From the IMG/VR virus record IMGVR_UViG_3300009506_000030, positions 1 through 60,840 of that record: a DNA stretch of 60,840 bases. One strand, given 5' to 3'. The first letter of the stretch is position 1, and the number at the start of each line of letters is the position of its first letter. Below the pieces are notes generated by a model. It saw only the letters and a program-made list of their open reading frames with translations. It made no database searches and had not been told where the DNA came from. The translations under genes and the position numbers were made by a program. Positions 1-60,840 of this stretch are shown here, one piece after another. This DNA is from a virus. Lineage: Duplodnaviria; Caudoviricetes.

Positions 1-61
1 AAAATAGGAAATATTATAATATTAATGATAATAAAATTGAAAATAAATATCCTGAAATTTA

Positions 62-90
62 TTGACATGAATGGGATTCAAGTGTACCTT
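62..90 (+). promoter_or_regulatory. sigma70-type promoter
   Basis: TTGACA-17 nt-TACCTT upstream of the ORF at 152. Confidence 0.45.
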
Positions 91-151
91 TGGATAGAAT
101 TAAATATAAAAGCAAAAACGATTTATTAATGCATATAGAAAGGAGAAGAAT

Positions 152-361
152 ATGAAAAAGATAAGTGATATATTTATTTTTATTGCAGCATTCTGGTTGG
201 GTATGTATGTTATCGGGTGGTTGGTAGTTCCCATGTTTGGCTTGATACCAAAGACATTGGAAGATATTGTTGTATTACAGGCATTTAAGATGATAGGTAT
301 AACAGGTATAGCAATAGCGTATATTATTGCATTGTTTGATATTGTTAAATATAAAAGATAA
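152..361 (+). CDS. small membrane protein (2 predicted TM helices)
   Basis: AGGAG RBS; two hydrophobic stretches. Confidence 0.65.
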   Translation: MKKISDIFIFIAAFWLGMYVIGWLVVPMFGLIPKTLEDIVVLQAFKMIGITGIAIAYIIALFDIVKYKR

Positions 362-372
362 AGGAGATTGTT

Positions 373-510
373 ATGGAACAGATTTTACAGAAACTGGAAA
401 ACATGCTTAAAAATTACCTGGATCAGATTGAAGAGAAGCCGTTTAAGACAGTGTTAATTACAATGTTTATTTATTATTTGTTTACTGCAATGAATAAGAA
501 AAGTAAGTAA
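373..510 (+). CDS. hypothetical 45 aa protein (MEQILQKLENM...)
   Basis: Not in ORF track; AAGGAG RBS before ATG 373, TAA at 508-510. Confidence 0.55.
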   Translation: MEQILQKLENMLKNYLDQIEEKPFKTVLITMFIYYLFTAMNKKSK

Positions 511-678
511 TGACACCTGCTCTGTATAAAAGCAGAGAGGGAAGGTGGGTGGGATAAGAGGTGTCATATTGATACAATTGAATGGTATTAACACACAATT
601 GGGGCAGGTGATGGAGTGCGGTGGAGTGAGGGGAATGGAAGATGGGGATGCCTGAGGAATATGGCAAGAAGTTGCAAC

Positions 679-947
679 CTGACCCTGCCCCAGTAAAGGA
701 GGAAGTTATGAAGATAAAAGACATATTGGCTGAATGGTGTATGGGAGATGATGCACACATGCTTTTATATCCACAAGTCATTGATGATAGGAATGTGTCT
801 GCTGATAAAAAACAGTCTGGACTATATAGGGCATCGTCTCTATTAAAGCACCTAGAAAATAATGGATTGGAAATAGTTAGGAAACAGCAACCATGCACCT
901 GTGAAAGGTGTACTACAAACACTGACCCTGCCCCAGTAAAGGAGGAA
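679..947 (+). repeat. 26-bp direct repeat CTGACCCTGCCCCAGTAAAGGAGGAA (679-704 and 922-947) bracketing one gene
   Basis: Two exact copies, each containing the AAGGAGG RBS of the following gene. Confidence 0.9.
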
Positions 948-950
948 TGA
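708..950 (+). CDS. hypothetical protein (likely start 708, not 642)
   Basis: AAGGAGG RBS precedes ATG 708. Confidence 0.6.
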   Translation: MKIKDILAEWCMGDDAHMLLYPQVIDDRNVSADKKQSGLYRASSLLKHLENNGLEIVRKQQPCTCERCTTNTDPAPVKEE

Positions 951-1273
951 TGGGAGAAACAAAATCAAACTATACTGATAGTGCTAATAGATTTTATAAT
1001 AATGTTGAACTTCTAAGTAGTGAGTACAATAAACTTGAGCAGGAACTGGCAGACTGTAAAGCACAATATAAAGAACTTGAAGAAAAATGTGATACAATGA
1101 ATGCTATTAATTTTGATTTGGTAAATGAAGCAAATGGCAAATTGGCAGAACTCAAGCAGTTGGTGAAAGAATATAGGGCTGCTAGAAGGAAGGCAGCCAT
1201 CACGACAGATCAATTGGATTACCATGCTATGTGGGAAATAGATAAAAGACTGGGAAAAGCAGTGGAGGAATGA
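947..1273 (+). CDS. coiled-coil hypothetical protein
   Basis: RBS within the repeat; ATGA overlap; heptad-like E/K/L-rich sequence. Confidence 0.7.
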   Translation: MMGETKSNYTDSANRFYNNVELLSSEYNKLEQELADCKAQYKELEEKCDTMNAINFDLVNEANGKLAELKQLVKEYRAARRKAAITTDQLDYHAMWEIDKRLGKAVEE

Positions 1274-1386
1274 TGTGGGAAAAGATATTTTATACTATCA
1301 TGTTAGTTTTGATATTTTGCCTTGGCTATAATTACGGATACTATAAAGCATTGATCAATTTTTTAAATGGTAAATATGACAAATAG
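1273..1386 (+). CDS. small membrane protein (MWEKIFYTIMLVLIFCLG...)
   Basis: GGAGG RBS, overlap with previous stop, one hydrophobic helix. Confidence 0.5.
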   Translation: MWEKIFYTIMLVLIFCLGYNYGYYKALINFLNGKYDK

Positions 1387-1449
1387 CAAGACCAACAGTT
1401 TGCAATGGTAGGATGCAAGTTCGGTGACATGCTTTTCTGATTATTATAT

Positions 1450-1668
1450 ATGCCATACCAAAAACAACCCTGTAGCAAGTCAAATCCAAACCATCCAGGG
1501 TATAATCATAAAAAGTTCATGAAATCGTTAGAAGGGTTTATAACAGAGAAAACAAGAAAATTGTTTTTCTGTGAAGGAAGAAAGGAAGATCCTAAGAAAA
1601 ATGAGCCTAAAAGATCCAAACGACAAAAGCGTGTATCAAAAGAAAAAATTCTTGACAAGGAAATTTAG
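1450..1668 (+). CDS. hypothetical basic protein
   Basis: ORF track; overlaps the next ORF. Confidence 0.4.
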   Translation: MPYQKQPCSKSNPNHPGYNHKKFMKSLEGFITEKTRKLFFCEGRKEDPKKNEPKRSKRQKRVSKEKILDKEI

Positions 1669-1918
1669 CCATGGTAGGATAACTATTGAAGATTGGCATA
1701 AAGTTATAAATGTTTCTAATGGATATCTAGAAATAGAGAGTAATTATTCATCACAATTCGACCCTGATGGTAGATTGAGTATTATTATACGTGGTGGTAA
1801 ATGGAGCCTTGATGATAAGAAAAGAACACCTAAAAATGCTGCAACTTTTAGATTTGATGATAATGAAACTAATGAACGAATGATCAATGCAGTGGTGGAT
1901 TATGTCAAAAAACCTTGA
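1571..1918 (+). CDS. hypothetical protein (start possibly ATG 1601)
   Basis: ORF track; fits packed + strand operon. Confidence 0.55.
   Translation: MKEERKILRKMSLKDPNDKSVYQKKKFLTRKFSHGRITIEDWHKVINVSNGYLEIESNYSSQFDPDGRLSIIIRGGKWSLDDKKRTPKNAATFRFDDNETNERMINAVVDYVKKP
1652..1680 (+). promoter_or_regulatory. sigma70-type promoter upstream of the replication genes
   Basis: TTGACA-17 nt-TAGGAT with TG extension. Confidence 0.5.
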
Positions 1919-2300
1919 AATAAAAGAGATTTTTAATCATTGGAACCATAGTAATATTATTGTACATAAAAGACTTGACAAGGTAATGGCTAAAGTGATA
2001 GAATCAGTGCTTAAAGATGGTTATGATAAAGATGAACTCAAAGAAGCTATAACCTTGTACGCACAAGTATTGCACCATCCAGATACACGATGGACCTACA
2101 AATGGAGGATAGAAGAGTTTTTCAAAAGAACACCAGGGTTTAGGCATTTCCTTCCAGAATCAGAACCGCTAGAAAAGTTTACCAGGGCTGGCCTCTCCTT
2201 TGAATCGGGTGGTGCAACCCCTCCAGCATCATCCGTTTCTCCAGCCCTTAAAGAAAAGTTTCTCAAAGAAAAAAGAGAGTTTTTGCATGATAAACATTAA
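1902..2300 (+). CDS. putative replication initiator / helicase-loader-like protein
   Basis: EIFNHWN...ELKEAI...W pattern resembles phage replication protein C-terminal domains; lies upstream of the helicase. Confidence 0.5.
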   Translation: MSKNLEIKEIFNHWNHSNIIVHKRLDKVMAKVIESVLKDGYDKDELKEAITLYAQVLHHPDTRWTYKWRIEEFFKRTPGFRHFLPESEPLEKFTRAGLSFESGGATPPASSVSPALKEKFLKEKREFLHDKH

Positions 2301-2466
2301 TGCTTACAAGGTTGAGGATGGTAAGATACAGTTTGGCAAGCCTATACTGATAGAAGTTGTTGCTGGTGGAGACGTGTTTTGTGCTTTAACTATTGAAGAT
2401 ACTACAGTAGTTGCACGTTCAGACGATATAATAACAGCAGTACAGGCAGCTAAAAAAAATGATTGA
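2287..2466 (+). CDS. hypothetical protein
   Basis: In-frame ATG 2287 of track ORF 2200..2466; fills the gap with overlaps at both ends. Confidence 0.5.
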   Translation: MININAYKVEDGKIQFGKPILIEVVAGGDVFCALTIEDTTVVARSDDIITAVQAAKKND

Positions 2467-3256
2467 AGAAGATTTTCTGGACAAGAATCATCCAGATGGT
2501 GAAATAGTATCTTCCCTTCAATATATAGAGTATCTTGATACCTATGTTCCTGATAAACCTCCCTTGTATTTGGGCATGCCAATGCTTGATAAATTTATGG
2601 GGGGAGCAGTCCCTGGTGAATTGTGGGTACTATCAGGACCGTCAAAGCATGGAAAAAGCACTTTCATGCGCACTATTATAAAAGAATACTTTAAGCAGAA
2701 TCACCTTTCAGCTGTCTTTTCATTTGAGGAGAGTGAGAAAGAATTCTTTAAAAAGTATGAGGGATTTGAAAAAGAATTATTGTTTTACCTGCCAAGGGTT
2801 AAATATGCTTTTGATGTAGACAAGACATTTGAACAGGCTCAGGAAGCAATAGATAAATATGGTATAGAAGTTCTTTTTATTGATAGCGGTCAAAAAATGG
2901 TTAGAGATCTGCAGGACAGCAAATCTACACAAGCTGTTGCAGCAGATTTTTCTGCACGATTAAAAGAATTTACAAGGACAAGAGATCTTGTTACATGGCT
3001 GGTATGGCATATTAAAAAGGAAAATGTATCATTAAAAGAGCTTAATTATTCCTTATTACGTGATACTGGAAGACTGTATAATGAGCTTGATGGACTTATA
3101 TTCATGTACAGAGAAGAGAAATCAGAAGGACTGACTAAAACTCAGGAGAATTGGCTTAAGATAACTGCTACCAGAAGATCTGGAGTATGGGATGAGATGG
3201 TTCCTATTGTAAAAAGAGGACCTTATTTTAAGGAGCTTGAAGTAGAAGATGTCTGA
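2459..3256 (+). CDS. DnaB-like (SF4/RecA-fold) helicase, C-terminal ATPase domain only
   Basis: LDKFMGG..PGEL, Walker A GPSKHGKST, FSFEE, Walker B LFID, WH, LRDTG motifs. Confidence 0.85.
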   Translation: MIEEDFLDKNHPDGEIVSSLQYIEYLDTYVPDKPPLYLGMPMLDKFMGGAVPGELWVLSGPSKHGKSTFMRTIIKEYFKQNHLSAVFSFEESEKEFFKKYEGFEKELLFYLPRVKYAFDVDKTFEQAQEAIDKYGIEVLFIDSGQKMVRDLQDSKSTQAVAADFSARLKEFTRTRDLVTWLVWHIKKENVSLKELNYSLLRDTGRLYNELDGLIFMYREEKSEGLTKTQENWLKITATRRSGVWDEMVPIVKRGPYFKELEVEDV

Positions 3257-3521
3257 AGATGTGGATAGATGGATGGAAGAGAATACATTTTATTGTTCTT
3301 TTAAAAAAGCACGTTTAACTGATAAGCAGTGTTCATATGAAATGGCTAAGTCTACCTATTTGTCTATGGGACAATGCAGGGAATGTGCTAAGTTTGTGTA
3401 CCCCTCTCAAGAAGAGAGGGATAAGGTAAAATTTGTTAAATTCAACAGAATGGATTTTGGACGTGGCAAAAAAAGAAAGAGTGTATCAGGAACACCATCC
3501 AAGCAGAGAGTTATTTCCTAA
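3249..3521 (+). CDS. hypothetical Cys-containing protein
   Basis: ORF track; overlaps helicase stop. Confidence 0.6.
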   Translation: MSEDVDRWMEENTFYCSFKKARLTDKQCSYEMAKSTYLSMGQCRECAKFVYPSQEERDKVKFVKFNRMDFGRGKKRKSVSGTPSKQRVIS

Positions 3522-3676
3522 TTATACCTTATTGCTTCCTAATTGGCTTCATCTTGTTATTACTAAATTACAGGGTATGAAAGCTACAGAAGAGAACTTT
3601 TTTATCATTTGCAATATGGCAGAATCAGTTGATTGGGTGAAAAAGCTGATGTTTATTGAATTGTCAGGGAGGGAAA

Positions 3677-4111
3677 ATGAAAAATATAATCCGTAGGGTC
3701 CCTATTAATGCAACAGCAGCTAGGGTTGTTGGTAAAGGGATTCATTATAAACCAAAGAAAAAAACATATACAGCAATTAGTTATGATGCTCCTCCAGCCA
3801 CATATAAGGTTCATTCTGGATTGAGCAGGGATTTAACAGGCATGCGAAGAGGGAAAACTGTTGTTGTTGGATACTTGGGTCGTAATTCAAAGAATTATGG
3901 TAAAAGAGTTGAACAATTATGGCTTGTACGTTGTGATTGTGGAAAATACGAACAAAGAAATGGTTATAGATATTATAAACATAGAGATAAGCCAGATCAA
4001 TGCTCCGAATGTGATAATTTACTGCATTTAAAATGGTTAGATCAACAAAACCAAGAAAAATATATTCTTACAAGAAAAGAAGAAGAGGATGCCTCGACCC
4101 CCAGCTTATAA
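3677..4111 (+). CDS. zinc-binding protein resembling the N-terminal domain of phage HNH/AP2-type proteins
   Basis: DLTG...VVGY...WLVRCDCG...CSEC; GGAGG RBS before ATG 3677. Confidence 0.55.
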   Translation: MKNIIRRVPINATAARVVGKGIHYKPKKKTYTAISYDAPPATYKVHSGLSRDLTGMRRGKTVVVGYLGRNSKNYGKRVEQLWLVRCDCGKYEQRNGYRYYKHRDKPDQCSECDNLLHLKWLDQQNQEKYILTRKEEEDASTPSL

Positions 4112-4775
4112 AATAGGTGATAAAAAAGTACCAGGAACGACCACTCCCATTAACCAATGGGGGGGAAATGAAAAGATTAATAACCTCTGTGATTGGGCGC
4201 AAAGATTAGCAGTTAACTATGAATACTGTGATGGTGAGCTTATTCATATTCCCAAATACTGGGTTGCAGAACGTGATGCACGTGGAGCAGTTGGTACACT
4301 TACTCATGCACTCTGGAGCAAACATATAGATAGAATGCAACCAGACCCTGATTACTCCAAGGCAACAATAGAACAGAGAGATGAAGCCCTGCTGCTCTTT
4401 GCAGATCTTAAGAAATGGCTTGTAAAAAATCCTCTCAATATAATAGCAATAGAAGAACCTCTGGTATCAAGAAAATACAAGTATGGAGGTACTCCAGATG
4501 TTATAGCAAATAAAATAGTAGATGTAAAGACTGGATTTGTAAATGAATTTACCTGTATGCTCCAGCTTTCAGCTTACAATAATTTAGCTATAGAAAATGG
4601 CTTGACAAGTGATAACCTTGATGGTATTATCTTACAACCATATGAGGGAAAGGTAAGGGAATATTATTTTTCTGCTAAAACATTAAGTGATCATTTCGAT
4701 ACATTTCTTGCGTTATTGAAAGTATATAATGATGATAAAAAATTTGATTATCTGAGGAAAAAGAAATGGAAATAG
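4089..4775 (+). CDS. PD-(D/E)XK exonuclease (recombination nuclease)
   Basis: GTLTH, GGTPD, DVKTG, QLSAY motifs; next to ERF gene. Confidence 0.8.
   Translation: MPRPPAYKIGDKKVPGTTTPINQWGGNEKINNLCDWAQRLAVNYEYCDGELIHIPKYWVAERDARGAVGTLTHALWSKHIDRMQPDPDYSKATIEQRDEALLLFADLKKWLVKNPLNIIAIEEPLVSRKYKYGGTPDVIANKIVDVKTGFVNEFTCMLQLSAYNNLAIENGLTSDNLDGIILQPYEGKVREYYFSAKTLSDHFDTFLALLKVYNDDKKFDYLRKKKWK
4602..4630 (+). promoter_or_regulatory. internal sigma70-type promoter
   Basis: TTGACA-17 nt-TATTAT with TG extension, upstream of the ERF gene. Confidence 0.5.
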
Positions 4776-4921
4776 ATCCAGAAATGGAAGAGTTCATAAA
4801 AAGAACTGAAGAGTTTAACAAAAATTATGATACAAGTCATGGCGATATTGATCGCTTATTTAACGATTTGATGTTTGAGAACTGGCTATACCATTTAGGG
4901 AGGGAAGACGATGGGAGATAA
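4766..4921 (+). CDS. hypothetical 51 aa protein
   Basis: Not in ORF track; GAGG RBS; overlaps both neighbours. Confidence 0.5.
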   Translation: MEIDPEMEEFIKRTEEFNKNYDTSHGDIDRLFNDLMFENWLYHLGREDDGR

Positions 4922-5906
4922 AAAATCATTAGTTGAAATTTTGATAGAGGTTGGGAGTAGAATAAATGTACCTAAAAGCAGATGGAACCAATTTGGGAAA
5001 TATAATTATAGGAGTGCAGAAGATATTTGGACTGCTGCCAAGCCATTGCTTGCAGAACATGGTGTTTATGTTTATGCCAGCGATAGAGTTGAAAATGTAG
5101 GAAAATTTAATTACCAAGTATGTAAGCTTTCTGTCACTGATGATCAAAGTCTTTCGAGATGTATGTGGGTGGAAGGATGGGCGAGAGAAGACGATAGTAG
5201 AAAGGGAATGGATTCTCCCCAGTTGTCGGGCAGTGCTTCAAGTTATGCATGTAAAAGAGCATGGAATAACCTTTTGGGACTTGACGATTGTAAGGATTCA
5301 GATGCAACTAATCAGCACGATTATGTTGATAGTGAAGAAACAGAGGAAGAAGATATTGTTTTTAAAAAAAATGCTGAGGTACAATTATCTGCTTTAGTTA
5401 GTTTAATGGAAGATACAGGTTTTAACTTGTTGTCAGAAAGTTTTTGTTCATTCTTGCGTGATAAAGGAATGGTTAACGTTGATAAAATTGAACATCTCAC
5501 TTATGATCAGGCATCGGTCTTATTCGAAAACTTAGGTGAAACAGTAGTTGCTTTTTATTCCAATAAGAGCAAGCATAAGGAGATAATGGATGAATTCAAT
5601 AAGATAAAATCCAAAGAAGCTAAGAAGAAAATATTGGAACATATGGAAATGATGATACCAGAAATAAACAACAAGGTAGAATATGAATCATTAGCCGATG
5701 GAGCTTTAAATGATTATTTTAGACTTTATCTAATGACAATACATGACCAGGAGGTGAATAAGATAAGAGATGAAAGTCAAAAGATAGGGCTTACTACAGA
5801 AGAAGCAATAGGTGCTATAGAAAAACTTGGCATGAAACCTAAAGTAAGGGAGAAGATAAAACCAAAAAACAAAGAGTTTGAGAAGGTAGACACAAGTTAT
5901 CTTTAA
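4911..5906 (+). CDS. erf: ERF-family single-strand annealing recombinase
   Basis: PKSRWNQFGKYNYRSAEDI, KGMDSPQLSGSASSYA..A...LLGLDD.KDSD signatures. Confidence 0.9.
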   Translation: MGDKKSLVEILIEVGSRINVPKSRWNQFGKYNYRSAEDIWTAAKPLLAEHGVYVYASDRVENVGKFNYQVCKLSVTDDQSLSRCMWVEGWAREDDSRKGMDSPQLSGSASSYACKRAWNNLLGLDDCKDSDATNQHDYVDSEETEEEDIVFKKNAEVQLSALVSLMEDTGFNLLSESFCSFLRDKGMVNVDKIEHLTYDQASVLFENLGETVVAFYSNKSKHKEIMDEFNKIKSKEAKKKILEHMEMMIPEINNKVEYESLADGALNDYFRLYLMTIHDQEVNKIRDESQKIGLTTEEAIGAIEKLGMKPKVREKIKPKNKEFEKVDTSYL

Positions 5907-5921
5907 TCGCAAGGAGGAATT

Positions 5922-6116
5922 ATGGCAGATAAAGAAAAAAAATACCGTATTGTTGGCAATGGATGGAAGAAAGAAACGAAAGATGGTAAAATATTTTTAT
6001 CACTTAATTTTAAGGAAGCTATACCAGCAGAAACAGCTGCCTTTATGTTTCCCAATGACTATAAAAGAAAGGGGAAGGATGATCCTGACTGGGTTATCAA
6101 TATAAAAAATGAGTAA
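5922..6116 (+). CDS. small ssDNA-binding-like protein (DUF736-like)
   Basis: G.GWKK..KDGK.FLS...N..K....PDW pattern; follows the recombinase. Confidence 0.55.
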   Translation: MADKEKKYRIVGNGWKKETKDGKIFLSLNFKEAIPAETAAFMFPNDYKRKGKDDPDWVINIKNE

Positions 6117-6843
6117 AAAAAAGAAAAAGAAACAAAAAGATAAGCGTGTACTTCCTAAGTATCAACCAAAGGATGACATAAGTACACCTGTGAAGCAGTC
6201 TAATATAAAAAAGATTATTTGTGTAGATTGCCCAAAAGATCCTTACATGATCATTAAGTATGATTCATGTGTTGCATGTGAGCATCATAAGGACGGAACA
6301 TGTAATTTTACAGTACCTAAAAAGAAAATAGCTATTGTTTCACCTTCTACACCAATGAAATTTAACAGGTCATTCTTTGCTTCTGCTTCTGAAGAGATTG
6401 CAAACTCAACCAGAAGTTATTATTTGCATACTCCCATTATGCATGATGTTAAGAACATAAAGGGATACCCTAATTACAGTAAAATAAGGGGAATGTTTTT
6501 ATTGGGTGAGTTCAGAGATAAACAACAAAAAGACAATGAAAAAGTTTTTTTAAATTGCAAAAGTATTAACCCATTAATTCTCATGTATGAGCAGCAGGAA
6601 TGCGATCCAGACATGATTATTGATGGGAAGTATTACAAAATTGAAGAAAGAGGAGGCGTGGTAGAAGGTGAGTTCGAAGTGCTTTACTATTTTTATGATA
6701 TGTGGAGCCTTGATGGTTTTGCAGATATCCAAATAAGGGGGAGGTGGTATAAAATAAAAACATCACCAATAAAAGATTCACAGGAAAATTTAGTGCTAAT
6801 AAGACAAAACAATACCGTTATTATAGGAGAAAGAAAAAAATGA
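6109..6843 (+). CDS. hypothetical protein with Cys cluster
   Basis: ORF track 244 aa, overlapping neighbours. Confidence 0.7.
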   Translation: MSKKKKKKQKDKRVLPKYQPKDDISTPVKQSNIKKIICVDCPKDPYMIIKYDSCVACEHHKDGTCNFTVPKKKIAIVSPSTPMKFNRSFFASASEEIANSTRSYYLHTPIMHDVKNIKGYPNYSKIRGMFLLGEFRDKQQKDNEKVFLNCKSINPLILMYEQQECDPDMIIDGKYYKIEERGGVVEGEFEVLYYFYDMWSLDGFADIQIRGRWYKIKTSPIKDSQENLVLIRQNNTVIIGERKK

Positions 6844-7220
6844 AAAAAATACTGTTCTCACTAATGCTAACCATGTTTACTGTATCAGCTTATGGAGCTA
6901 CGGTAAATTACCAGGCAACATGGGATGCCAATACAGAATCAGACTTGGCAGGATATAAACTGTATATCAACAATAATAATGTAATTGATGTCGGTAATGT
7001 TACTTCATACGATGGTTCAATTGAAGTTCCAGATAATGCAGTTACCGATATTAAGTTTGAATTAACAGCATATGATGTTTCAAACAATGAAAGTGAAAGA
7101 TCAGATTCAGTTACATTGACTGTTGACTTTGAGCCTCCTTCCAAGCCTACTGGATTAGTGGCTAAGATAATAGAGATAATAGTTTCTTTCTTTAAAGCTG
7201 TTATTCATTTTTTCGCCTGA
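6840..7220 (+). CDS. exported fibronectin type III domain protein
   Basis: Signal peptide MKKILFSLMLTMFTVSAYG; WDANTESDLAGYKLY and TAYD..NES FN3 motifs; hydrophobic C-terminus. Confidence 0.75.
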   Translation: MKKILFSLMLTMFTVSAYGATVNYQATWDANTESDLAGYKLYINNNNVIDVGNVTSYDGSIEVPDNAVTDIKFELTAYDVSNNESERSDSVTLTVDFEPPSKPTGLVAKIIEIIVSFFKAVIHFFA

Positions 7221-7235
7221 TATGGAGGTTTATCT

Positions 7236-7436
7236 TTGGAAGTTGATTGGAAAGAAAGATTCATAAATCTGAAAAGAAAAGTTACAAACTATTATCGTGC
7301 TCTAGATAGATTTGGGGCAGAAGATAATCCTACTGAAGAACTTTATTTAGAGTTTGCCAAGCACGATACCAGATTGAGAAATGTTTCTGGATATAGAGTT
7401 CCACCTGATGTTATTAAAAAAAGGAGGAATAAATGA
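7236..7436 (+). CDS. hypothetical protein
   Basis: GGAGG RBS before TTG start. Confidence 0.6.
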   Translation: MEVDWKERFINLKRKVTNYYRALDRFGAEDNPTEELYLEFAKHDTRLRNVSGYRVPPDVIKKRRNK

Positions 7437-7514
7437 ACACTAAATGTATTCATGGATTCATGAGAAAGGATGAATGTGCTCGTTGCTTAGGCATGTATGA
7501 ATATATAAAAGATA

Positions 7515-8006
7515 GTGAGGCTAAGAAGGATGAAGATAGACATATCAGATTACAAACCATACGACACAATGAACAGCCCAAAGCTGTGGGAAAAGGTTGA
7601 GCACTTCAATGCTTTTGAAGATTGGGGAGATCCTTACAAGATGTGGGTAATTTTAATTTATCACCTTGATTCTTTTAGGGAGTATTTAAAAAAACCGCTT
7701 ATTGTTCACTGTGGTTGGGAAATGAGAGATTCTGGCTGGCATCCTGCAGGAGCAGCAGTTGATCTTCATTGTCCATCACTATCATATAAGGATCTTGCAT
7801 TTAAAGCAATGCAGTTTACCTTTACTGGAATAGGACTGTATCCATGCTGGAACAATCCAGGGGTCCATTTAGATGTAAGGCCATTAGCAGATAATGATAA
7901 AAAAAGAAAATTATGGTACAGGCATGAATGGATGGACGGCAATATACTTAAAAAACAATATTACAATATAGAAGACTTAAGCACTCTGGCAATTCTGCCA
8001 GACTAA
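7515..8006 (+). CDS. Peptidase M15-family endolysin
   Basis: LD.FRE, S.WH..G.AVD, FTGIGLY, HLDVR zinc-peptidase motifs. Confidence 0.8.
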   Translation: MRLRRMKIDISDYKPYDTMNSPKLWEKVEHFNAFEDWGDPYKMWVILIYHLDSFREYLKKPLIVHCGWEMRDSGWHPAGAAVDLHCPSLSYKDLAFKAMQFTFTGIGLYPCWNNPGVHLDVRPLADNDKKRKLWYRHEWMDGNILKKQYYNIEDLSTLAILPD

Positions 8007-8010
8007 TGGG

Positions 8011-11000
8011 TTAGCCACCCATTTTATTCTTTTTCTCCTCCTGTTGCAGTTTGCGTAACTCCCTGGCAAAGCGTGCGCTTGTAAGACCTGGGAGCTTACG
8101 TGACTGCTGTTCAAGCCTTTTTCTTTCAGCTCTGTCAGCCACTCTGTATCTACTAAAATATATTCTAGCCCTTACTTCTGGTGATGCTGATTGAAGGGTC
8201 ATCCACCATTTCCTATCTCTTAATTTATAAGTACTCCTTGCATATTTAACCCTCTCTCGAAGTCTTTTCCTGTCAGTAACATCCTGTTGACTGATAAAAT
8301 CCCTAAGCGCTTTTTCATTTGCAGGAGTTTTATTGTCAAGCCATGTATTGACACGCTGATCAAGTTCCATCCTTTGCTCATACCTTCTTCCCTGTTCATC
8401 CAATTTTTTCTTTTCTGCTTCTTTTTCAAATGGAGTATAGGGATCAGTCGCTTTTAATATTTTTCTGAAACCTGGTTTTTGCCTCAATGCATCCATCTCA
8501 GCTTCTTTTTGCTTTGGTGTAAGACTGTTAAATATTTTATCTCCAGCAGCACCAATCAAAGATGTATAAATATTACCATAAGTAAAAAATTGTTGCAGTG
8601 CAAATTTAGTCCTTTCTGGTGAGAACCCTGTCTTTTTACCAAACTCAATAAACCCTGGATTGGTATATTTTGTATATTCCATTTGTTCAGGAACTTCTGG
8701 TCCTCTCCATATGTTTTTTTGCGCCCAAAAATCCCAATTGGAAGCATAACCAAGCCAGGCATCTAATACTGGAGGTAATGATCCCGTTGGAATTAATGGG
8801 AGTAAATCTTGCAATGACATTTGTATTTGGTCTCCGTCAACCTCTTCTCCCATGAACTTAGCCATGAGACCCTCGAATACCGATGCGATTGCCCTTTGCC
8901 CCTGGTCTTTAGCAATTTTAATATAGGGGTATCTTATTTCACCGTTTTTATCCTTATATGGCCTATCAATAGTAAAAATAAAATTATTAACTTTATCACG
9001 TGCTGGTACAGAATCCCATGCTTCTGGATGTCTTATTTTATTAGCTAAATATAATCCAGATGCGAATGTTCCCAGCTGCGCTACTTTATATGTGAATGCT
9101 GCTCTTCCACCTTTAGTAGTTGCTGCTCTTGCTATTCCTCTTGTTCCTTGAATACTTGCATTAAGATATGGTACTACACTATCAAGCCCTTTTGCCCAAT
9201 TCCCCCCTTGGCTGAAGTCAAGATAGTTACGAGCAATCCATGTTGCTTCTTGTGCTGTTTTACCATTGCGCATAGCTCTTTTACGTAGTGCAAGACGTGT
9301 CATGATTTCAGATGTTTCTCCCACATAACCAAGCCATTTCCCAAGTTTTCCGAGTGGTCCTATCTTGCCCTGATGAGTGAGAAATTCCATACCGCCACCT
9401 TCATTTATATAATCAAGATACTGACCCTTTCTCCTAATGGCATCCCATCCTACAGAAGCTATATCTCTTCCTATTTCAAATGGTGCTTTTATTAGATGCT
9501 TAGAGTATTCATTTGTAGTTAACCATATGTGTGCCAGGTCTCTTGGGATATTAGTTAAAGCGAATTCTGGGTTAAGTCCAGTAGCCATTGCTTTCAACAG
9601 CTTAGTTCCAGTTGCCCATCCAATTACATTTGCTACAGCAGCATTTACTATTGGATCATTTTCTACCCATTCTTTTGCAAGTTCACTTGGCATAATGAGT
9701 GCTTTTCTTTTCCCATCAATCATAACACTCAATTTTTCATGGCCTGGAGGAGCTGTTTCATAGAAGAGTTTTCCAGTTTTTGCCTGTTTTTTTATACCAG
9801 CAAGACGTACAATACCGTTATCAGGAATATTTTGAGCAACTTTATATAATTCCTTATTAGCGTTGTTACGCATTATCCTACTCTGTGTGCGTGTAACTAC
9901 TTGGTGCATTAGCTTTCTTGAGTCAGTCTCAAGAAGTCCATAATCACCCTCTTTCAATGCTTTTATTCCGCTATCAGGAACAGTAGTTAGTTTACCTCCA
10001 AGTGTTGGGTATGACCTATCAGGATCTACAAATTTTAATAAATTCCTTGGTGAATAATCACCCTTACTTACCATTGCATTTAATTCTTTTTCAGATATTA
10101 ATCCTCCTTTATACAGATCGATCAATTGTTTGCGCATTAATTTAGAATAAGCATCCATTCTCCCCTGAAGCTTATCTTTTATTTCTTTAGGTATGCTATT
10201 CATATACTTTTTGAAAGCTTCTGGAGGTAATCCACCAAGATGTTTGAAGTCAGGTTTATATCCTGCTATAGTTAGCTCTCTGTTGACTACAATCATCTTA
10301 TTTAATATTCTTTCTTCTTCCTTGGATAACCCTTTATAAATTTCCTTACTTGCTTCATCTATAATACGTCCAGCTTTGGCTTTAGCTCCCCTGGTTAAAT
10401 CATGAGCTATTACAGCAGACCTTCCCTCATCACCAGCTAGTTTTAAGAGTTTGCTTTTTATATTGCCACTTACATCAACAGTAGCACGTTTAAGTGCTTC
10501 ATAAGCTTTTTTTACTGATCTATCCTGTTTATATATTCTTTTACTTTCTGCTTCAGATGCATTTAAAACACGCTCAACTTTTTGGACATCATCCGTAGCT
10601 CCATCCATAATAGCAACTATTTCAGAAGGAACAGCCTGTTTACCACCTTCAGTAGTTTGTCTCATTACCATTGCTGCTTCTTCTGGAGTTAGATGTGCTG
10701 CCTCTGTAAGAAATGTCCTGAAGTCTTTGAACTTCTTTGTTCCTGCTTTTTTGAATCGTTTGATAAGTTCTTCTGATATCGCTTTTAGACGTTCTTCTGC
10801 TGCTTCTTGCTGTGGAGTTTTTTTACCAGTAGAAAAAGATCCCCTTTCCTTTCCGAATATATCAGTAACTGCTTTTTTAGCATCTTTTATGAGTTCACCT
10901 GTCTTCTTTTTAGGCAATGTTTTATTTTGTTCTACAGCAAATCTTTTCATAGCACTGCGCATGGCTGTAACTATTGCATCACTTCCCTGTTCAGACAAGT

Positions 11001-12513
11001 CTTTCATTGAAACTGTAGCATCAATAGGATATTTAGTTCCTTCCATCTTGATACGATATGTTGCAGAAGTGCCTTTTCCATACATTTCTTGTACACCACC
11101 ACTTTCTATCTGTACCATAAGCTTTTTACTTGCATCATCACCAAGGCTTTTTAGTTTTTTAGGAGACAATGTTTTAACGGTTGGCTTTGCTATGGCTTCA
11201 GAAACAGATAAAGGAAGCGTTGTTGTCTTTTTTGGTTTTAAGGCTTTTTTAGCTGCAAGATCTGCAAGGTATTTTTCTTGCGATACACCAATAGGAGGGA
11301 TTGCACTTTGTGCTCCTGGTACAGAAGCTTTACGCAATATCTTGCTTCCTTCTTCCGCAGCTGCTTTTCTTCCAGATGGAGTAACAGCTTCCAGTGCTGC
11401 TACTGCTTGTCTCCCAGCACCTTGTACTATTGGTCTTGTTTTATCTGGTAAGGCAATTACTCTAGCAGCAGGTAATGCTCCTGCTGGCTGTTTTCCTGCT
11501 CCTTGTATAATGCCTCCACCTTTTCCTCTAAGTGGTGGCAATGAATCCCTTAAGAGGACTAAGCTCTTTTGTATTGCTGGTTCTCGTTTGGCTAACTGTT
11601 GTATGCTATCATCCCTTACTACTTCTGTAGCAAGTTTCATAATGGATTTCATTGATTTAGCACTTTTAGCCATAGCAAGATAAGAGTCAACTGCCATTGC
11701 AGGATCTGATGCTGCAGTTCCTAAAATATCAATTAGCGTACCTTTAATCTTGCCATGCTCTTCCTGGAGTGTCTTTCCCGTTACTTGTTTATTGAGATCG
11801 TTTATAGTAACATTTTCCTTACCCCCCATAACTAAACCATTAAGTGCATCAAGTGCTTTCCCAGGGCTGAACTGTTTTCCTATAAGATAGCCAAGCACTC
11901 CTATGGGATCTTTAGGTATTGGAATGTCTTCAGTCTCCTTTAACTTTTTCTTTGTAAGTTCTTGACCACCAAGTAATACAGTCTGTGGAACTCCATATGC
12001 TTTGAGTGCTTCAATGGGTTTTTCCAGGAAGTCTTTGTATGCTCCTATTAGTGCATTCTTAAATACTCCCCTGCTTGGATCTTCAACCTGAGCTTTGATT
12101 ACACCAGTGCCTGGAGCCATGGATAATACTTTGCCAAGCATTCTTTGCGCAAGTGGTCTTACTTGTGTATCTTCTTGCATTTCTGCTGGTGGCTGTTGTT
12201 CTTGAGGTGAAAGTGCTGCACCTCTAACATCCATTCCTTGAGGCAACCCTGCCATCTGATTGAGATTAATATCAAATGGTTCTGGATTTTGGATTACCTG
12301 TGGAGTTTGAGCAACACGTTGCATTGGTTCAATACCACCAACAGGAACAGACATAATATCATCTGCTATCACTTTATCCTGAAGTATCGAAAAAGCATCT
12401 TTGCTTACATTCTTTTCTGCTTTCTTTAACCAGTTGGTACGCATTACTTCCCTGGTTTCTCTATCAGAATTTTTGAATGTATCTGTATTTTTTATTTCAG
12501 ACCATCTAAGCAT
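8011..12513 (-). CDS. large internal virion/ejection protein with C-terminal LPD38-like domain
   Basis: 1500 aa, last gene of the virion module; YLDFSQGG..VPYLNASIQG and W..VP..DK.NNFIF motifs. Confidence 0.7.
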   Translation of the reverse strand: MLRWSEIKNTDTFKNSDRETREVMRTNWLKKAEKNVSKDAFSILQDKVIADDIMSVPVGGIEPMQRVAQTPQVIQNPEPFDINLNQMAGLPQGMDVRGAALSPQEQQPPAEMQEDTQVRPLAQRMLGKVLSMAPGTGVIKAQVEDPSRGVFKNALIGAYKDFLEKPIEALKAYGVPQTVLLGGQELTKKKLKETEDIPIPKDPIGVLGYLIGKQFSPGKALDALNGLVMGGKENVTINDLNKQVTGKTLQEEHGKIKGTLIDILGTAASDPAMAVDSYLAMAKSAKSMKSIMKLATEVVRDDSIQQLAKREPAIQKSLVLLRDSLPPLRGKGGGIIQGAGKQPAGALPAARVIALPDKTRPIVQGAGRQAVAALEAVTPSGRKAAAEEGSKILRKASVPGAQSAIPPIGVSQEKYLADLAAKKALKPKKTTTLPLSVSEAIAKPTVKTLSPKKLKSLGDDASKKLMVQIESGGVQEMYGKGTSATYRIKMEGTKYPIDATVSMKDLSEQGSDAIVTAMRSAMKRFAVEQNKTLPKKKTGELIKDAKKAVTDIFGKERGSFSTGKKTPQQEAAEERLKAISEELIKRFKKAGTKKFKDFRTFLTEAAHLTPEEAAMVMRQTTEGGKQAVPSEIVAIMDGATDDVQKVERVLNASEAESKRIYKQDRSVKKAYEALKRATVDVSGNIKSKLLKLAGDEGRSAVIAHDLTRGAKAKAGRIIDEASKEIYKGLSKEEERILNKMIVVNRELTIAGYKPDFKHLGGLPPEAFKKYMNSIPKEIKDKLQGRMDAYSKLMRKQLIDLYKGGLISEKELNAMVSKGDYSPRNLLKFVDPDRSYPTLGGKLTTVPDSGIKALKEGDYGLLETDSRKLMHQVVTRTQSRIMRNNANKELYKVAQNIPDNGIVRLAGIKKQAKTGKLFYETAPPGHEKLSVMIDGKRKALIMPSELAKEWVENDPIVNAAVANVIGWATGTKLLKAMATGLNPEFALTNIPRDLAHIWLTTNEYSKHLIKAPFEIGRDIASVGWDAIRRKGQYLDYINEGGGMEFLTHQGKIGPLGKLGKWLGYVGETSEIMTRLALRKRAMRNGKTAQEATWIARNYLDFSQGGNWAKGLDSVVPYLNASIQGTRGIARAATTKGGRAAFTYKVAQLGTFASGLYLANKIRHPEAWDSVPARDKVNNFIFTIDRPYKDKNGEIRYPYIKIAKDQGQRAIASVFEGLMAKFMGEEVDGDQIQMSLQDLLPLIPTGSLPPVLDAWLGYASNWDFWAQKNIWRGPEVPEQMEYTKYTNPGFIEFGKKTGFSPERTKFALQQFFTYGNIYTSLIGAAGDKIFNSLTPKQKEAEMDALRQKPGFRKILKATDPYTPFEKEAEKKKLDEQGRRYEQRMELDQRVNTWLDNKTPANEKALRDFISQQDVTDRKRLRERVKYARSTYKLRDRKWWMTLQSASPEVRARIYFSRYRVADRAERKRLEQQSRKLPGLTSARFARELRKLQQEEKKNKMGG

Positions 12514-12522
12514 AATTTTATC

Positions 12523-13866
12523 CTAGAGAAGAGATTGAGCTTCTTGTTCAGCACTCATTTGTCGCTTGGTTTTTTTAGGTGCAGCTTGCTCTGTTTGAGA
12601 TGGTAATGGAGTTCTTGATCCAGCAATTCCTCTTTTCACTGAACCTTCATCAAACATTGCTTTCATACCGCCCTTGAATAAATTTTTAATCATTCCGAAA
12701 AAACTCTTTTCTGCTTTATCTTGTATGGTAGGATCAGTAGCAGCCTGTTCTGGAGTTAAATTCATTTCTTGAGCTAGCTGTTCTTTTAAATCGTCTATCA
12801 TATGGCTAAACCATATTTCCTGGTGCGTATCACCATCATCTAGATCGATGAGAGTATATCCAACAGTGTAACCATCAGCATCTTTTATGGGTTGTAATTC
12901 CATGTGACTTGATTTCAATGATTCTGGAGTGATATTTGTCATTGTTCGAGTTGCTCTATTATATAATCCTATCCCTTCTCGTGTGGCTTGCATCTGATAC
13001 ATATCTTTACCTTGCTGCGAAGAGGCATCCCATGTAGCAACATCAAGGTCTGTAATTTTTTTTGGATCAAGACCCAAATCTTTATATCTCTTTTCCAGAC
13101 TATCTCTTATTACTCCCTGTCTTTCTCTTTCCCCTTTAGGAGCACTGGTTATTTTACCTGCTCCGACATCTACTCCGAACTCAGCTTGGCTTGCTCTTAT
13201 TAAGTCAGCTGTAGATATTGGTAGATTTTTTGCTATTTCACTATATGCTTCTACATCTTTAGGACTTAGCTTTAAGTGTCTTTGAAAAGCATCTTTTACA
13301 CCAGGAGCTTTCATAATTTCACCAGCAGCCTGTGGATTGGAATCTAGCAAATTAAGAGCATTGTCAACAAGAACTTTGTCATTAGCTTTTCTTTCATTAA
13401 ACGCTTGCTCTGCTCTGCGCCAAGGTTCTCTGAAAAGTGGTCCCACAATGGGTAAAGCTCCTAATGTACCAGCAAGTATAGTCTTTCCTAAACCTGGTCG
13501 TTGATTTTGTTCTGCTAGAGAAACGGTTGGTTCTTGAGTGATCCCTGCTAAATCGAATGCATTTGGAGAATTAACAGCATTGTATTGTGATGGAAGCAAA
13601 CCAAGAGCAGATGCATTGACATCATAATTTGATAGTGGTGTTTGGTCTGCTGGTTGAGGAATTACTCCTTCTCCTTGTGCTGTTGCAGGAGGCATTCCCA
13701 ATGCTCTATTAATCCTATCAACTTGCTCAATGTCTTGTTGCTGCTGATTGCGAACTATAGTTTCTGCTATGCCAGCATTTCTTCCTGTACTATCAGCATT
13801 TGCACTTGATGGCTTAGTAGTTTTTTTATCAGACGTTTTTTTAGTTTTTTTATTTTCCTCAACCAT
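12523..13866 (-). CDS. putative internal virion (ejection) protein
   Basis: Position between small pilot-like and large ejection gene; Q/A-rich helical. Confidence 0.55.
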   Translation of the reverse strand: MVEENKKTKKTSDKKTTKPSSANADSTGRNAGIAETIVRNQQQQDIEQVDRINRALGMPPATAQGEGVIPQPADQTPLSNYDVNASALGLLPSQYNAVNSPNAFDLAGITQEPTVSLAEQNQRPGLGKTILAGTLGALPIVGPLFREPWRRAEQAFNERKANDKVLVDNALNLLDSNPQAAGEIMKAPGVKDAFQRHLKLSPKDVEAYSEIAKNLPISTADLIRASQAEFGVDVGAGKITSAPKGERERQGVIRDSLEKRYKDLGLDPKKITDLDVATWDASSQQGKDMYQMQATREGIGLYNRATRTMTNITPESLKSSHMELQPIKDADGYTVGYTLIDLDDGDTHQEIWFSHMIDDLKEQLAQEMNLTPEQAATDPTIQDKAEKSFFGMIKNLFKGGMKAMFDEGSVKRGIAGSRTPLPSQTEQAAPKKTKRQMSAEQEAQSLL

Positions 13867-13881
13867 AACAGTAATCTCCTT

Positions 13882-14352
13882 TTATGAACCAGTTGTAGCG
13901 TTTGTTCCACCACCTGAACCACCGAAAACTCCACCAGCAGTTTCTATGCCGATAGCAGAACTTTTTGACTTTGATTGTTGACTGGGTTGTATTGGAAGAC
14001 CCTGTAACAATTGGAACCCTTGCATTTGTGCTGCCTGTCTTTGTGCTAATATATTCTGTAATGTGTTTTGTAGTGCATTATTTTGAGCTTCAGATACAAG
14101 TCGTGCTCGTTGTGCAGAGCCAAATCCCTGTGTTGCAAGTTGATTAATTTGCTGCTGCTGCATATTTAAAATATTTGCACCTTCATCCCTTGCTCTTTGT
14201 GTTGCTATTTGTGTTGCTGCTGTTTCCTTTCCAAGAGCTTGTGGGATTAATTGTTGAGTAAGAAAATCCCATATTCTTTTCTGCTCAGGCAAAAGGACTG
14301 GCTTCGAAGAAGACCGTGACCCTGATTTGCTGTATGATGTGCTTCCTCCCAT
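13882..14352 (-). CDS. small internal virion (pilot-like) protein
   Basis: MGGS.. start, Q/A-rich core, G-rich tail. Confidence 0.55.
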   Translation of the reverse strand: MGGSTSYSKSGSRSSSKPVLLPEQKRIWDFLTQQLIPQALGKETAATQIATQRARDEGANILNMQQQQINQLATQGFGSAQRARLVSEAQNNALQNTLQNILAQRQAAQMQGFQLLQGLPIQPSQQSKSKSSAIGIETAGGVFGGSGGGTNATTGS

Positions 14353-14353
14353 T

Positions 14354-14770
14354 TTATTTTACCTCTCTTTCGTATAGAACAGTCTTAGATGGGCTGAATC
14401 CCCATTTCTCCCACGCTCTTTGCGCTCTATCACTTTCCATTATTGCTATTGGAAATTCATGATTAAGTTTCTTACCTATCATTTTTATCATATCATCTAA
14501 AAGTTTTGGTTTATCGACAACACCATATTTACATGATGCGTGATGTATAAAAAGCTTTCCATCTTCCAACACAGTTGTGCTTATATAGCCAATAACTTTC
14601 TTATCTTCACATATTACAATCGTATGATTGTTTTGATTGAAAACATATCCCATGCAAGCCCATGGATTTTTATTAGTTGAGTCTGCATAAAACATAACTT
14701 GTTGAAATAATAATCTTGGATCTTCAAGTTCCTCAATATACTTAAGTGTAATGTCTTCATTCTTTACCAT
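14354..14770 (-). CDS. GNAT-fold acetyltransferase-like protein
   Basis: KVIGY..., AWEKWGF motif; usual position before ejection genes. Confidence 0.5.
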   Translation of the reverse strand: MVKNEDITLKYIEELEDPRLLFQQVMFYADSTNKNPWACMGYVFNQNNHTIVICEDKKVIGYISTTVLEDGKLFIHHASCKYGVVDKPKLLDDMIKMIGKKLNHEFPIAIMESDRAQRAWEKWGFSPSKTVLYEREVK

Positions 14771-14778
14771 AGAACCTC

Positions 14779-16320
14779 CTAGAAAGGGGGGAGTGGAACA
14801 GCTGCATTCTTTATAGTATAATCCTGTTCAGTAAAAGCAGACTGCAAAGCAGTTACAGTAAGATTATTAACAGACTGTATCCCAAACGTATATGTTCTCC
14901 CAGCTTCTAGGCCATCAAAAGTAAATTGCTGTATATCGTCTCCTGCATCTTGACCATATAGAGTAGTGTGGGGGACATAGGTTGCTGGAGTATAGTCTCC
15001 TGCTTGCAGTTTATACTTTACATTATAGCCCATTGCCCCACCAACAGATTTCCATTGGACTACCCAGTTTTTTAAATTACCATAACCAGTGCTTTCTTCC
15101 TCAGCACCAGATAAAAATGTAGGAGCTGCTGGTACAGTTAATATCGCATCATCAGGACCATCAGCATCGCTTTGATAACCACCAGTATCGTATACCCTTA
15201 CCCAATAATAATATGTAGCTCCAGCTGATGGACCATTAGTGTAAAGACTTGCATCATATCCATGGTCTATATATTCTTCATTTTGCAATCCATCAGCTAT
15301 AAGATAAGTATCATCATCAAGTAAAGCAGTGGTAACAGCTGTTGTTCTATATAATCTATACCCCCCAAAAGCATCACCCTCTTCATGGCCTTTGTCCCAG
15401 TCAACAGATATATAGTAGTTTTCTTCATATGCAACTGCATTAATATTTGTTGGAGTGGTAAGCTCCTGATCATCAAATGCAGTAGTGCTTGCGCATGTTA
15501 ACTGTCCTTCCCTTCTATTTTTAGGAATAACTGCCCTGCTGTAAAATCGTGCTTTCCCATAATAGCTATATCTATCCCATTTCTTATCGGAAAAATTTAG
15601 AAGAGGTATGATCTTAAAGGCAAATGGGAGAGGTCCCTGCCCTATCATATTCTTATTTCTGTTAACTGAAAATTGATACTTGTCACCACTTGCCCATACT
15701 GCTCCTCCAGAAAGAGGACAAGTAATTTGCCATGGAGTTGTTTTATCCCATGCTGTTACTGAACCAGATTCGTCCTTAGTGATATTAGTAATATTGACAG
15801 CATCTGCAACAAGATTCATATCTGACCAGAATGGGATACCAGTATATTTTGTACCAAGCAATGGAAGAGTTGTCGTTGTTATATTTGATGTATCAACCAG
15901 ATTATCACCTGCTGCTCCAGCTGTACATGCTCCAGTATAAGTTACATAAGCGCATTCATCTAATGCTGTGAAGTTTTCTTCTGGAGAAGCAAAGAACTGA
16001 AATCCTCCAACATAAGGATATTTAAAAACAGGGACTGGATCACACCACATAATAACCAGAGGGACACCTGGTATTTTTCTTATCTGTAGCCCAGTTGGGA
16101 CAGGCATCGGTCCAGACTGACTAACTAGGTTTTGCTTGTAATCCTGCTGAAAGTTCTCAACTGAAGTATCAAGATTAGAAAGTGCTTCTATAATTTCATT
16201 GATCTGTTTTTGTGCTTCAGTATCAATAGTTCCTAGATTCTTATAGACATCTTCAAATGCTCTTGTGAAAACATCCTGGTTATATTCTTTTGGCAGTTTT
16301 TCGCTTGGGAAATTAGTCAT
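14779..16320 (-). CDS. tail protein with fibronectin type III domains
   Basis: TPTNINA..W..GYRLYR..TYYYWVR and PAAPT..W..GYNVKY..GLEAGRTYTF. Confidence 0.7.
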   Translation of the reverse strand: MTNFPSEKLPKEYNQDVFTRAFEDVYKNLGTIDTEAQKQINEIIEALSNLDTSVENFQQDYKQNLVSQSGPMPVPTGLQIRKIPGVPLVIMWCDPVPVFKYPYVGGFQFFASPEENFTALDECAYVTYTGACTAGAAGDNLVDTSNITTTTLPLLGTKYTGIPFWSDMNLVADAVNITNITKDESGSVTAWDKTTPWQITCPLSGGAVWASGDKYQFSVNRNKNMIGQGPLPFAFKIIPLLNFSDKKWDRYSYYGKARFYSRAVIPKNRREGQLTCASTTAFDDQELTTPTNINAVAYEENYYISVDWDKGHEEGDAFGGYRLYRTTAVTTALLDDDTYLIADGLQNEEYIDHGYDASLYTNGPSAGATYYYWVRVYDTGGYQSDADGPDDAILTVPAAPTFLSGAEEESTGYGNLKNWVVQWKSVGGAMGYNVKYKLQAGDYTPATYVPHTTLYGQDAGDDIQQFTFDGLEAGRTYTFGIQSVNNLTVTALQSAFTEQDYTIKNAAVPLPPF

Positions 16321-19300
16321 TGAAATATTCGTTATCTGGTTTCGGAACTATTTTCATTGTGATCTGAGATATTTTATGCCTGTCTGTTCCTTTAGCTTCT
16401 ACTCCTATAAACTGTCCATAGTCTCCCTGTATTGCTCTGCTTGCAAATGATCTGAATGCTGTGGATGTTGCAGATATAGTAGGCATAGTATCAACAGAAC
16501 TCTGATTGCATATGACAGCAGGAGTTATATTAGGAGTATATGTTGCTGTATGTAAACTTGCTATTGACCAGTAAGATGCAGCTAATGATTTATCAAACTG
16601 TATTCCAGGGTCTGTAAAGTCTTTTGTCCTTAAATGTGTCCATATAGCTGTACCATTATCTGTTTCACCGTCAAACATGGTATATATTTCACCGTTGCTT
16701 CTCCCATAATATATCTTGTCCTCATCCGATACACCCCTCCAGAGTGATACCGAATGAACATCAAAAGGGCCAGTTGCGTCAGCTGTTCCAGTCAATTCAC
16801 TGAACTGTTGGCCTGGAAGATAACAACACAATCCTTTTCTGTTGGTTTGGTCATAAAAAAGATAGTAGTATTTATCCTTCACAAATCCTATTGCATTTGA
16901 TAGCTGCTTTTCTGTATAGCTCTCAAATATATTATTAATAGGGAGAAAGAAAGTATCATCAACTCCAGAAATATTTCCCAACATTAATCCATCACGTGAA
17001 AGCCATATCAATCCCCTGTCACACTGCGCTACACTTCTTCTTGCTATGCATCCTTTATCAGATCTGAATACTGGTGGAGTAGTAAGACCCATAGTACTTG
17101 ACCACATGCCATGAGATGTCCATATTATTATATGGTTGTAATACTGATCTATGGCAGTTACCCCATTACCCATTGTTTCTGGTACATCGACACTGCTAAA
17201 ATCATTTACTCTGTATCCACAAAATGGTTCACTTACATAAACACGATAGGGAAATGTTTCTCCAAGTCTGCTTATACAGTTACCATAATACATATTATTG
17301 CCAATAGCCTTCATGACTTTGGCTTTTGGGGGAGCAAAAGAGTCTTCTGGCATAACCAGTCCTAGGTCTTCCTCTTTCTTTTGGTCAAAAAATGAATTCT
17401 TATCTACAGCCAGATCTCCAACATGTCTCCATGTAGATGATTTTCCACCCAGCCTGAATATCTTTTTAGACTCAACACGTTCCTGTTCTCCAGCTGATGG
17501 AACAAATATATCTGTTAAAAGAACATTCTTATTATCAACAATTATCTTTTCAGATGGTTCGGAAGTATTGGACATATATCCTTCTTCATCTTCTACAGCA
17601 ACCTTGTAATAATATTCTCCCTTAAGCGATCCATAATTCATCATTGTGAAGTTATCAAAGCACACTACTGCTTCATTACCAGTTCCAGTAACTTCAAATG
17701 TATGGCCTCTTATGTCTGTCCATGCAGGAGTTTTGCCAGCTTCTCCACTTCTCACAAGAAGCATATCTTTCTTATCCCATTCAAATATGGCAGATGGCCA
17801 ACCTCCTCTATCACGTCCAAGGTACTGCATGCTGTGTTTTATAAGGCCCTGTACTTCCTGTTGATTATAGGGATGTGTAAAATAATTTGTAAGGAATAAA
17901 AGGCTGCTCTTATCTAACTGTTCATAATTCTGCAGCGCTCTTACTATCCTGTCTGCTTTTACAACATCTTCTACCCCTTCTGGTAAAGTTCCTCCAGACT
18001 TTTTAGCTATTTCCCTTAAGTATTCCTGTCCTCCCTGTTTTAGGTTAGCTGGATTTATTTGCATAGCAGAGAGAAGCTCTTGTCCAGTGATTGTATATTC
18101 CCAGTAATTATTCAAGTCTGCATTGCTTGCGTTGTTTCCATGCAGACGTATCTTTATTTCAGATACCTGTTCGGGTTTTTCTGATGCTATCCATATCCTG
18201 AACTTATCGTTTAATTGACTTGGAATAGTTTCGTATTTAATAAAGCCAAATTCATCATTGGACCAATCCCATGAAGGAGGTATGTTTACAACTGGTATTT
18301 TATATTCATCAAGATTTATTCCTATGTCACCACCAAAGGCAACTGGATCTCTTTGTATGGTCATACCAAACGGTTTAGATCCATATACACGTAATGTACA
18401 TCCAGCGATACCAAGAGACGAATGATTATAATCAGGATATGTTGCATGTCCATATCCATATGTTTTATACTTAGTTGATTTTAAAACAAACTCTGCAACA
18501 TCTGTAGCAAGATCAGCTACCCATGCATAATCCTTTAGATTTGTATCTGCAAATTGATCAACTGCATCAAGACTTATGAGATCTAATGGTTCAAATGCGT
18601 TTACGATCTTGGCAGCTTTGGGCCATTCAAGCTTTAAATCATCAACATAAAATGACCATCCTGCTGCTCCAGCTAACCATCGTGGACCATAAGCATCAAT
18701 TCTCGTTATATTTGTCCAGTCACATCCAATACCAGTTTTTGTCCAGTTAAGACTTAATGATCCATCTGGATCAAATCTGGTCATTTTCTTAAGACCCCCT
18801 CCCCTAAGAGAAGTTCCCATGCCAAATGCAACAGTCATGTAATTTCCGTCAGCAAAAACTTGACCACCAGAATAGAATCTCAATCGTGGAGCAGTGAAAT
18901 TTCCCCATACAACAGTAGGCCATCCACCTCCAACAGTAGCTGCATCAAGTCCTTTCCATCCACAATTCATACTAAGAACACATGCTGTATTTGCAGTAAC
19001 ACCATCTGCAAAGGTAACAAAATCCTGCCCTGTATCGAATTCAATACTGCAATGAGCTGTGCTCTGTCCACCAGATATGACCAGGCATGATACTCCTTCT
19101 TTAGTCATCCTTCTATTGAACGTTGCTTTAGTATATGTTGCAGTATTTGTTAACCATCCATAACTTGAATTAGGATCTTGCTCTTCAAAAGTAGCCCATT
19201 GTATAGCATATGATTTTGCTATAGGAGGAGTTTTGAGTAATGTAATATCATTAAAAGTAATCATTGCAGGATTGCTTGCACTGGCCTGACTGTCTCCTTC

Positions 19301-20245
19301 GAGAGAGAGTCGCACTGCATTGATTGCGCTCCATCCACCAGGAGATCCAACCATTGCAAAATTCTGCTTTCTTATTCTGAATCTGAATAACTGATTATCA
19401 TATGGATTGATACCCCACTGGTTCATGGCAGTATTTTGCTGGAAGTCCCACTGTGACCATTCAGCAGATTCTTCCTCATCCTTCAAGGCATCGTCAGGGG
19501 CTTCTGCTATGGGACACCAGAAATAATCAGTCCATCCACCAGAGCTGAAAGCAATACTTAGTGATTTAATAGCTTGTTTGTCATACCTGTAAATATTAAA
19601 AGATATGAAATCAGTAGCAGAAGAAGATGAACCATCATCAAAATAGTTTAAGTTTAACGTAGACTCTGGAGAATAAGTCATTGTAGCAGTTTCGCTGTCA
19701 GACTCCTGCGAGAATCTTAAAGCAGCATCTCCATATAATCTGTGCGTTGGACTTCTGTCAATACTTGCAGAACCTGCTCCACCACCAGCGCTGTATGTCC
19801 ATTGAGCAGTTTCATCAGACCTCGATATTATCTTAGTGGCATTGGGATTTGGGATACCAGCTTTAAAGAGATAATTACAATCAGTATCGCCAGCTGACCT
19901 TCTTACCCTTGCCATTTTTACTTCATCTTCATAATTACTATAAAATATCTTATTGCCAAACTGTTCAAGATCACCTATAGTAGTTCCAGAGATAACAGCA
20001 GGAGATGCAGAATCTGAAGTATCTCGTAATGAATAACTCAACCATGTATTAGCTGTATCCTGTGTAAACCTTATTATTGTCTGGCCATTTGAATTTGCCA
20101 CATAATCAGAATGAACTGTTACTGCAAAAAACTCATCTGCATATTCAGAAGCAGAGTTTATGGCAGGAACAAATTTAGATCTGTCACTATGGTAGTATTT
20201 ATATAAAGCAGTTATTGTTGTTTCAGATGTAGCTATAGGAGCCAT
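16313..20245 (-). CDS. tail nozzle / packaged-DNA stabilization protein (P22 gp10 / T7 gp12-like) with large inserted domains
   Basis: C-terminal GCIARRSV...IWLSRDGL propeller-type motifs; position after adaptor genes. Confidence 0.6.
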   Translation of the reverse strand: MAPIATSETTITALYKYYHSDRSKFVPAINSASEYADEFFAVTVHSDYVANSNGQTIIRFTQDTANTWLSYSLRDTSDSASPAVISGTTIGDLEQFGNKIFYSNYEDEVKMARVRRSAGDTDCNYLFKAGIPNPNATKIISRSDETAQWTYSAGGGAGSASIDRSPTHRLYGDAALRFSQESDSETATMTYSPESTLNLNYFDDGSSSSATDFISFNIYRYDKQAIKSLSIAFSSGGWTDYFWCPIAEAPDDALKDEEESAEWSQWDFQQNTAMNQWGINPYDNQLFRFRIRKQNFAMVGSPGGWSAINAVRLSLEGDSQASASNPAMITFNDITLLKTPPIAKSYAIQWATFEEQDPNSSYGWLTNTATYTKATFNRRMTKEGVSCLVISGGQSTAHCSIEFDTGQDFVTFADGVTANTACVLSMNCGWKGLDAATVGGGWPTVVWGNFTAPRLRFYSGGQVFADGNYMTVAFGMGTSLRGGGLKKMTRFDPDGSLSLNWTKTGIGCDWTNITRIDAYGPRWLAGAAGWSFYVDDLKLEWPKAAKIVNAFEPLDLISLDAVDQFADTNLKDYAWVADLATDVAEFVLKSTKYKTYGYGHATYPDYNHSSLGIAGCTLRVYGSKPFGMTIQRDPVAFGGDIGINLDEYKIPVVNIPPSWDWSNDEFGFIKYETIPSQLNDKFRIWIASEKPEQVSEIKIRLHGNNASNADLNNYWEYTITGQELLSAMQINPANLKQGGQEYLREIAKKSGGTLPEGVEDVVKADRIVRALQNYEQLDKSSLLFLTNYFTHPYNQQEVQGLIKHSMQYLGRDRGGWPSAIFEWDKKDMLLVRSGEAGKTPAWTDIRGHTFEVTGTGNEAVVCFDNFTMMNYGSLKGEYYYKVAVEDEEGYMSNTSEPSEKIIVDNKNVLLTDIFVPSAGEQERVESKKIFRLGGKSSTWRHVGDLAVDKNSFFDQKKEEDLGLVMPEDSFAPPKAKVMKAIGNNMYYGNCISRLGETFPYRVYVSEPFCGYRVNDFSSVDVPETMGNGVTAIDQYYNHIIIWTSHGMWSSTMGLTTPPVFRSDKGCIARRSVAQCDRGLIWLSRDGLMLGNISGVDDTFFLPINNIFESYTEKQLSNAIGFVKDKYYYLFYDQTNRKGLCCYLPGQQFSELTGTADATGPFDVHSVSLWRGVSDEDKIYYGRSNGEIYTMFDGETDNGTAIWTHLRTKDFTDPGIQFDKSLAASYWSIASLHTATYTPNITPAVICNQSSVDTMPTISATSTAFRSFASRAIQGDYGQFIGVEAKGTDRHKISQITMKIVPKPDNEYFND

Positions 20246-20254
20246 AATTCCCCT

Positions 20255-20437
20255 CTACGGTTTTGGTGAATGTGAGAATACAGTAATACCTTTCCTTGTT
20301 CTAAGTGCTCCCCTTCCTGGTATGTAGTTTTTTAGTATTTGCAGTTCATTCGGCTTACGCATATCTGCTGTACCGTTCTTATCAGTATTGAGCGTTAAGT
20401 CTATTTTTATTTCTATATACTGTTTTTCAATAGCCAT
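20255..20437 (-). CDS. 60 aa tail protein, paralogous to the N-terminus of the adjacent LamG protein
   Basis: ILKNYIP..G.LRTRKGITVFSH shared with 20437..22143. Confidence 0.7.
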   Translation of the reverse strand: MAIEKQYIEIKIDLTLNTDKNGTADMRKPNELQILKNYIPGRGALRTRKGITVFSHSPKP

Positions 20438-22143
20438 TATGAATATGTCTTGTTAAATATTTTATCTATTTCAGCATCTGTAAGTAATCTATTGATTACC
20501 ACTACTTCGTCTATATTCCCCGTAAAATTATTGGCAGGTGAAGTTTGATTAATCCTACCAATTTGTAGGGCATGTGTACTCATAGTATTATTGCCTGGAG
20601 CAGTTCCTGTATGATTATGCCCTCCCAACAAAGTGCCATCTTCATGCCTTACTCTCATAACCATAGAATTATCAGATGCTTTATAAGTACATCCTATATG
20701 ATACCAGTTATTAATAACCATAGATGCATCAGATGAAACAGTATATGATATATCTCCAACAGAGCCTATTTGCCATCTTGCATCACCAAATGAATTCATT
20801 GAAATAGCCCATGCCCTTCCTCCTGCTACTGAATCCCATTTAGTAACAATTCCTTGTGTTGATGCTCCTATCGCTTTGGGTCTTGCCCAACAACAGACTG
20901 AAAAATCTTTTTCACTTCCAGTTGATTGACCTGGAAAAGATGGGAGTAAACTTCCATCTGCTAATTCAGCCCTCTGTGATGATGCAGCGCATACCTCTAA
21001 ACATGAAATTCCCTCTGCTCCAATATAATTAAAAGATGGAGCAACAGGAGTTGAAAGATTTTGAGCATTAATCGAATCAACATAATTTCCGTCAAACTTC
21101 CATAGTGCAACAACATCGCTGTCTGAAGTGAAATCGTTTGCTGGTGACCATCTATCACTGTCACGCATTTCTCCTATTTTATCAATAAAAGAATTTTGAG
21201 TAATGAGATCACCGACACAAACTATAAAGTCATCAATCTGGCCTCTCCCTGCTCTAAAAGAAGGTGCTATTTGTATACCCTGATTATTTGTTGTACCTGA
21301 AGAATATTGTCCTGCATGTACTAATGCAGGAGAACAGGTCGCTGCTGTTTCAGTATCGTTAACTGAATCATAAACAACAAGTCCAGAATTACCAACATTA
21401 ACAGAACTCCACAATGCAACATGATACCATGTCCCAATCTGTATTGATGTTTCAGCACAAACAGTTCTCGTGATTCCAACTGAGTCGGCTATTGTTGCAT
21501 AAAAGTGATTGCTTCCTGAAGCTGAAGAAATTCCTATAATAAATCCGCCTGGCTTAGTATTTTGAGTTCTGGAAATATACAATGTCTTATTTGCACTATC
21601 AATGTATAACATTCTCAACCACATTGCCATGATAAAGCTATGCTTACCATCTGTATATCCAGGAAAGTTTATAGTTTCAAGAGCACAGTATTCCTTAAAA
21701 ACCCCTAACCATAATCCAGGTCCTGGAGGTATAGGATAATAGTAATCGGTATACCATGCTCCAGTACCTTCCTTACATGTCAGAGTCGGAGATATGCTAT
21801 TATTCGCAGTTACATTCCACCATCCAACTCCCTGTATTTCATCATCTATACTTTCAACGGCAGTTAAATTTATTATAGTTCCAGTATTTACGGAAGATTC
21901 TTCAAATCGTATCCAACATATACAATCAGGATCTGATGATGGGTCATATGGACCAGGAGTTGTTGTTGTCCATGGAGTATGAGCAAATACAGTAATTCCT
22001 TCTCTCGTTACCAGTATTTCCTCATCTGGTATATAATTTTTTAATATACTGAATCCACCTGCTGCTCTTTCAGGACTTGCTTCGTCCAGATGAGTATTGA
22101 GAGAAAACGGTGGAGCAATATTTATGTATGATTTATCAGCCAT
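20437..22143 (-). CDS. tail protein with two LamG/concanavalin A-like domains (putative receptor binding)
   Basis: WYHVAL / WYHIGCTY, FTGNIDEVVVINRLLTDAEI, VALWKFDG. Confidence 0.8.
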   Translation of the reverse strand: MADKSYINIAPPFSLNTHLDEASPERAAGGFSILKNYIPDEEILVTREGITVFAHTPWTTTTPGPYDPSSDPDCICWIRFEESSVNTGTIINLTAVESIDDEIQGVGWWNVTANNSISPTLTCKEGTGAWYTDYYYPIPPGPGLWLGVFKEYCALETINFPGYTDGKHSFIMAMWLRMLYIDSANKTLYISRTQNTKPGGFIIGISSASGSNHFYATIADSVGITRTVCAETSIQIGTWYHVALWSSVNVGNSGLVVYDSVNDTETAATCSPALVHAGQYSSGTTNNQGIQIAPSFRAGRGQIDDFIVCVGDLITQNSFIDKIGEMRDSDRWSPANDFTSDSDVVALWKFDGNYVDSINAQNLSTPVAPSFNYIGAEGISCLEVCAASSQRAELADGSLLPSFPGQSTGSEKDFSVCCWARPKAIGASTQGIVTKWDSVAGGRAWAISMNSFGDARWQIGSVGDISYTVSSDASMVINNWYHIGCTYKASDNSMVMRVRHEDGTLLGGHNHTGTAPGNNTMSTHALQIGRINQTSPANNFTGNIDEVVVINRLLTDAEIDKIFNKTYS

Positions 22144-22799
22144 TAAGGAGTTTCACCTATGTCCTGTATACCTTCTTTCATTGGTTCTGGAATATAATGT
22201 GTATTAATCTGAGAAATAATTCTGTTCAGTTCCTGTATATACATATTATAAACAGATTGCGCCAGTTCAAGTTCAAGCCTCTTTAAATGCCCCATGTATA
22301 CTCCATACATAGTTACTAAGTGATGGTACATATTTGGCAAATTGAGAGTTCCTTGAGCTGTTTGTCTTCCTTCTATCCATATATAGGGTATGAGAGTTAA
22401 CGTTGCAGTAGGGACATGTGAAAGAACAATCTTTTCATTCCAGCAAGTCCACTTCATTTGATCAGATCCTATTCCAGCAACTCTTCCTATCTGTTCTGGT
22501 GTAATATAATCAAGAGATATATTATTGCTTGTAACAATAGTTTTAATGCCAAGTGTTGCGATGGATGTTTGCAATCCAACCGTACCCATAGCACTTGGCC
22601 ATGAATAAGTAGATATACCGCTTGTGGTAGTTATGCCAGTAGTAACTATAACAGTATTGCAAAATGTCTTTATACTTACATCTCTCACTCCATCATTAAT
22701 CCATGTGTTTATTGCACTGTCTGTAAAGTGTCTTGCAGTTGGTTCTGCCAATAGATGGCGTATCCTTGTTCTTACTGCTGTTCTAGTTAACCCAGGCAT
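22143..22799 (-). CDS. head-tail adaptor-like protein
   Basis: R.RIR.LL.E....FTDS.IN.WIN.G and LP..YH.L...Y pattern. Confidence 0.65.
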   Translation of the reverse strand: MPGLTRTAVRTRIRHLLAEPTARHFTDSAINTWINDGVRDVSIKTFCNTVIVTTGITTTSGISTYSWPSAMGTVGLQTSIATLGIKTIVTSNNISLDYITPEQIGRVAGIGSDQMKWTCWNEKIVLSHVPTATLTLIPYIWIEGRQTAQGTLNLPNMYHHLVTMYGVYMGHLKRLELELAQSVYNMYIQELNRIISQINTHYIPEPMKEGIQDIGETP

Positions 22800-22811
22800 A
22801 ATAATATCTCC

Positions 22812-23753
22812 TTAATATAATGCATCCCATGGATCATGACTAACATACCATTTCTGTCCTCTGAAATAAGATTTAAAAAAATTATCACTGGTATATTTTG
22901 CATGTGTTCTTGCTCTCCAGTCATGCGCAAGAGCATTGTCTAATGCTGAAGATGCCTTAGTATATGCATTCTTAAGCATGTCATCTGAAATAGTAGCAGG
23001 ATTGATCATGCGTTTTCTCTGCATGAGATCAATCTGAGCAAAACAGTTAATAAGATAACTGTCAAGTAATGGAGTAGTTGTTGAAATAAGTGTTTCTGGT
23101 CGTAGCCTCCCCCTTCCCCTAAGCTCATAGACTCCATCTATTTTAGCTGGGTAGATCTGTATGAGTGTAGCTCCTGCAGAATTTACACCTACGTTTCTCC
23201 ACTTTGATGGTTCACCTTCTGATTGCAGATCTGGATCAACCTTTTCAAAAGTAGAAGTAGTCATCTCTTCCAGATAGCTGTCATGCATAATGTGTATTAC
23301 TGTTTCTACAGCAGTAGGTATTGCATATATATGCTTAAATATTGAATAGCTGTCACCAGAAGATGAAGCAGCAGTAGTTGTTATCCCAAGATATGCTTCT
23401 GTTATAGTAAGAGCTATAGATGTATTTGATGTTATTACATAGTAAGCAGCTTCATCATACTTCTTAACAAACATACCAGCAAAATTAAGAGTAGTTCCTC
23501 CAGCAGAAGTTCCCCATGCAGCACTTACATTTGTAGCAGCATCGATGTTTGTTCCACCAGCACTGAAAATAACACCACCAGTTTCTACGTATTCTTTTGT
23601 GGCAAACTTAAATTCAGCATCAAACTTGGACCATGGGTACATATAAGACAATTCTGAATATGCCCTGTTAATGGCATTATCAATCTCTGTAGGAGTAAAC
23701 CCTGGAACCCATGTACTTAAATCATTTCTCATCTGTGCCAATGTTTGTCTCAT
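22812..23753 (-). CDS. second adaptor-like virion protein with Thr/Ser-rich insertion
   Basis: TLAQMRND...EID.AINRAY N-terminus; G.P..W...IYP motif. Confidence 0.55.
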   Translation of the reverse strand: MRQTLAQMRNDLSTWVPGFTPTEIDNAINRAYSELSYMYPWSKFDAEFKFATKEYVETGGVIFSAGGTNIDAATNVSAAWGTSAGGTTLNFAGMFVKKYDEAAYYVITSNTSIALTITEAYLGITTTAASSSGDSYSIFKHIYAIPTAVETVIHIMHDSYLEEMTTSTFEKVDPDLQSEGEPSKWRNVGVNSAGATLIQIYPAKIDGVYELRGRGRLRPETLISTTTPLLDSYLINCFAQIDLMQRKRMINPATISDDMLKNAYTKASSALDNALAHDWRARTHAKYTSDNFFKSYFRGQKWYVSHDPWDALY

Positions 23754-23757
23754 TTTG

Positions 23758-23940
23758 TTACTCCTGAATAGCTTGTTCTTTTAACAATTCATCAAGCATT
23801 AATATTTTACCCCTGATTTGCTCGTTAAGCACAATAAGCTGATCATATTCATTTTTTAAATCAATTATTTTCTTGCTATTCTTCTCGAAATCAGCTATAT
23901 ATTTAGTTCTTTTATCCTGTAGCATTAATTGTAGCCCCAT
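23758..23940 (-). CDS. coiled-coil hypothetical (possible fibre assembly factor)
   Basis: ORF track; downstream of the fibre gene. Confidence 0.55.
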   Translation of the reverse strand: MGLQLMLQDKRTKYIADFEKNSKKIIDLKNEYDQLIVLNEQIRGKILMLDELLKEQAIQE

Positions 23941-23941
23941 A

Positions 23942-24265
23942 TTATTCCTTTAAAGACAATCCTTGATCAATAGTAGTTTGTAAAGATATATTTTCATCAG
24001 TATTAATAGTTTGAACATTTTGTAAATAAGCAATTTTATCATCAATTAAATCATTTAATATATTCTGCTTAATAGCATCTGATAAATATATATTTAATAT
24101 TTGTAATAATGTTCTTGACAAAAGCCATTCTTCTGAAAGTTTTGGAGTTTGTTCAACTGTTATTCTTTCTCTAATTAAATCTTTTAATACATCTTGCTTA
24201 ATCTGTGTCCAAGCCACTTCTTTATCCTTTTTAGGTTTTTTGGGTTTCTTAGGTTTTTTTGTCAC
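23942..24265 (-). CDS. hypothetical protein
   Basis: ORF track; overlaps the fibre stop. Confidence 0.55.
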   Translation of the reverse strand: MTKKPKKPKKPKKDKEVAWTQIKQDVLKDLIRERITVEQTPKLSEEWLLSRTLLQILNIYLSDAIKQNILNDLIDDKIAYLQNVQTINTDENISLQTTIDQGLSLKE

Positions 24266-27200
24266 ATAATATTTTTCTTAATTCATTAATTTGTTTTTGC
24301 TGTTTTTTAATCATTTCAATTGCATAAATACTAAAGTTCATATAATTAAGTGATTCAGGAAGACCATCCTTGTCATAATTAACCAAATAGTCTAACCCTA
24401 ATTCTTCTATCTCTTCAGCAATATATCCAAGAGAATATTTTTCACCCCCAAGACCAGTAAAAGTTTTTGGTTGTACTTCTAAAATCTTTGACCATTCACA
24501 ATCATAGGGTTCAATATTTTTCTTAAAGCGTTTTGATGATGTTACTCTATGGATAGTTCCATTTGTTGAATCCCAATATAATGGATCTGTAGTTGTTGTT
24601 GATTGTGGAATTGTATTAACATAAAGATATGAACTAGCAGTTGCTCCAATATGTAATCCACCTACACCATTAAACCATAGACCACATGAAGCTGTATTTG
24701 TACCTGCCAATACTAATTGATAATTATTAGTTCCTTTTGTTGGTGCATAAAAATATGCTTGATATTGATTAGTAATATATCCACCAGTTCCCAATACTGC
24801 TGAATCCCTTATCATTAATCCATATGAATTAGCTGCCTGAAATACGCCAGCTGTATCATTTATCCAATGATTAAGGTCTAATGCAATATTATTTAATGTT
24901 CTAAAAGTTCCATTGTATGATCTAGCACCCCAAGTCTGTATTCCATATGTAGTTGTACTGGCAACTGCACCACCAGTTGTACCTGATACATATGGCCCAA
25001 ATTGTAACCCATAACAAGCACCATTAACATTTGTATTGTTTAAAACAGTATATCCACCTATTCCTATCTTATCAGATGTATCTGCTGCTGCTGGAGTAGA
25101 TAATAAATCAACATATAAACTATATTTTTTAGTATTTTCAAGACTTGCATTTGATATTCTTGTCAAAGAAGAACAATTATGTACTGCATTGTTACCTATT
25201 CTTACCAATCCTTCTGCAGCAAATGTTGGAGCTACTGTTACTAAAGCAGAACCAGTAGTTGAATCGAACCTTAGATATTCTATAGGTGTTCCAGCATCAT
25301 CATAAAATGTAAATGCAGAAGTAATATTAGTCTGCATTGTTAAACTTCTTTCACCTGTAACAGATATATTTGCAGATGTTTTAATTGCACCATTAAATGT
25401 TGCAACTCCACTTACTGCAAATGTTTCACCAAAAGTAGCTGCACCTGATACATGAAAAGTAGTACCGCCAAATGTAGCCAATCCACATACAATAAAATTT
25501 CCACCACCAGTTCCTTGGAATGTAGCAGTACCACAACATACAAATGCTCCATTAGCGTTTAATTGTCCATAAACTGTTGTTGTGCTACTTACAGTTAAAG
25601 TGCCATTTAAAGATGTGTTCCCACTAACTGTAAGATTACCGCTTATGTTAACAGCACCATTGAGGGTTGATGTCCCACTTACAACTAATGCACCAATAGT
25701 TGTTGTACCTGAAACAGTAAGTGTACCGCTGATAGTTGTATTACCACCCAATGATGTTGTTCCACAAACAATCAACCCACCGCTTATTGTTGCTCCACCA
25801 GATACCGTTAATGCTCCAGTAACTACCATAGATGTAGCATTAACTGCTCCAAGAGTTAATGGATCTCCTATAGTAACAGTTGAAGAATTACCTAGAACAG
25901 TAGTAAGTAAAAATTGTGGACCAAAATTAAGGTATCCATCGCTTACACTAGTATTCCATTCAGGGTTTGCATTCTCTTCAATATATATTGCATTACCACC
26001 ACCTGCAGGTGTTGTCCATGCCCCCTGGCCATTAAGATATTCGCTTGCAACATTGCTAAGTTTAGGACATAACCCATGATAGGTACTTGTTGCATTTAAA
26101 TCAGTATTATCATCTGGTGTATTCCAATCATCAAGTTTTATTGATGTTAATGCTGTTCCATTTAAAGTTACTGCTCCACTTACTGATAACGTACTTTCAA
26201 AAGTTACTGCTCCACTCACTGTTAAGGTACTGTTTATTTTGGTAATTCCACCAAATGTTGTTGTTCCAGTAACAGTTACATTACCACTTATTGTGACAGC
26301 ACCATTCAAAGTAGTTGTACCACTTACAGTAAGCCCACTGCTTATAGTTAATCCACCATTGATAGTTGTAGCAGCTAATGTAGTAGTCCCACTTACAGTG
26401 AGAGTTCCATTTAAAGAAGTATCTCCGCTAACAGTTACATTACCACTAACCGTCAATCCACCATTTAATGTTGAAGTTCCGCTGACTACAAGACCACCAT
26501 TGGCATTTAACTGGCCATCTATAGTAGCTGTACCAGAAACAATAATATTATTATCAAATGTTGCCACTCCACTGACTTCAAGAGTATTATCTATAGTGGT
26601 AGCACCACCAAGTGTGGTAGTTCCACATACACTTAAAGTTGCTGTAACAACTAATGTATTGGTTGTTAATCCACCACTTACAGTAGTTGCTCCTTGTAAC
26701 GATGTAATACCACTGACAGTCAATGTTCCATTTAACGATGTATTTCCACTAACAGTTACATTACCACTTATTGTGACAGCACCATTAAGGGTACTTGTGC
26801 CAGAAACTACTAAAGCACCTATTGTGGTAGCACCAGATACAGTTAAAGTTCCTGATATGGTAGTATTCCCACCAAGAGAAGTAGTACCACTTACAATTAA
26901 ACCATCATTAATAGTAGTACCATCAAGCGTTATTGCACCACTTACAGTTAATCCACCAGAAATGGTAACAGCTCCTTGAAGCGTAGAAGATCCACTGACA
27001 ACTAAGTTATCATTAATAGTAGTTGTCCCATCAAGTGTTACCGCTCCAGCTATCTCAAGAGTTCCAGCTCCGCATATATTAGTGCCTACATTTAAATCAC
27101 CGCTTATTGTGGTATCACCAGAAACTGTAAGAGTTCCGCTTATGATAACATTGTCACTAAAGGTAGTCTGCCCACATACTGAAAGCGTTCCACTAACTGA

Positions 27201-29756
27201 TAGACTGTCTATTACCAAATTACCTGTTAAGCTTACTGTTGCACAAGTACCAGTTCCAGTAGTTACAGTGAAATAAGCGGTGTTGAAAACAATTGTTACA
27301 TCTCCACCAGTAGTGTCAACAGCAGCCGATTGATTATATTCAAAAAAAGAATCATTTCCTCCACCAGCTCCAGGGAGTTGATAAGAAGTTCCAGCACTAT
27401 CAACATATAAAAGTTTTGTTCCACTGGTTGTCTCAGCAGCATAAAGTCTTATGGCATTTGTACCAGGACCAGCAGGAGCTGCAGCTGCTGCTGATAGCTC
27501 CATGTATTCCCTTACAATAGCTGCTGATTCAACAGTAATGCCATCATTAAAAGTTGCTTCACCTGCAACTAATAATGTGCTGGAAAGAGATACTGCTCCA
27601 GTAACAGTTAAAGTACCACTTAATAACGTATTCCCACCTACCGTTAAATTACCGCTAATAATTACTTCATCATTTACTGTTAATGCACTTTCTATTGTTA
27701 CTGTATCATTAAAGGTAGCAGCTCCACAAACATGTAAAGTAGTTGATAGGCTTACTGCTCCGCTTACCGTTAATGTGTCATTAATAATTGTTATTCCATC
27801 AATGGTAGCTGTACCTGTAATTGCTATATTATTATTAATTGAAACAATTCCACTAATTGTTAAACTATCACCAAATGTAACTGCTCCTGAAACATGCAAT
27901 GTATTTTGTACACTGGCAGAACCAGTTACATTCAATGTACTTACTGTTAAAGCACCGCTTATATTTACATTATTATTAAATGAAGAAACACCACTTACTG
28001 TTAACGAATCTCCAAATGTTACAGCACCAGATACATGAAGAGTGTTTTGAACACTTGCAGCACCTGTAACACTGAGAGTACTTACAGTCAATGCTCCACT
28101 TATATTTGTATTATTGTTAATAGTTACAATACCGCTTACTGTAAGACTATCCCCCAATGTGGTAGCTCCACTCACATGTAAAGTTGTCTGAACAGATGCT
28201 GCAGCGGTAACATTAAGTGTACTGACAGTTAGTATTCCACTTATATTAACATTATTATTAAAGGATGATACTCCACTTACTGATAATGTATCGCCAAAAG
28301 TAACAGTACTACTTACTGTCAATGCACCACAAACAAAAAAGTCACCACCAAGTGTAAGATTTGCAGATACTGATTGCGCACCCCTTGTTCCATCATTAAT
28401 AACATATTGAGTATGATCATCATCGGAAAGACCAGACAAAGATCCATGGTCGGAAACCGCCACTCCTGCTCCTGCTATGGTTGCAGTTCTCCAATCAATA
28501 TAATCACCACCACCTGCCACGGATCTCACCCTTGCATTTACTTGATTTCCATATGCACCTGTCTGAAAAATTATAGTTCCAATTGGCCTCATTTCAGGCC
28601 CTGGAAGCGAACCCAATAATAAACTATTTATTTCAGTTGTTGCTCCTGTTTGGGCTGAAGCAAGATTTCCATAATCAGCTTGACCAATAATAGCAATCAT
28701 TTGATTATCAACATCATTGGTCATAAAGACATGACATAAAACAAACTGATTATTATTTACTTCAGTTAATTGCCATGTCCCAGCTACATCTTCATTCCAT
28801 ACTAATCTTGTACCAGCAGCAGCAGTTATTACTGAAAATCCAGCATTGGTTGTTGATACCCAAGGACCACCTGCTCCAGACCTGTACCATATGGGTAAGC
28901 CAACAGTACTTGCTACGGCTGCTGCGCTTATTTCCAAGTCTTCATCATAAGCTGATCCAGCATTATGTCCAAATTGTGCATCCTCATCATCTGCACCAGT
29001 TTGATCAGCGGTAAAATTAACCAGAGCTAATCCATCATCGTAAGCAAGTCCAACCGTATCATGTAAATAATGATGGGTTTTCCCATCCATTGTTATTCCA
29101 TGACGTTCATCAGCAAATAGTATTTTAGTTGCCTGTGCGGTATTCCAGTATAAAATAGCTACTAGTGCTTTTTCTTCAATTGCTGTTTCTACTTGAGCAT
29201 CACTTGGACTATTTACCTCAGTCAGTGTTGCACTGTCATAGTATATAAGTGTTGTTCCTGTAGTATTTGTTGGAACAATAGTATCTGCAGCAGTTACAGT
29301 AAATCTTTGACCTTTGATATAATAATCAAACGATGTTGCAGTAGGACTTATTGATAATGTCCTTGTTCCATCATCCCATGATAAATCAGAATCAGTCCTG
29401 TTGGGGAAACCAGAAGGTTCATTAGTATCTGCACCATCAGGTAAGCCTATTATTGCAGATCTATCGGCTGTTACCGTTACATGATCGGCAGTACTTCTTT
29501 GTCCATCATACGCAACAGATTTTGCCCAATACCAATAAGACTTCGTAGTATTTATTGCTGTAAATAAATCATAATAAAATACATACGGAGTCTCTGAATT
29601 AGTAATATGAAATGTTTTTGCTATAACATCTGCTGTTGTTATAGCTGCAGTATTATCATCTTCCCTGCGGTATATTTCATAATGACTAATATCTTTCTGG
29701 TTAGGACTGGTCCATTTAAGGATATTACCCCAATTGGTAACAATAGCACAGGCCAT
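24249..29756 (-). CDS. long tail fibre/spike with Ser/Thr/Gly beta-repeats and C-terminal peptidase S74 intramolecular chaperone
   Basis: 1835 aa; many LTVSG.TT repeats; SSKRFKKNI...GYIAEE...LNY chaperone motif. Confidence 0.85.
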   Translation of the reverse strand: MACAIVTNWGNILKWTSPNQKDISHYEIYRREDDNTAAITTADVIAKTFHITNSETPYVFYYDLFTAINTTKSYWYWAKSVAYDGQRSTADHVTVTADRSAIIGLPDGADTNEPSGFPNRTDSDLSWDDGTRTLSISPTATSFDYYIKGQRFTVTAADTIVPTNTTGTTLIYYDSATLTEVNSPSDAQVETAIEEKALVAILYWNTAQATKILFADERHGITMDGKTHHYLHDTVGLAYDDGLALVNFTADQTGADDEDAQFGHNAGSAYDEDLEISAAAVASTVGLPIWYRSGAGGPWVSTTNAGFSVITAAAGTRLVWNEDVAGTWQLTEVNNNQFVLCHVFMTNDVDNQMIAIIGQADYGNLASAQTGATTEINSLLLGSLPGPEMRPIGTIIFQTGAYGNQVNARVRSVAGGGDYIDWRTATIAGAGVAVSDHGSLSGLSDDDHTQYVINDGTRGAQSVSANLTLGGDFFVCGALTVSSTVTFGDTLSVSGVSSFNNNVNISGILTVSTLNVTAAASVQTTLHVSGATTLGDSLTVSGIVTINNNTNISGALTVSTLSVTGAASVQNTLHVSGAVTFGDSLTVSGVSSFNNNVNISGALTVSTLNVTGSASVQNTLHVSGAVTFGDSLTISGIVSINNNIAITGTATIDGITIINDTLTVSGAVSLSTTLHVCGAATFNDTVTIESALTVNDEVIISGNLTVGGNTLLSGTLTVTGAVSLSSTLLVAGEATFNDGITVESAAIVREYMELSAAAAAPAGPGTNAIRLYAAETTSGTKLLYVDSAGTSYQLPGAGGGNDSFFEYNQSAAVDTTGGDVTIVFNTAYFTVTTGTGTCATVSLTGNLVIDSLSVSGTLSVCGQTTFSDNVIISGTLTVSGDTTISGDLNVGTNICGAGTLEIAGAVTLDGTTTINDNLVVSGSSTLQGAVTISGGLTVSGAITLDGTTINDGLIVSGTTSLGGNTTISGTLTVSGATTIGALVVSGTSTLNGAVTISGNVTVSGNTSLNGTLTVSGITSLQGATTVSGGLTTNTLVVTATLSVCGTTTLGGATTIDNTLEVSGVATFDNNIIVSGTATIDGQLNANGGLVVSGTSTLNGGLTVSGNVTVSGDTSLNGTLTVSGTTTLAATTINGGLTISSGLTVSGTTTLNGAVTISGNVTVTGTTTFGGITKINSTLTVSGAVTFESTLSVSGAVTLNGTALTSIKLDDWNTPDDNTDLNATSTYHGLCPKLSNVASEYLNGQGAWTTPAGGGNAIYIEENANPEWNTSVSDGYLNFGPQFLLTTVLGNSSTVTIGDPLTLGAVNATSMVVTGALTVSGGATISGGLIVCGTTSLGGNTTISGTLTVSGTTTIGALVVSGTSTLNGAVNISGNLTVSGNTSLNGTLTVSSTTTVYGQLNANGAFVCCGTATFQGTGGGNFIVCGLATFGGTTFHVSGAATFGETFAVSGVATFNGAIKTSANISVTGERSLTMQTNITSAFTFYDDAGTPIEYLRFDSTTGSALVTVAPTFAAEGLVRIGNNAVHNCSSLTRISNASLENTKKYSLYVDLLSTPAAADTSDKIGIGGYTVLNNTNVNGACYGLQFGPYVSGTTGGAVASTTTYGIQTWGARSYNGTFRTLNNIALDLNHWINDTAGVFQAANSYGLMIRDSAVLGTGGYITNQYQAYFYAPTKGTNNYQLVLAGTNTASCGLWFNGVGGLHIGATASSYLYVNTIPQSTTTTDPLYWDSTNGTIHRVTSSKRFKKNIEPYDCEWSKILEVQPKTFTGLGGEKYSLGYIAEEIEELGLDYLVNYDKDGLPESLNYMNFSIYAIEMIKKQQKQINELRKILCDKKT
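25360..28370 (-). repeat. coding tandem repeats, ~12-aa unit L(T/V)VSGxx(T/S)(L/I/F)xx
   Basis: Visible in translation; includes an exact 37-bp DNA duplication at 26270-26306 and 26750-26786; boundaries approximate. Confidence 0.85.
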
Positions 29757-29759
29757 TTC

Positions 29760-30026
29760 TTATTCCCATACAATAGTAGCCGTAGCGCATTCTAAGGCGA
29801 CATACATATTTTGAATTTCTACCCCTCTAGAATCTCCCCAAGTAACAGTCCTTGGAGCAGTGCCACAATAGAATTTCATTATTTCAGTATTGGCAGTTGC
29901 AGCAGTAGCATTATAGACTGTACATGTTGCGCTCAACTGTCCAGTATTTGGAGTTACAATAACTGAAGTAATCATTAATGGACCTGGCTGAATAGAAGCA
30001 GATGCTGTTACATATTTTTGTCCCAT
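29760..30026 (-). CDS. small Thr/Ala-rich virion protein
   Basis: AGGAGG RBS; structural module context. Confidence 0.6.
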   Translation of the reverse strand: MGQKYVTASASIQPGPLMITSVIVTPNTGQLSATCTVYNATAATANTEIMKFYCGTAPRTVTWGDSRGVEIQNMYVALECATATIVWE

Positions 30027-30229
30027 TACTTATTCCTCCTTACTTCGACTGCTTTAACTCCAGACCTACCAACAATATAAGCAATCAAAGTATAAATTGC
30101 TTCTTCTGGCAAATCCAAACCAAATATTTTATTAACAATAGGAATAGCTGCACCAGCTATAGCTGCCCAAAATTCAGTAGTCTTATATCCTGGTTTTGCA
30201 TTAGTCCCGTTTACCGCTGTAGTTGCCAT
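30026..30229 (-). CDS. putative holin
   Basis: KPGYKTTEFW followed by two hydrophobic segments and basic tail. Confidence 0.55.
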   Translation of the reverse strand: MATTAVNGTNAKPGYKTTEFWAAIAGAAIPIVNKIFGLDLPEEAIYTLIAYIVGRSGVKAVEVRRNK

Positions 30230-30238
30230 AACTCCTCC

Positions 30239-30403
30239 TTACACATCTGGAAGATCATTGGGATCTTTTTTCTTAAACTCTTCGTAAGCTTTATCTAAAG
30301 CTTTTTTTGTTTCTTCTGCTGAAAGTCCTGCAGCTTGAGCACGTAAACTCAAGATCTGCAAAACTCCAACAAGTATTTCTCCTATAAGAACAGCTATAGA
30401 CAT
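30239..30403 (-). CDS. 54 aa hypothetical (MSIAVLIGEILVG...)
   Basis: Not in ORF track; fills the gap; GGAGG RBS upstream. Confidence 0.6.
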   Translation of the reverse strand: MSIAVLIGEILVGVLQILSLRAQAAGLSAEETKKALDKAYEEFKKKDPNDLPDV

Positions 30404-30406
30404 TTC

Positions 30407-30808
30407 CTAGTCCTCCGTTAAGGCTATAAGCCTGTTGATTAATTCTGTTAAACGATTCTGAGTAGCAGCATCGAGTTTTAATCCATTTTCCTGGAGTTGT
30501 TTAATAGTATCTATAATAGGAAATAACTCTATCAGTACTTTCTTTTTTTCCCTTAGCATTACACGCTGATCATCTGAAAGATCTTTATTAATCATATCTT
30601 CAGTGATGAGCGTTGGATTGGCTTTAAGCATAGCACGATCAGCCTCTACTATTGTAGGATCGATGACCTGATCAAGATATAAATCGTACTGTGCATTATA
30701 AACATTTACTGCCCACAGTGTTTGCTGCTGTGGAGTTAAATGTGCCATACATCCCATAAGAACTAAAAGAATAAGAAAGCATATACTGTTCCTTTTCACT
30801 AGTTGCAT
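30407..30808 (-). CDS. lipoprotein (possible spanin-like lysis accessory)
   Basis: Signal peptide ending in lipobox-like LMGC. Confidence 0.55.
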   Translation of the reverse strand: MQLVKRNSICFLILLVLMGCMAHLTPQQQTLWAVNVYNAQYDLYLDQVIDPTIVEADRAMLKANPTLITEDMINKDLSDDQRVMLREKKKVLIELFPIIDTIKQLQENGLKLDAATQNRLTELINRLIALTED

Positions 30809-30818
30809 AAATCACCTC

Positions 30819-31091
30819 TTACTGGTTTGGAACTATTCTTGCTACACCACCGTCTGGTAAATGAATATGATTGGGAGGAGCGTTCTTAAAATAAGTCATA
30901 ACAATAGCACTCAACTCCTTCAAATCGTCCTTTATCACTTCATGGTCCTTGTCATTACGGGCTAAAGCATCCTGCATAGTCCATGCAACAAGAGCAAGTA
31001 AGACCATTGCAACGGTGATTACAATATTTAAGTATAGTCTTCCTTTGTCCATCTTTACCCTTTCGAAAATCCATAGCTCCCCATAACACAA
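30819..31091 (-). CDS. membrane protein (real start probably at MDKGRL)
   Basis: One TM helix followed by a coiled segment. Confidence 0.55.
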   Translation of the reverse strand: MCYGELWIFERVKMDKGRLYLNIVITVAMVLLALVAWTMQDALARNDKDHEVIKDDLKELSAIVMTYFKNAPPNHIHLPDGGVARIVPNQ

Positions 31092-31103
31092 GGGAGCATG
31101 GAA

Positions 31104-31556
31104 TTATGGAGTTGTTGTACACATTACAAACCATTTAGCAACAAAACCAGATGTTTTAGTGCTGGAAGTGTAAAGCGCACAAAGACTTCCACCAGCAGTA
31201 ATTTCAAGTATTTTTGTAGTGCTCAATGCAGTATCAAAGTTAGTATAATTAGCAGCAGCAGCAGAAATCTTTATTTCGTTTACTAAGGCTCCAGTTCCTG
31301 CACTATTAGTTAAGGATACTCCAGAACTTGTTCCAGCAGCTGTTACCTGTACAGCTCCAAAGAAAAAAGTTGTATTTGATGTAACGGTAACTAAAGTCAC
31401 ATAACCAGACACAGAAGCACTTACAAGAGTACCAGAAAAAGTAAATCCATTGGATGCAGCTAATTTGTCTTGCGTAATTTCTGCAGTAGTAGCGATGTCA
31501 TCATTAACAACATAAACATCTGCTACATTGCCCCTTATTGTTTCATATTGTCCCAT
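31104..31556 (-). CDS. Thr/Ser-rich virion protein
   Basis: AAGGA RBS; follows capsid genes. Confidence 0.65.
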   Translation of the reverse strand: MGQYETIRGNVADVYVVNDDIATTAEITQDKLAASNGFTFSGTLVSASVSGYVTLVTVTSNTTFFFGAVQVTAAGTSSGVSLTNSAGTGALVNEIKISAAAANYTNFDTALSTTKILEITAGGSLCALYTSSTKTSGFVAKWFVMCTTTP

Positions 31557-31570
31557 TTATTTATCCTTTC

Positions 31571-31608
31571 AAAAATAAAGGAGGAGTGCACCCATAATGA
31601 GTGCACTC
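31571..31608 (-). terminator. Rho-independent terminator after the capsid genes
   Basis: Minus-strand stem GAGUGCACUCA/UGGGUGCACUC followed by CUCCUUUAUUUUU. Confidence 0.7.
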
Positions 31609-31621
31609 GTTCCCTTTTGTG

Positions 31622-32380
31622 TTACAGGTTAAAATCAACCATTGCACAAGAACCAGCAACAGCAGTTTGCGTGAAAACACCAACATAAGTATCGCTTGAT
31701 GTAATGTTGGGGCCAACTGCACCAGTTGTGCAAGCAGTCGTGTGATAAGCAGGCCCACCGACAAGGTTCCCACCAATAGCCAGAACAGGCCATTCACCCT
31801 TCTTGCCAAGATACACAAAAGAAGAAGCAGCAGCAGAAGAAAGTGTTACACCAACAAGTTTTCCTGTCAGCAAAGCACAGTCTCCAGTTACCACAACTCC
31901 CTTGTAAGGATTTTGCACAAGATGAGTAATAGACGTTGTGTTAAGGGCAAGCTCTAATCCGTCTTTTAAGATAACCTTAGCAGCAGTACTGGAAGCAGGC
32001 CATGCAGGATGTCCTTGGATCATATAACTATAATCACTACCTGTACCACAAGTTATCAAAAGCATACCATCAGCATACAGATCCGCTGCAGCAGACGTTG
32101 CGCCAATCACCAGGAATACTTCCGTTGCGCCAATAGAAGCAGTAATGGCAACAGCCCTATTGTGATGATTAGCAACAACAGCAGGACCCTGTACAGTTAC
32201 TCCTGCAGAAACAGCAGCAGCACCGATCTGGGCAAATACAACTTCTCTGCCAAGACCAAGCGGTTTTACATCTCCAAGCTTGGCAAACTTCTGGCTGGTA
32301 TTGAGAGCGGTCTTAGCCTCCCTAATACCCATAACACTAATCTTTGAATTTCCACCATAATTGTGAACACGATCTACCAT
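31622..32380 (-). CDS. capsid decoration/cement-like protein
   Basis: Immediately after the major capsid gene; A/G/T/V-rich. Confidence 0.6.
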   Translation of the reverse strand: MVDRVHNYGGNSKISVMGIREAKTALNTSQKFAKLGDVKPLGLGREVVFAQIGAAAVSAGVTVQGPAVVANHHNRAVAITASIGATEVFLVIGATSAAADLYADGMLLITCGTGSDYSYMIQGHPAWPASSTAAKVILKDGLELALNTTSITHLVQNPYKGVVVTGDCALLTGKLVGVTLSSAAASSFVYLGKKGEWPVLAIGGNLVGGPAYHTTACTTGAVGPNITSSDTYVGVFTQTAVAGSCAMVDFNL

Positions 32381-32448
32381 AATTTTTTCTCCTTTTGCTT
32401 ATGGGCAAGCTCTGAACCTCATTGGCTTGAAGTCAGGAGTACCCTAGT

Positions 32449-33381
32449 TTAAGAAATATTCTGAATCTGCCCCTGGTAACGTGGAGCAGTACAAATAATA
32501 TTACCCATCCAGTAAAAACGCCCTGTCTTGGCATCTTCATCGAGATGGGTCATAAAATCCTGCCATGACATATTGCGGTCTTCATGAACAACAAACTCAA
32601 TAAAATCTGTATTCAGAAGATAAGCAATACCAGTTGCAAGATCATCATCAGTAATAACTATAGCAGAGTTGAACTCTATTCCATTAAAACCAATGGACCT
32701 GAGATCAACATGCCCAGTATTCTGATACCGTTGCTGCGGAGTCATCTTGTTCCACATGCTGTTGTATACAGCCTGTGTAGTGATGATCATATCAGGTTCT
32801 TTGTTGTTCTTGGTAGTCTCACCGTAAGCAGTCTGAAACATGCTGTTGGAGTAAGCTCCACCTGTTGCGTTCAGGTAAGCTTGCGCCCATGTGTCAGTTG
32901 TTCGGTTAATCGTACCATAGGTAGTATAGTTTGTGCCATCATCACAGATAGCTGGCAAACCATCTATTTGATCTCCAGAACCACCAGACCTGAGACCGTC
33001 ATTTAAAATCTGAGACATGGTTTCTCTCGCATTGTCCATTTTGTCAGCTACAAAATTTCTAATACGGTTAGAACCCATAGAAATAGCTTCGGACCATCCA
33101 TCGATTGTAACATCTACATACGCCATTTTCCAATCGTGGATAAATTCCTTTACTGTCTCTTTCTGTGTAGTACTGAACTTAGCACCCCTGCTATAGAATC
33201 CACCAGGGAGACGTGCATATCTTGCGCCAGTTCTGATGTTCTCACCAGAATCAGCCATGTACTTGCCTTTTCCTTCGATACGAGCAAGAATCGCATTATT
33301 CTGAATTATCTGCGACTCAATCTTTGGAAGATACTCGTCCCTTACAAAGGCATCAATTTCTTGAACATTACTTTTGCTCAT
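32449..33381 (-). CDS. major capsid protein
   Basis: 310 aa after scaffold; GL.AI....TYG.I.R...W, PD.IITT, YLLNT, N.....PR.Q motifs typical of phage capsid proteins. Confidence 0.85.
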   Translation of the reverse strand: MSKSNVQEIDAFVRDEYLPKIESQIIQNNAILARIEGKGKYMADSGENIRTGARYARLPGGFYSRGAKFSTTQKETVKEFIHDWKMAYVDVTIDGWSEAISMGSNRIRNFVADKMDNARETMSQILNDGLRSGGSGDQIDGLPAICDDGTNYTTYGTINRTTDTWAQAYLNATGGAYSNSMFQTAYGETTKNNKEPDMIITTQAVYNSMWNKMTPQQRYQNTGHVDLRSIGFNGIEFNSAIVITDDDLATGIAYLLNTDFIEFVVHEDRNMSWQDFMTHLDEDAKTGRFYWMGNIICTAPRYQGQIQNIS

Positions 33382-33427
33382 TGTATCACCTTCCTATTGA
33401 GACTAGGAAAGAGATACAGCCACACTA

Positions 33428-34171
33428 CTAATCAGTGCTGCCTCTTTTCCTAGCAATTACTTTTCGTACTTGTCGTCCAAGAGGCATGGTAGGTGATACT
33501 ACATTAGTCTTTCTTTGTTCTTCCCACTTTTCCTTTTCTTCATCCAGACGTTTCTGAAACTCTTCCTCTTTTATTTCATTCGAATAACATCCTAAAAGAG
33601 CGTTCTTCATATTCAGGAGATTGTTCTCTCTCGCATAGGTTAGCACCCTTTGAGGATCAATTTCAAATGATAAATCTCGGATTCGTTTACTCTGCAATTC
33701 TGAGAAAAGATCAACAAGCATTTTATTGCTGACCTGTGCTGCCTTTGCAAGATCATTCATTTCCTTCTGTGTCTGAGCTACAGACTTCTTGAGTTGTTTA
33801 ACAGCAGGGTCTGAATAATCATCATCATCTGAATCATCAAATTCATCAGAGAGCTGCTTTTCCCGTTTAGCTTTATATTCGTTAAACTCTTCAACGATTT
33901 TTGCGTTATCAGGATTTTGCTCAAACTCCCACCACTTTTCACCAACTGCAATCTTGTCTTTCATTGCAGCCATTTCCTCTTCGAGCTTTTTGCGCTCATC
34001 TGCCAGAGCTTGAGTCTTCTTTGTGTAATCTGCATGAAATCCCTTAACCTTCTTTTGGGAGTCTTCATCAAGATCTTTTATGCTCTCTTCATCAAGTTGA
34101 TCGAGATTAGGTTCGCCTGTACCTTTGTTATTTTCATCGGTGGGCTTAGTGTCTTTTGCTGCGTCTACCAT
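33428..34171 (-). CDS. capsid scaffolding protein
   Basis: ADYTKKTQALA motif, acidic coiled coil, upstream of capsid gene. Confidence 0.8.
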   Translation of the reverse strand: MVDAAKDTKPTDENNKGTGEPNLDQLDEESIKDLDEDSQKKVKGFHADYTKKTQALADERKKLEEEMAAMKDKIAVGEKWWEFEQNPDNAKIVEEFNEYKAKREKQLSDEFDDSDDDDYSDPAVKQLKKSVAQTQKEMNDLAKAAQVSNKMLVDLFSELQSKRIRDLSFEIDPQRVLTYARENNLLNMKNALLGCYSNEIKEEEFQKRLDEEKEKWEEQRKTNVVSPTMPLGRQVRKVIARKRGSTD

Positions 34172-34285
34172 GCTACACTCCTTGTCTAGCGTATTGTCCA
34201 GTGCTCCCTCCAGGGAACTTATTGAACAGCACTATAGGACTACTATTAATACTAGTTTTGATGCTGCACACTTATGCAGTCTTAA

Positions 34286-34433
34286 CTAGCGTTTCTTACT
34301 TTTCTTAGACTTGCCTTTACCAGCTGTATTCATGGCTATGGCTATTGCCTGTTTTTGAGGATAACCTTTCATGCCTGAGTTTACTGATATTCTTGCTAAT
34401 AGTCTTTTGGCTTTTACCTTTTGTTAATGGCAT
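34286..34433 (-). pseudogene. frameshifted copy of the small basic phage protein MPLxKGKS..ISKNI...[11 protein letters not shown]
   Basis: Reads [22 protein letters not shown] then continues [17 protein letters not shown]...KR* only after skipping one A (GAA A GGT, ~34367). Confidence 0.65.
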
Positions 34434-34435
34434 AA

Positions 34436-34771
34436 TTACTTCCCATGATGACAGGTCGATTTTCCAGAACTCCTTCCCTGTCTATTCATACCTTTTCTTT
34501 CTTTCATATGAGTTCCGTAATGCAAAGGATTACCTCCACCTCTGCTCATAGAAGTCTTTGGTTTCTCTATGGCACTTCCTATCCCAACGTCTTCACCACG
34601 TCCACGATTAGGAGGGACATTCATTCCTATAGCACTTTTGAACTTATTGGTAAGATAATCGAAAGCACCTTCAGAGGCGTTCTGGATTTTTCCTACCCAT
34701 CCCTTTCCTTCATAAAACTCATCTCTGTCTTTTTTGTCCATTATGATTTCCCCCGTTTTATATTCTTCCAC
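34436..34771 (-). CDS. hypothetical protein
   Basis: ORF track; head module. Confidence 0.55.
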   Translation of the reverse strand: MEEYKTGEIIMDKKDRDEFYEGKGWVGKIQNASEGAFDYLTNKFKSAIGMNVPPNRGRGEDVGIGSAIEKPKTSMSRGGGNPLHYGTHMKERKGMNRQGRSSGKSTCHHGK

Positions 34772-34965
34772 ATAGCAGCAGCTGCTACACGTTTACCTGC
34801 TTCAGCAGATCCATATTGTTTGGCAGCTTTGGCAGCTACTTTAGCAAATCCTTTTCCCTTTTTACCTATATCTCCACCTGATCTTGCTTTTTTTGCTACA
34901 GTACTCTTTGTCTTAGCAGACAACCCTTTTGAAGGAGAAGTTGATTTTCCTTTAAACTTAGCCAT
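34741..34965 (-). CDS. small Lys/Ala-rich basic protein
   Basis: AGGAGG RBS; F.KVA.KA..YGS.E.G.RVAAA.MW pattern. Confidence 0.7.
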   Translation of the reverse strand: MAKFKGKSTSPSKGLSAKTKSTVAKKARSGGDIGKKGKGFAKVAAKAAKQYGSAEAGKRVAAAAMWKNIKRGKS

Positions 34966-36782
34966 TAGATACCACCTCCTCCTTTAGTTACTGACTCTCG
35001 TATAGCTTGGTTGGCATGTGGACTTTGTAAATTAGTAACTGAAGGAGCAGATCCACCAGCGCCTCCCATACCCATTCCTCCACCACCACCTACCATTTGT
35101 TGTGCCATAATAGCTTGTTCAAGCTGCGCTTGTTCTTCCTGCTGCATTCTTTCAAGGATTTTAGTTCCACCAGGAATATCAATCATTTCCATTACAGCCT
35201 TTCTATCTATGATAGGTTTAGGCTGTGCCTGGTAAAGCTGCAGTGCAAGCATAGCTTCCTGCATTTTGTTCATTTGCATAGTAGATCCAGGTCTGATCTT
35301 AAACATGAAGTTCTTCCATGCATCTTTCTTGTTCTTAAAGTATTTTGAATTGCTTTTAAGTTTCTCGCTGACAAATTTAAAAGCAGCCCAGTCTTCATCA
35401 TTTTTAAAACTCCACATATTTCTTTCATCAGATTCGAATTGAAAAATACGTGAAATCATTTTCTGTCCTATCCGTTCAAGCAAATTCTCTACAGCACGTG
35501 ATTTAAGTCTTACCACAGACATGGCAGCAGCCTGTAAGGCTTCTATGGCAACACCAGATTTTACATCACCAGGAGTCTGCCCTCTAACTACCTCAGTATT
35601 CCCTGAAAGCTTTGAGATAGCATCTTCTAAGTACTGTACAATATTAAACATGCCAGCAGGTAAAGGAGGAGCACTTTCTCTCCTTAGATCTGAACCTGGT
35701 TTCTTTTTTATTTTAAGACCTGGAACATTATCAAGGTCTTCCCATTCTTGAGGTTCTAGGGCATTTGCATCACCAATCCAAATAGCATTAGTCATGAGAA
35801 GACCATTTTCTACTATTAAGGCAATAATCTTATTAAGGAGTCTTTGAAGTTCAGCAAGATCCTCTATCTCTCCAGATCCCCATGCAGAGTCTGGATTCCT
35901 ATGCCAATCCAATATATCTATAGGGAAAGTAAGATCCCAATACGGATTTGCCTCATCAATAACTATTTCATCACCAGCAATAATAATATGTCTTCCTCCT
36001 GGATATTTAAGCTGACCTTTAGCCATGGTCCTGTCCTGTATCCAGTATTCCTTTACCAGTGATCGTGCAACAGCAGACTGTTTTCTGAGCTGGTCCAATA
36101 CTCTTCTGGTTGTTCTTCCGCTTCTCTGTTTTAAAGCCCTATCTCTTATAAACGTAAATGGTGCATCTGCTTTTATCTTGTTATTGTTATAAGTAGACCT
36201 GGCAAGAGTTGTAGCCATTATAGTCTCAACTCTTATGTATTCAGCCTTATCCAGATGTTGAGAAGCAGTAACAGCAGGGTCAAAATTGAGATTCCTCGGA
36301 TCAACCACATGAAATGTATTATCCCCTTTCCCCAAACGAAGTGTTTTATCGAAAAGAGTATTTGTCCCAGCTGTTCCAAACATTTCAGCATAAAAAATAA
36401 CATCTGTTAAATTCATATCTAAAGACTGCTCTGACCACTTAGCAGCTATAATTTCCTCTAAAGCATCAGAGACATCCTGCAATGGATCATAAAATGGAAG
36501 AATATCCATAAAAGGCTTTGCATCTGTCATTTGTGATGTCTTGCGTTCTATGGATTGCTTTAGAAAATTAAGAACTGGTGACACCCTGTAAGAAGGTCTA
36601 TGTTCAGGCCAATGAGTTTTACCTGCATAAAAATCTGGTATCTCGTCCCATTTCTTTGAAATGTATGATTCTTTATATTCATCCATTTCGTAATCAATGG
36701 ATGTAAGAAACTTCTTTATATCTTTTTCTGAGGTTCCAACCTTTAAATCAGCATCAGAAGGAACGTGTTCATTAGTAGGCAT
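34965..36782 (-). CDS. portal protein
   Basis: 605 aa between terminase and scaffold; FYAG..W, WG.GEI.DL..LQ..LN, SG.AI..LQ, Q-rich tail. Confidence 0.85.
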   Translation of the reverse strand: MPTNEHVPSDADLKVGTSEKDIKKFLTSIDYEMDEYKESYISKKWDEIPDFYAGKTHWPEHRPSYRVSPVLNFLKQSIERKTSQMTDAKPFMDILPFYDPLQDVSDALEEIIAAKWSEQSLDMNLTDVIFYAEMFGTAGTNTLFDKTLRLGKGDNTFHVVDPRNLNFDPAVTASQHLDKAEYIRVETIMATTLARSTYNNNKIKADAPFTFIRDRALKQRSGRTTRRVLDQLRKQSAVARSLVKEYWIQDRTMAKGQLKYPGGRHIIIAGDEIVIDEANPYWDLTFPIDILDWHRNPDSAWGSGEIEDLAELQRLLNKIIALIVENGLLMTNAIWIGDANALEPQEWEDLDNVPGLKIKKKPGSDLRRESAPPLPAGMFNIVQYLEDAISKLSGNTEVVRGQTPGDVKSGVAIEALQAAAMSVVRLKSRAVENLLERIGQKMISRIFQFESDERNMWSFKNDEDWAAFKFVSEKLKSNSKYFKNKKDAWKNFMFKIRPGSTMQMNKMQEAMLALQLYQAQPKPIIDRKAVMEMIDIPGGTKILERMQQEEQAQLEQAIMAQQMVGGGGGMGMGGAGGSAPSVTNLQSPHANQAIRESVTKGGGGI

Positions 36783-37464
36783 TTGCGCTTACAACTCCAT
36801 CACGTTTATTTTCTTTCATCCATTTCTTTTCTTCCATGGCTTCTTCGCTTGGACCAAACTTATCTGCAGGGAAAACAATTCCTGTTTTATGAGCATCTTC
36901 ATACCGTTTAGCACAGAGATTGGAACAAAATCTCTGTCTCAAATTAGTAGTTCTGGTTAACTCAATTTCCTTTTTACAATACTCACAGTATAATTGCTCA
37001 TTATACCCTATTACTCCTTGCTCCCATTCTGGTTCAATATCATATTCCATGTAATCAACCATCTTGGAAAGCCTGTTCAAAACACCTAGAACATAAACTC
37101 CAATATCCTTTACCCTCTGCTCCTCTGCTGCTTCCATCCAGTCCTTCTTAAATCCTGGTTCTAAACAGGAGAGTAAGAAAAGTGCGCTCTCATTTAGGCT
37201 CTTCCGCATTTCTTTGTTTTTTTTGATTTTTTCTTTTCTTTCTGCATCGCTCTTCCTCTCCTCTTCAGTTTTTACTGGTACAGGGCCACCAGACGGCTCT
37301 GTATTTAGTTTTTCTTCTTTTAGTGCATTAGATGGCCTACCACGCTTTTTAATCGGTTCTGGAGCAATCTCGTCATCTTGAGGCACTGTCTGCACCCTTT
37401 TCTTAGCATGTACTCTTTTTAGTGCGTTTAAGGTATTTTTTGAGGTTAACGGTGCTTCATCCAT
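36772..37464 (-). CDS. hypothetical protein with CxxC...FCSxxC zinc finger
   Basis: CEYC...RFCSNLC; AAACAGGAG RBS. Confidence 0.7.
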   Translation of the reverse strand: MDEAPLTSKNTLNALKRVHAKKRVQTVPQDDEIAPEPIKKRGRPSNALKEEKLNTEPSGGPVPVKTEEERKSDAERKEKIKKNKEMRKSLNESALFLLSCLEPGFKKDWMEAAEEQRVKDIGVYVLGVLNRLSKMVDYMEYDIEPEWEQGVIGYNEQLYCEYCKKEIELTRTTNLRQRFCSNLCAKRYEDAHKTGIVFPADKFGPSEEAMEEKKWMKENKRDGVVSANAY

Positions 37465-37561
37465 AAAAATCTCCTGTTTAATTAGGTATATAACGGTTTA
37501 GTTGGGAATATTACTGGCAAAAAAAATATATCAAAGTATAGTTGAGTATACTTGGGTATAT

Positions 37562-38872
37562 TTAGGATAAGCTTTCCAGTGCTTTTTTATTCTGAATAAA
37601 TGGGTAATAGGCAAAATTGGACTCTGAAATAACCCCATCTATCATTAAATCCTTAATAAAAATATAATCTTCAAATCGGGGATAATTCTCCTTAGCTTCC
37701 TCAAAACATCTTTTAGCTCTAAGGAAATCCCCCATCTGCCTATAAGCACATCCCTTGTAGAACAAGGATGTACCTCTGCAAAATACGATATCTTCTGATT
37801 GTTCCTCTTTATATTGCTCCATTAAGACTATAACTTCTCTGTTCATGCCAGATTGAAGTAAGGTTGGAGCAAGACCAAGAAAAGCTTGGTTACTTGTTAA
37901 TGGGAATTTTTCAAAGATACCATCAATAATAGTATTAACGTTCTTGGTTTCAAAAAGTTCTTTTATGGTTTTATTTATTTTTTCAGCTGAATGATCGTAA
38001 GAATTAAGTATATTTAATATGCCATCATAATTTACATCGATTGCTTTATAAGAAGGGTTTTCCGATTTTTGCAATATAATTTGCATAGATCTATGATGCC
38101 CACTATATGAGCAATCAATAATGGCCAATCCAGCCTTGGAAGCAAGTCTTTGAAAGCTTTCAAAAGAAAATGTGCAATTATGAGCAGAAGACAAAAAAGC
38201 ATCAACTATTGTAGTTGGATATGGATATATATAAGATGGTGTCTCAATAATAATTAACCCATTATTATCAATAAACTGCTTAATGTGCCCTAAAAACTTA
38301 AGCGGAGAGTAAAAATGCTCAATAGTATTACATGAAATAATAATATCATACTTTTTATCTTCTTTAAAAGCAAAGACATTATTAAACATAATATCTATGC
38401 CAAATAGCTTCTGAGCTATATCATTACTCCTTTTGTCCATATCAATACCTTTTACAGTAGCTCCCATGGACTCAAGCCCTTTTAACAATACTCCTGTCCC
38501 AGAACCGACTTCTAATACGTTTTTTTGCTTTATGTTTATGTTGTGTTTCTTAATAAAATCAAGCATGTAGACTGATTTTATTACAGAATCAATAATACTT
38601 GCTTTTGAAATACCGTCAACCAATCCTTCTTTAAAGAGTGACAAATAATGCCCATCATAAAAAATATTCTGTGATTCTTCTGTAAGCATAGGATTTTTAA
38701 ATATTAACCCACAATCCATGCATAAAACATCTTTCATGTGAAAAAGAGTGCTTCCCTGCTTAATTAACCTTGCCTTTGACCATGGTTTTTTCTCCCATAT
38801 CAACTTCAGATTCTTGGAACCGCATACAATACAATCTCTTTCTTCTTCTTTATACGTTACAAATTCATCCAA
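37562..38872 (-). CDS. class I SAM-dependent methyltransferase with N-terminal Zn ribbon and C-terminal TPR-like helices
   Basis: CIVC..CMDC, VLEVGSGTG, IEHF.SP, IETP. Confidence 0.85.
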   Translation of the reverse strand: MDEFVTYKEEERDCIVCGSKNLKLIWEKKPWSKARLIKQGSTLFHMKDVLCMDCGLIFKNPMLTEESQNIFYDGHYLSLFKEGLVDGISKASIIDSVIKSVYMLDFIKKHNINIKQKNVLEVGSGTGVLLKGLESMGATVKGIDMDKRSNDIAQKLFGIDIMFNNVFAFKEDKKYDIIISCNTIEHFYSPLKFLGHIKQFIDNNGLIIIETPSYIYPYPTTIVDAFLSSAHNCTFSFESFQRLASKAGLAIIDCSYSGHHRSMQIILQKSENPSYKAIDVNYDGILNILNSYDHSAEKINKTIKELFETKNVNTIIDGIFEKFPLTSNQAFLGLAPTLLQSGMNREVIVLMEQYKEEQSEDIVFCRGTSLFYKGCAYRQMGDFLRAKRCFEEAKENYPRFEDYIFIKDLMIDGVISESNFAYYPFIQNKKALESLS

Positions 38873-40623
38873 TGCTTGTCACTCCTTTTTGTCATAGGGT
38901 CAAAATCATCATAATGAAGCCTATCACGAACATCTGGCTTCACTGTTTCTGAAACAGGATCAATAATACCCTTGCTGTAAATTTGCTGTTCTCCATATTC
39001 CTGCTCCATACCACTCAGCATTATTAAAAAAGCCATCACAAGGTCATCTTTTCCTCTCCCATAAGCGCTTGCACCAGGCCCATAAGCATCCCGAACATAT
39101 ATCATCATTTCATCAACAAGTGATTCACTTTTAATGACAATCATTTTATTATTAATACAATATCTTCCCAAAGTAAGCATTGATGGCTTTGATGTAGGAT
39201 CTGTTTTCCACCCGTATTTGTCCTTGGAAACCCTGCTTAGAGCATCCATGACTTTTCTCTTGATAACATCCCAGTAATCCCTATCCAATATAGCATCTAT
39301 AACAGCATGACCGTAACCGAATGCTTCTGGAACTAACAGGGCCTTGTTATACATCACTCCAATATCAACAGCCAGCCATCCCAGTATCTTAGCATCTAGT
39401 TTTCCATGCCATTCAGCTGCTTGGCTGGCAATAATACCAGTTCTTCTGTCAAGAACACGAAATACTTCTATACCAGCCATATCTGTAGATCCTGGCTCTC
39501 CAGAAGAAGGATCAATGCCGATAACGTATTTTTCGCCAGGTATAGGATCTTCCCATATTTTAAGTCTTCCTATACTGTCAGAAACCAACTTCCCATTAGA
39601 AAGGTTTCCTATAAATTTAGGCTTTTCACACGCCCTCTTGTATTCTTTTAAAACAGCCCTGTCAAATACATTATTACCGCTGACAATAAATGCTTCATCA
39701 TCGGTAGTTGGATACTGCTCATGAAAAGCTTCAATGCTACTCTTATCACCTTCTGCAAGATTGTATCCTAAAAGACCAATCTGATTTCTTCTCCAATGAA
39801 GCTGCTCCAGTGTAGCCTGATGTTCATCTTGCAATTCTTTTTCTTCATCATCTAATGTATCAATTATTTTTTCCTTGTCTTTTATATCAGCAAAAGGCAT
39901 AGTATAATTTTCATGGTCAAGCCACGAATAAAAAAGAGGCTTGAATGCACTCTTCCCAGCCTTTGCTTTCTTCCATTCATTATAAAAATGCTCACCTTGT
40001 CCTACAATCCCGTTAGCTGTAGACTCTATAATAACAAATGTTCCAGGCTCCTGAAATGCAGTAGGGATAACAGCCTTTCTCACTGATTCTGCATCACGAT
40101 AGTTGGCATATTCAGAAAAATGGATGAAGTGATTACCAGATCCCAGTCCTGCTTTATTGGTGCAGGAGACTGTTCGCATGGATGATTTAAGACCATGGCC
40201 ACCGTATTTTTGCTGCTTACTTTTGGGTATATCGAACACGAGCTTAGAACTACTTTTATATTTGGTTTCTGGTTGCAGCTCTGGAGGGAGATACTCGTAG
40301 AAGACATGCGACATGTTGTGAATATAAGAACATCCTTCGTCATCTGCTGCGATAGTAATACCTTGCCTATGAGACTTGGTATGACACTCGTGGAACATTC
40401 TTGACTGGACATATGTTGATACACCATGCCTTCTGGCTTTAAGAACGATAAGTCTGATGGGCAAGTTATTTTGCTTGTGCCATTCCCATACTTTGTTGAT
40501 TTCTCTTTGTACGAATCTTTGGGAATAATCAAATTTTATTAATCCTTCACCTGCTTGAATCCATAATAAGTTTCTTGCATAGAAATCATAATCCTGCATT
40601 TGTGCAACTGTAACTTTATTCAT
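38857..40623 (-). CDS. terL: terminase large subunit
   Basis: LKARRHGVST Walker A, HFSE, IESTANG, QYP, IGIDP, DDLVMA. Confidence 0.92.
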   Translation of the reverse strand: MNKVTVAQMQDYDFYARNLLWIQAGEGLIKFDYSQRFVQREINKVWEWHKQNNLPIRLIVLKARRHGVSTYVQSRMFHECHTKSHRQGITIAADDEGCSYIHNMSHVFYEYLPPELQPETKYKSSSKLVFDIPKSKQQKYGGHGLKSSMRTVSCTNKAGLGSGNHFIHFSEYANYRDAESVRKAVIPTAFQEPGTFVIIESTANGIVGQGEHFYNEWKKAKAGKSAFKPLFYSWLDHENYTMPFADIKDKEKIIDTLDDEEKELQDEHQATLEQLHWRRNQIGLLGYNLAEGDKSSIEAFHEQYPTTDDEAFIVSGNNVFDRAVLKEYKRACEKPKFIGNLSNGKLVSDSIGRLKIWEDPIPGEKYVIGIDPSSGEPGSTDMAGIEVFRVLDRRTGIIASQAAEWHGKLDAKILGWLAVDIGVMYNKALLVPEAFGYGHAVIDAILDRDYWDVIKRKVMDALSRVSKDKYGWKTDPTSKPSMLTLGRYCINNKMIVIKSESLVDEMMIYVRDAYGPGASAYGRGKDDLVMAFLIMLSGMEQEYGEQQIYSKGIIDPVSETVKPDVRDRLHYDDFDPMTKRSDKHWMNL

Positions 40624-41317
40624 CTAACTCAATTTCACCTTCCTCCTGCAGCATCTTTTCATAAGTGCTAACTTGCTGCTCTTTGGCTGAACCTGATTTG
40701 GGAGCTAAAAAAACTCTGGCCTCTTCTGCCATTCTTACTTTAACATCATTGCTTGTCCTAGTATCGGCAATAATTTTATTCAATGCATTTATTACAACAA
40801 CACATTGTTTCTTTGATAGAAGGTCAAATGACTTAAGCAGATAACTGACCGCTGCCCTCTTCTCTTTCATGTCTATTTTTCTTTTAGTAACTAACTTCAT
40901 CATCTGATCTATTCTAAATTCTTCAGTATCCTTCATTAAATCAGAGACAAGATCAAAGTTACTTCCATAGTTATCCAGGTTATCTTTTGGCCTTATCCTT
41001 GGAGCAGCTACACGTTTATGCCTATCTATTTCATAATGATCAGTTTCCTTTGCATAACGATAATTATCATGAAGTCTTGCTAACCGTTTTCTAATGCAGT
41101 CATCGCAAAACCATATGTATTGCTTTATCCTACCCTGTGTAATATTATCATGAGTAAGATCAATGCCACAACCATTACACTTTTTATCTTCAGGAATTGG
41201 CAGCAGCTTCGGACCCTTGCGTTCCTCTATAATTTTTTTCAGTTCCTTCGTATACGTGTTTATAGAGTTTAAGGAGTCCAAAGAAGAATTCGAAGATTTC
41301 GATAAATCTTGCAACAA
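40616..41317 (-). CDS. candidate terminase small subunit (start uncertain)
   Basis: Directly upstream of and overlapping terL; two CxxC plus helical C-terminus. Confidence 0.4.
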   Translation of the reverse strand: MLQDLSKSSNSSLDSLNSINTYTKELKKIIEERKGPKLLPIPEDKKCNGCGIDLTHDNITQGRIKQYIWFCDDCIRKRLARLHDNYRYAKETDHYEIDRHKRVAAPRIRPKDNLDNYGSNFDLVSDLMKDTEEFRIDQMMKLVTKRKIDMKEKRAAVSYLLKSFDLLSKKQCVVVINALNKIIADTRTSNDVKVRMAEEARVFLAPKSGSAKEQQVSTYEKMLQEEGEIELDE

Positions 41318-43121
41318 TTAACTCATCTCCTTTGTAAAGTGAGGGAAGGGTTTTTAAGGTATTCTCTTTTCCCATGCACCAAGATTGTATAACATGCATA
41401 ATAGTATAATAGCACATATCATGAGTAAGAATGCTGTCCTTCACCTTGCTAACATAATCAAAAATATCACTTATACTTTTATCTACAGTGCTATTATCAA
41501 ATAGGAGAAAACCCTTTTCCATATTTGCTAAAACTTCTTCTATTTCTTTTATGCTCCATGATAGATAATCAAGGCCTCTCTCTATTTCCTGATTAATGGT
41601 TTGAACATCATTTGCCTTTTCCTCATCGCTTGGAACAGCCAAACATTCTCTCAAGACATTGTTGGTTCCAATGTCATTTTGTATATACTTGTCAATCGCC
41701 TCTTGCAATGGCATAAAAACAGTACCGTTTATTCTAGCTCCACCTTCTGTTGCATTAATAACTGTGTACTCTCTCTTCTTTGTAGCTATATCAAATTCAA
41801 ATCTTTTAAGCATGCCAACCCATGTTTCTAAAGAATCAAGCATTTGTCCATCATTGCCGATTACTTTCGATTTCTGCTTTATGAGCTGTGAAGTTTTAAG
41901 ACCATTACTTGCATGATTAGCGCCAGTAACATGAGAATCACCATTAGGGGCAAAAGCAAGATCCTGACCAACAAGAATTATAGGATCACATCCCATATAT
42001 TCTGCAATCTTGTATGCCATATTTGTAACAGACTTGCCAGTGTTGAGTATTCCCTTGTCCAGTTTTAACCATTTGAAATGAGCAAAATCCCTGAACACAA
42101 CCATATGATCTCCATGCCATTCATTATAGACATGAGGCTTAACTACTGGACAGGCCCCCAGCCACATCCCCTTCATAGAATCCTTATTTTCTATTTGCTT
42201 AAAATGATTGCATGTGGTAAGGTTGCGTTCCAGTGAACAAACAATATCTGGAACGATAGGAGGATCATGGTTAACAAATGTATTTAAAGATGCATCAGCT
42301 GCAAAGAATACACATTTGTTTTTTATTGATGGAAGCAAATGTATATTTTTATTTAATGATGGACCAGTGGCAACAATAACAGCTGGCTTACCAGCAAACT
42401 TATCCTTAACCTTTGAAACACCTGGCTGAGAAGATATCAAATCAAGGTTCTGTAGCATGTGGTCTATCCCGAACCAACTGTCTTCTGGATCATTACCATA
42501 TGAGCTTTTAATATCATAACACACACGCCCTATTTCTTTGCAGAACGGCTTATAATAATCTTTGTTAAAACGTATCTCAACTGGATGTTCAATAAAATGA
42601 AAAGTAGTAAAAGACTGCTTTCCAGTATTGTTTATCTTATCATATATATATGAATAAACATTAGGGATAGGAACACCTGCTACAACATAGACTCCATCAT
42701 GATCAAATATGCTGCAATTACCATTAGGGGTATTTACTATGGGCTGTTGATGCCTTATGTACTGATTGAAGATCTGTAAATTATTTTCTACCATTATTAT
42801 AAAAGGTAAATCTTTTGCATACCTCTCAAAAATATAATTTAAATAATATCCCATTCCTATGCCAAGCATGACTATAACATTAGCACTTGTTATGTCTTCA
42901 GAAACAATATTAGATGCAAATGACTTGGCCTCAGCTATAGGGTCTTCCCTCGAATGAAGCAACCACTCTGTCTCACCAGTTTTAACAGTTAATGTCTTAA
43001 ATGGTGGTATCTTGGTAGGAATAACTTTAGTGCTGTAATCATCGCTCAAATGGCGTAGTTGATTAGCAAGCACTGGATACCTTTTAGCAATAGCAGCCAT
43101 GTTAAATTCATAAACACTCAT
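41190..43121 (-). CDS. maf: Maf-family (motility associated factor, DUF115) glycosyltransferase
   Basis: LHS..DP..EA, IVATGPSLNKN, PDIVCSLER, SV.NMAY..A..MGCDPIILVGQDLA, INATEGGA. Confidence 0.9.
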   Translation of the reverse strand: MSVYEFNMAAIAKRYPVLANQLRHLSDDYSTKVIPTKIPPFKTLTVKTGETEWLLHSREDPIAEAKSFASNIVSEDITSANVIVMLGIGMGYYLNYIFERYAKDLPFIIMVENNLQIFNQYIRHQQPIVNTPNGNCSIFDHDGVYVVAGVPIPNVYSYIYDKINNTGKQSFTTFHFIEHPVEIRFNKDYYKPFCKEIGRVCYDIKSSYGNDPEDSWFGIDHMLQNLDLISSQPGVSKVKDKFAGKPAVIVATGPSLNKNIHLLPSIKNKCVFFAADASLNTFVNHDPPIVPDIVCSLERNLTTCNHFKQIENKDSMKGMWLGACPVVKPHVYNEWHGDHMVVFRDFAHFKWLKLDKGILNTGKSVTNMAYKIAEYMGCDPIILVGQDLAFAPNGDSHVTGANHASNGLKTSQLIKQKSKVIGNDGQMLDSLETWVGMLKRFEFDIATKKREYTVINATEGGARINGTVFMPLQEAIDKYIQNDIGTNNVLRECLAVPSDEEKANDVQTINQEIERGLDYLSWSIKEIEEVLANMEKGFLLFDNSTVDKSISDIFDYVSKVKDSILTHDMCYYTIMHVIQSWCMGKENTLKTLPSLYKGDELIVARFIEIFEFFFGLLKLYKHVYEGTEKNYRGTQGSEAAANS

Positions 43122-44152
43122 TTGTACTCCCCTAACATTATATCAGAACCATAATAAATAACTGCTTCAGCAGCTCTGCCCAAACGTAAATTAACAAACT
43201 GTAAAAAATCTGCTATGTTTGGAAAATTAAAAATCTCTCTGTGAAAATATACCTGAATAGCTTCTTCAGAAACAGAAGGGCATACAAAGCAAATCTGCCT
43301 GTTGTTATACTGTTCGCTAAAAACATCATCAAAAAATGCTGGTCTTAATCCATTTGGTTGCTGAAACCCATAGTGGACTCCTATCCCTTCAGGGCAATCA
43401 CTCCAGATACAAATAATACCACCATCCTTAACCTGTGTATGTTCCATAAAAACACACATTGCATTCATTGACTGGAGAAAATCTTTGTTCTTTATAATCG
43501 GAACTAAGATAGCAACATCAGTCGGATCAGGTAAAATAACAGAATAGTCATTGATCGCAGAACATCGAAAATGCCTAGCATGTAAAGAAGCTTTATAGAT
43601 AGATATACGTACAGGATCACCATAGCAGTTAATGCTATAGTTAACATAAGTCTCGATGCGCTCTCTTGTGCCTTGATAAAAACCTCTTTCCGCTTCTGTG
43701 ACGGAACCATGGAATTCCATGACATCTTGGTAACCACTCAATCCAGGTAAAACAATTTTACAATCACCACTTAACCCAACATATGTATGAGGAAGAACAC
43801 AACCAACCCCTATAATGTTATATTTCTTTTTATTGAGAGGGAAGTTGCAGAGTGGGCTATGTGAATATATCTTAAGCCTTTTGGTCAGATCGGACCCGAT
43901 TTTATCTGACACCTCATGGTGTGTGTTTGCACGATGTAACCCACTCGCCACAACAACTGCAACCTTATCCTCTCCAACTTTATTAACCGCATACTCAACT
44001 ACCATCCTTGCAATACTTGTTCTTGGTCTGGTAAAATCATCAATAACAATTAAAACATCTCTAGTGTCAAATGTAATGTTATGAATTTCATCTAATAGTT
44101 GGTATGTCTCAAGTGGTTTTATATGATTTAAACTTACCGTATCTAGCTGCAC
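43118..44152 (-). CDS. LarA-like (nickel-pincer lactate racemase superfamily) protein
   Basis: DDFTRP, ASGLHR, PHTYVGLSG.CKIVLPG, C.EGIG motifs. Confidence 0.75.
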   Translation of the reverse strand: MQLDTVSLNHIKPLETYQLLDEIHNITFDTRDVLIVIDDFTRPRTSIARMVVEYAVNKVGEDKVAVVVASGLHRANTHHEVSDKIGSDLTKRLKIYSHSPLCNFPLNKKKYNIIGVGCVLPHTYVGLSGDCKIVLPGLSGYQDVMEFHGSVTEAERGFYQGTRERIETYVNYSINCYGDPVRISIYKASLHARHFRCSAINDYSVILPDPTDVAILVPIIKNKDFLQSMNAMCVFMEHTQVKDGGIICIWSDCPEGIGVHYGFQQPNGLRPAFFDDVFSEQYNNRQICFVCPSVSEEAIQVYFHREIFNFPNIADFLQFVNLRLGRAAEAVIYYGSDIMLGEYK

Positions 44153-44802
44153 TTGTATTTTTTGATAAAAGTTTCAACTATTGCAAAGTCTTCTTTTGTG
44201 TTTATATTATATCCTCTGTGCTTAGGTATTATAGTATAGAACCTGTTTAAATCAACATGGTTAATATCGGTAACACATAAGTACTTTCTGCTATAAGAAT
44301 ACATATTGCCACTTCTTATGATTACTCCTTCTGGTTCAGTCCCTTCTTCCCATTGTATAGCTTGTTCCAAATAAGAAGGATTAATATTATCATCAACATA
44401 ATATGTTTTCCCCAAATGAAAGCCAGAAGACTCCATCTGAGTTATAAAACTTATAAGATCATTTTTATGTCTTAATGGATTAGTAGGCTGAAATAGTATT
44501 ACATGATCATATTCTTTATTGAATATCCTTTCAGCATGTAAAAGAGCATGTCTAACAGATATTACATGGGGAGTTTTGTCCTGGCATAATGCTTCTGGTC
44601 TCTTTAACTTGTGGAGACAATCTGGCACGTCAAATGATACTGGTGAATCAGAAGAAAAAATAATATCTTCAAAGAATCTTTTGTTTGCAACTAAAAAATC
44701 AGTGGTCCATTGATATAATGGTTTACCTCCAATAACTTTTTTGTTTTTTCCCCTCACCCGTACACTGGTCGATTTAGCGGTAACCAACCCAAGGATCTTC
44801 AT
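44143..44802 (-). CDS. neuA: CMP-nonulosonic acid synthetase (cytidylyltransferase)
   Basis: AKSTSVRVRGKN...GKPL..WT, LKRP..L..D, QPTNPLR, NINT.EDF. Confidence 0.88.
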   Translation of the reverse strand: MKILGLVTAKSTSVRVRGKNKKVIGGKPLYQWTTDFLVANKRFFEDIIFSSDSPVSFDVPDCLHKLKRPEALCQDKTPHVISVRHALLHAERIFNKEYDHVILFQPTNPLRHKNDLISFITQMESSGFHLGKTYYVDDNINPSYLEQAIQWEEGTEPEGVIIRSGNMYSYSRKYLCVTDINHVDLNRFYTIIPKHRGYNINTKEDFAIVETFIKKYKCS

Positions 44803-45433
44803 ACCAAAAACCTTTCCCCAACCATTTATTAGTTTCCCATACCCTTTTATTATAAAAATGTTCTATCAAGCCCTTTAATGCAGGATAAACCCATATAACA
44901 TCTAAACTTCTCAGAGAAAAACATTTATCCCTATAAACATCTTTATCCTCAAAAATGTTAGTAAGTTTTTTCGGTACTACATAATGAATATTCAAGCCAG
45001 TCTTTTTTACCTTAGACCTCATGTGTTTAATTAATTTTATCTGATAAACAGATTCATAATGCTCAAGTAAACCATAAGTAAAAACTATATCAAAAAAATG
45101 ATCTGGATATGGGATATCAAATGCATTAGCCCTGCAAAACTTATGATTCCTTCCGTTATCTGGAGGTATATAATATTTATCTATAGTATGTGTATCCATA
45201 CCACATCCATATAAGTAATCACTCATTATAGACCTGCCACATCCCACTTCAAGAGATTTAAGATCTTTTAAATTGCCTTCTGGAAAGTGCATAGTAGCTC
45301 TTGTTTTTAAAAACATGGCATTTAAATAAAATGCATGTTCATCAATCTGCTTCCCCTGTCTTTTAGACCAGAATTTTACCCAATTGTTTAGCAATTTTCT
45401 CTCCAGCATGACCATCACCATACATAGTATCAC
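44774..45433 (-). CDS. class I SAM-dependent methyltransferase (start probably TTG ~45394)
   Basis: LEVGCG, AF.IPYPD..FDIVF..GLLEH. Confidence 0.85.
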   Translation of the reverse strand: MILCMVMVMLERKLLNNWVKFWSKRQGKQIDEHAFYLNAMFLKTRATMHFPEGNLKDLKSLEVGCGRSIMSDYLYGCGMDTHTIDKYYIPPDNGRNHKFCRANAFDIPYPDHFFDIVFTYGLLEHYESVYQIKLIKHMRSKVKKTGLNIHYVVPKKLTNIFEDKDVYRDKCFSLRSLDVIWVYPALKGLIEHFYNKRVWETNKWLGKGFWYEDPWVGYR

Positions 45434-46490
45434 GCTGATAATATCTCTTCCTCTGTCTAGTGATGGCTTGTTTCAAAATTACTCTGTCAAATGGAACATG
45501 AGAGACATTCCTTCCACACTCTCTTCCTTCCTGTCGATCACCAATGCTGACAGATGGAATACCAAGAAAAGTAGCCTCTCTTATACCAGCAGAACTGTTA
45601 CCAATAATACAACAACACTGACACATTAAAGCGCTAAAAACAGCAGAATCCAAATGTCTAATATATCTAACGTTTGAATCCCAGTTAAGTTCTTTAATCA
45701 TTCTCCACGCTTTAGCTATCTTGTCACTGCCAGGATCAATATTGGGCCACATAACTATTTTCTGTTCATCAAATTCATTTAAAACATCAAATACCATATT
45801 GACCTGTTCTCCAGTTACTGGATCTCCTTTTGTATCTGGATGAAGCATAATAATAAAGAAATCTCCATATATCTCTATTTTATCACCATCCCCATGCCTA
45901 TTAACTTCATCCTGTATTGATTTCCAGTTAGGAACTAATGAACTAAGCAAGTCCATAGAAGGGCATCCCATTGCCCAAATTCTAGCATGATCTTTTTGCT
46001 TCATCTGCAGTATTCTATCTGCAGCATCTGCAGTAGCAGGAAAATGATAATCAGCAAGCTGTGTTATTGCATTGCGTACCTTATCATCTATTGTTCCAGA
46101 AATCTCTCCTCCTTGAAGATGAACAAGAGGAATGTTCACATAAGAAGCAGCTATCGCAGTAGCAAGAGTTTCATACCTGTCTGCAACAGTCATAATCATA
46201 TCTGGATTTTCATTGTCAAAAATAGTGGAAAGTTCAACGATGCCCAAACCAACAGTCTTAGGCATTTTGACGAGATCATCGCCCTCAACAGCCAATGACG
46301 TTTTGAAAATTCTTATATCAGGAAAGTCTTGTACTATATTATCAATAGCATATCCATACTTATACAAATATAAACTATTGCCCAGTGCAAGTACAGGTTC
46401 TATGTGTGCAGGAAGATTCTTTATTATTGTCTTTACTTTGTTGTAACTGCTTCTGTTCGTTACCGCTATTACTAACTTTTTCCGCTTCAT
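45363..46490 (-). CDS. neuC: hydrolysing UDP-GlcNAc 2-epimerase (NeuC/LegG family)
   Basis: DRYETL, HLQGGE.SGTIDD..R.AIT.LA.YHF, PN.D.G, GNSSAGIREA, G.RQ.GR, YGDG. Confidence 0.92.
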   Translation of the reverse strand: MKRKKLVIAVTNRSSYNKVKTIIKNLPAHIEPVLALGNSLYLYKYGYAIDNIVQDFPDIRIFKTSLAVEGDDLVKMPKTVGLGIVELSTIFDNENPDMIMTVADRYETLATAIAASYVNIPLVHLQGGEISGTIDDKVRNAITQLADYHFPATADAADRILQMKQKDHARIWAMGCPSMDLLSSLVPNWKSIQDEVNRHGDGDKIEIYGDFFIIMLHPDTKGDPVTGEQVNMVFDVLNEFDEQKIVMWPNIDPGSDKIAKAWRMIKELNWDSNVRYIRHLDSAVFSALMCQCCCIIGNSSAGIREATFLGIPSVSIGDRQEGRECGRNVSHVPFDRVILKQAITRQRKRYYQRDTMYGDGHAGEKIAKQLGKILV

Positions 46491-46779
46491 CCCTTTTCCC
46501 TTGTAATTTCATCATCTGTATTGCGATGTAAACCAACGCATCCGCTATCTCCTCCAGGGATTCCTGTATATGATCAAGCTCCATATTACATGACATTTCA
46601 CCATACTGAGGATATCCAATTCCCAGTATCCTTTGGGTTAGAAGTTTTAATATTCTCCTTTCATAATAAAGCTCTGGTTCATTGCTAGACATAATCTCCA
46701 ATCTCGAAATCAATTTCTTTGCATATTCTTCTCTCGATTTTCTTTCCTCTAGTTTGTTCATAAAATAATTCCTCATCAA
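46375..46779 (-). CDS. MazG-like all-alpha hypothetical protein
   Basis: G...YG...EE.AD..VY motif; overlaps neighbours. Confidence 0.45.
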   Translation of the reverse strand: MMRNYFMNKLEERKSREEYAKKLISRLEIMSSNEPELYYERRILKLLTQRILGIGYPQYGEMSCNMELDHIQESLEEIADALVYIAIQMMKLQGKRDEAEKVSNSGNEQKQLQQSKDNNKESSCTHRTCTCTGQ

Positions 46780-47032
46780 ATGTGTATAGCTTTATAAGCA
46801 GTTCTTTATGTATAGTGAATGGATTCATCACTTGCGAGGTAGTGTCAAACATCTCTTCAGCTAATGCAAGAGTAATAAAATCTTTATCCTCTTTAATAAC
46901 AACGCCACATCCAATATGAATAGAATCCCTTTTAACAGGCAATTCCTTTCTTGATACCCATCCATCTTTATAGAGGGGATCTATGAATATAAAGAATGCA
47001 AATGTATGTTTAGTATTATCTGTATCATTCAT
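46685..47032 (-). CDS. hypothetical protein
   Basis: ORF track 115 aa. Confidence 0.6.
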   Translation of the reverse strand: MNDTDNTKHTFAFFIFIDPLYKDGWVSRKELPVKRDSIHIGCGVVIKEDKDFITLALAEEMFDTTSQVMNPFTIHKELLIKLYTFDEELFYEQTRGKKIERRICKEIDFEIGDYV

Positions 47033-47191
47033 TGCTAGTTACTAGCCCTGTATGAATATTAGAATATATATAACCAGAATTAAGTTTATTCATAGTATCA
47101 TCTAATTGCTGCAATTCCTGTTTTGCTAATTCATAATCACAACCTCCTTGTGAATACATATATGCTAAAATTTCATTATCAGATAAATCAC

Positions 47192-47374
47192 TCATAGCCA
47201 ACTCCTTATGATATCAAATACACCCATATATACATATTCAAGCAAAGCATCAATCAATTTGAAGATAATATAAGCAAGGCAAATAACAATAATAGTAGCC
47301 CTAACATCATGTACATCCAACCCTTCAGTATTCTTTGGGCCATAAATAATCATTCTCCATATTTGTTTTAACAT
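47192..47374 (-). CDS. small membrane protein
   Basis: One hydrophobic helix. Confidence 0.5.
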   Translation of the reverse strand: MLKQIWRMIIYGPKNTEGLDVHDVRATIIVICLAYIIFKLIDALLEYVYMGVFDIIRSWL

Positions 47375-47393
47375 CTACGCACCATAAACATAT

Positions 47394-47633
47394 TCATCTT
47401 CCTAAATTCTCAGCCATTCCTTTTGCAAGTAATATAGCACATATACAAAGTACGGGCCATATTAGAAATCCCCAATGATTACCATAATCTTTGAGACATC
47501 CAAACCCTGTTATCATCCAAGGAATAATAAAAAACACAGATAGCATAAACCAACTTCCAACATAATCCTTCCAATCATAAAATTTACAATCCCAAGCTTT
47601 TTCATGCAGCAATTTTATTTTCTCAAGAATCAT
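47394..47633 (-). CDS. small membrane protein (2 TM)
   Basis: AAGGA RBS; two hydrophobic segments. Confidence 0.55.
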   Translation of the reverse strand: MILEKIKLLHEKAWDCKFYDWKDYVGSWFMLSVFFIIPWMITGFGCLKDYGNHWGFLIWPVLCICAILLAKGMAENLGR

Positions 47634-47654
47634 TGTTTTCCTTTCCTTTGGTCA

Positions 47655-48320
47655 TCATATAGAAGTATCAGTCATAACCATGTAAGGTTCAAACTTACGA
47701 TGGACTTTCTCGGTGGCAATTACATCCTTCCTGCAGTGGTCAAGAACATACTCTAATGATTTTCTCTGCCCTTGAGATGCATGAATCCAGTGGCGATTAT
47801 CAATCCTGGTTTTCGTTGTCTTACCTATCATGATACGCTCAAGATTTTCAAGTCTTCTGGAACTTGCCTTGATGTTCCTTCTGGCAACAAAGTAGAGATC
47901 TTTATGATATCGTGAACCAAACGGTGGGAACGGAACCCCCTGCATAAAGCAACGAGTTTTAATGAATGGTATGTCAAACTTGGAAGAATAAAACCCTATT
48001 GTTCTGTCAAATGATTCAATGTCCTTGACAAGCTTTTTAAGGAGTTGTTTGTCAAGATCAATATGTACATCTTTTTCAGATACACATCCTTCAACAATTT
48101 CATCCTTACCAGACACTTTAATGCAGTAACATAATATAAATCCAAAATCTGCATTAAGGTTAGTGCATTCTATGTCAATATAGCCAACCCTCTCCTGATT
48201 ATATCCTTCATGAATATAGCAATTATAATGCTCAAGAAAAGGCATCCTATGTTTTTTGCATCTATGGTTTGCTAACCAAATAATTTCTTTCTTTTTTAAT
48301 GAATGGACTGGTGCTGGCAT
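47655..48320 (-). CDS. RNase H-like DEDD 3'-5' exonuclease
   Basis: YIDIE, KFDIPF, HKDLY, HC.KDV motifs. Confidence 0.8.
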   Translation of the reverse strand: MPAPVHSLKKKEIIWLANHRCKKHRMPFLEHYNCYIHEGYNQERVGYIDIECTNLNADFGFILCYCIKVSGKDEIVEGCVSEKDVHIDLDKQLLKKLVKDIESFDRTIGFYSSKFDIPFIKTRCFMQGVPFPPFGSRYHKDLYFVARRNIKASSRRLENLERIMIGKTTKTRIDNRHWIHASQGQRKSLEYVLDHCRKDVIATEKVHRKFEPYMVMTDTSI

Positions 48321-48625
48321 ACATCCTCATCATCTTTCTCCTCCACAGTTATTTGTCTGATTCCTTCGCCACTATCCACAATAAATAGAGTACCGCCATT
48401 ATTGCCAGGATGTTTATTATGTAATATAGCATTTTCCCTCCAGAAAATTCTAATAAAAAAGCTTAAACAAGCCCCAATAAAAAATAGAGCAACCAAAATA
48501 GGAACAAAAACAAAAATAAAAGCTGTTGTATATAAAACTATCATTCCCATGGAAATTGCCATAATAATATCTAAGACTCTTCCACAAGTTTCTTTAATTT
48601 TTCTTTTGACATTTTGTATTCGCAT
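48296..48625 (-). CDS. membrane protein (start uncertain)
   Basis: Long hydrophobic segment; overlaps both neighbours. Confidence 0.45.
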   Translation of the reverse strand: MRIQNVKRKIKETCGRVLDIIMAISMGMIVLYTTAFIFVFVPILVALFFIGACLSFFIRIFWRENAILHNKHPGNNGGTLFIVDSGEGIRQITVEEKDDEDVCQHQSIH

Positions 48626-50325
48626 GGAGTCAATACCTCTTCACCCCTACTTCCTTCACGATAAATCGTGACTCCCTTTACATCATACATATGATCAAGC
48701 AATAATTTATTCAGCTTTATCTCTGGATAGTCATGCCTGACAGGAACGGTCAAAGAAATAGAATTATCTATATACTGTTGTGCAGTGCTTTGTATCTCAA
48801 AATACTTTTCTGGATTTATTTCGTATGATCCAACAAAATGGCTCACATCCTTACCAGATAAAACAAATTGCTTAAAGAGAGGATCAACCTCAGTCACCTG
48901 CTGCTTCTTACCTCCAACATAGTATCTTCGCTTATATATGGGATGGAAAATAGACTGTATCCCTTGGCTAACCCCAGCAACGATAGAAGTAGTTCCTGTT
49001 GGTGGCATCGATAGTAGTGTCCCATTTCGCAATCCAAATTCCTCAATGTCTTTACGAATTCTCCTGGGGAGAGTGCGAACAAAGCTCCCTTCGAGATGGT
49101 CACTGGCCTGAAATTTTTGGAACGGACCTCTTTCTTTTGACAATTCAATGCTTGCTTCATAGGCATAATTTCGAAACTTTGTGAGCAGTCCTTCCATAAA
49201 CTCAATACTGTCTTTTGAGCCATAGTCATTTATCCCCATCTTAAGCATTAAATAATGCAAACCCATCACACCAAGACCAATCCTTCTTGTTGATCGTGAA
49301 ACAAGATCAATTTCTGGCAATGGGTATTCTGTTACATCAAGAACATTGTCTAAAAACCTAACTGCATAGTATACGATAGTCTTTAATAATTTCCAGTCTA
49401 CATCATTTTTCTTTTCATCATAAAATAATGAAAGGTTAATACTTCCAAGATCACATGCACCATTTTTGGGTACTGGTATTTCACCGCAAGGATTAACAGC
49501 AACAATCTTTTCACAGTACCATAAAGGATTGTTAAGCTCTATATTGTCAAAATTTAAGAATCCAGGTTCTGCCTTTTTCCATGCATGGTTAACAGCTGTG
49601 TCCCATATATCTCTTGCCTTAACTGTTTTATATATTCTATTGTTAAATTGGAGATTCCACTCCTTATCTTTTTTAACAGCATTGAGAAAATCATTAGTAA
49701 GCTTCACACTTATATTAAAATTTTCCCATTCAGTATCTTTTATTTTCTTAGCAATAAATTCAAATATCTGCGGATGTGATGGATGCATAAAAGTAATGCC
49801 AGCACCACGCCTATCACCTCCTCCTCTTATTAGACCAAGCCAAAAGTTAGTACCATCAATAAAAGACAATGCTCCAGAAGACTCGGAATTATTTCCCTGA
49901 GAAACTAATGGAGTACCTTTAGGTCTTAAAGGGGAAGAATCAAAGCCAACACCACCACCGTATTTAGAGATAATAACCGCATCAGAGAGAAGTTTGACAA
50001 TGCTTTGAATATTATCTTCCCATTCAAGCCCAAAACAATTAAGCAGCATTCCCTTATTCTTACCAGCATTACGTAATATTCTACCTCCTGGAATAAAGAG
50101 AAAACGCTCAATCATATCACGATATGCCTGATAATAAACCTGTCTCTTCCCGTTAGGGTCTACAGAGCTGATAGACTTTGCAACTCTATCAGCACACCCT
50201 GCCCAGGTTTCATTATCATTTAACGCATATCGTAATTTAAAGATACTGTCGCTTAACCCACTAAGATCACGTTGATCTGATATGTTGCATCCAAGATCAT
50301 CGCACTCTTCACATAGCTTTGTCAT
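48571..50325 (-). CDS. nrdJ: class II (adenosylcobalamin-dependent) ribonucleotide reductase
   Basis: PGGRIL, NCF, NPCGE, CDLGSINL, R.IGLGVMG, PPTGT, KGVTIYR; no nrdB nearby. Confidence 0.88.
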   Translation of the reverse strand: MTKLCEECDDLGCNISDQRDLSGLSDSIFKLRYALNDNETWAGCADRVAKSISSVDPNGKRQVYYQAYRDMIERFLFIPGGRILRNAGKNKGMLLNCFGLEWEDNIQSIVKLLSDAVIISKYGGGVGFDSSPLRPKGTPLVSQGNNSESSGALSFIDGTNFWLGLIRGGGDRRGAGITFMHPSHPQIFEFIAKKIKDTEWENFNISVKLTNDFLNAVKKDKEWNLQFNNRIYKTVKARDIWDTAVNHAWKKAEPGFLNFDNIELNNPLWYCEKIVAVNPCGEIPVPKNGACDLGSINLSLFYDEKKNDVDWKLLKTIVYYAVRFLDNVLDVTEYPLPEIDLVSRSTRRIGLGVMGLHYLMLKMGINDYGSKDSIEFMEGLLTKFRNYAYEASIELSKERGPFQKFQASDHLEGSFVRTLPRRIRKDIEEFGLRNGTLLSMPPTGTTSIVAGVSQGIQSIFHPIYKRRYYVGGKKQQVTEVDPLFKQFVLSGKDVSHFVGSYEINPEKYFEIQSTAQQYIDNSISLTVPVRHDYPEIKLNKLLLDHMYDVKGVTIYREGSRGEEVLTPCEYKMSKEKLKKLVEES

Positions 50326-50363
50326 TTAATACCTTATCGATAATTTCAGCATATTATTAATCA

Positions 50364-51185
50364 TTAAATAATATACCTAGTCTTATAATGCTCATAACTT
50401 TCTCTTTCCCTATCCTGCATTACTAATCTGCCATCCCCAAACATACGAGATATTCTCTTGCATAATCCAACCAGGTTTCCCATGTCCTGTGGACTGCTTG
50501 CTATTTCTGAAGTAGGACCAAAACTGCCCTTTATTTTAAAATGTTTTTCTAAATAAGAAGCTCCTAGACTAACAGCGAGAAAACAAGGTAAATCATCAAG
50601 ATGATGATCGCTATAGCCAAAAGCAACTCTAGTCTTATCAATCCCACCGTATTTTTCCCTTAACGCAAGAATCCTGGATAAATTAAGCTCAGAATCATGC
50701 GTTGGATACAAAGAAACGCAATGCATGATAACAAGCTCATAAGTACAGTCTACAAGATCATATAAAATATCAAGTTCATTTGCATCCTTTATCATTCCCG
50801 TAGAAACAAACACCCTCCTCCATTGATGCTCTTTTATGGCATTTACCAGAAGAGGATGTAATTGACCAGAAGCTATCTTTATGTTAGAAACGTTTGTCCT
50901 CGTACAAAGTTCTACCATATTAGCATGATGAACTGTCGCTATAAGATCAATCCCATGGAAATCACAATCACTCTTAATTTCCTTTAATAAACTGTCCTTG
51001 ATCTCACAAGCCTTTATATTTTCTTTCTTATCCTGCCATGGATTACCTATTCTGCCAGAATCCTTTAACTGTACTTTTAAAAAATCTACCTGACAAACAG
51101 CAGCGTTATGAATAGTATCTTTAAGTAATTCTTCATCACCCTGCCAGTAATTAGCTATTTCTGCTATTATTTTTATATTCTTCAT
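50364..51185 (-). CDS. neuB: N-acetylneuraminate synthase family protein (no C-terminal SAF domain)
   Basis: IIAEI, KIASG, STGM, HCVSLYP, GYSDH, EKHF. Confidence 0.9.
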   Translation of the reverse strand: MKNIKIIAEIANYWQGDEELLKDTIHNAAVCQVDFLKVQLKDSGRIGNPWQDKKENIKACEIKDSLLKEIKSDCDFHGIDLIATVHHANMVELCTRTNVSNIKIASGQLHPLLVNAIKEHQWRRVFVSTGMIKDANELDILYDLVDCTYELVIMHCVSLYPTHDSELNLSRILALREKYGGIDKTRVAFGYSDHHLDDLPCFLAVSLGASYLEKHFKIKGSFGPTSEIASSPQDMGNLVGLCKRISRMFGDGRLVMQDRERESYEHYKTRYII

Positions 51186-51809
51186 TCAACTTGCTAATGT
51201 AATCAATTGTGCATTAACATTAAAGGCAGGTTCAACAGAATCACATAAAGATCCTTCAACCCTTCTCATTGCCATTCTTCTTTTATCTCTTATCTCTTGT
51301 TGTTTTGGAGATTGAAATTTAAGTATCCTCTCTAAACATTCATTAACATCCTTTGGTTCTATAAGGATTTCTTTAGTATTAACCAATGGAGTAAATATAT
51401 TAAAATCTTCTATATCTTTTCTATGAACATCTTCTATCATAGGTATTGCATTTACAGCCTTATAATTACCCATGTCAGCATGATATAATACTTCAAATCT
51501 ACTCGCCATCCATTTTACCACAAAAACAACATCAGTACAATATGGAACATCATTATGCCTAAAAAAGTTATAACTTATAGAATCACTCAATGCATAAAGT
51601 TTATATGGCTCATGTTTCATAATAAGCTGTAATGAATCCCTCATCTGATCTTGCTCCATAGCAAGTTGCCATCCTGCTTTTTGGAGAGCAAGCGTGTCAG
51701 TTTCCCATCCAGCCCATATAACCTTGCATATGGGATTCTTGATCCATTGACTCAAGTCACCATATTTTTTACTTAGCACTTCCATCCAATCACTTATACC
51801 ACTGCACAA
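51186..51809 (-). CDS. hypothetical protein
   Basis: ORF track 207 aa; WAGWETDT..LQ.AGW motif. Confidence 0.7.
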   Translation of the reverse strand: MCSGISDWMEVLSKKYGDLSQWIKNPICKVIWAGWETDTLALQKAGWQLAMEQDQMRDSLQLIMKHEPYKLYALSDSISYNFFRHNDVPYCTDVVFVVKWMASRFEVLYHADMGNYKAVNAIPMIEDVHRKDIEDFNIFTPLVNTKEILIEPKDVNECLERILKFQSPKQQEIRDKRRMAMRRVEGSLCDSVEPAFNVNAQLITLAS

Positions 51810-51814
51810 ACATA

Positions 51815-52081
51815 TTAGTCACTATTAAAATCATCACTAACTTCATCATAAAGGTCTTCTATTTCCCTATCAATATTGCGCAATACCTTTTTAGTTTGCT
51901 TTCTTTCCTTGAGTTTAACCTTTATTTTCTTTTTTATCTCATCAATAATTTCTTTATCAAGCTCACCAGCAACTTCATCTCTAATCTTTTTTATATCAAT
52001 CATTTTTGTACCTCCATGTATTGGTAGCACTGTCATAGCAATAATTAAACATATTTTTTTCACGCAAAATGCGCATATCAC
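51815..52081 (-). CDS. coiled-coil hypothetical (real start probably at MIDIKK)
   Basis: GGAGG RBS before internal ATG. Confidence 0.55.
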   Translation of the reverse strand: MICAFCVKKICLIIAMTVLPIHGGTKMIDIKKIRDEVAGELDKEIIDEIKKKIKVKLKERKQTKKVLRNIDREIEDLYDEVSDDFNSD

Positions 52082-52195
52082 TCTCTAATGCAATAATACG
52101 CATTTCAAGTTCTGAAATTTTATCTGCAAGGGTAGGAGTACTCTTTTTACTATCTTCCATCAGAAACAGTTTTCCCCTGTACTATAAACAACCTG

Positions 52196-52378
52196 TTACA
52201 TCTCCCTGTAAAAATCATGATCAATACGCATTTCCTGCTTACCTTCAAACAGTCTTGGATATGCCCTGTGATAAATATCTTTAACCACCATTAAGAGTAA
52301 AGCAAGGACAATGATAGCAATTATTGTCCAGTAGATATCTTTAAGCAGCTGCCTTATTATTATCCACCATCTCCACAT
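52196..52378 (-). CDS. small membrane protein
   Basis: One TM helix. Confidence 0.5.
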   Translation of the reverse strand: MWRWWIIIRQLLKDIYWTIIAIIVLALLLMVVKDIYHRAYPRLFEGKQEMRIDHDFYREM

Positions 52379-52634
52379 ACATTTTCCTCATAATTTTTTC
52401 AATTTCCTTGTCCTGCCAATCTCTAAACAAATAAATCTTCTTCTGTAGTGCTTTTGAAGCATTATGTTGCATTGTTATTATTTCAGAAGCAGTCAATCTT
52501 TTAAACTGAACCTTCAATCCATCATCAATCTTAACAAACTCTTCAGTATAACCTGTTGTTAATGGGAAAGCACAAATCGCACAAGCAGTCATGCCCATGT
52601 TTCTCAGAAATTCACGTCTGGTCATCTTTCTCAC
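52341..52634 (-). CDS. protein with twin-arginine-like N-terminus
   Basis: MTRREFLR followed by a hydrophobic stretch; GGAGG RBS. Confidence 0.55.
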   Translation of the reverse strand: MRKMTRREFLRNMGMTACAICAFPLTTGYTEEFVKIDDGLKVQFKRLTASEIITMQHNASKALQKKIYLFRDWQDKEIEKIMRKMYVEMVDNNKAAA

Positions 52635-52869
52635 CTCCGCAAGGTTCCATGAAATGCTCTGTTACTGCAAATGCAAGATAACTTGTCATATGTTCAAGAT
52701 CACAAAAGTCAAGACCAGCTTTGCGCATTTTCATTTCTCTTAATGTATCTGGTTTATTATGCTCACAGTAAAGGAATATATCTAAATTCAAACTAACATG
52801 CCTTATCCCACCATTGGTTGGCAATAATCCACCGCATTCATCACACTTTAATGTCTTCACTTCGCTCAT
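52612..52869 (-). CDS. small zinc-binding hypothetical
   Basis: CDECG...DFC..H. Confidence 0.6.
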   Translation of the reverse strand: MSEVKTLKCDECGGLLPTNGGIRHVSLNLDIFLYCEHNKPDTLREMKMRKAGLDFCDLEHMTSYLAFAVTEHFMEPCGGEKDDQT

Positions 52870-54175
52870 CTAACTTCTCCACTTCTGTTATGTAATCAAG
52901 CACTGCTTCACTGAAACCATCAATGTGTGTCCATTTACCATAACCTATGCCATTTTTATACGATGCAACATTTATCATGTACGCATGCTTTGCTACTGGG
53001 TCTTTTACCCTGTCATGAGACTGTTCATCAGATATAACAATGAGCCTGTCATGTTTACTTTCGTTTATGACACTTATAGCCTGACCTAGATAAGTCCCAC
53101 TATGTTGCTGGCTTTTATCAATGGCATCACGTAAGGCAAATCCCCTTCTTGAAGGGACCTGCTTTATGTATTCAGAAAATGTATATACAGAAACATCTTC
53201 GCATATCTCGCTTGCAAGCATAGCTATACCACTTGCTGCATCAATTCTTGAAACCTCAGATCTTGCTGATAACATACTGTCCATAGAACCAGATACATCT
53301 ATCAGAATAATTGTATGACCAGAAAGTAAAGGTTTTTCTGCACAGCATTTAAACAATGCTACTTCAAGTTGTGGCTCTAGATCTGGAGCATGCCTTGCAG
53401 CTGTAATAAACCTGAATGGCAAAACCCTCGATATATTCATGTCAAGTATTGCTTCTTTAACAATCTTTCTGTCCACACCTGATTGAGCAAAATTTCTCAG
53501 GTTCCTGAGTAAAGCCATAGGACCAAGTTTTCTCTCCCTAAGCAGTCTCTCAAATGTCTCCTTTTTGTCTTTACCAGCAGATAAATTAACTTCCCATGTG
53601 TCTGGAACTGCAAGTTTACCATCTATAAGCCTTTTCCAGAGATCTTCCTGTTCAGGTGTTTTAGGCTTGGCATGACACATGAAAAGTACGTCTTTTAACT
53701 TTACATCTGTGTCCCTATTGTACTTTGCCAGCTGATATTCATCAAACTTAACAAATGCTCCAGCCAATCCCTTTTTAACCTGGGCAGATAGAGGACATCT
53801 GCCATCTTTCCAGTAAATTGACAGGAATTCCGTCATTTCGTCTGCCCTTTGTATGACTCGTGAAATGTAGTAGTTCAAATGTGGCATTGAATGACGAGCA
53901 ATCTCCCTTAAGAGCAAAAGAGGGACATGCCTTAATTTCATTTTTTCCCTTGCTTCAATAGCCATTTCTGCTGCATCTCTCTGAGATACCTTTGCTACAA
54001 GATCAGAAATCCTATTTGCTATTGATTTTCCAGACTCGTAAAACGTATTTTCCCATAAAAGACAAGCCATTACTGCCCTTCTTAACTGCAAAACAGGAGG
54101 AATTATACGTGCCTTAGCACCTTCATGAGTATAAACAGGATTTTTCTTAGCTTTTGCTACGTTTAACTGCGCCAT
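52841..54175 (-). CDS. rsr: Ro60/Rsr RNA-binding protein (TROVE + vWA domains)
   Basis: THEGA, FYESG, RADE, FDEYQLAKY, MALLRNL, LPFRF, MIDAS DVSGSM, SDEQ, GFSE. Confidence 0.92.
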   Translation of the reverse strand: MAQLNVAKAKKNPVYTHEGAKARIIPPVLQLRRAVMACLLWENTFYESGKSIANRISDLVAKVSQRDAAEMAIEAREKMKLRHVPLLLLREIARHSMPHLNYYISRVIQRADEMTEFLSIYWKDGRCPLSAQVKKGLAGAFVKFDEYQLAKYNRDTDVKLKDVLFMCHAKPKTPEQEDLWKRLIDGKLAVPDTWEVNLSAGKDKKETFERLLRERKLGPMALLRNLRNFAQSGVDRKIVKEAILDMNISRVLPFRFITAARHAPDLEPQLEVALFKCCAEKPLLSGHTIILIDVSGSMDSMLSARSEVSRIDAASGIAMLASEICEDVSVYTFSEYIKQVPSRRGFALRDAIDKSQQHSGTYLGQAISVINESKHDRLIVISDEQSHDRVKDPVAKHAYMINVASYKNGIGYGKWTHIDGFSEAVLDYITEVEKLDERSEDIKV

Positions 54176-54275
54176 ATTTATCTCCTTTTAGTTTGTTAAT
54201 ACCCAGTAAACAACATAAAACCATTGCTAAAATAGTTCCAATTAAACGAAAAGAGTCATCCATAGTAGTAAAATC

Positions 54276-54368
54276 TTCGGGGAACAGGCGAATACGGTAC
54301 GTATCTAGTCTGTGTAGACTAGTCTAAATTAGGAGTTTAGCGAAGTAACCGTACCCTTCACCACCGAA
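54276..54368 (-). ncRNA. Y RNA, minimal YrlA-like copy 1
   Basis: Terminal stem UUCGG/CCGAA, GGUGAA/UUCGCC, UACGGU/ACCGUA; shared GUUACUUCG and GCCUGUUC; 5-bp hairpin with 7-nt loop plus 7-bp hairpin. Confidence 0.75.
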
Positions 54369-54370
54369 AC

Positions 54371-54484
54371 TGGAGGAATGGGGGACTTAGATTTTATTGA
54401 CTTCATCCAATCTATACTTGTTTCCAAGATAGGTGACCAGCTACATGACATGTCTTTTGCTAGTCGGCTTTATCATATCCCCCA
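54371..54484 (-). ncRNA. unidentified multi-stem structured RNA
   Basis: UGGGGGAU/GUCCCCCA closing stem, GACUAGC/GCUGGUC, CUUG-GAAA-CAAG, AUUGG/UCAAU; G-U pairs only on the minus strand. Confidence 0.5.
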
Positions 54485-54497
54485 CAACCGTTTTAAA

Positions 54498-54646
54498 TGC
54501 TGGAGAACAGGCGATACGGTACGTTTGGTGCTCTAACCAACTGAGCTACAGGATAGCCATCTGTTTCCAGTGCCATATCCTGGTTAGATTCGAACTAACG
54601 ACAACCCGATTCACTGTCGAAGTAACCGTAATCTTCACTACCAGCA
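54498..54646 (-). ncRNA. yrlA: Y RNA YrlA (tRNA mimic), copy 2
   Basis: Ro-binding stem enclosing T arm GUUAG-UUCGAAU-CUAAC, loop-closed acceptor CAGGAUA/UAUCCUG and D arm GCUC-AGUUGGUUA-GAGC in permuted order. Confidence 0.88.
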
Positions 54647-54648
54647 AA

Positions 54649-54822
54649 TTAACCATCATATTTTCTATAAAATTTCTCTTGATCAAAAGGTATTTCACTA
54701 TACTGATTGCATGATTGATGGTATTCACCGCAACAACACCTGATACGTTCAAGCGTTATTTCATCTTCTATAGCACAAACACCTTCATCATTGCTTCTAC
54801 ACTCAAAAAAATAACAATCCAT
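54649..54822 (-). CDS. 57 aa Cys-rich protein (DUF1540-like) between Y RNAs
   Basis: Not in ORF track; AAGGA RBS; MDCYFFECRSNDEGVCAIEDEITL. Confidence 0.55.
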   Translation of the reverse strand: MDCYFFECRSNDEGVCAIEDEITLERIRCCCGEYHQSCNQYSEIPFDQEKFYRKYDG

Positions 54823-54837
54823 ATGTTATCCTTTTAA

Positions 54838-54954
54838 ACCAGGGAACAGGCAGACATAGTTTTTACCCCACCATAAATGGCGGTGGGGAGCAGAGTCGAA
54901 CTGCTGAAATGCATCGCATCATTAACCGAAGTAACTATCTCTTGCGCCACTGGT
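54838..54954 (-). ncRNA. Y RNA, YrlA-like copy 3 (no D arm)
   Basis: ACCAG/CUGGU and AUAGU/ACUAU stems, GUUACUUCG and GCCUGUUC motifs, T arm AGCAG-UUCGACU-CUGCU, acceptor CCCCACC/GGUGGGG. Confidence 0.8.
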
Positions 54955-55211
54955 ATTTTCCTATCTCCTGAACATACCTCTGAACATTATTATCAAAAAC
55001 CCTATAAAAAACACTGCTGTAGCTATAACAGCTATTATGATTTCCATGTTACATGTATGAAATGATTAAAATCATCCCCCAAATAATGAACATCCAGATA
55101 ATAACCAGTTTTGTTAATCTACTCATAACGTGCTCTTAAAATGATACAATTGAATGGTTTAATGATACATATTTTGCTTATTGTTGACGTATTTGACAGT
55201 TAAGTACTACT

Positions 55212-55240
55212 ATTTTACCACTTACTGGAATGTTTGTCAA
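55212..55240 (-). promoter_or_regulatory. sigma70-type promoter for the Y RNA-rsr region
   Basis: TTGACA-17 nt-TAAAAT with TG extension. Confidence 0.7.
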
Positions 55241-55253
55241 GTTTTTTTTAACA

Positions 55254-55329
55254 TGGGGCCGAAGGGATGACTTGAACCCCCACACCGTTCATTACAAGTG
55301 AACCGCTCTTCCATTGGAGTTACTTCGGC
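55254..55329 (-). tRNA. tRNA-Thr (UGU)
   Basis: 76 nt cloverleaf: GCCGAAG/CUUCGGC, anticodon arm GUUCA-CUUGUAA-UGAAC, UUCAAGU T loop, encoded CCA; one mismatch each in T and D stems. Confidence 0.85.
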
Positions 55330-55539
55330 CTATTCGCCAAATAATTTACTATAAGTTTCTTTTCCTTTTCGGGTAACACCCCCAATATATCCCCTGCCAT
55401 TTTTAGCTTTGGCGGTGTCGCATCGCATTTTCTCTACAACCGTCCTATAATCAGCATCGTCATATAAACGTATTTCTTTGGCAGTGCATACACCTTTTTT
55501 CACAAATTTACAACCAGTCGATTCACATTTTACAACCAT
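55330..55539 (-). CDS. small Cys-rich protein (DUF1540-like)
   Basis: AGGAGG RBS; C....C.....G.C.A.EI.L. Confidence 0.65.
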   Translation of the reverse strand: MVVKCESTGCKFVKKGVCTAKEIRLYDDADYRTVVEKMRCDTAKAKNGRGYIGGVTRKGKETYSKLFGE

Positions 55540-55577
55540 AATACCTCCTTCACATATAAAAAAAACTGGATTTAAGC

Positions 55578-55606
55578 ATCGTAGCTTATTTCCAGTTTCT
55601 TGTCAA
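55578..55606 (-). promoter_or_regulatory. sigma70-type promoter at the start of the minus arm, overlapped by an inverted repeat
   Basis: TTGACA-17 nt-TACGAT; AAACTGGA..TAAGC / GCTTA..TCCAGTTT centred on the -10 box. Confidence 0.65.
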
Positions 55607-55688
55607 GCTTTTTTTCACAAGCAAGAGATATACCCTTGCAAACTGTTACTTTCCCATAAAGGTGCAGAATCTTCTAAACAGTACTGCT

Positions 55689-55810
55689 ACATGTATAAGT
55701 TATACATGTGCATAACTTGTGTATATGTATAAGTTATACATATACAGTACTGTATATAATACTGTTGCAGTATTACTGTTACAGTACTAAGCATTACATG
55801 TACATGTAAT
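55689..55810. repeat. cluster of five palindromes in the divergent intergenic region
   Basis: 55689-55709, 55720-55746, 55740-55757, 55757-55775, 55793-55810. Confidence 0.9.
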
Positions 55811-56571
55811 ACTTACTCCGTAAAGAGGATAAACAGGAAACATATCTGTAGCAATACTGAATAGTATTACTGGTAGGATTGCTGCAGTACTAAAGTACTA
55901 ACCAGTACTGAAGCAGTACAAAAAAAATATATAGTACTAAAACGTTTCAGAACTGAAAAAGTTCTACCGTTTTTTAAGGCAAAAAGCACTTTTGTTGCAA
56001 GTATGCATAAAATAAGCATAATCCATTTCTGATTTTTTGCATGACTGTAACTTTTGTGCAATTTTGTTGTGAAAAACATTTTTTGTAAAAAAAATATTCT
56101 GTCAAAATTTTGACGTACATGGGTAGGGGTGTCATATCATTGACAGTATGATCCCCTTTTGATCCACGACGTACACGCCCTTGTGTATAATTTTTACACA
56201 CATATCAGCATATCTGCATGCACAATGGCCAGGCAGAATTGTATAATAATTATACAGTATATGTGTAGTGGTGGTAACTTAGTTACCAGGTGTTTGTACC
56301 CTATTGGGGCAAAATACCCCATATTGCAACACATACCACTGTTGAATAATTCAACACTACACACAATGCTACACAAATATAATATAATATCATATAGCAC
56401 GTACACAAAGCGCAAGTGCCAAATAAGGGCAACAGAAATGCCATAAAATGTAACAAAAAGGCACAAAACAAGTGATGAATATTAATCAACAGTAATAAAT
56501 ACAAGCACTTGCAAATATGGCATGGTTTTTGTATTACAATGGATCAAATATAATTTAAACAGGAGGCTATC

Positions 56572-56694
56572 ATGAGAATAAGGGTTATCTATTTTAATGG
56601 TGAAACTAAGGTTATAAAGATTGATAGAAACATAGTTAGAACAATAGCTTATTTATACATGCAGGATGAAGTAAAAAGAATTGATATGGTTTAA
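56572..56694 (+). CDS. 40 aa early protein
   Basis: Not in ORF track; AAACAGGAGG RBS. Confidence 0.55.
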   Translation: MRIRVIYFNGETKVIKIDRNIVRTIAYLYMQDEVKRIDMV

Positions 56695-56719
56695 CATTAT
56701 AAACAGGAGGATTGAAACA

Positions 56720-56920
56720 ATGAGAAATTATTCAATTAGTATTACTGACGAACAAGGAATTGTAGAAAGCAGTTATAGCATGTATGATGTTAGAAAGGAT
56801 ATAATAGACAATTTTCCTAATGAAAATGTAAATGATGATGAAGTTATAGATGAAATTATTAACTGGATTAAACATGATTTAAAAGTATTTAAAGAAAATG
56901 ATAGGAAGAAAGGTATATAA
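56720..56920 (+). CDS. early hypothetical protein
   Basis: AAACAGGAGG RBS before ATG 56720. Confidence 0.65.
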   Translation: MRNYSISITDEQGIVESSYSMYDVRKDIIDNFPNENVNDDEVIDEIINWIKHDLKVFKENDRKKGI

Positions 56921-56945
56921 ACAATAATAAACAGGAGGATTAACT

Positions 56946-57317
56946 ATGTGTTTAGTACATATAAAAGAAAGATATAAGAAGGGAAAAAGGGGAAAAACAT
57001 TAATAGGCTATAAGCTGATATATAAAACAGACAGAGGTTATAGAGCACTATATAGGGGAGGTTTTTTTGATAAAGAATTATGGAATTGGTGTAGTGGAAG
57101 GAAAAGAATATATCTTCATAAACACTGGTATGAGGAAGGTTTTCATACCTATGCTAATCTATCTGATACAGTAAGACAATCATTTCACAACCCAAAAGCA
57201 GTGATCGTTATGGTTGAATTAAAAGATATTAGATATAAAGGCAAAAATAGTAGCATGGACAAAGGTTATACTTATATATCAAAGTATATGAGAATAATAA
57301 AAGAAATAGAAATATAA
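56946..57317 (+). CDS. early hypothetical protein
   Basis: AAACAGGAGG RBS; GYK...Y..GFH pattern. Confidence 0.7.
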   Translation: MCLVHIKERYKKGKRGKTLIGYKLIYKTDRGYRALYRGGFFDKELWNWCSGRKRIYLHKHWYEEGFHTYANLSDTVRQSFHNPKAVIVMVELKDIRYKGKNSSMDKGYTYISKYMRIIKEIEI

Positions 57318-57503
57318 CAAAAGAATTTAATCTGTTTAATGGGAGGATAAAGCAATGGAAAAAAAGACTTGTAAAGGTTGTCAATGTTTAACATGCTGTA
57401 ATTTTAAATGTATTAATAGGTGTAAAGCTGTTTATATATGTGATTTTAAAGTAACAAAATGTAAGGATTATGATAATAGTGGATTAATTTGTGAACAATA
57501 ATT

Positions 57504-57743
57504 ATGAGGATAAAAGCAATGGATAAAATAGCAATAGATATTATAGGGTTTAATGGTGAAAGATTTATATATTCAAAACAGGATAGGGAAAAACAAAAGC
57601 AATATATACAAAAAAGACTAATTGATATAGACATATTTTTATCTTCCATTAAAGCTGATTTGAGAAATGATAAAGTTTTATCAGAAAACAATTTTAAAAG
57701 ATTAGGCAATATTTTAATGGAATTAATAGAAATTCAAAAATAA
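57504..57743 (+). CDS. early hypothetical protein
   Basis: ORF track; GAGG RBS before second Met. Confidence 0.6.
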   Translation: MRIKAMDKIAIDIIGFNGERFIYSKQDREKQKQYIQKRLIDIDIFLSSIKADLRNDKVLSENNFKRLGNILMELIEIQK

Positions 57744-57764
57744 AACAAAACAGGAGGACTAAAA

Positions 57765-57854
57765 ATGATACAATGTAAAAAATGCGGTAAATATCTCAGT
57801 ATATATGAGCAATATAAGTATAATTGCTTATGTCAAGAGTGCGCTAATAAATAA
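57765..57854 (+). CDS. 29 aa zinc-finger-like peptide
   Basis: AAACAGGAGG RBS; CKKC...CQEC. Confidence 0.5.
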   Translation: MIQCKKCGKYLSIYEQYKYNCLCQECANK

Positions 57855-57877
57855 TAATAAACAGGAGGGTTTAAAAA

Positions 57878-58183
57878 ATGGGAATATCAGCGCGAGATGT
57901 TATAATGAAAGAGTATAATGGTTCGGTTAACTTTATGACTCCACATATAATTGGGTATAAGTGGATAATAAAGGATAAATTAGCTTGCGAATTAAGCCGC
58001 GGAAAAGGTTTATTTGACAGGACAATATATGGCGTCAGTGTAGTATTATATGATAAAGAAACAAAAAAAACAAAAAGATTAACTCAATATAGTGATTGTT
58101 TTACTAGTGAAAAGGATGCAGACAATTATATAAGAAACTTATATTTTAAAGAAAGCTTGCATTATTTACAAATAGGTGAATAA
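57878..58183 (+). CDS. early hypothetical protein
   Basis: AAACAGGAGG RBS. Confidence 0.7.
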   Translation: MGISARDVIMKEYNGSVNFMTPHIIGYKWIIKDKLACELSRGKGLFDRTIYGVSVVLYDKETKKTKRLTQYSDCFTSEKDADNYIRNLYFKESLHYLQIGE

Positions 58184-58204
58184 AATTAACAGGAGGATAA
58201 AGTA

Positions 58205-58396
58205 ATGGATAAAAAAACAAATAAGGAAATAGAAAGAATGAAAAAAGAAAGAGAACAATTATTATTAGTGCTAGAACAAAGGCAACAGGAAATTGATAAT
58301 TTGAGAAAATTAGGCTTTCAACAAAATGAATTATTAAGTAGAATAAGATTAATATTAATGGATTTAACAAAAGATATTACTAAACATTTTATTTAA
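58205..58396 (+). CDS. coiled-coil early protein
   Basis: AACAGGAGG RBS. Confidence 0.65.
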   Translation: MDKKTNKEIERMKKEREQLLLVLEQRQQEIDNLRKLGFQQNELLSRIRLILMDLTKDITKHFI

Positions 58397-58418
58397 TATT
58401 ATACTAGGAGGATTAAAT

Positions 58419-58616
58419 ATGTTATCGGCAACCTATAAAACTAAAAAGCAGTTAAAGGAAAATATCGGTAAAGAATTAAGATACGTTGAAACAAGTTTGT
58501 TCAGTGCGGAATATAAAGACAATGGATCATTTTGCGTGGTTGGCCCTTCACCATATGAAAGAAAATGGTATGCTAAGGTTACAATGGAAAATGGGTTAAT
58601 TAAAAAAGTAAGTTAA
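58419..58616 (+). CDS. early hypothetical protein
   Basis: AGGAGG RBS; Y.TKK.LKE.IG..L...ETS.F...RKWYA.V. Confidence 0.7.
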   Translation: MLSATYKTKKQLKENIGKELRYVETSLFSAEYKDNGSFCVVGPSPYERKWYAKVTMENGLIKKVS

Positions 58617-58625
58617 TAATCTAAC

Positions 58626-58663
58626 ATGGCATACAGTATGCTTTTAATGATACTGTATGCCAT
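58626..58663. terminator. 14-bp inverted repeat (terminator or processing hairpin)
   Basis: ATGGCATACAGTAT-10 nt-ATACTGTATGCCAT right after a stop codon; weak U tract. Confidence 0.5.
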
Positions 58664-58832
58664 TGATTAAAGGGTAACTACATGAATTATATATGGTGTA
58701 ATAAATATGAACATATGAAATCGGTTATAGTATGTGCTAAAAGGTGCATACATTATAATCAAAAGCTATGTATTACTATAGAAAAAATATACAGAGATAA
58801 AGGTTATACTTTAAACAGGAGGATAAAATAAA

Positions 58833-59522
58833 ATGGAAAATAAAAAATGTATGTCAAATATACAGCATTGTAAATGTGAAGTATGCAAACCAATAAAAGA
58901 AAAGGAAAAAATAGAACAATTAAAGCCTTCTTATTGGTTAAACTGTACTGATGATTTAATGAAATTAGGCTTTTCAGAAAATGATATTAATGAAGCTATA
59001 ATAGACAGTGGGAATAGTATTGAAACATTAACCAAAAAAAAATACTTTGAGAATGAACCTTATTATTCAAAAAATAAGTTAATAAGGAAAAATGTAACAT
59101 TTTCTAAAAAGAAATATTTTGGAAATACAGAATATTATAAATATGTTCAAGTAAAAGGTAATGAGTATAGAATCCCTTCAGAATATCAAGGGCTAAAACA
59201 TGGTGAGATTATAGGGCAACTACTTAAAAATAGATACCATTGGTTTAATAGTTTTAAATGGAATATTTACGAACTTCATAATTTAGAAAATTTTGAGTTA
59301 TATATGAAAACAAGTGACATTAACAATATAGATATACATTTATATGTTCCAATTAAAGCTATTACTACTAGCGATTTTAGTTTAATAGAAAAAAGGATGA
59401 TTAGCTATTGGAAATGGTATTTTAAGGATAACAATGAAAAATTAGAAAGAGTATTGAAAGTATTGGATAGTAAAGAATCTCTTAAATTAAAACAAATTTT
59501 AGGATATATAAGGGAGGATTAA
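58833..59522 (+). CDS. early hypothetical protein
   Basis: AAACAGGAGG RBS; 229 aa. Confidence 0.7.
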   Translation: MENKKCMSNIQHCKCEVCKPIKEKEKIEQLKPSYWLNCTDDLMKLGFSENDINEAIIDSGNSIETLTKKKYFENEPYYSKNKLIRKNVTFSKKKYFGNTEYYKYVQVKGNEYRIPSEYQGLKHGEIIGQLLKNRYHWFNSFKWNIYELHNLENFELYMKTSDINNIDIHLYVPIKAITTSDFSLIEKRMISYWKWYFKDNNEKLERVLKVLDSKESLKLKQILGYIRED

Positions 59523-59526
59523 TAAA

Positions 59527-60111
59527 ATGAATAAAATATCAATACCAAAAGGAAATAATAAATTAGGTAGCATTCCTGCTTATTCATTGCCTCCTGATAA
59601 AACATGCAAGGGGAACCCTTGTCATAAAAAAGGATGTTATTATAACAAGTTTGTCAAGTTACGGCCTACAGTTAAAAAATCAGTTTATAATAACTGGGAA
59701 TTGTTAAAAAAACATCATGGCACTGAACAAACTATTTTTGACATATGTAGATCTATAGAAAAAAATAAACCTAACTATTTCAGGTGGTTTGTCGGTGGAG
59801 ATATACCGTCACAATTATTTTTAGATGGTATGTATTATGTAGCGTTAACAAACCCTGAAACTAAATTTTTATGTTACACTAAAAAATATAATAAATATGA
59901 TTTTAGTAATACACCTAAAAATTTACAAATAGTCTATAGTGCATGGGTTAATATACCATTGCCTCCTGATGATAAACCCATAGCATTCTATCAAGATGGT
60001 ACAGAAAAAAGAGTTTATAACGCTATTACATGCAAGGGTAAATGTGACTTATGTTTTAAATGTTGGCATTTAAGCAGACTAAAAAAGAATGTAGTATTCA
60101 ATAGGCATTAA
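59527..60111 (+). CDS. Gp88-like phage protein
   Basis: GN.KLG...SLP...TC...C...CY, FRW...GD, YTK, C...C..C..CW. Confidence 0.7.
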   Translation: MNKISIPKGNNKLGSIPAYSLPPDKTCKGNPCHKKGCYYNKFVKLRPTVKKSVYNNWELLKKHHGTEQTIFDICRSIEKNKPNYFRWFVGGDIPSQLFLDGMYYVALTNPETKFLCYTKKYNKYDFSNTPKNLQIVYSAWVNIPLPPDDKPIAFYQDGTEKRVYNAITCKGKCDLCFKCWHLSRLKKNVVFNRH

Positions 60112-60141
60112 TGTAAATATTAATAAGGAGGATTAAATAAT

Positions 60142-60360
60142 ATGGAAATAAAAAAATTAAGTAAAGATGAAAAATGGGAAAAGTATATTTCAGATAATAG
60201 AAAATTAACAATAAAAATGAAAGATAAAAGATATGTAATGTGGTATACGCCTAAAAATGAAAGAGAAGTATTTAAATATTTTGATACTTATAAAGAAATG
60301 TGTGATTATGTAATGGAAAATAAAATTGTTAACTGGTCATGTAAATTAATACCTAAATAA
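60142..60360 (+). CDS. early hypothetical protein
   Basis: AAGGAGG RBS. Confidence 0.65.
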   Translation: MEIKKLSKDEKWEKYISDNRKLTIKMKDKRYVMWYTPKNEREVFKYFDTYKEMCDYVMENKIVNWSCKLIPK

Positions 60361-60370
60361 TGGAGGCAAT

Positions 60371-60559
60371 ATGGAAATAAAATTTATAACAAATAAAGAA
60401 TTGATTAAGGAAAACAGAATTGTTAATGGTAGAATGCATAAAGATTATTATTGTCCTTATTGTGGAAGTAGTGACATAGAAAAAGGTCACATTGATTTTA
60501 TATGTCATAGTTGTGGTATAAGTGACGATTTAAATAAGATAATAGAAATGTATAATTAA
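60371..60559 (+). CDS. zinc-ribbon protein
   Basis: CPYC...CHSC; GGAGG RBS. Confidence 0.65.
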   Translation: MEIKFITNKELIKENRIVNGRMHKDYYCPYCGSSDIEKGHIDFICHSCGISDDLNKIIEMYN

Positions 60560-60576
60560 AAATGGAGGTAAAGACA

Positions 60577-60840
60577 ATGAATAAGAGAACAAATATAGAA
60601 ATGTTTAGATTCCCCAATAATGCAAGGTCAACCATGATAATTGACAATATGGTACATGCTCTTAATAAAGATAGATACAAAATAAGAAAAAGAGGAAGGA
60701 AGCCTAACAGGGAATTAACACAGGAAAAATACAACGATGCCCCTCCCTTAAAATTTTCCAAGGAAATAGCTGTTTATATAGAAGATAAGAATAATTATAT
60801 TAGATTTATGTATACTGATTATAAGGAAGAAATAGAAAGG
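60577..60840 (+). CDS. hypothetical protein running off the window end
   Basis: GGAGG RBS, ATG 60577, 88 open codons to the end. Confidence 0.6.
   Translation, partial: MNKRTNIEMFRFPNNARSTMIIDNMVHALNKDRYKIRKRGRKPNRELTQEKYNDAPPLKFSKEIAVYIEDKNNYIRFMYTDYKEEIER

Follow-up and report, generated by a model that had tools for sequence, protein, structure and literature searches.

The 60,840-nt window analysed here is the whole of a tailed-phage virus record (IMGVR_UViG_3300009506_000030, Caudoviricetes), approximately 91% complete, and encodes enzymes of nonulosonic acid synthesis together with a Maf-family transferase directly beside its terminase genes (Table 1). This gene content, as well as the assignment of the element to a phage, agrees with a preliminary description of the same DNA. 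The reading that we favour, with somewhat better than even confidence, is that the module is expressed late and attaches a modified, Neu5Ac-like sugar by O-glycosylation to head or other virion proteins of the phage itself. The proposed route would be self-sufficient: starting from UDP-GlcNAc, it would yield a CMP-activated, Neu5Ac-like nonulosonic acid in three steps. NeuC would make ManNAc, the short NeuB would condense it with PEP, and NeuA would use CTP to activate the product. A SAM-dependent methyltransferase and a compact LarA homologue, the latter borrowing the nickel-pincer cofactor of the host, would act on the sugar as tailoring enzymes. The full-length Maf would close the set. Its most likely acceptors are Ser/Thr residues in head or virion proteins of the phage itself, which it would O-glycosylate in the cytoplasm while the particle is being assembled or earlier.

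Table 1. Features of the locus, listed in minus-strand order (positions in the window)
Feature	Position	Strand	Evidence
Short NeuB-like nonulosonate synthase (273 aa)	50364..51185	-	PF03102 E 9.8e-34
NeuC-type hydrolysing UDP-GlcNAc 2-epimerase	45363..46490	-	PF02350 E 1.6e-56
SAM-dependent methyltransferase MT1	44774..45433	-	Methyltransf_23 E 7.6e-8, Methyltransf_11 E 5.9e-7
NeuA-like CMP-nonulosonate synthetase	44143..44802	-	PF02348 27.9 bits (cut-off 22.6)
Compact LarA homologue, 344 aa	43118..44152	-	Lar_N (PF09861) E 5.9e-21
Maf-family nonulosonate transferase, 643 aa	41190..43121	-	PF01973 (MptE-like) 141.6 bits (cut-off 34.6), E 2.8e-41
Small terminase (terS) candidate	40616..41317	-	Position only; overlaps Maf 3' end and TerL start
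TerL large terminase	38857..40623	-	phrog_24361 E 1.9e-14, phrog_2 E 2.7e-12
MT2, methyltransferase with C-terminal TPR repeat	37562..38872	-	Methyltransf_23 E 1.7e-18; TPR_2 E 2.8e-5 (under cut-off)
Portal protein (P22/SU10 type)	34965..36782	-	PF16510 E 1.3e-18, PF23899 E 1.4e-14, phrog_156 E 8.2e-33
Major capsid protein, candidate acceptor	32449..33381	-	phrog_9953 E 2e-38
252-aa head-module protein, candidate acceptor	31622..32380	-	After capsid gene in all relatives covering it
150-aa Ser/Thr-rich protein, candidate O-glycosylation acceptor	31104..31556	-	Ser+Thr content
1,835-aa repeat-rich fibre, C-terminal S74 chaperone domain, candidate acceptor	24249..29756	-	Peptidase_S74 E 3.6e-4

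All genes named in the preliminary description were recovered at the positions it gave, on the minus strand, by ORF, Pfam, PHROGs and NCBIfam analysis. Their order on this strand is NeuC, MT1, NeuA-like, LarA-like, Maf, terS, TerL, the methyltransferase-TPR protein (MT2), portal and major capsid protein. The overlap chain seen earlier runs from NeuC to MT2, with successive ORFs sharing 4 to 128 bases, and the NeuB-like gene, reported at about 3.9 kb upstream on the same strand, is separated from NeuC by 3,874 bases containing genes for RNR and an exonuclease. A promoter and terminator scan of the locus gave matches at chance level only, and we infer co-transcription of the module solely from the ORF overlap. 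Its translational chaining to the terS, TerL, portal and capsid genes suggests late expression together with head morphogenesis. The terminase neighbourhood of phages often collects accessory genes for reasons apart from their function.

The terS candidate matched no family in Pfam or PHROGs and is conserved (23-32% identity) before TerL in all ten clade loci; its true start probably lies downstream of the listed TTG, since the related proteins have 179-203 residues. TerL is 55-62% identical to its relatives. MT2 is a conserved head-module gene, present between TerL and portal in all nine clade loci covering this site and also in the distant relative C229.

NeuC passes the equivalog model TIGR03568 (290.4 bits, cut-off 235.9), as do the homologous proteins of four scanned relatives (242-275 bits), a model that presumably does not tell NeuC from LegG of the legionaminic acid pathway. 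The NeuB-like and NeuA-like proteins are divergent and score under the NCBIfam cut-offs. For the NeuB-like protein, the score against NeuB (TIGR03569, 107.2 bits, equivalog cut-off 399.65) was higher than that against PseI (86.7 bits), both far under their cut-offs, and the same ranking was found in all five clade NeuBs. Pfam gives a NeuB domain alone for this protein, with no C-terminal SAF/antifreeze-like domain detected. Its closest solved chain is 6ncs, a sialic acid synthetase of 290 residues (E 1.7e-16), with which its HCVS.YP and SDH motifs align; we take the His residues of these motifs to be two metal ligands of the NeuB barrel. In relatives, the gene product shows 39-50% identity and the gene adjoins that of RNR.

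A NeuA profile built from five clade members matched five PDB entries, all of them CMP-Neu5Ac synthetases (best 6ifd, E 3e-16). The N-terminal nucleotide-binding and QPTNPLR motifs are invariant across the clade, as is a GYNIN motif, in which Asn presumably stands at the two catalytic Asp positions expected, from the meningococcal CMP-Neu5Ac synthetase, for the C-terminal acidic metal-binding motif. DegT and Polysacc_synt_2 domains, and with them the upstream enzymes of the Leg and Pse pathways, were absent from all three near-complete clade genomes. All three steps of the bacterial NeuC/NeuB/NeuA pathway to CMP-Neu5Ac are represented in the phage, which differs in having a short NeuB, a NeuA divergent in its C-terminal half, and interleaved methyltransferase and LarA-like genes.

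Of the two interleaved genes, MT1 encodes a probable sugar-tailoring enzyme and lies between NeuC and NeuA in relatives too (33-43% identity). The LarA-like protein matches the LarA structure 2yjg (E 2e-9), and its residues D39, R42, H73, H122, K132 and H148, which are invariant in six clade members only 27-40% identical to each other, align to D72, R75, H108, H174, K184 and H200 of 2yjg. Among these, H108, H174, K184 and H200 presumably include two catalytic His residues, a Lys tether and a His ligand of the nickel. LarA positions that bind the cofactor or take part in catalysis are matched by invariant residues in the phage protein, which is about 80 residues shorter than LarA. It scores under the curated equivalogs for LarA and LarA homologues (best 70.3 bits, cut-off 460); its profile reaches thousands of LarA homologues, and it belongs to a separate short subfamily with about 22 representatives. 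From these sequence features the enzyme is predicted to be a 2-hydroxyacid racemase or epimerase dependent on the nickel-pincer cofactor. No LarC (Ni_insertion) or LarB (AIRC) was found in any of three clade genomes, which would leave supply of the cofactor to the host; a metagenome-assembled genome holding sister contigs has LarC (490.7 bits). We know of no earlier description of a LarA homologue in an operon of sugar-nucleotide and transferase genes.

The phage Maf also passes the Maf_flag10_N model (24.4 bits, cut-off 23.5). Its AlphaFold2 model (pLDDT 86.3) gave as top Foldseek match the Magnetospirillum Maf 5mu5 (E 1.6e-20, TM 0.51/0.52, 725 aligned columns), and the match, which spans the full length of the model, shows the whole three-domain Maf architecture in the phage protein. 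Weaker matches were obtained with the sialyltransferase ST8SiaIII, and the protein is far under the curated PseD model NF050051 (175.1 bits, cut-off 670). About 39 relatives share at least 44% identity with it, many on contigs of 57-70 kb, and the nearest bacterial Mafs show 30-34% identity or less. None of 50,697 deposited phage records matched either Maf query. The novelty suggested earlier is upheld, in that no phage Maf-nonulosonate system was found described in the literature covered, which largely lies outside subscription journals.

The module belongs to the core genes of the clade and is inherited vertically. Its gene order was identical in all ten Maf-seeded clade loci. Among 16 portal-seeded loci, Maf was found in each of the 11 that reach the site, the other five being too short to judge. 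The module proteins show 29-52% identity, compared with 43-77% for the structural proteins, and the early genes are mostly not in common. The tree of Maf broadly agrees with that of TerL, and the clade Mafs form one branch (SH-aLRT 100). These data also bear on the proposal that the cluster arose by chimeric assembly or from contaminating host DNA, which could be entertained for a metagenomic contig lacking terminal repeats. The gene order is kept in the 11 portal-seeded relatives reaching the site and in a genome that is 100% complete and bounded by direct terminal repeats, all of them independent contigs, and the G+C content is even over the module region (0.34-0.37). Together with the single Maf branch, this leaves an artefact a negligible probability, and it was rejected, unless one artefact is common to all related assemblies.

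Linkage of maf and synthesis genes to terminase in other viruses, for which a search had been suggested earlier, was found in unrelated lineages. Nonulosonate and Maf genes occur in packaging/head modules in four arrangements, one being that of the present clade, another that of a distant relative, and one more belonging to each of two unrelated lineages. Lineage 2 has an HK97-type portal and a pseudaminic-type pathway. In ten lineage-2 loci, Maf is followed within about 3 kb by a TerL-homologous ORF (an eleventh, L017, stops inside its Maf and was left out of this count). Nine of the ten have the upstream order GNAT, formyltransferase, short PseI-like NeuB, PseB and Maf; locus L020 begins inside its Maf, and its upstream genes lie off the contig. 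In two lineage-2 loci, terS is inside the cluster. A phmmer comparison of the window with lineage 2 matched Maf only, apart from one marginal small-ORF match (E 3.3e-4). The high-GC contig L024 has the order NeuB, NeuC, MptE-like, TerL and portal. In the distant relative C229, NeuB, NeuC, a methyltransferase, NeuA and a D-2-hydroxyacid dehydrogenase are located between portal and scaffold, the dehydrogenase filling the LarA-like slot, which hints that the sugar carries a hydroxy-acid substituent.

A broader interpretation, which we offer tentatively, is that at least three unrelated tailed-phage groups independently placed Maf and a complete nonulosonate pathway (Neu-type here, Pse-type in lineage 2) into packaging/head operons, so that their capsids would be O-glycosylated with acidic nine-carbon sugars. 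In the present clade, these might be tailored further by methylation and by 2-hydroxy-acid chemistry (e.g. of lactyl or glyceroyl type) through a viral LarA acting with the host nickel-pincer cofactor. To our knowledge, no nickel-pincer LarA enzyme was previously known from a virus, and the LarA-like enzyme would, if this is true, be the first.

All characterised Mafs act on flagellin, as far as we know, and the module could instead re-glycosylate a host protein (flagellin, pilin or S-layer), thereby masking the phage's own receptor, excluding competitors or keeping progeny off debris. We consider this unlikely. Maf1 of Aeromonas has been linked to flagellin pseudaminylation (PMC5420450), the closest cellular Mafs match the phage protein in their Pfam domains and carry source names like 'motility associated factor glycosyltransferase', and the acceptors among the phage proteins remain candidates. 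However, Flagellin_N had no match in any of five virus records (three from this clade, two from lineage 2), with positive controls matched; the window gave no match, in agreement with the earlier reader, who had seen no flagellin there. Modification of a host protein also fits less well with genes embedded in late packaging/head operons in four arrangements and with an apparently lytic lifestyle, the same five records containing no integrase of the tyrosine type, the one searched for. Glycosylation of flagellin precedes its export, and new subunits join the filament at its tip, so an enzyme of the late lytic cycle would alter little of an existing filament. The head/packaging placement in four arrangements and the lack of a tyrosine integrase strengthen the earlier idea of virion glycosylation, which remains a proposal.

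Alternatively, the genes might be auxiliary metabolic genes that, during infection, enlarge the supply of CMP-nonulosonate from which the host builds its capsule, LPS or flagella, with no role in the particle. Host-like sugar genes do occur in phages, and a few deposited records of uncultured phages have NeuB-like genes; nevertheless, this is improbable, because the synthesis genes are always accompanied by a dedicated transferase and because the module is core, conserved like structural genes, and situated with the head genes, away from early and metabolic genes. Even less probable is a non-protein acceptor, with phage DNA or a carrier made of glycan or lipid receiving the sugar. Hypermodification of DNA by phage glycosyltransferases has been described (bioRxiv 10.1101/2023.12.21.572611), the module adjoins terminase and NeuB adjoins RNR, and the Pse/Leg transferases of Tannerella, which are unrelated to Maf, act on an oligosaccharide (PMC5420450). 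In contrast, the bioRxiv report mentions no nonulosonic, sialic, pseudaminic, neuraminic, CMP- or MptE term, Pfam scans of the window's ORFs revealed no base-modification gene of the hydroxymethylase type, and the transferase has the whole Maf architecture.

With the flagellin Mafs of Campylobacter, Helicobacter, Aeromonas and Magnetospirillum (5mu5), the phage Maf has in common the central MptE-like domain, the fold of the whole protein, linkage to CMP-nonulosonate synthesis genes and, presumably by analogy, cytoplasmic O-glycosylation chemistry. Unlike them, it forms a chain with terS and TerL and is encoded by a phage that has neither flagellin nor flagellar genes. Among other viruses, giant viruses decorate their particles, examples being the chlorovirus capsid glycans, the mimivirus fibril sugars and the Kdo genes of CroV, and the haloarchaeal virus HRPV-1 has a spike bearing legionaminic acid and uses the host N-glycosylation machinery. 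The sugars on these particles are ulosonic or of bacterial type, and some are products of viral enzymes, as proposed here, but these viruses infect eukaryotes or archaea and involve transferases unlike the phage Maf. Mycobacteriophages reportedly employ conventional glycosyltransferases acting on host nucleotide sugars, whereas the present phage carries its own complete pathway to an acidic nine-carbon sugar, along with a transferase of the Maf type. The mycobacteriophage enzymes modify capsid and tail-tube subunits (Freeman et al. 2023, as cited in PMC12619734), and these phage-encoded transferases give the particle a glycan coat, while the present system is known from its genes.

If the phage modifies its own virion, as we favour, several of its proteins are candidate acceptors. 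The major capsid protein is the most conserved protein of the clade (74-80% identity among relatives). The 252-aa head-module protein (41-47% identity) falls in an Atlas cluster that comprises 1,110 viral proteins; among named clusters the nearest is XM1_gp53_minor_capsid/Phage_cement, with a score of only 0.82, which serves as a lead only; it is possibly a cement or minor capsid protein, and its structure model is unreliable (pLDDT 29.5). The 150-aa protein matched no family and has weak homologues in two relatives (30-33% identity), but its Ser+Thr content is the highest in the genome (0.28 compared with a median of 0.109 for 81 ORFs). The 1,835-aa fibre matched fibre and structural PHROGs and has a Ser+Thr content of 0.251.

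The nonulosonate synthesis, Maf and terminase genes named in the preliminary description were all present in the window at the sites proposed there, as judged from open reading frames (ORFs) and family profiles. The window, an entire IMG/VR virus record of 60,840 bases, is linear (CheckV completeness 91%). Its genes between ~8 kb and 56 kb lie on the minus strand, with a structural block first and then a block for packaging, sugar and nucleotide metabolism. As described, the chain from NeuC to the second methyltransferase is unbroken, with adjacent ORFs sharing 4 to 128 bases, and the NeuB-like gene lies on the same strand 3,874 bases upstream of NeuC, with ribonucleotide reductase (RNR) and exonuclease genes in between. 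NeuB, which stands apart from the remaining sugar genes, is directly followed by the RNR large subunit in the window and in all relatives covering this site. A 207-aa ORF abuts the start of NeuB, with stop and start adjacent; it showed no family matches and, by tblastn, no homologues in any related locus, and thus lies outside the conserved module. A scan of positions 32000-51900 found 80 promoter-like sites (77.6 expected) and 14 terminator-like sites (10.4 expected), and since these counts are at chance level, transcription units could not be drawn.

Features of the window phage genome discussed in the text
Feature	Position	Strand	Remarks
Early genes (DnaB-like helicase, Erf, exonuclease)	1-8 kb	plus	
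Portal, P22/SU10 type	structural block	minus	
Major capsid protein	structural block		phrog_9953
SU10-type adaptor	structural block		
Internal virion protein	structural block		
Fibre, 1,835 aa	structural block		S74 chaperone domain
Methyltransferase	37562-38872	minus	C-terminal TPR repeat
TerL	38857-40623	minus	
terS candidate	40616-41317	minus	
Maf	41190-43121	minus	PF01973, E 2.8e-41
LarA-like	43118-44152	minus	
NeuA-like	44143-44802	minus	
Methyltransferase	44774-45433	minus	
NeuC	45363-46490	minus	TIGR03568, 290.4 bits (curated cut-off 235.9)
RNR large subunit	48571-50325		
NeuB-like	50364-51185	minus	
ORF, 207 aa	51186-51809		
Ro60/TROVE-like protein	52841-54175	minus	PF05731, E 7.3e-20; phrog_850, E 4.1e-46
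tRNA-Thr(TGT)	55254-55329		

An alignment of 19 Mafs from the clade of close relatives retrieved 23 viral loci, ten of which belong to the window clade and retain its gene order as far as their contigs extend. With the portal instead of Maf as the seed, 16 loci were found; Maf was present in all 11 that reach upstream of terS (the remaining five are too short), and two of these 11 contigs were new, having been missed by the Maf-seeded search. One relative is a genome of 62,503 bases with direct terminal repeats, rated 100% complete. Among the three near-complete genomes compared, identity is 29-52% for the sugar genes and 43-77% for the structural genes, and the majority of the early genes are not shared. 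The clade Mafs form a single branch (SH-aLRT 100), and the TerL tree shows the main groupings of the Maf tree with one weakly supported difference. In a word-index search, about 39 proteins, many encoded on 57-70 kb contigs, were at least 44% identical to the window Maf, and below them identity falls to 38-40% and lower. By these comparisons, the sugar and Maf module is an inherited, core part of the clade genomes. The chimeric join with host DNA, which the preliminary description had named as a possible refutation, is contradicted by the gene order kept in independent contigs and by the complete terminal-repeat genome; an assembly chimera can in practice be dismissed.

The linkage of maf and nonulosonate genes to the terminase, proposed earlier as a subject for viral database searches, was seen both in the clade and in other viral lineages. 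Eleven viral loci (L012-L022) make up lineage 2, which is unrelated to the window lineage. Its portal is of the HK97 type and fused to Mu F, its terminase has a T7-like nuclease domain, and it also encodes a prohead protease and a Phage_capsid protein. A TerL-homologous ORF lies ~3 kb or less downstream of Maf in ten of these loci (L017 ends inside its Maf), and nine of ten have the order GNAT, formyltransferase, short PseI-like NeuB, PseB-like dehydratase and Maf (L020 starts inside Maf). Some loci add a PseC-like aminotransferase and a cytidylyltransferase, and two carry terS within the sugar cluster. In this lineage a pseudaminic-type set and Maf are wrapped around terS and TerL, NeuB is very short (~210 aa), and in L021 the set also includes a methyltransferase and a DUF4910/M28-like protein. 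A phmmer comparison of the window with two lineage-2 genomes found Maf in common and, beyond one marginal small-ORF match (E 3.3e-4), no second shared protein as a joint acceptor. The Maf clades of the two lineages are not sisters in the tree.

Two further viral contigs carry related clusters. The high-GC contig L024 encodes NeuB, a NeuC-like protein, an MptE-like protein, TerL and portal in this order; a Maf-TerL fusion was considered there and rejected, as BLASTP found no similarity in that frame and the MptE-like protein occupies a separate frame upstream of TerL. Contig L023 (positions 5281-11509) carries a cytidylyltransferase, a DegT aminotransferase, a GT2 protein, a radical-SAM/SPASM protein, NeuB and a 501-aa Maf. 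This cluster adjoins an RNR with a TSCPD domain, an RF-1-domain protein and a dUTPase.

The 38.9 kb contig C229, binned in a Thermodesulfobacteriota MAG, is distantly related to the window phage (identities of 35% for TerL, 37% for portal and 42% for capsid). Between portal and scaffold it encodes NeuB, NeuC, a methyltransferase, NeuA and a D-2-hydroxyacid dehydrogenase, and the two Mafs closest to the clade are found on further short contigs of that MAG. The TPR-repeat methyltransferase lies between TerL and portal in every clade member covering the site and also in C229 (L066:6448-7770), where it keeps this slot although the sugar genes have moved; its substrate may be a virion protein or the module's glycan. 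The C229 capsid gene is split in the assembly (L065:14436-16447), with an HNH endonuclease ORF (15389-16090) and 100 consecutive N inside it; the cause may be a gap in the assembly or an insertion of the homing-endonuclease or intron-like kind. One of the two Maf-bearing contigs of this MAG has convergent ORFs of 1,114, 391, 157 and 138 aa (L026:2693-8154), sizes resembling those of the window tail-region ORFs (1,500, 447, 156 and 138 aa); no sequence match was seen at E 1e-4, and Pfam was blank. Rather than a cellular locus, this contig is probably a further piece of phage DNA. From the short-contig binning and the presence of LarC in the MAG, Thermodesulfobacteriota-like anaerobes with larBCE are candidate hosts, though only as a lead.

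Across these phages, the module occupies four different positions, none of which lies outside the packaging and head block. These placements and the overlapping reading frames are the main argument that the module products would act during head morphogenesis; we infer the enzyme activities, sugar identity, expression timing and acceptor alike. A plain metabolic boost to the host sugar pool would leave both the constant presence of a transferase and the position of the genes unexplained, and is highly improbable. For a non-protein acceptor such as DNA, which would agree with the proximity of the module to the terminase and RNR and finds no other support besides it, we see only a faint chance. 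Flagellin and tyrosine integrase were found in none of five virus records (three from the clade and two from lineage 2), with positive controls matched. That the module modifies flagellin or another surface protein of the host, also offered in the preliminary description, appears unlikely.

If virion proteins are the acceptors, several candidates can be proposed from composition and conservation, namely the 150-aa head-module protein (31104-31556), the fibre (24249-29756), the capsid protein (32449-33381) and the 252-aa protein encoded after the capsid gene (31622-32380). The median Ser+Thr content of 81 ORFs is 0.109, and the highest credible values belong to the 150-aa protein (0.28), the 1,835-aa fibre (0.251) and an 88-aa ORF (0.216); the lineage-2 head module also includes small, very Ser/Thr-rich ORFs. 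No protein of the clade is better conserved than the capsid protein (74-80% identity). The 252-aa protein is conserved in all relatives and belongs to a large cluster of viral proteins; the named family nearest to this cluster is one of cement/minor capsid proteins, at a score that is only a lead. For the 252-aa protein, the AlphaFold2 model was unusable (pLDDT 29.5). Complex prediction for Maf and the major capsid protein gave a score of 0.00, which is uninformative either way.

Judged by motifs and predicted folds, the module enzymes look functional. NeuB is a short form (273 aa); its closest relative of solved structure is 6ncs, a sialic acid synthetase of 290 aa (E 1.7e-16), to which both His-containing motifs align. 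A NeuA profile of five clade proteins retrieved five matches among solved structures, all CMP-Neu5Ac synthetases (best E 3e-16). The C-terminal motif of NeuA is GYNIN, in place of the acidic pair that would be expected, which makes its activity uncertain. The confidently predicted Maf model (pLDDT 86.3) had its best structural match in the Magnetospirillum Maf glycosyltransferase 5mu5 over all three domains (E 1.6e-20), with the sialyltransferase ST8SiaIII among the weaker matches. Against PDB sequences, the clade Maf profile matched an archaeal HPPK alone (E 3.3e-4), and the kinship to 5mu5 appears at the level of the predicted fold only, not in the profile-sequence search.

Six clade members of the LarA homologue, only 27-40% identical, have invariant D39, R42, H73, H122, K132 and H148, which align to LarA D72, R75, H108, H174, K184 and H200, respectively; the functional roles assigned to residues of LarA, NeuB and NeuA are presumed here. 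In a profile search of 1.84 billion representatives, the homologue fell into a separate group of ~22 short sequences (320-357 aa), with a gap between it and the ordinary LarA homologues (390-430 aa). LarC and LarB are absent from the clade phages searched, so the nickel-pincer cofactor would have to be made by the host, and the LarA homologue thus predicts a testable host dependency. Lar homologues as companions of bacterial Mafs were rejected, since tblastn with the window Lar protein had no match (E ≤1e-4) at nine genome-contig loci of such Mafs.

Neither a 4,6-dehydratase (Polysacc_synt_2) nor a DegT aminotransferase was found in the three near-complete clade genomes, and the NeuB model outscored the PseI model for all five clade NeuBs, with all scores below the cut-offs. 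These results point to a Neu5Ac-type backbone made from UDP-GlcNAc as the self-sufficient reading; a legionaminic-type product from a host-supplied precursor is a possible alternative. As to the tailoring of a Neu5Ac-type sugar, the gene between NeuA and Maf encodes the LarA homologue in the window clade, and in the head module of C229 the corresponding slot after NeuA is occupied by a D-isomer-specific 2-hydroxyacid dehydrogenase (PF02826, E 1.6e-48; contig positions 17951-18940). Since both families act on 2-hydroxy or 2-keto acids, the sugar could be tailored by methylation together with a D-2-hydroxy acid (such as lactate or glycerate) or epimerisation beside a carboxylate. O-methyl and O-lactyl sialic acids and methylated glyceroyl groups on pseudaminic acid occur in nature. 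No enzyme for attaching a hydroxy-acid group was identified, which keeps this tailoring at the level of a hypothesis.

Neither the window Maf nor a lineage-2 Maf had a tblastn match at E ≤1e-5 in 50,697 deposited phage records, and NeuC and NeuB had three weak matches each, one on a Moritella contig. No description of a phage-encoded Maf or a virion-directed phage nonulosonate pathway was found in the literature covered, which mostly excludes subscription journals, and an earlier published description of such a system is possible. In the passages covered, virion glycosylation is cited for mycobacteriophages only (PMC12619734), and Maf1 was at its time the sole candidate for a transferase of pseudaminic acid (PMC5420450). 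A text search of a DNA-glycosylation preprint (10.1101/2023.12.21.572611) found none of six nonulosonate- or Maf-related terms. If true, sialic-like capsid sugars would alter the charge of the phage, its stickiness to mucus, biofilm and debris, and its recognition by defences and predators. The Maf family would then reach beyond flagellins, and virion glycosylation by phage-encoded enzymes, described for the mycobacteriophages, would gain a second example with very different chemistry that is spread through more than one lineage of uncultured phages. For glyco-engineering, the compact variants of NeuB, NeuA, Maf and LarA offer candidate tools.

Outside the sugar genes, the window encodes a Ro60/TROVE-like protein with a vWA domain, ~1 kb away from its one tRNA gene (tRNA-Thr). 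An Rfam scan of the window gave the tRNA as the sole match and no Y-RNA-like partner, and the protein had no tblastn match in two near-complete relatives. Coding strand and GC skew both switch at ~8 kb and ~56 kb (1-8000 and 56000-60840 versus 8000-56000), and over the last 5 kb G+C drops to 0.26-0.29.
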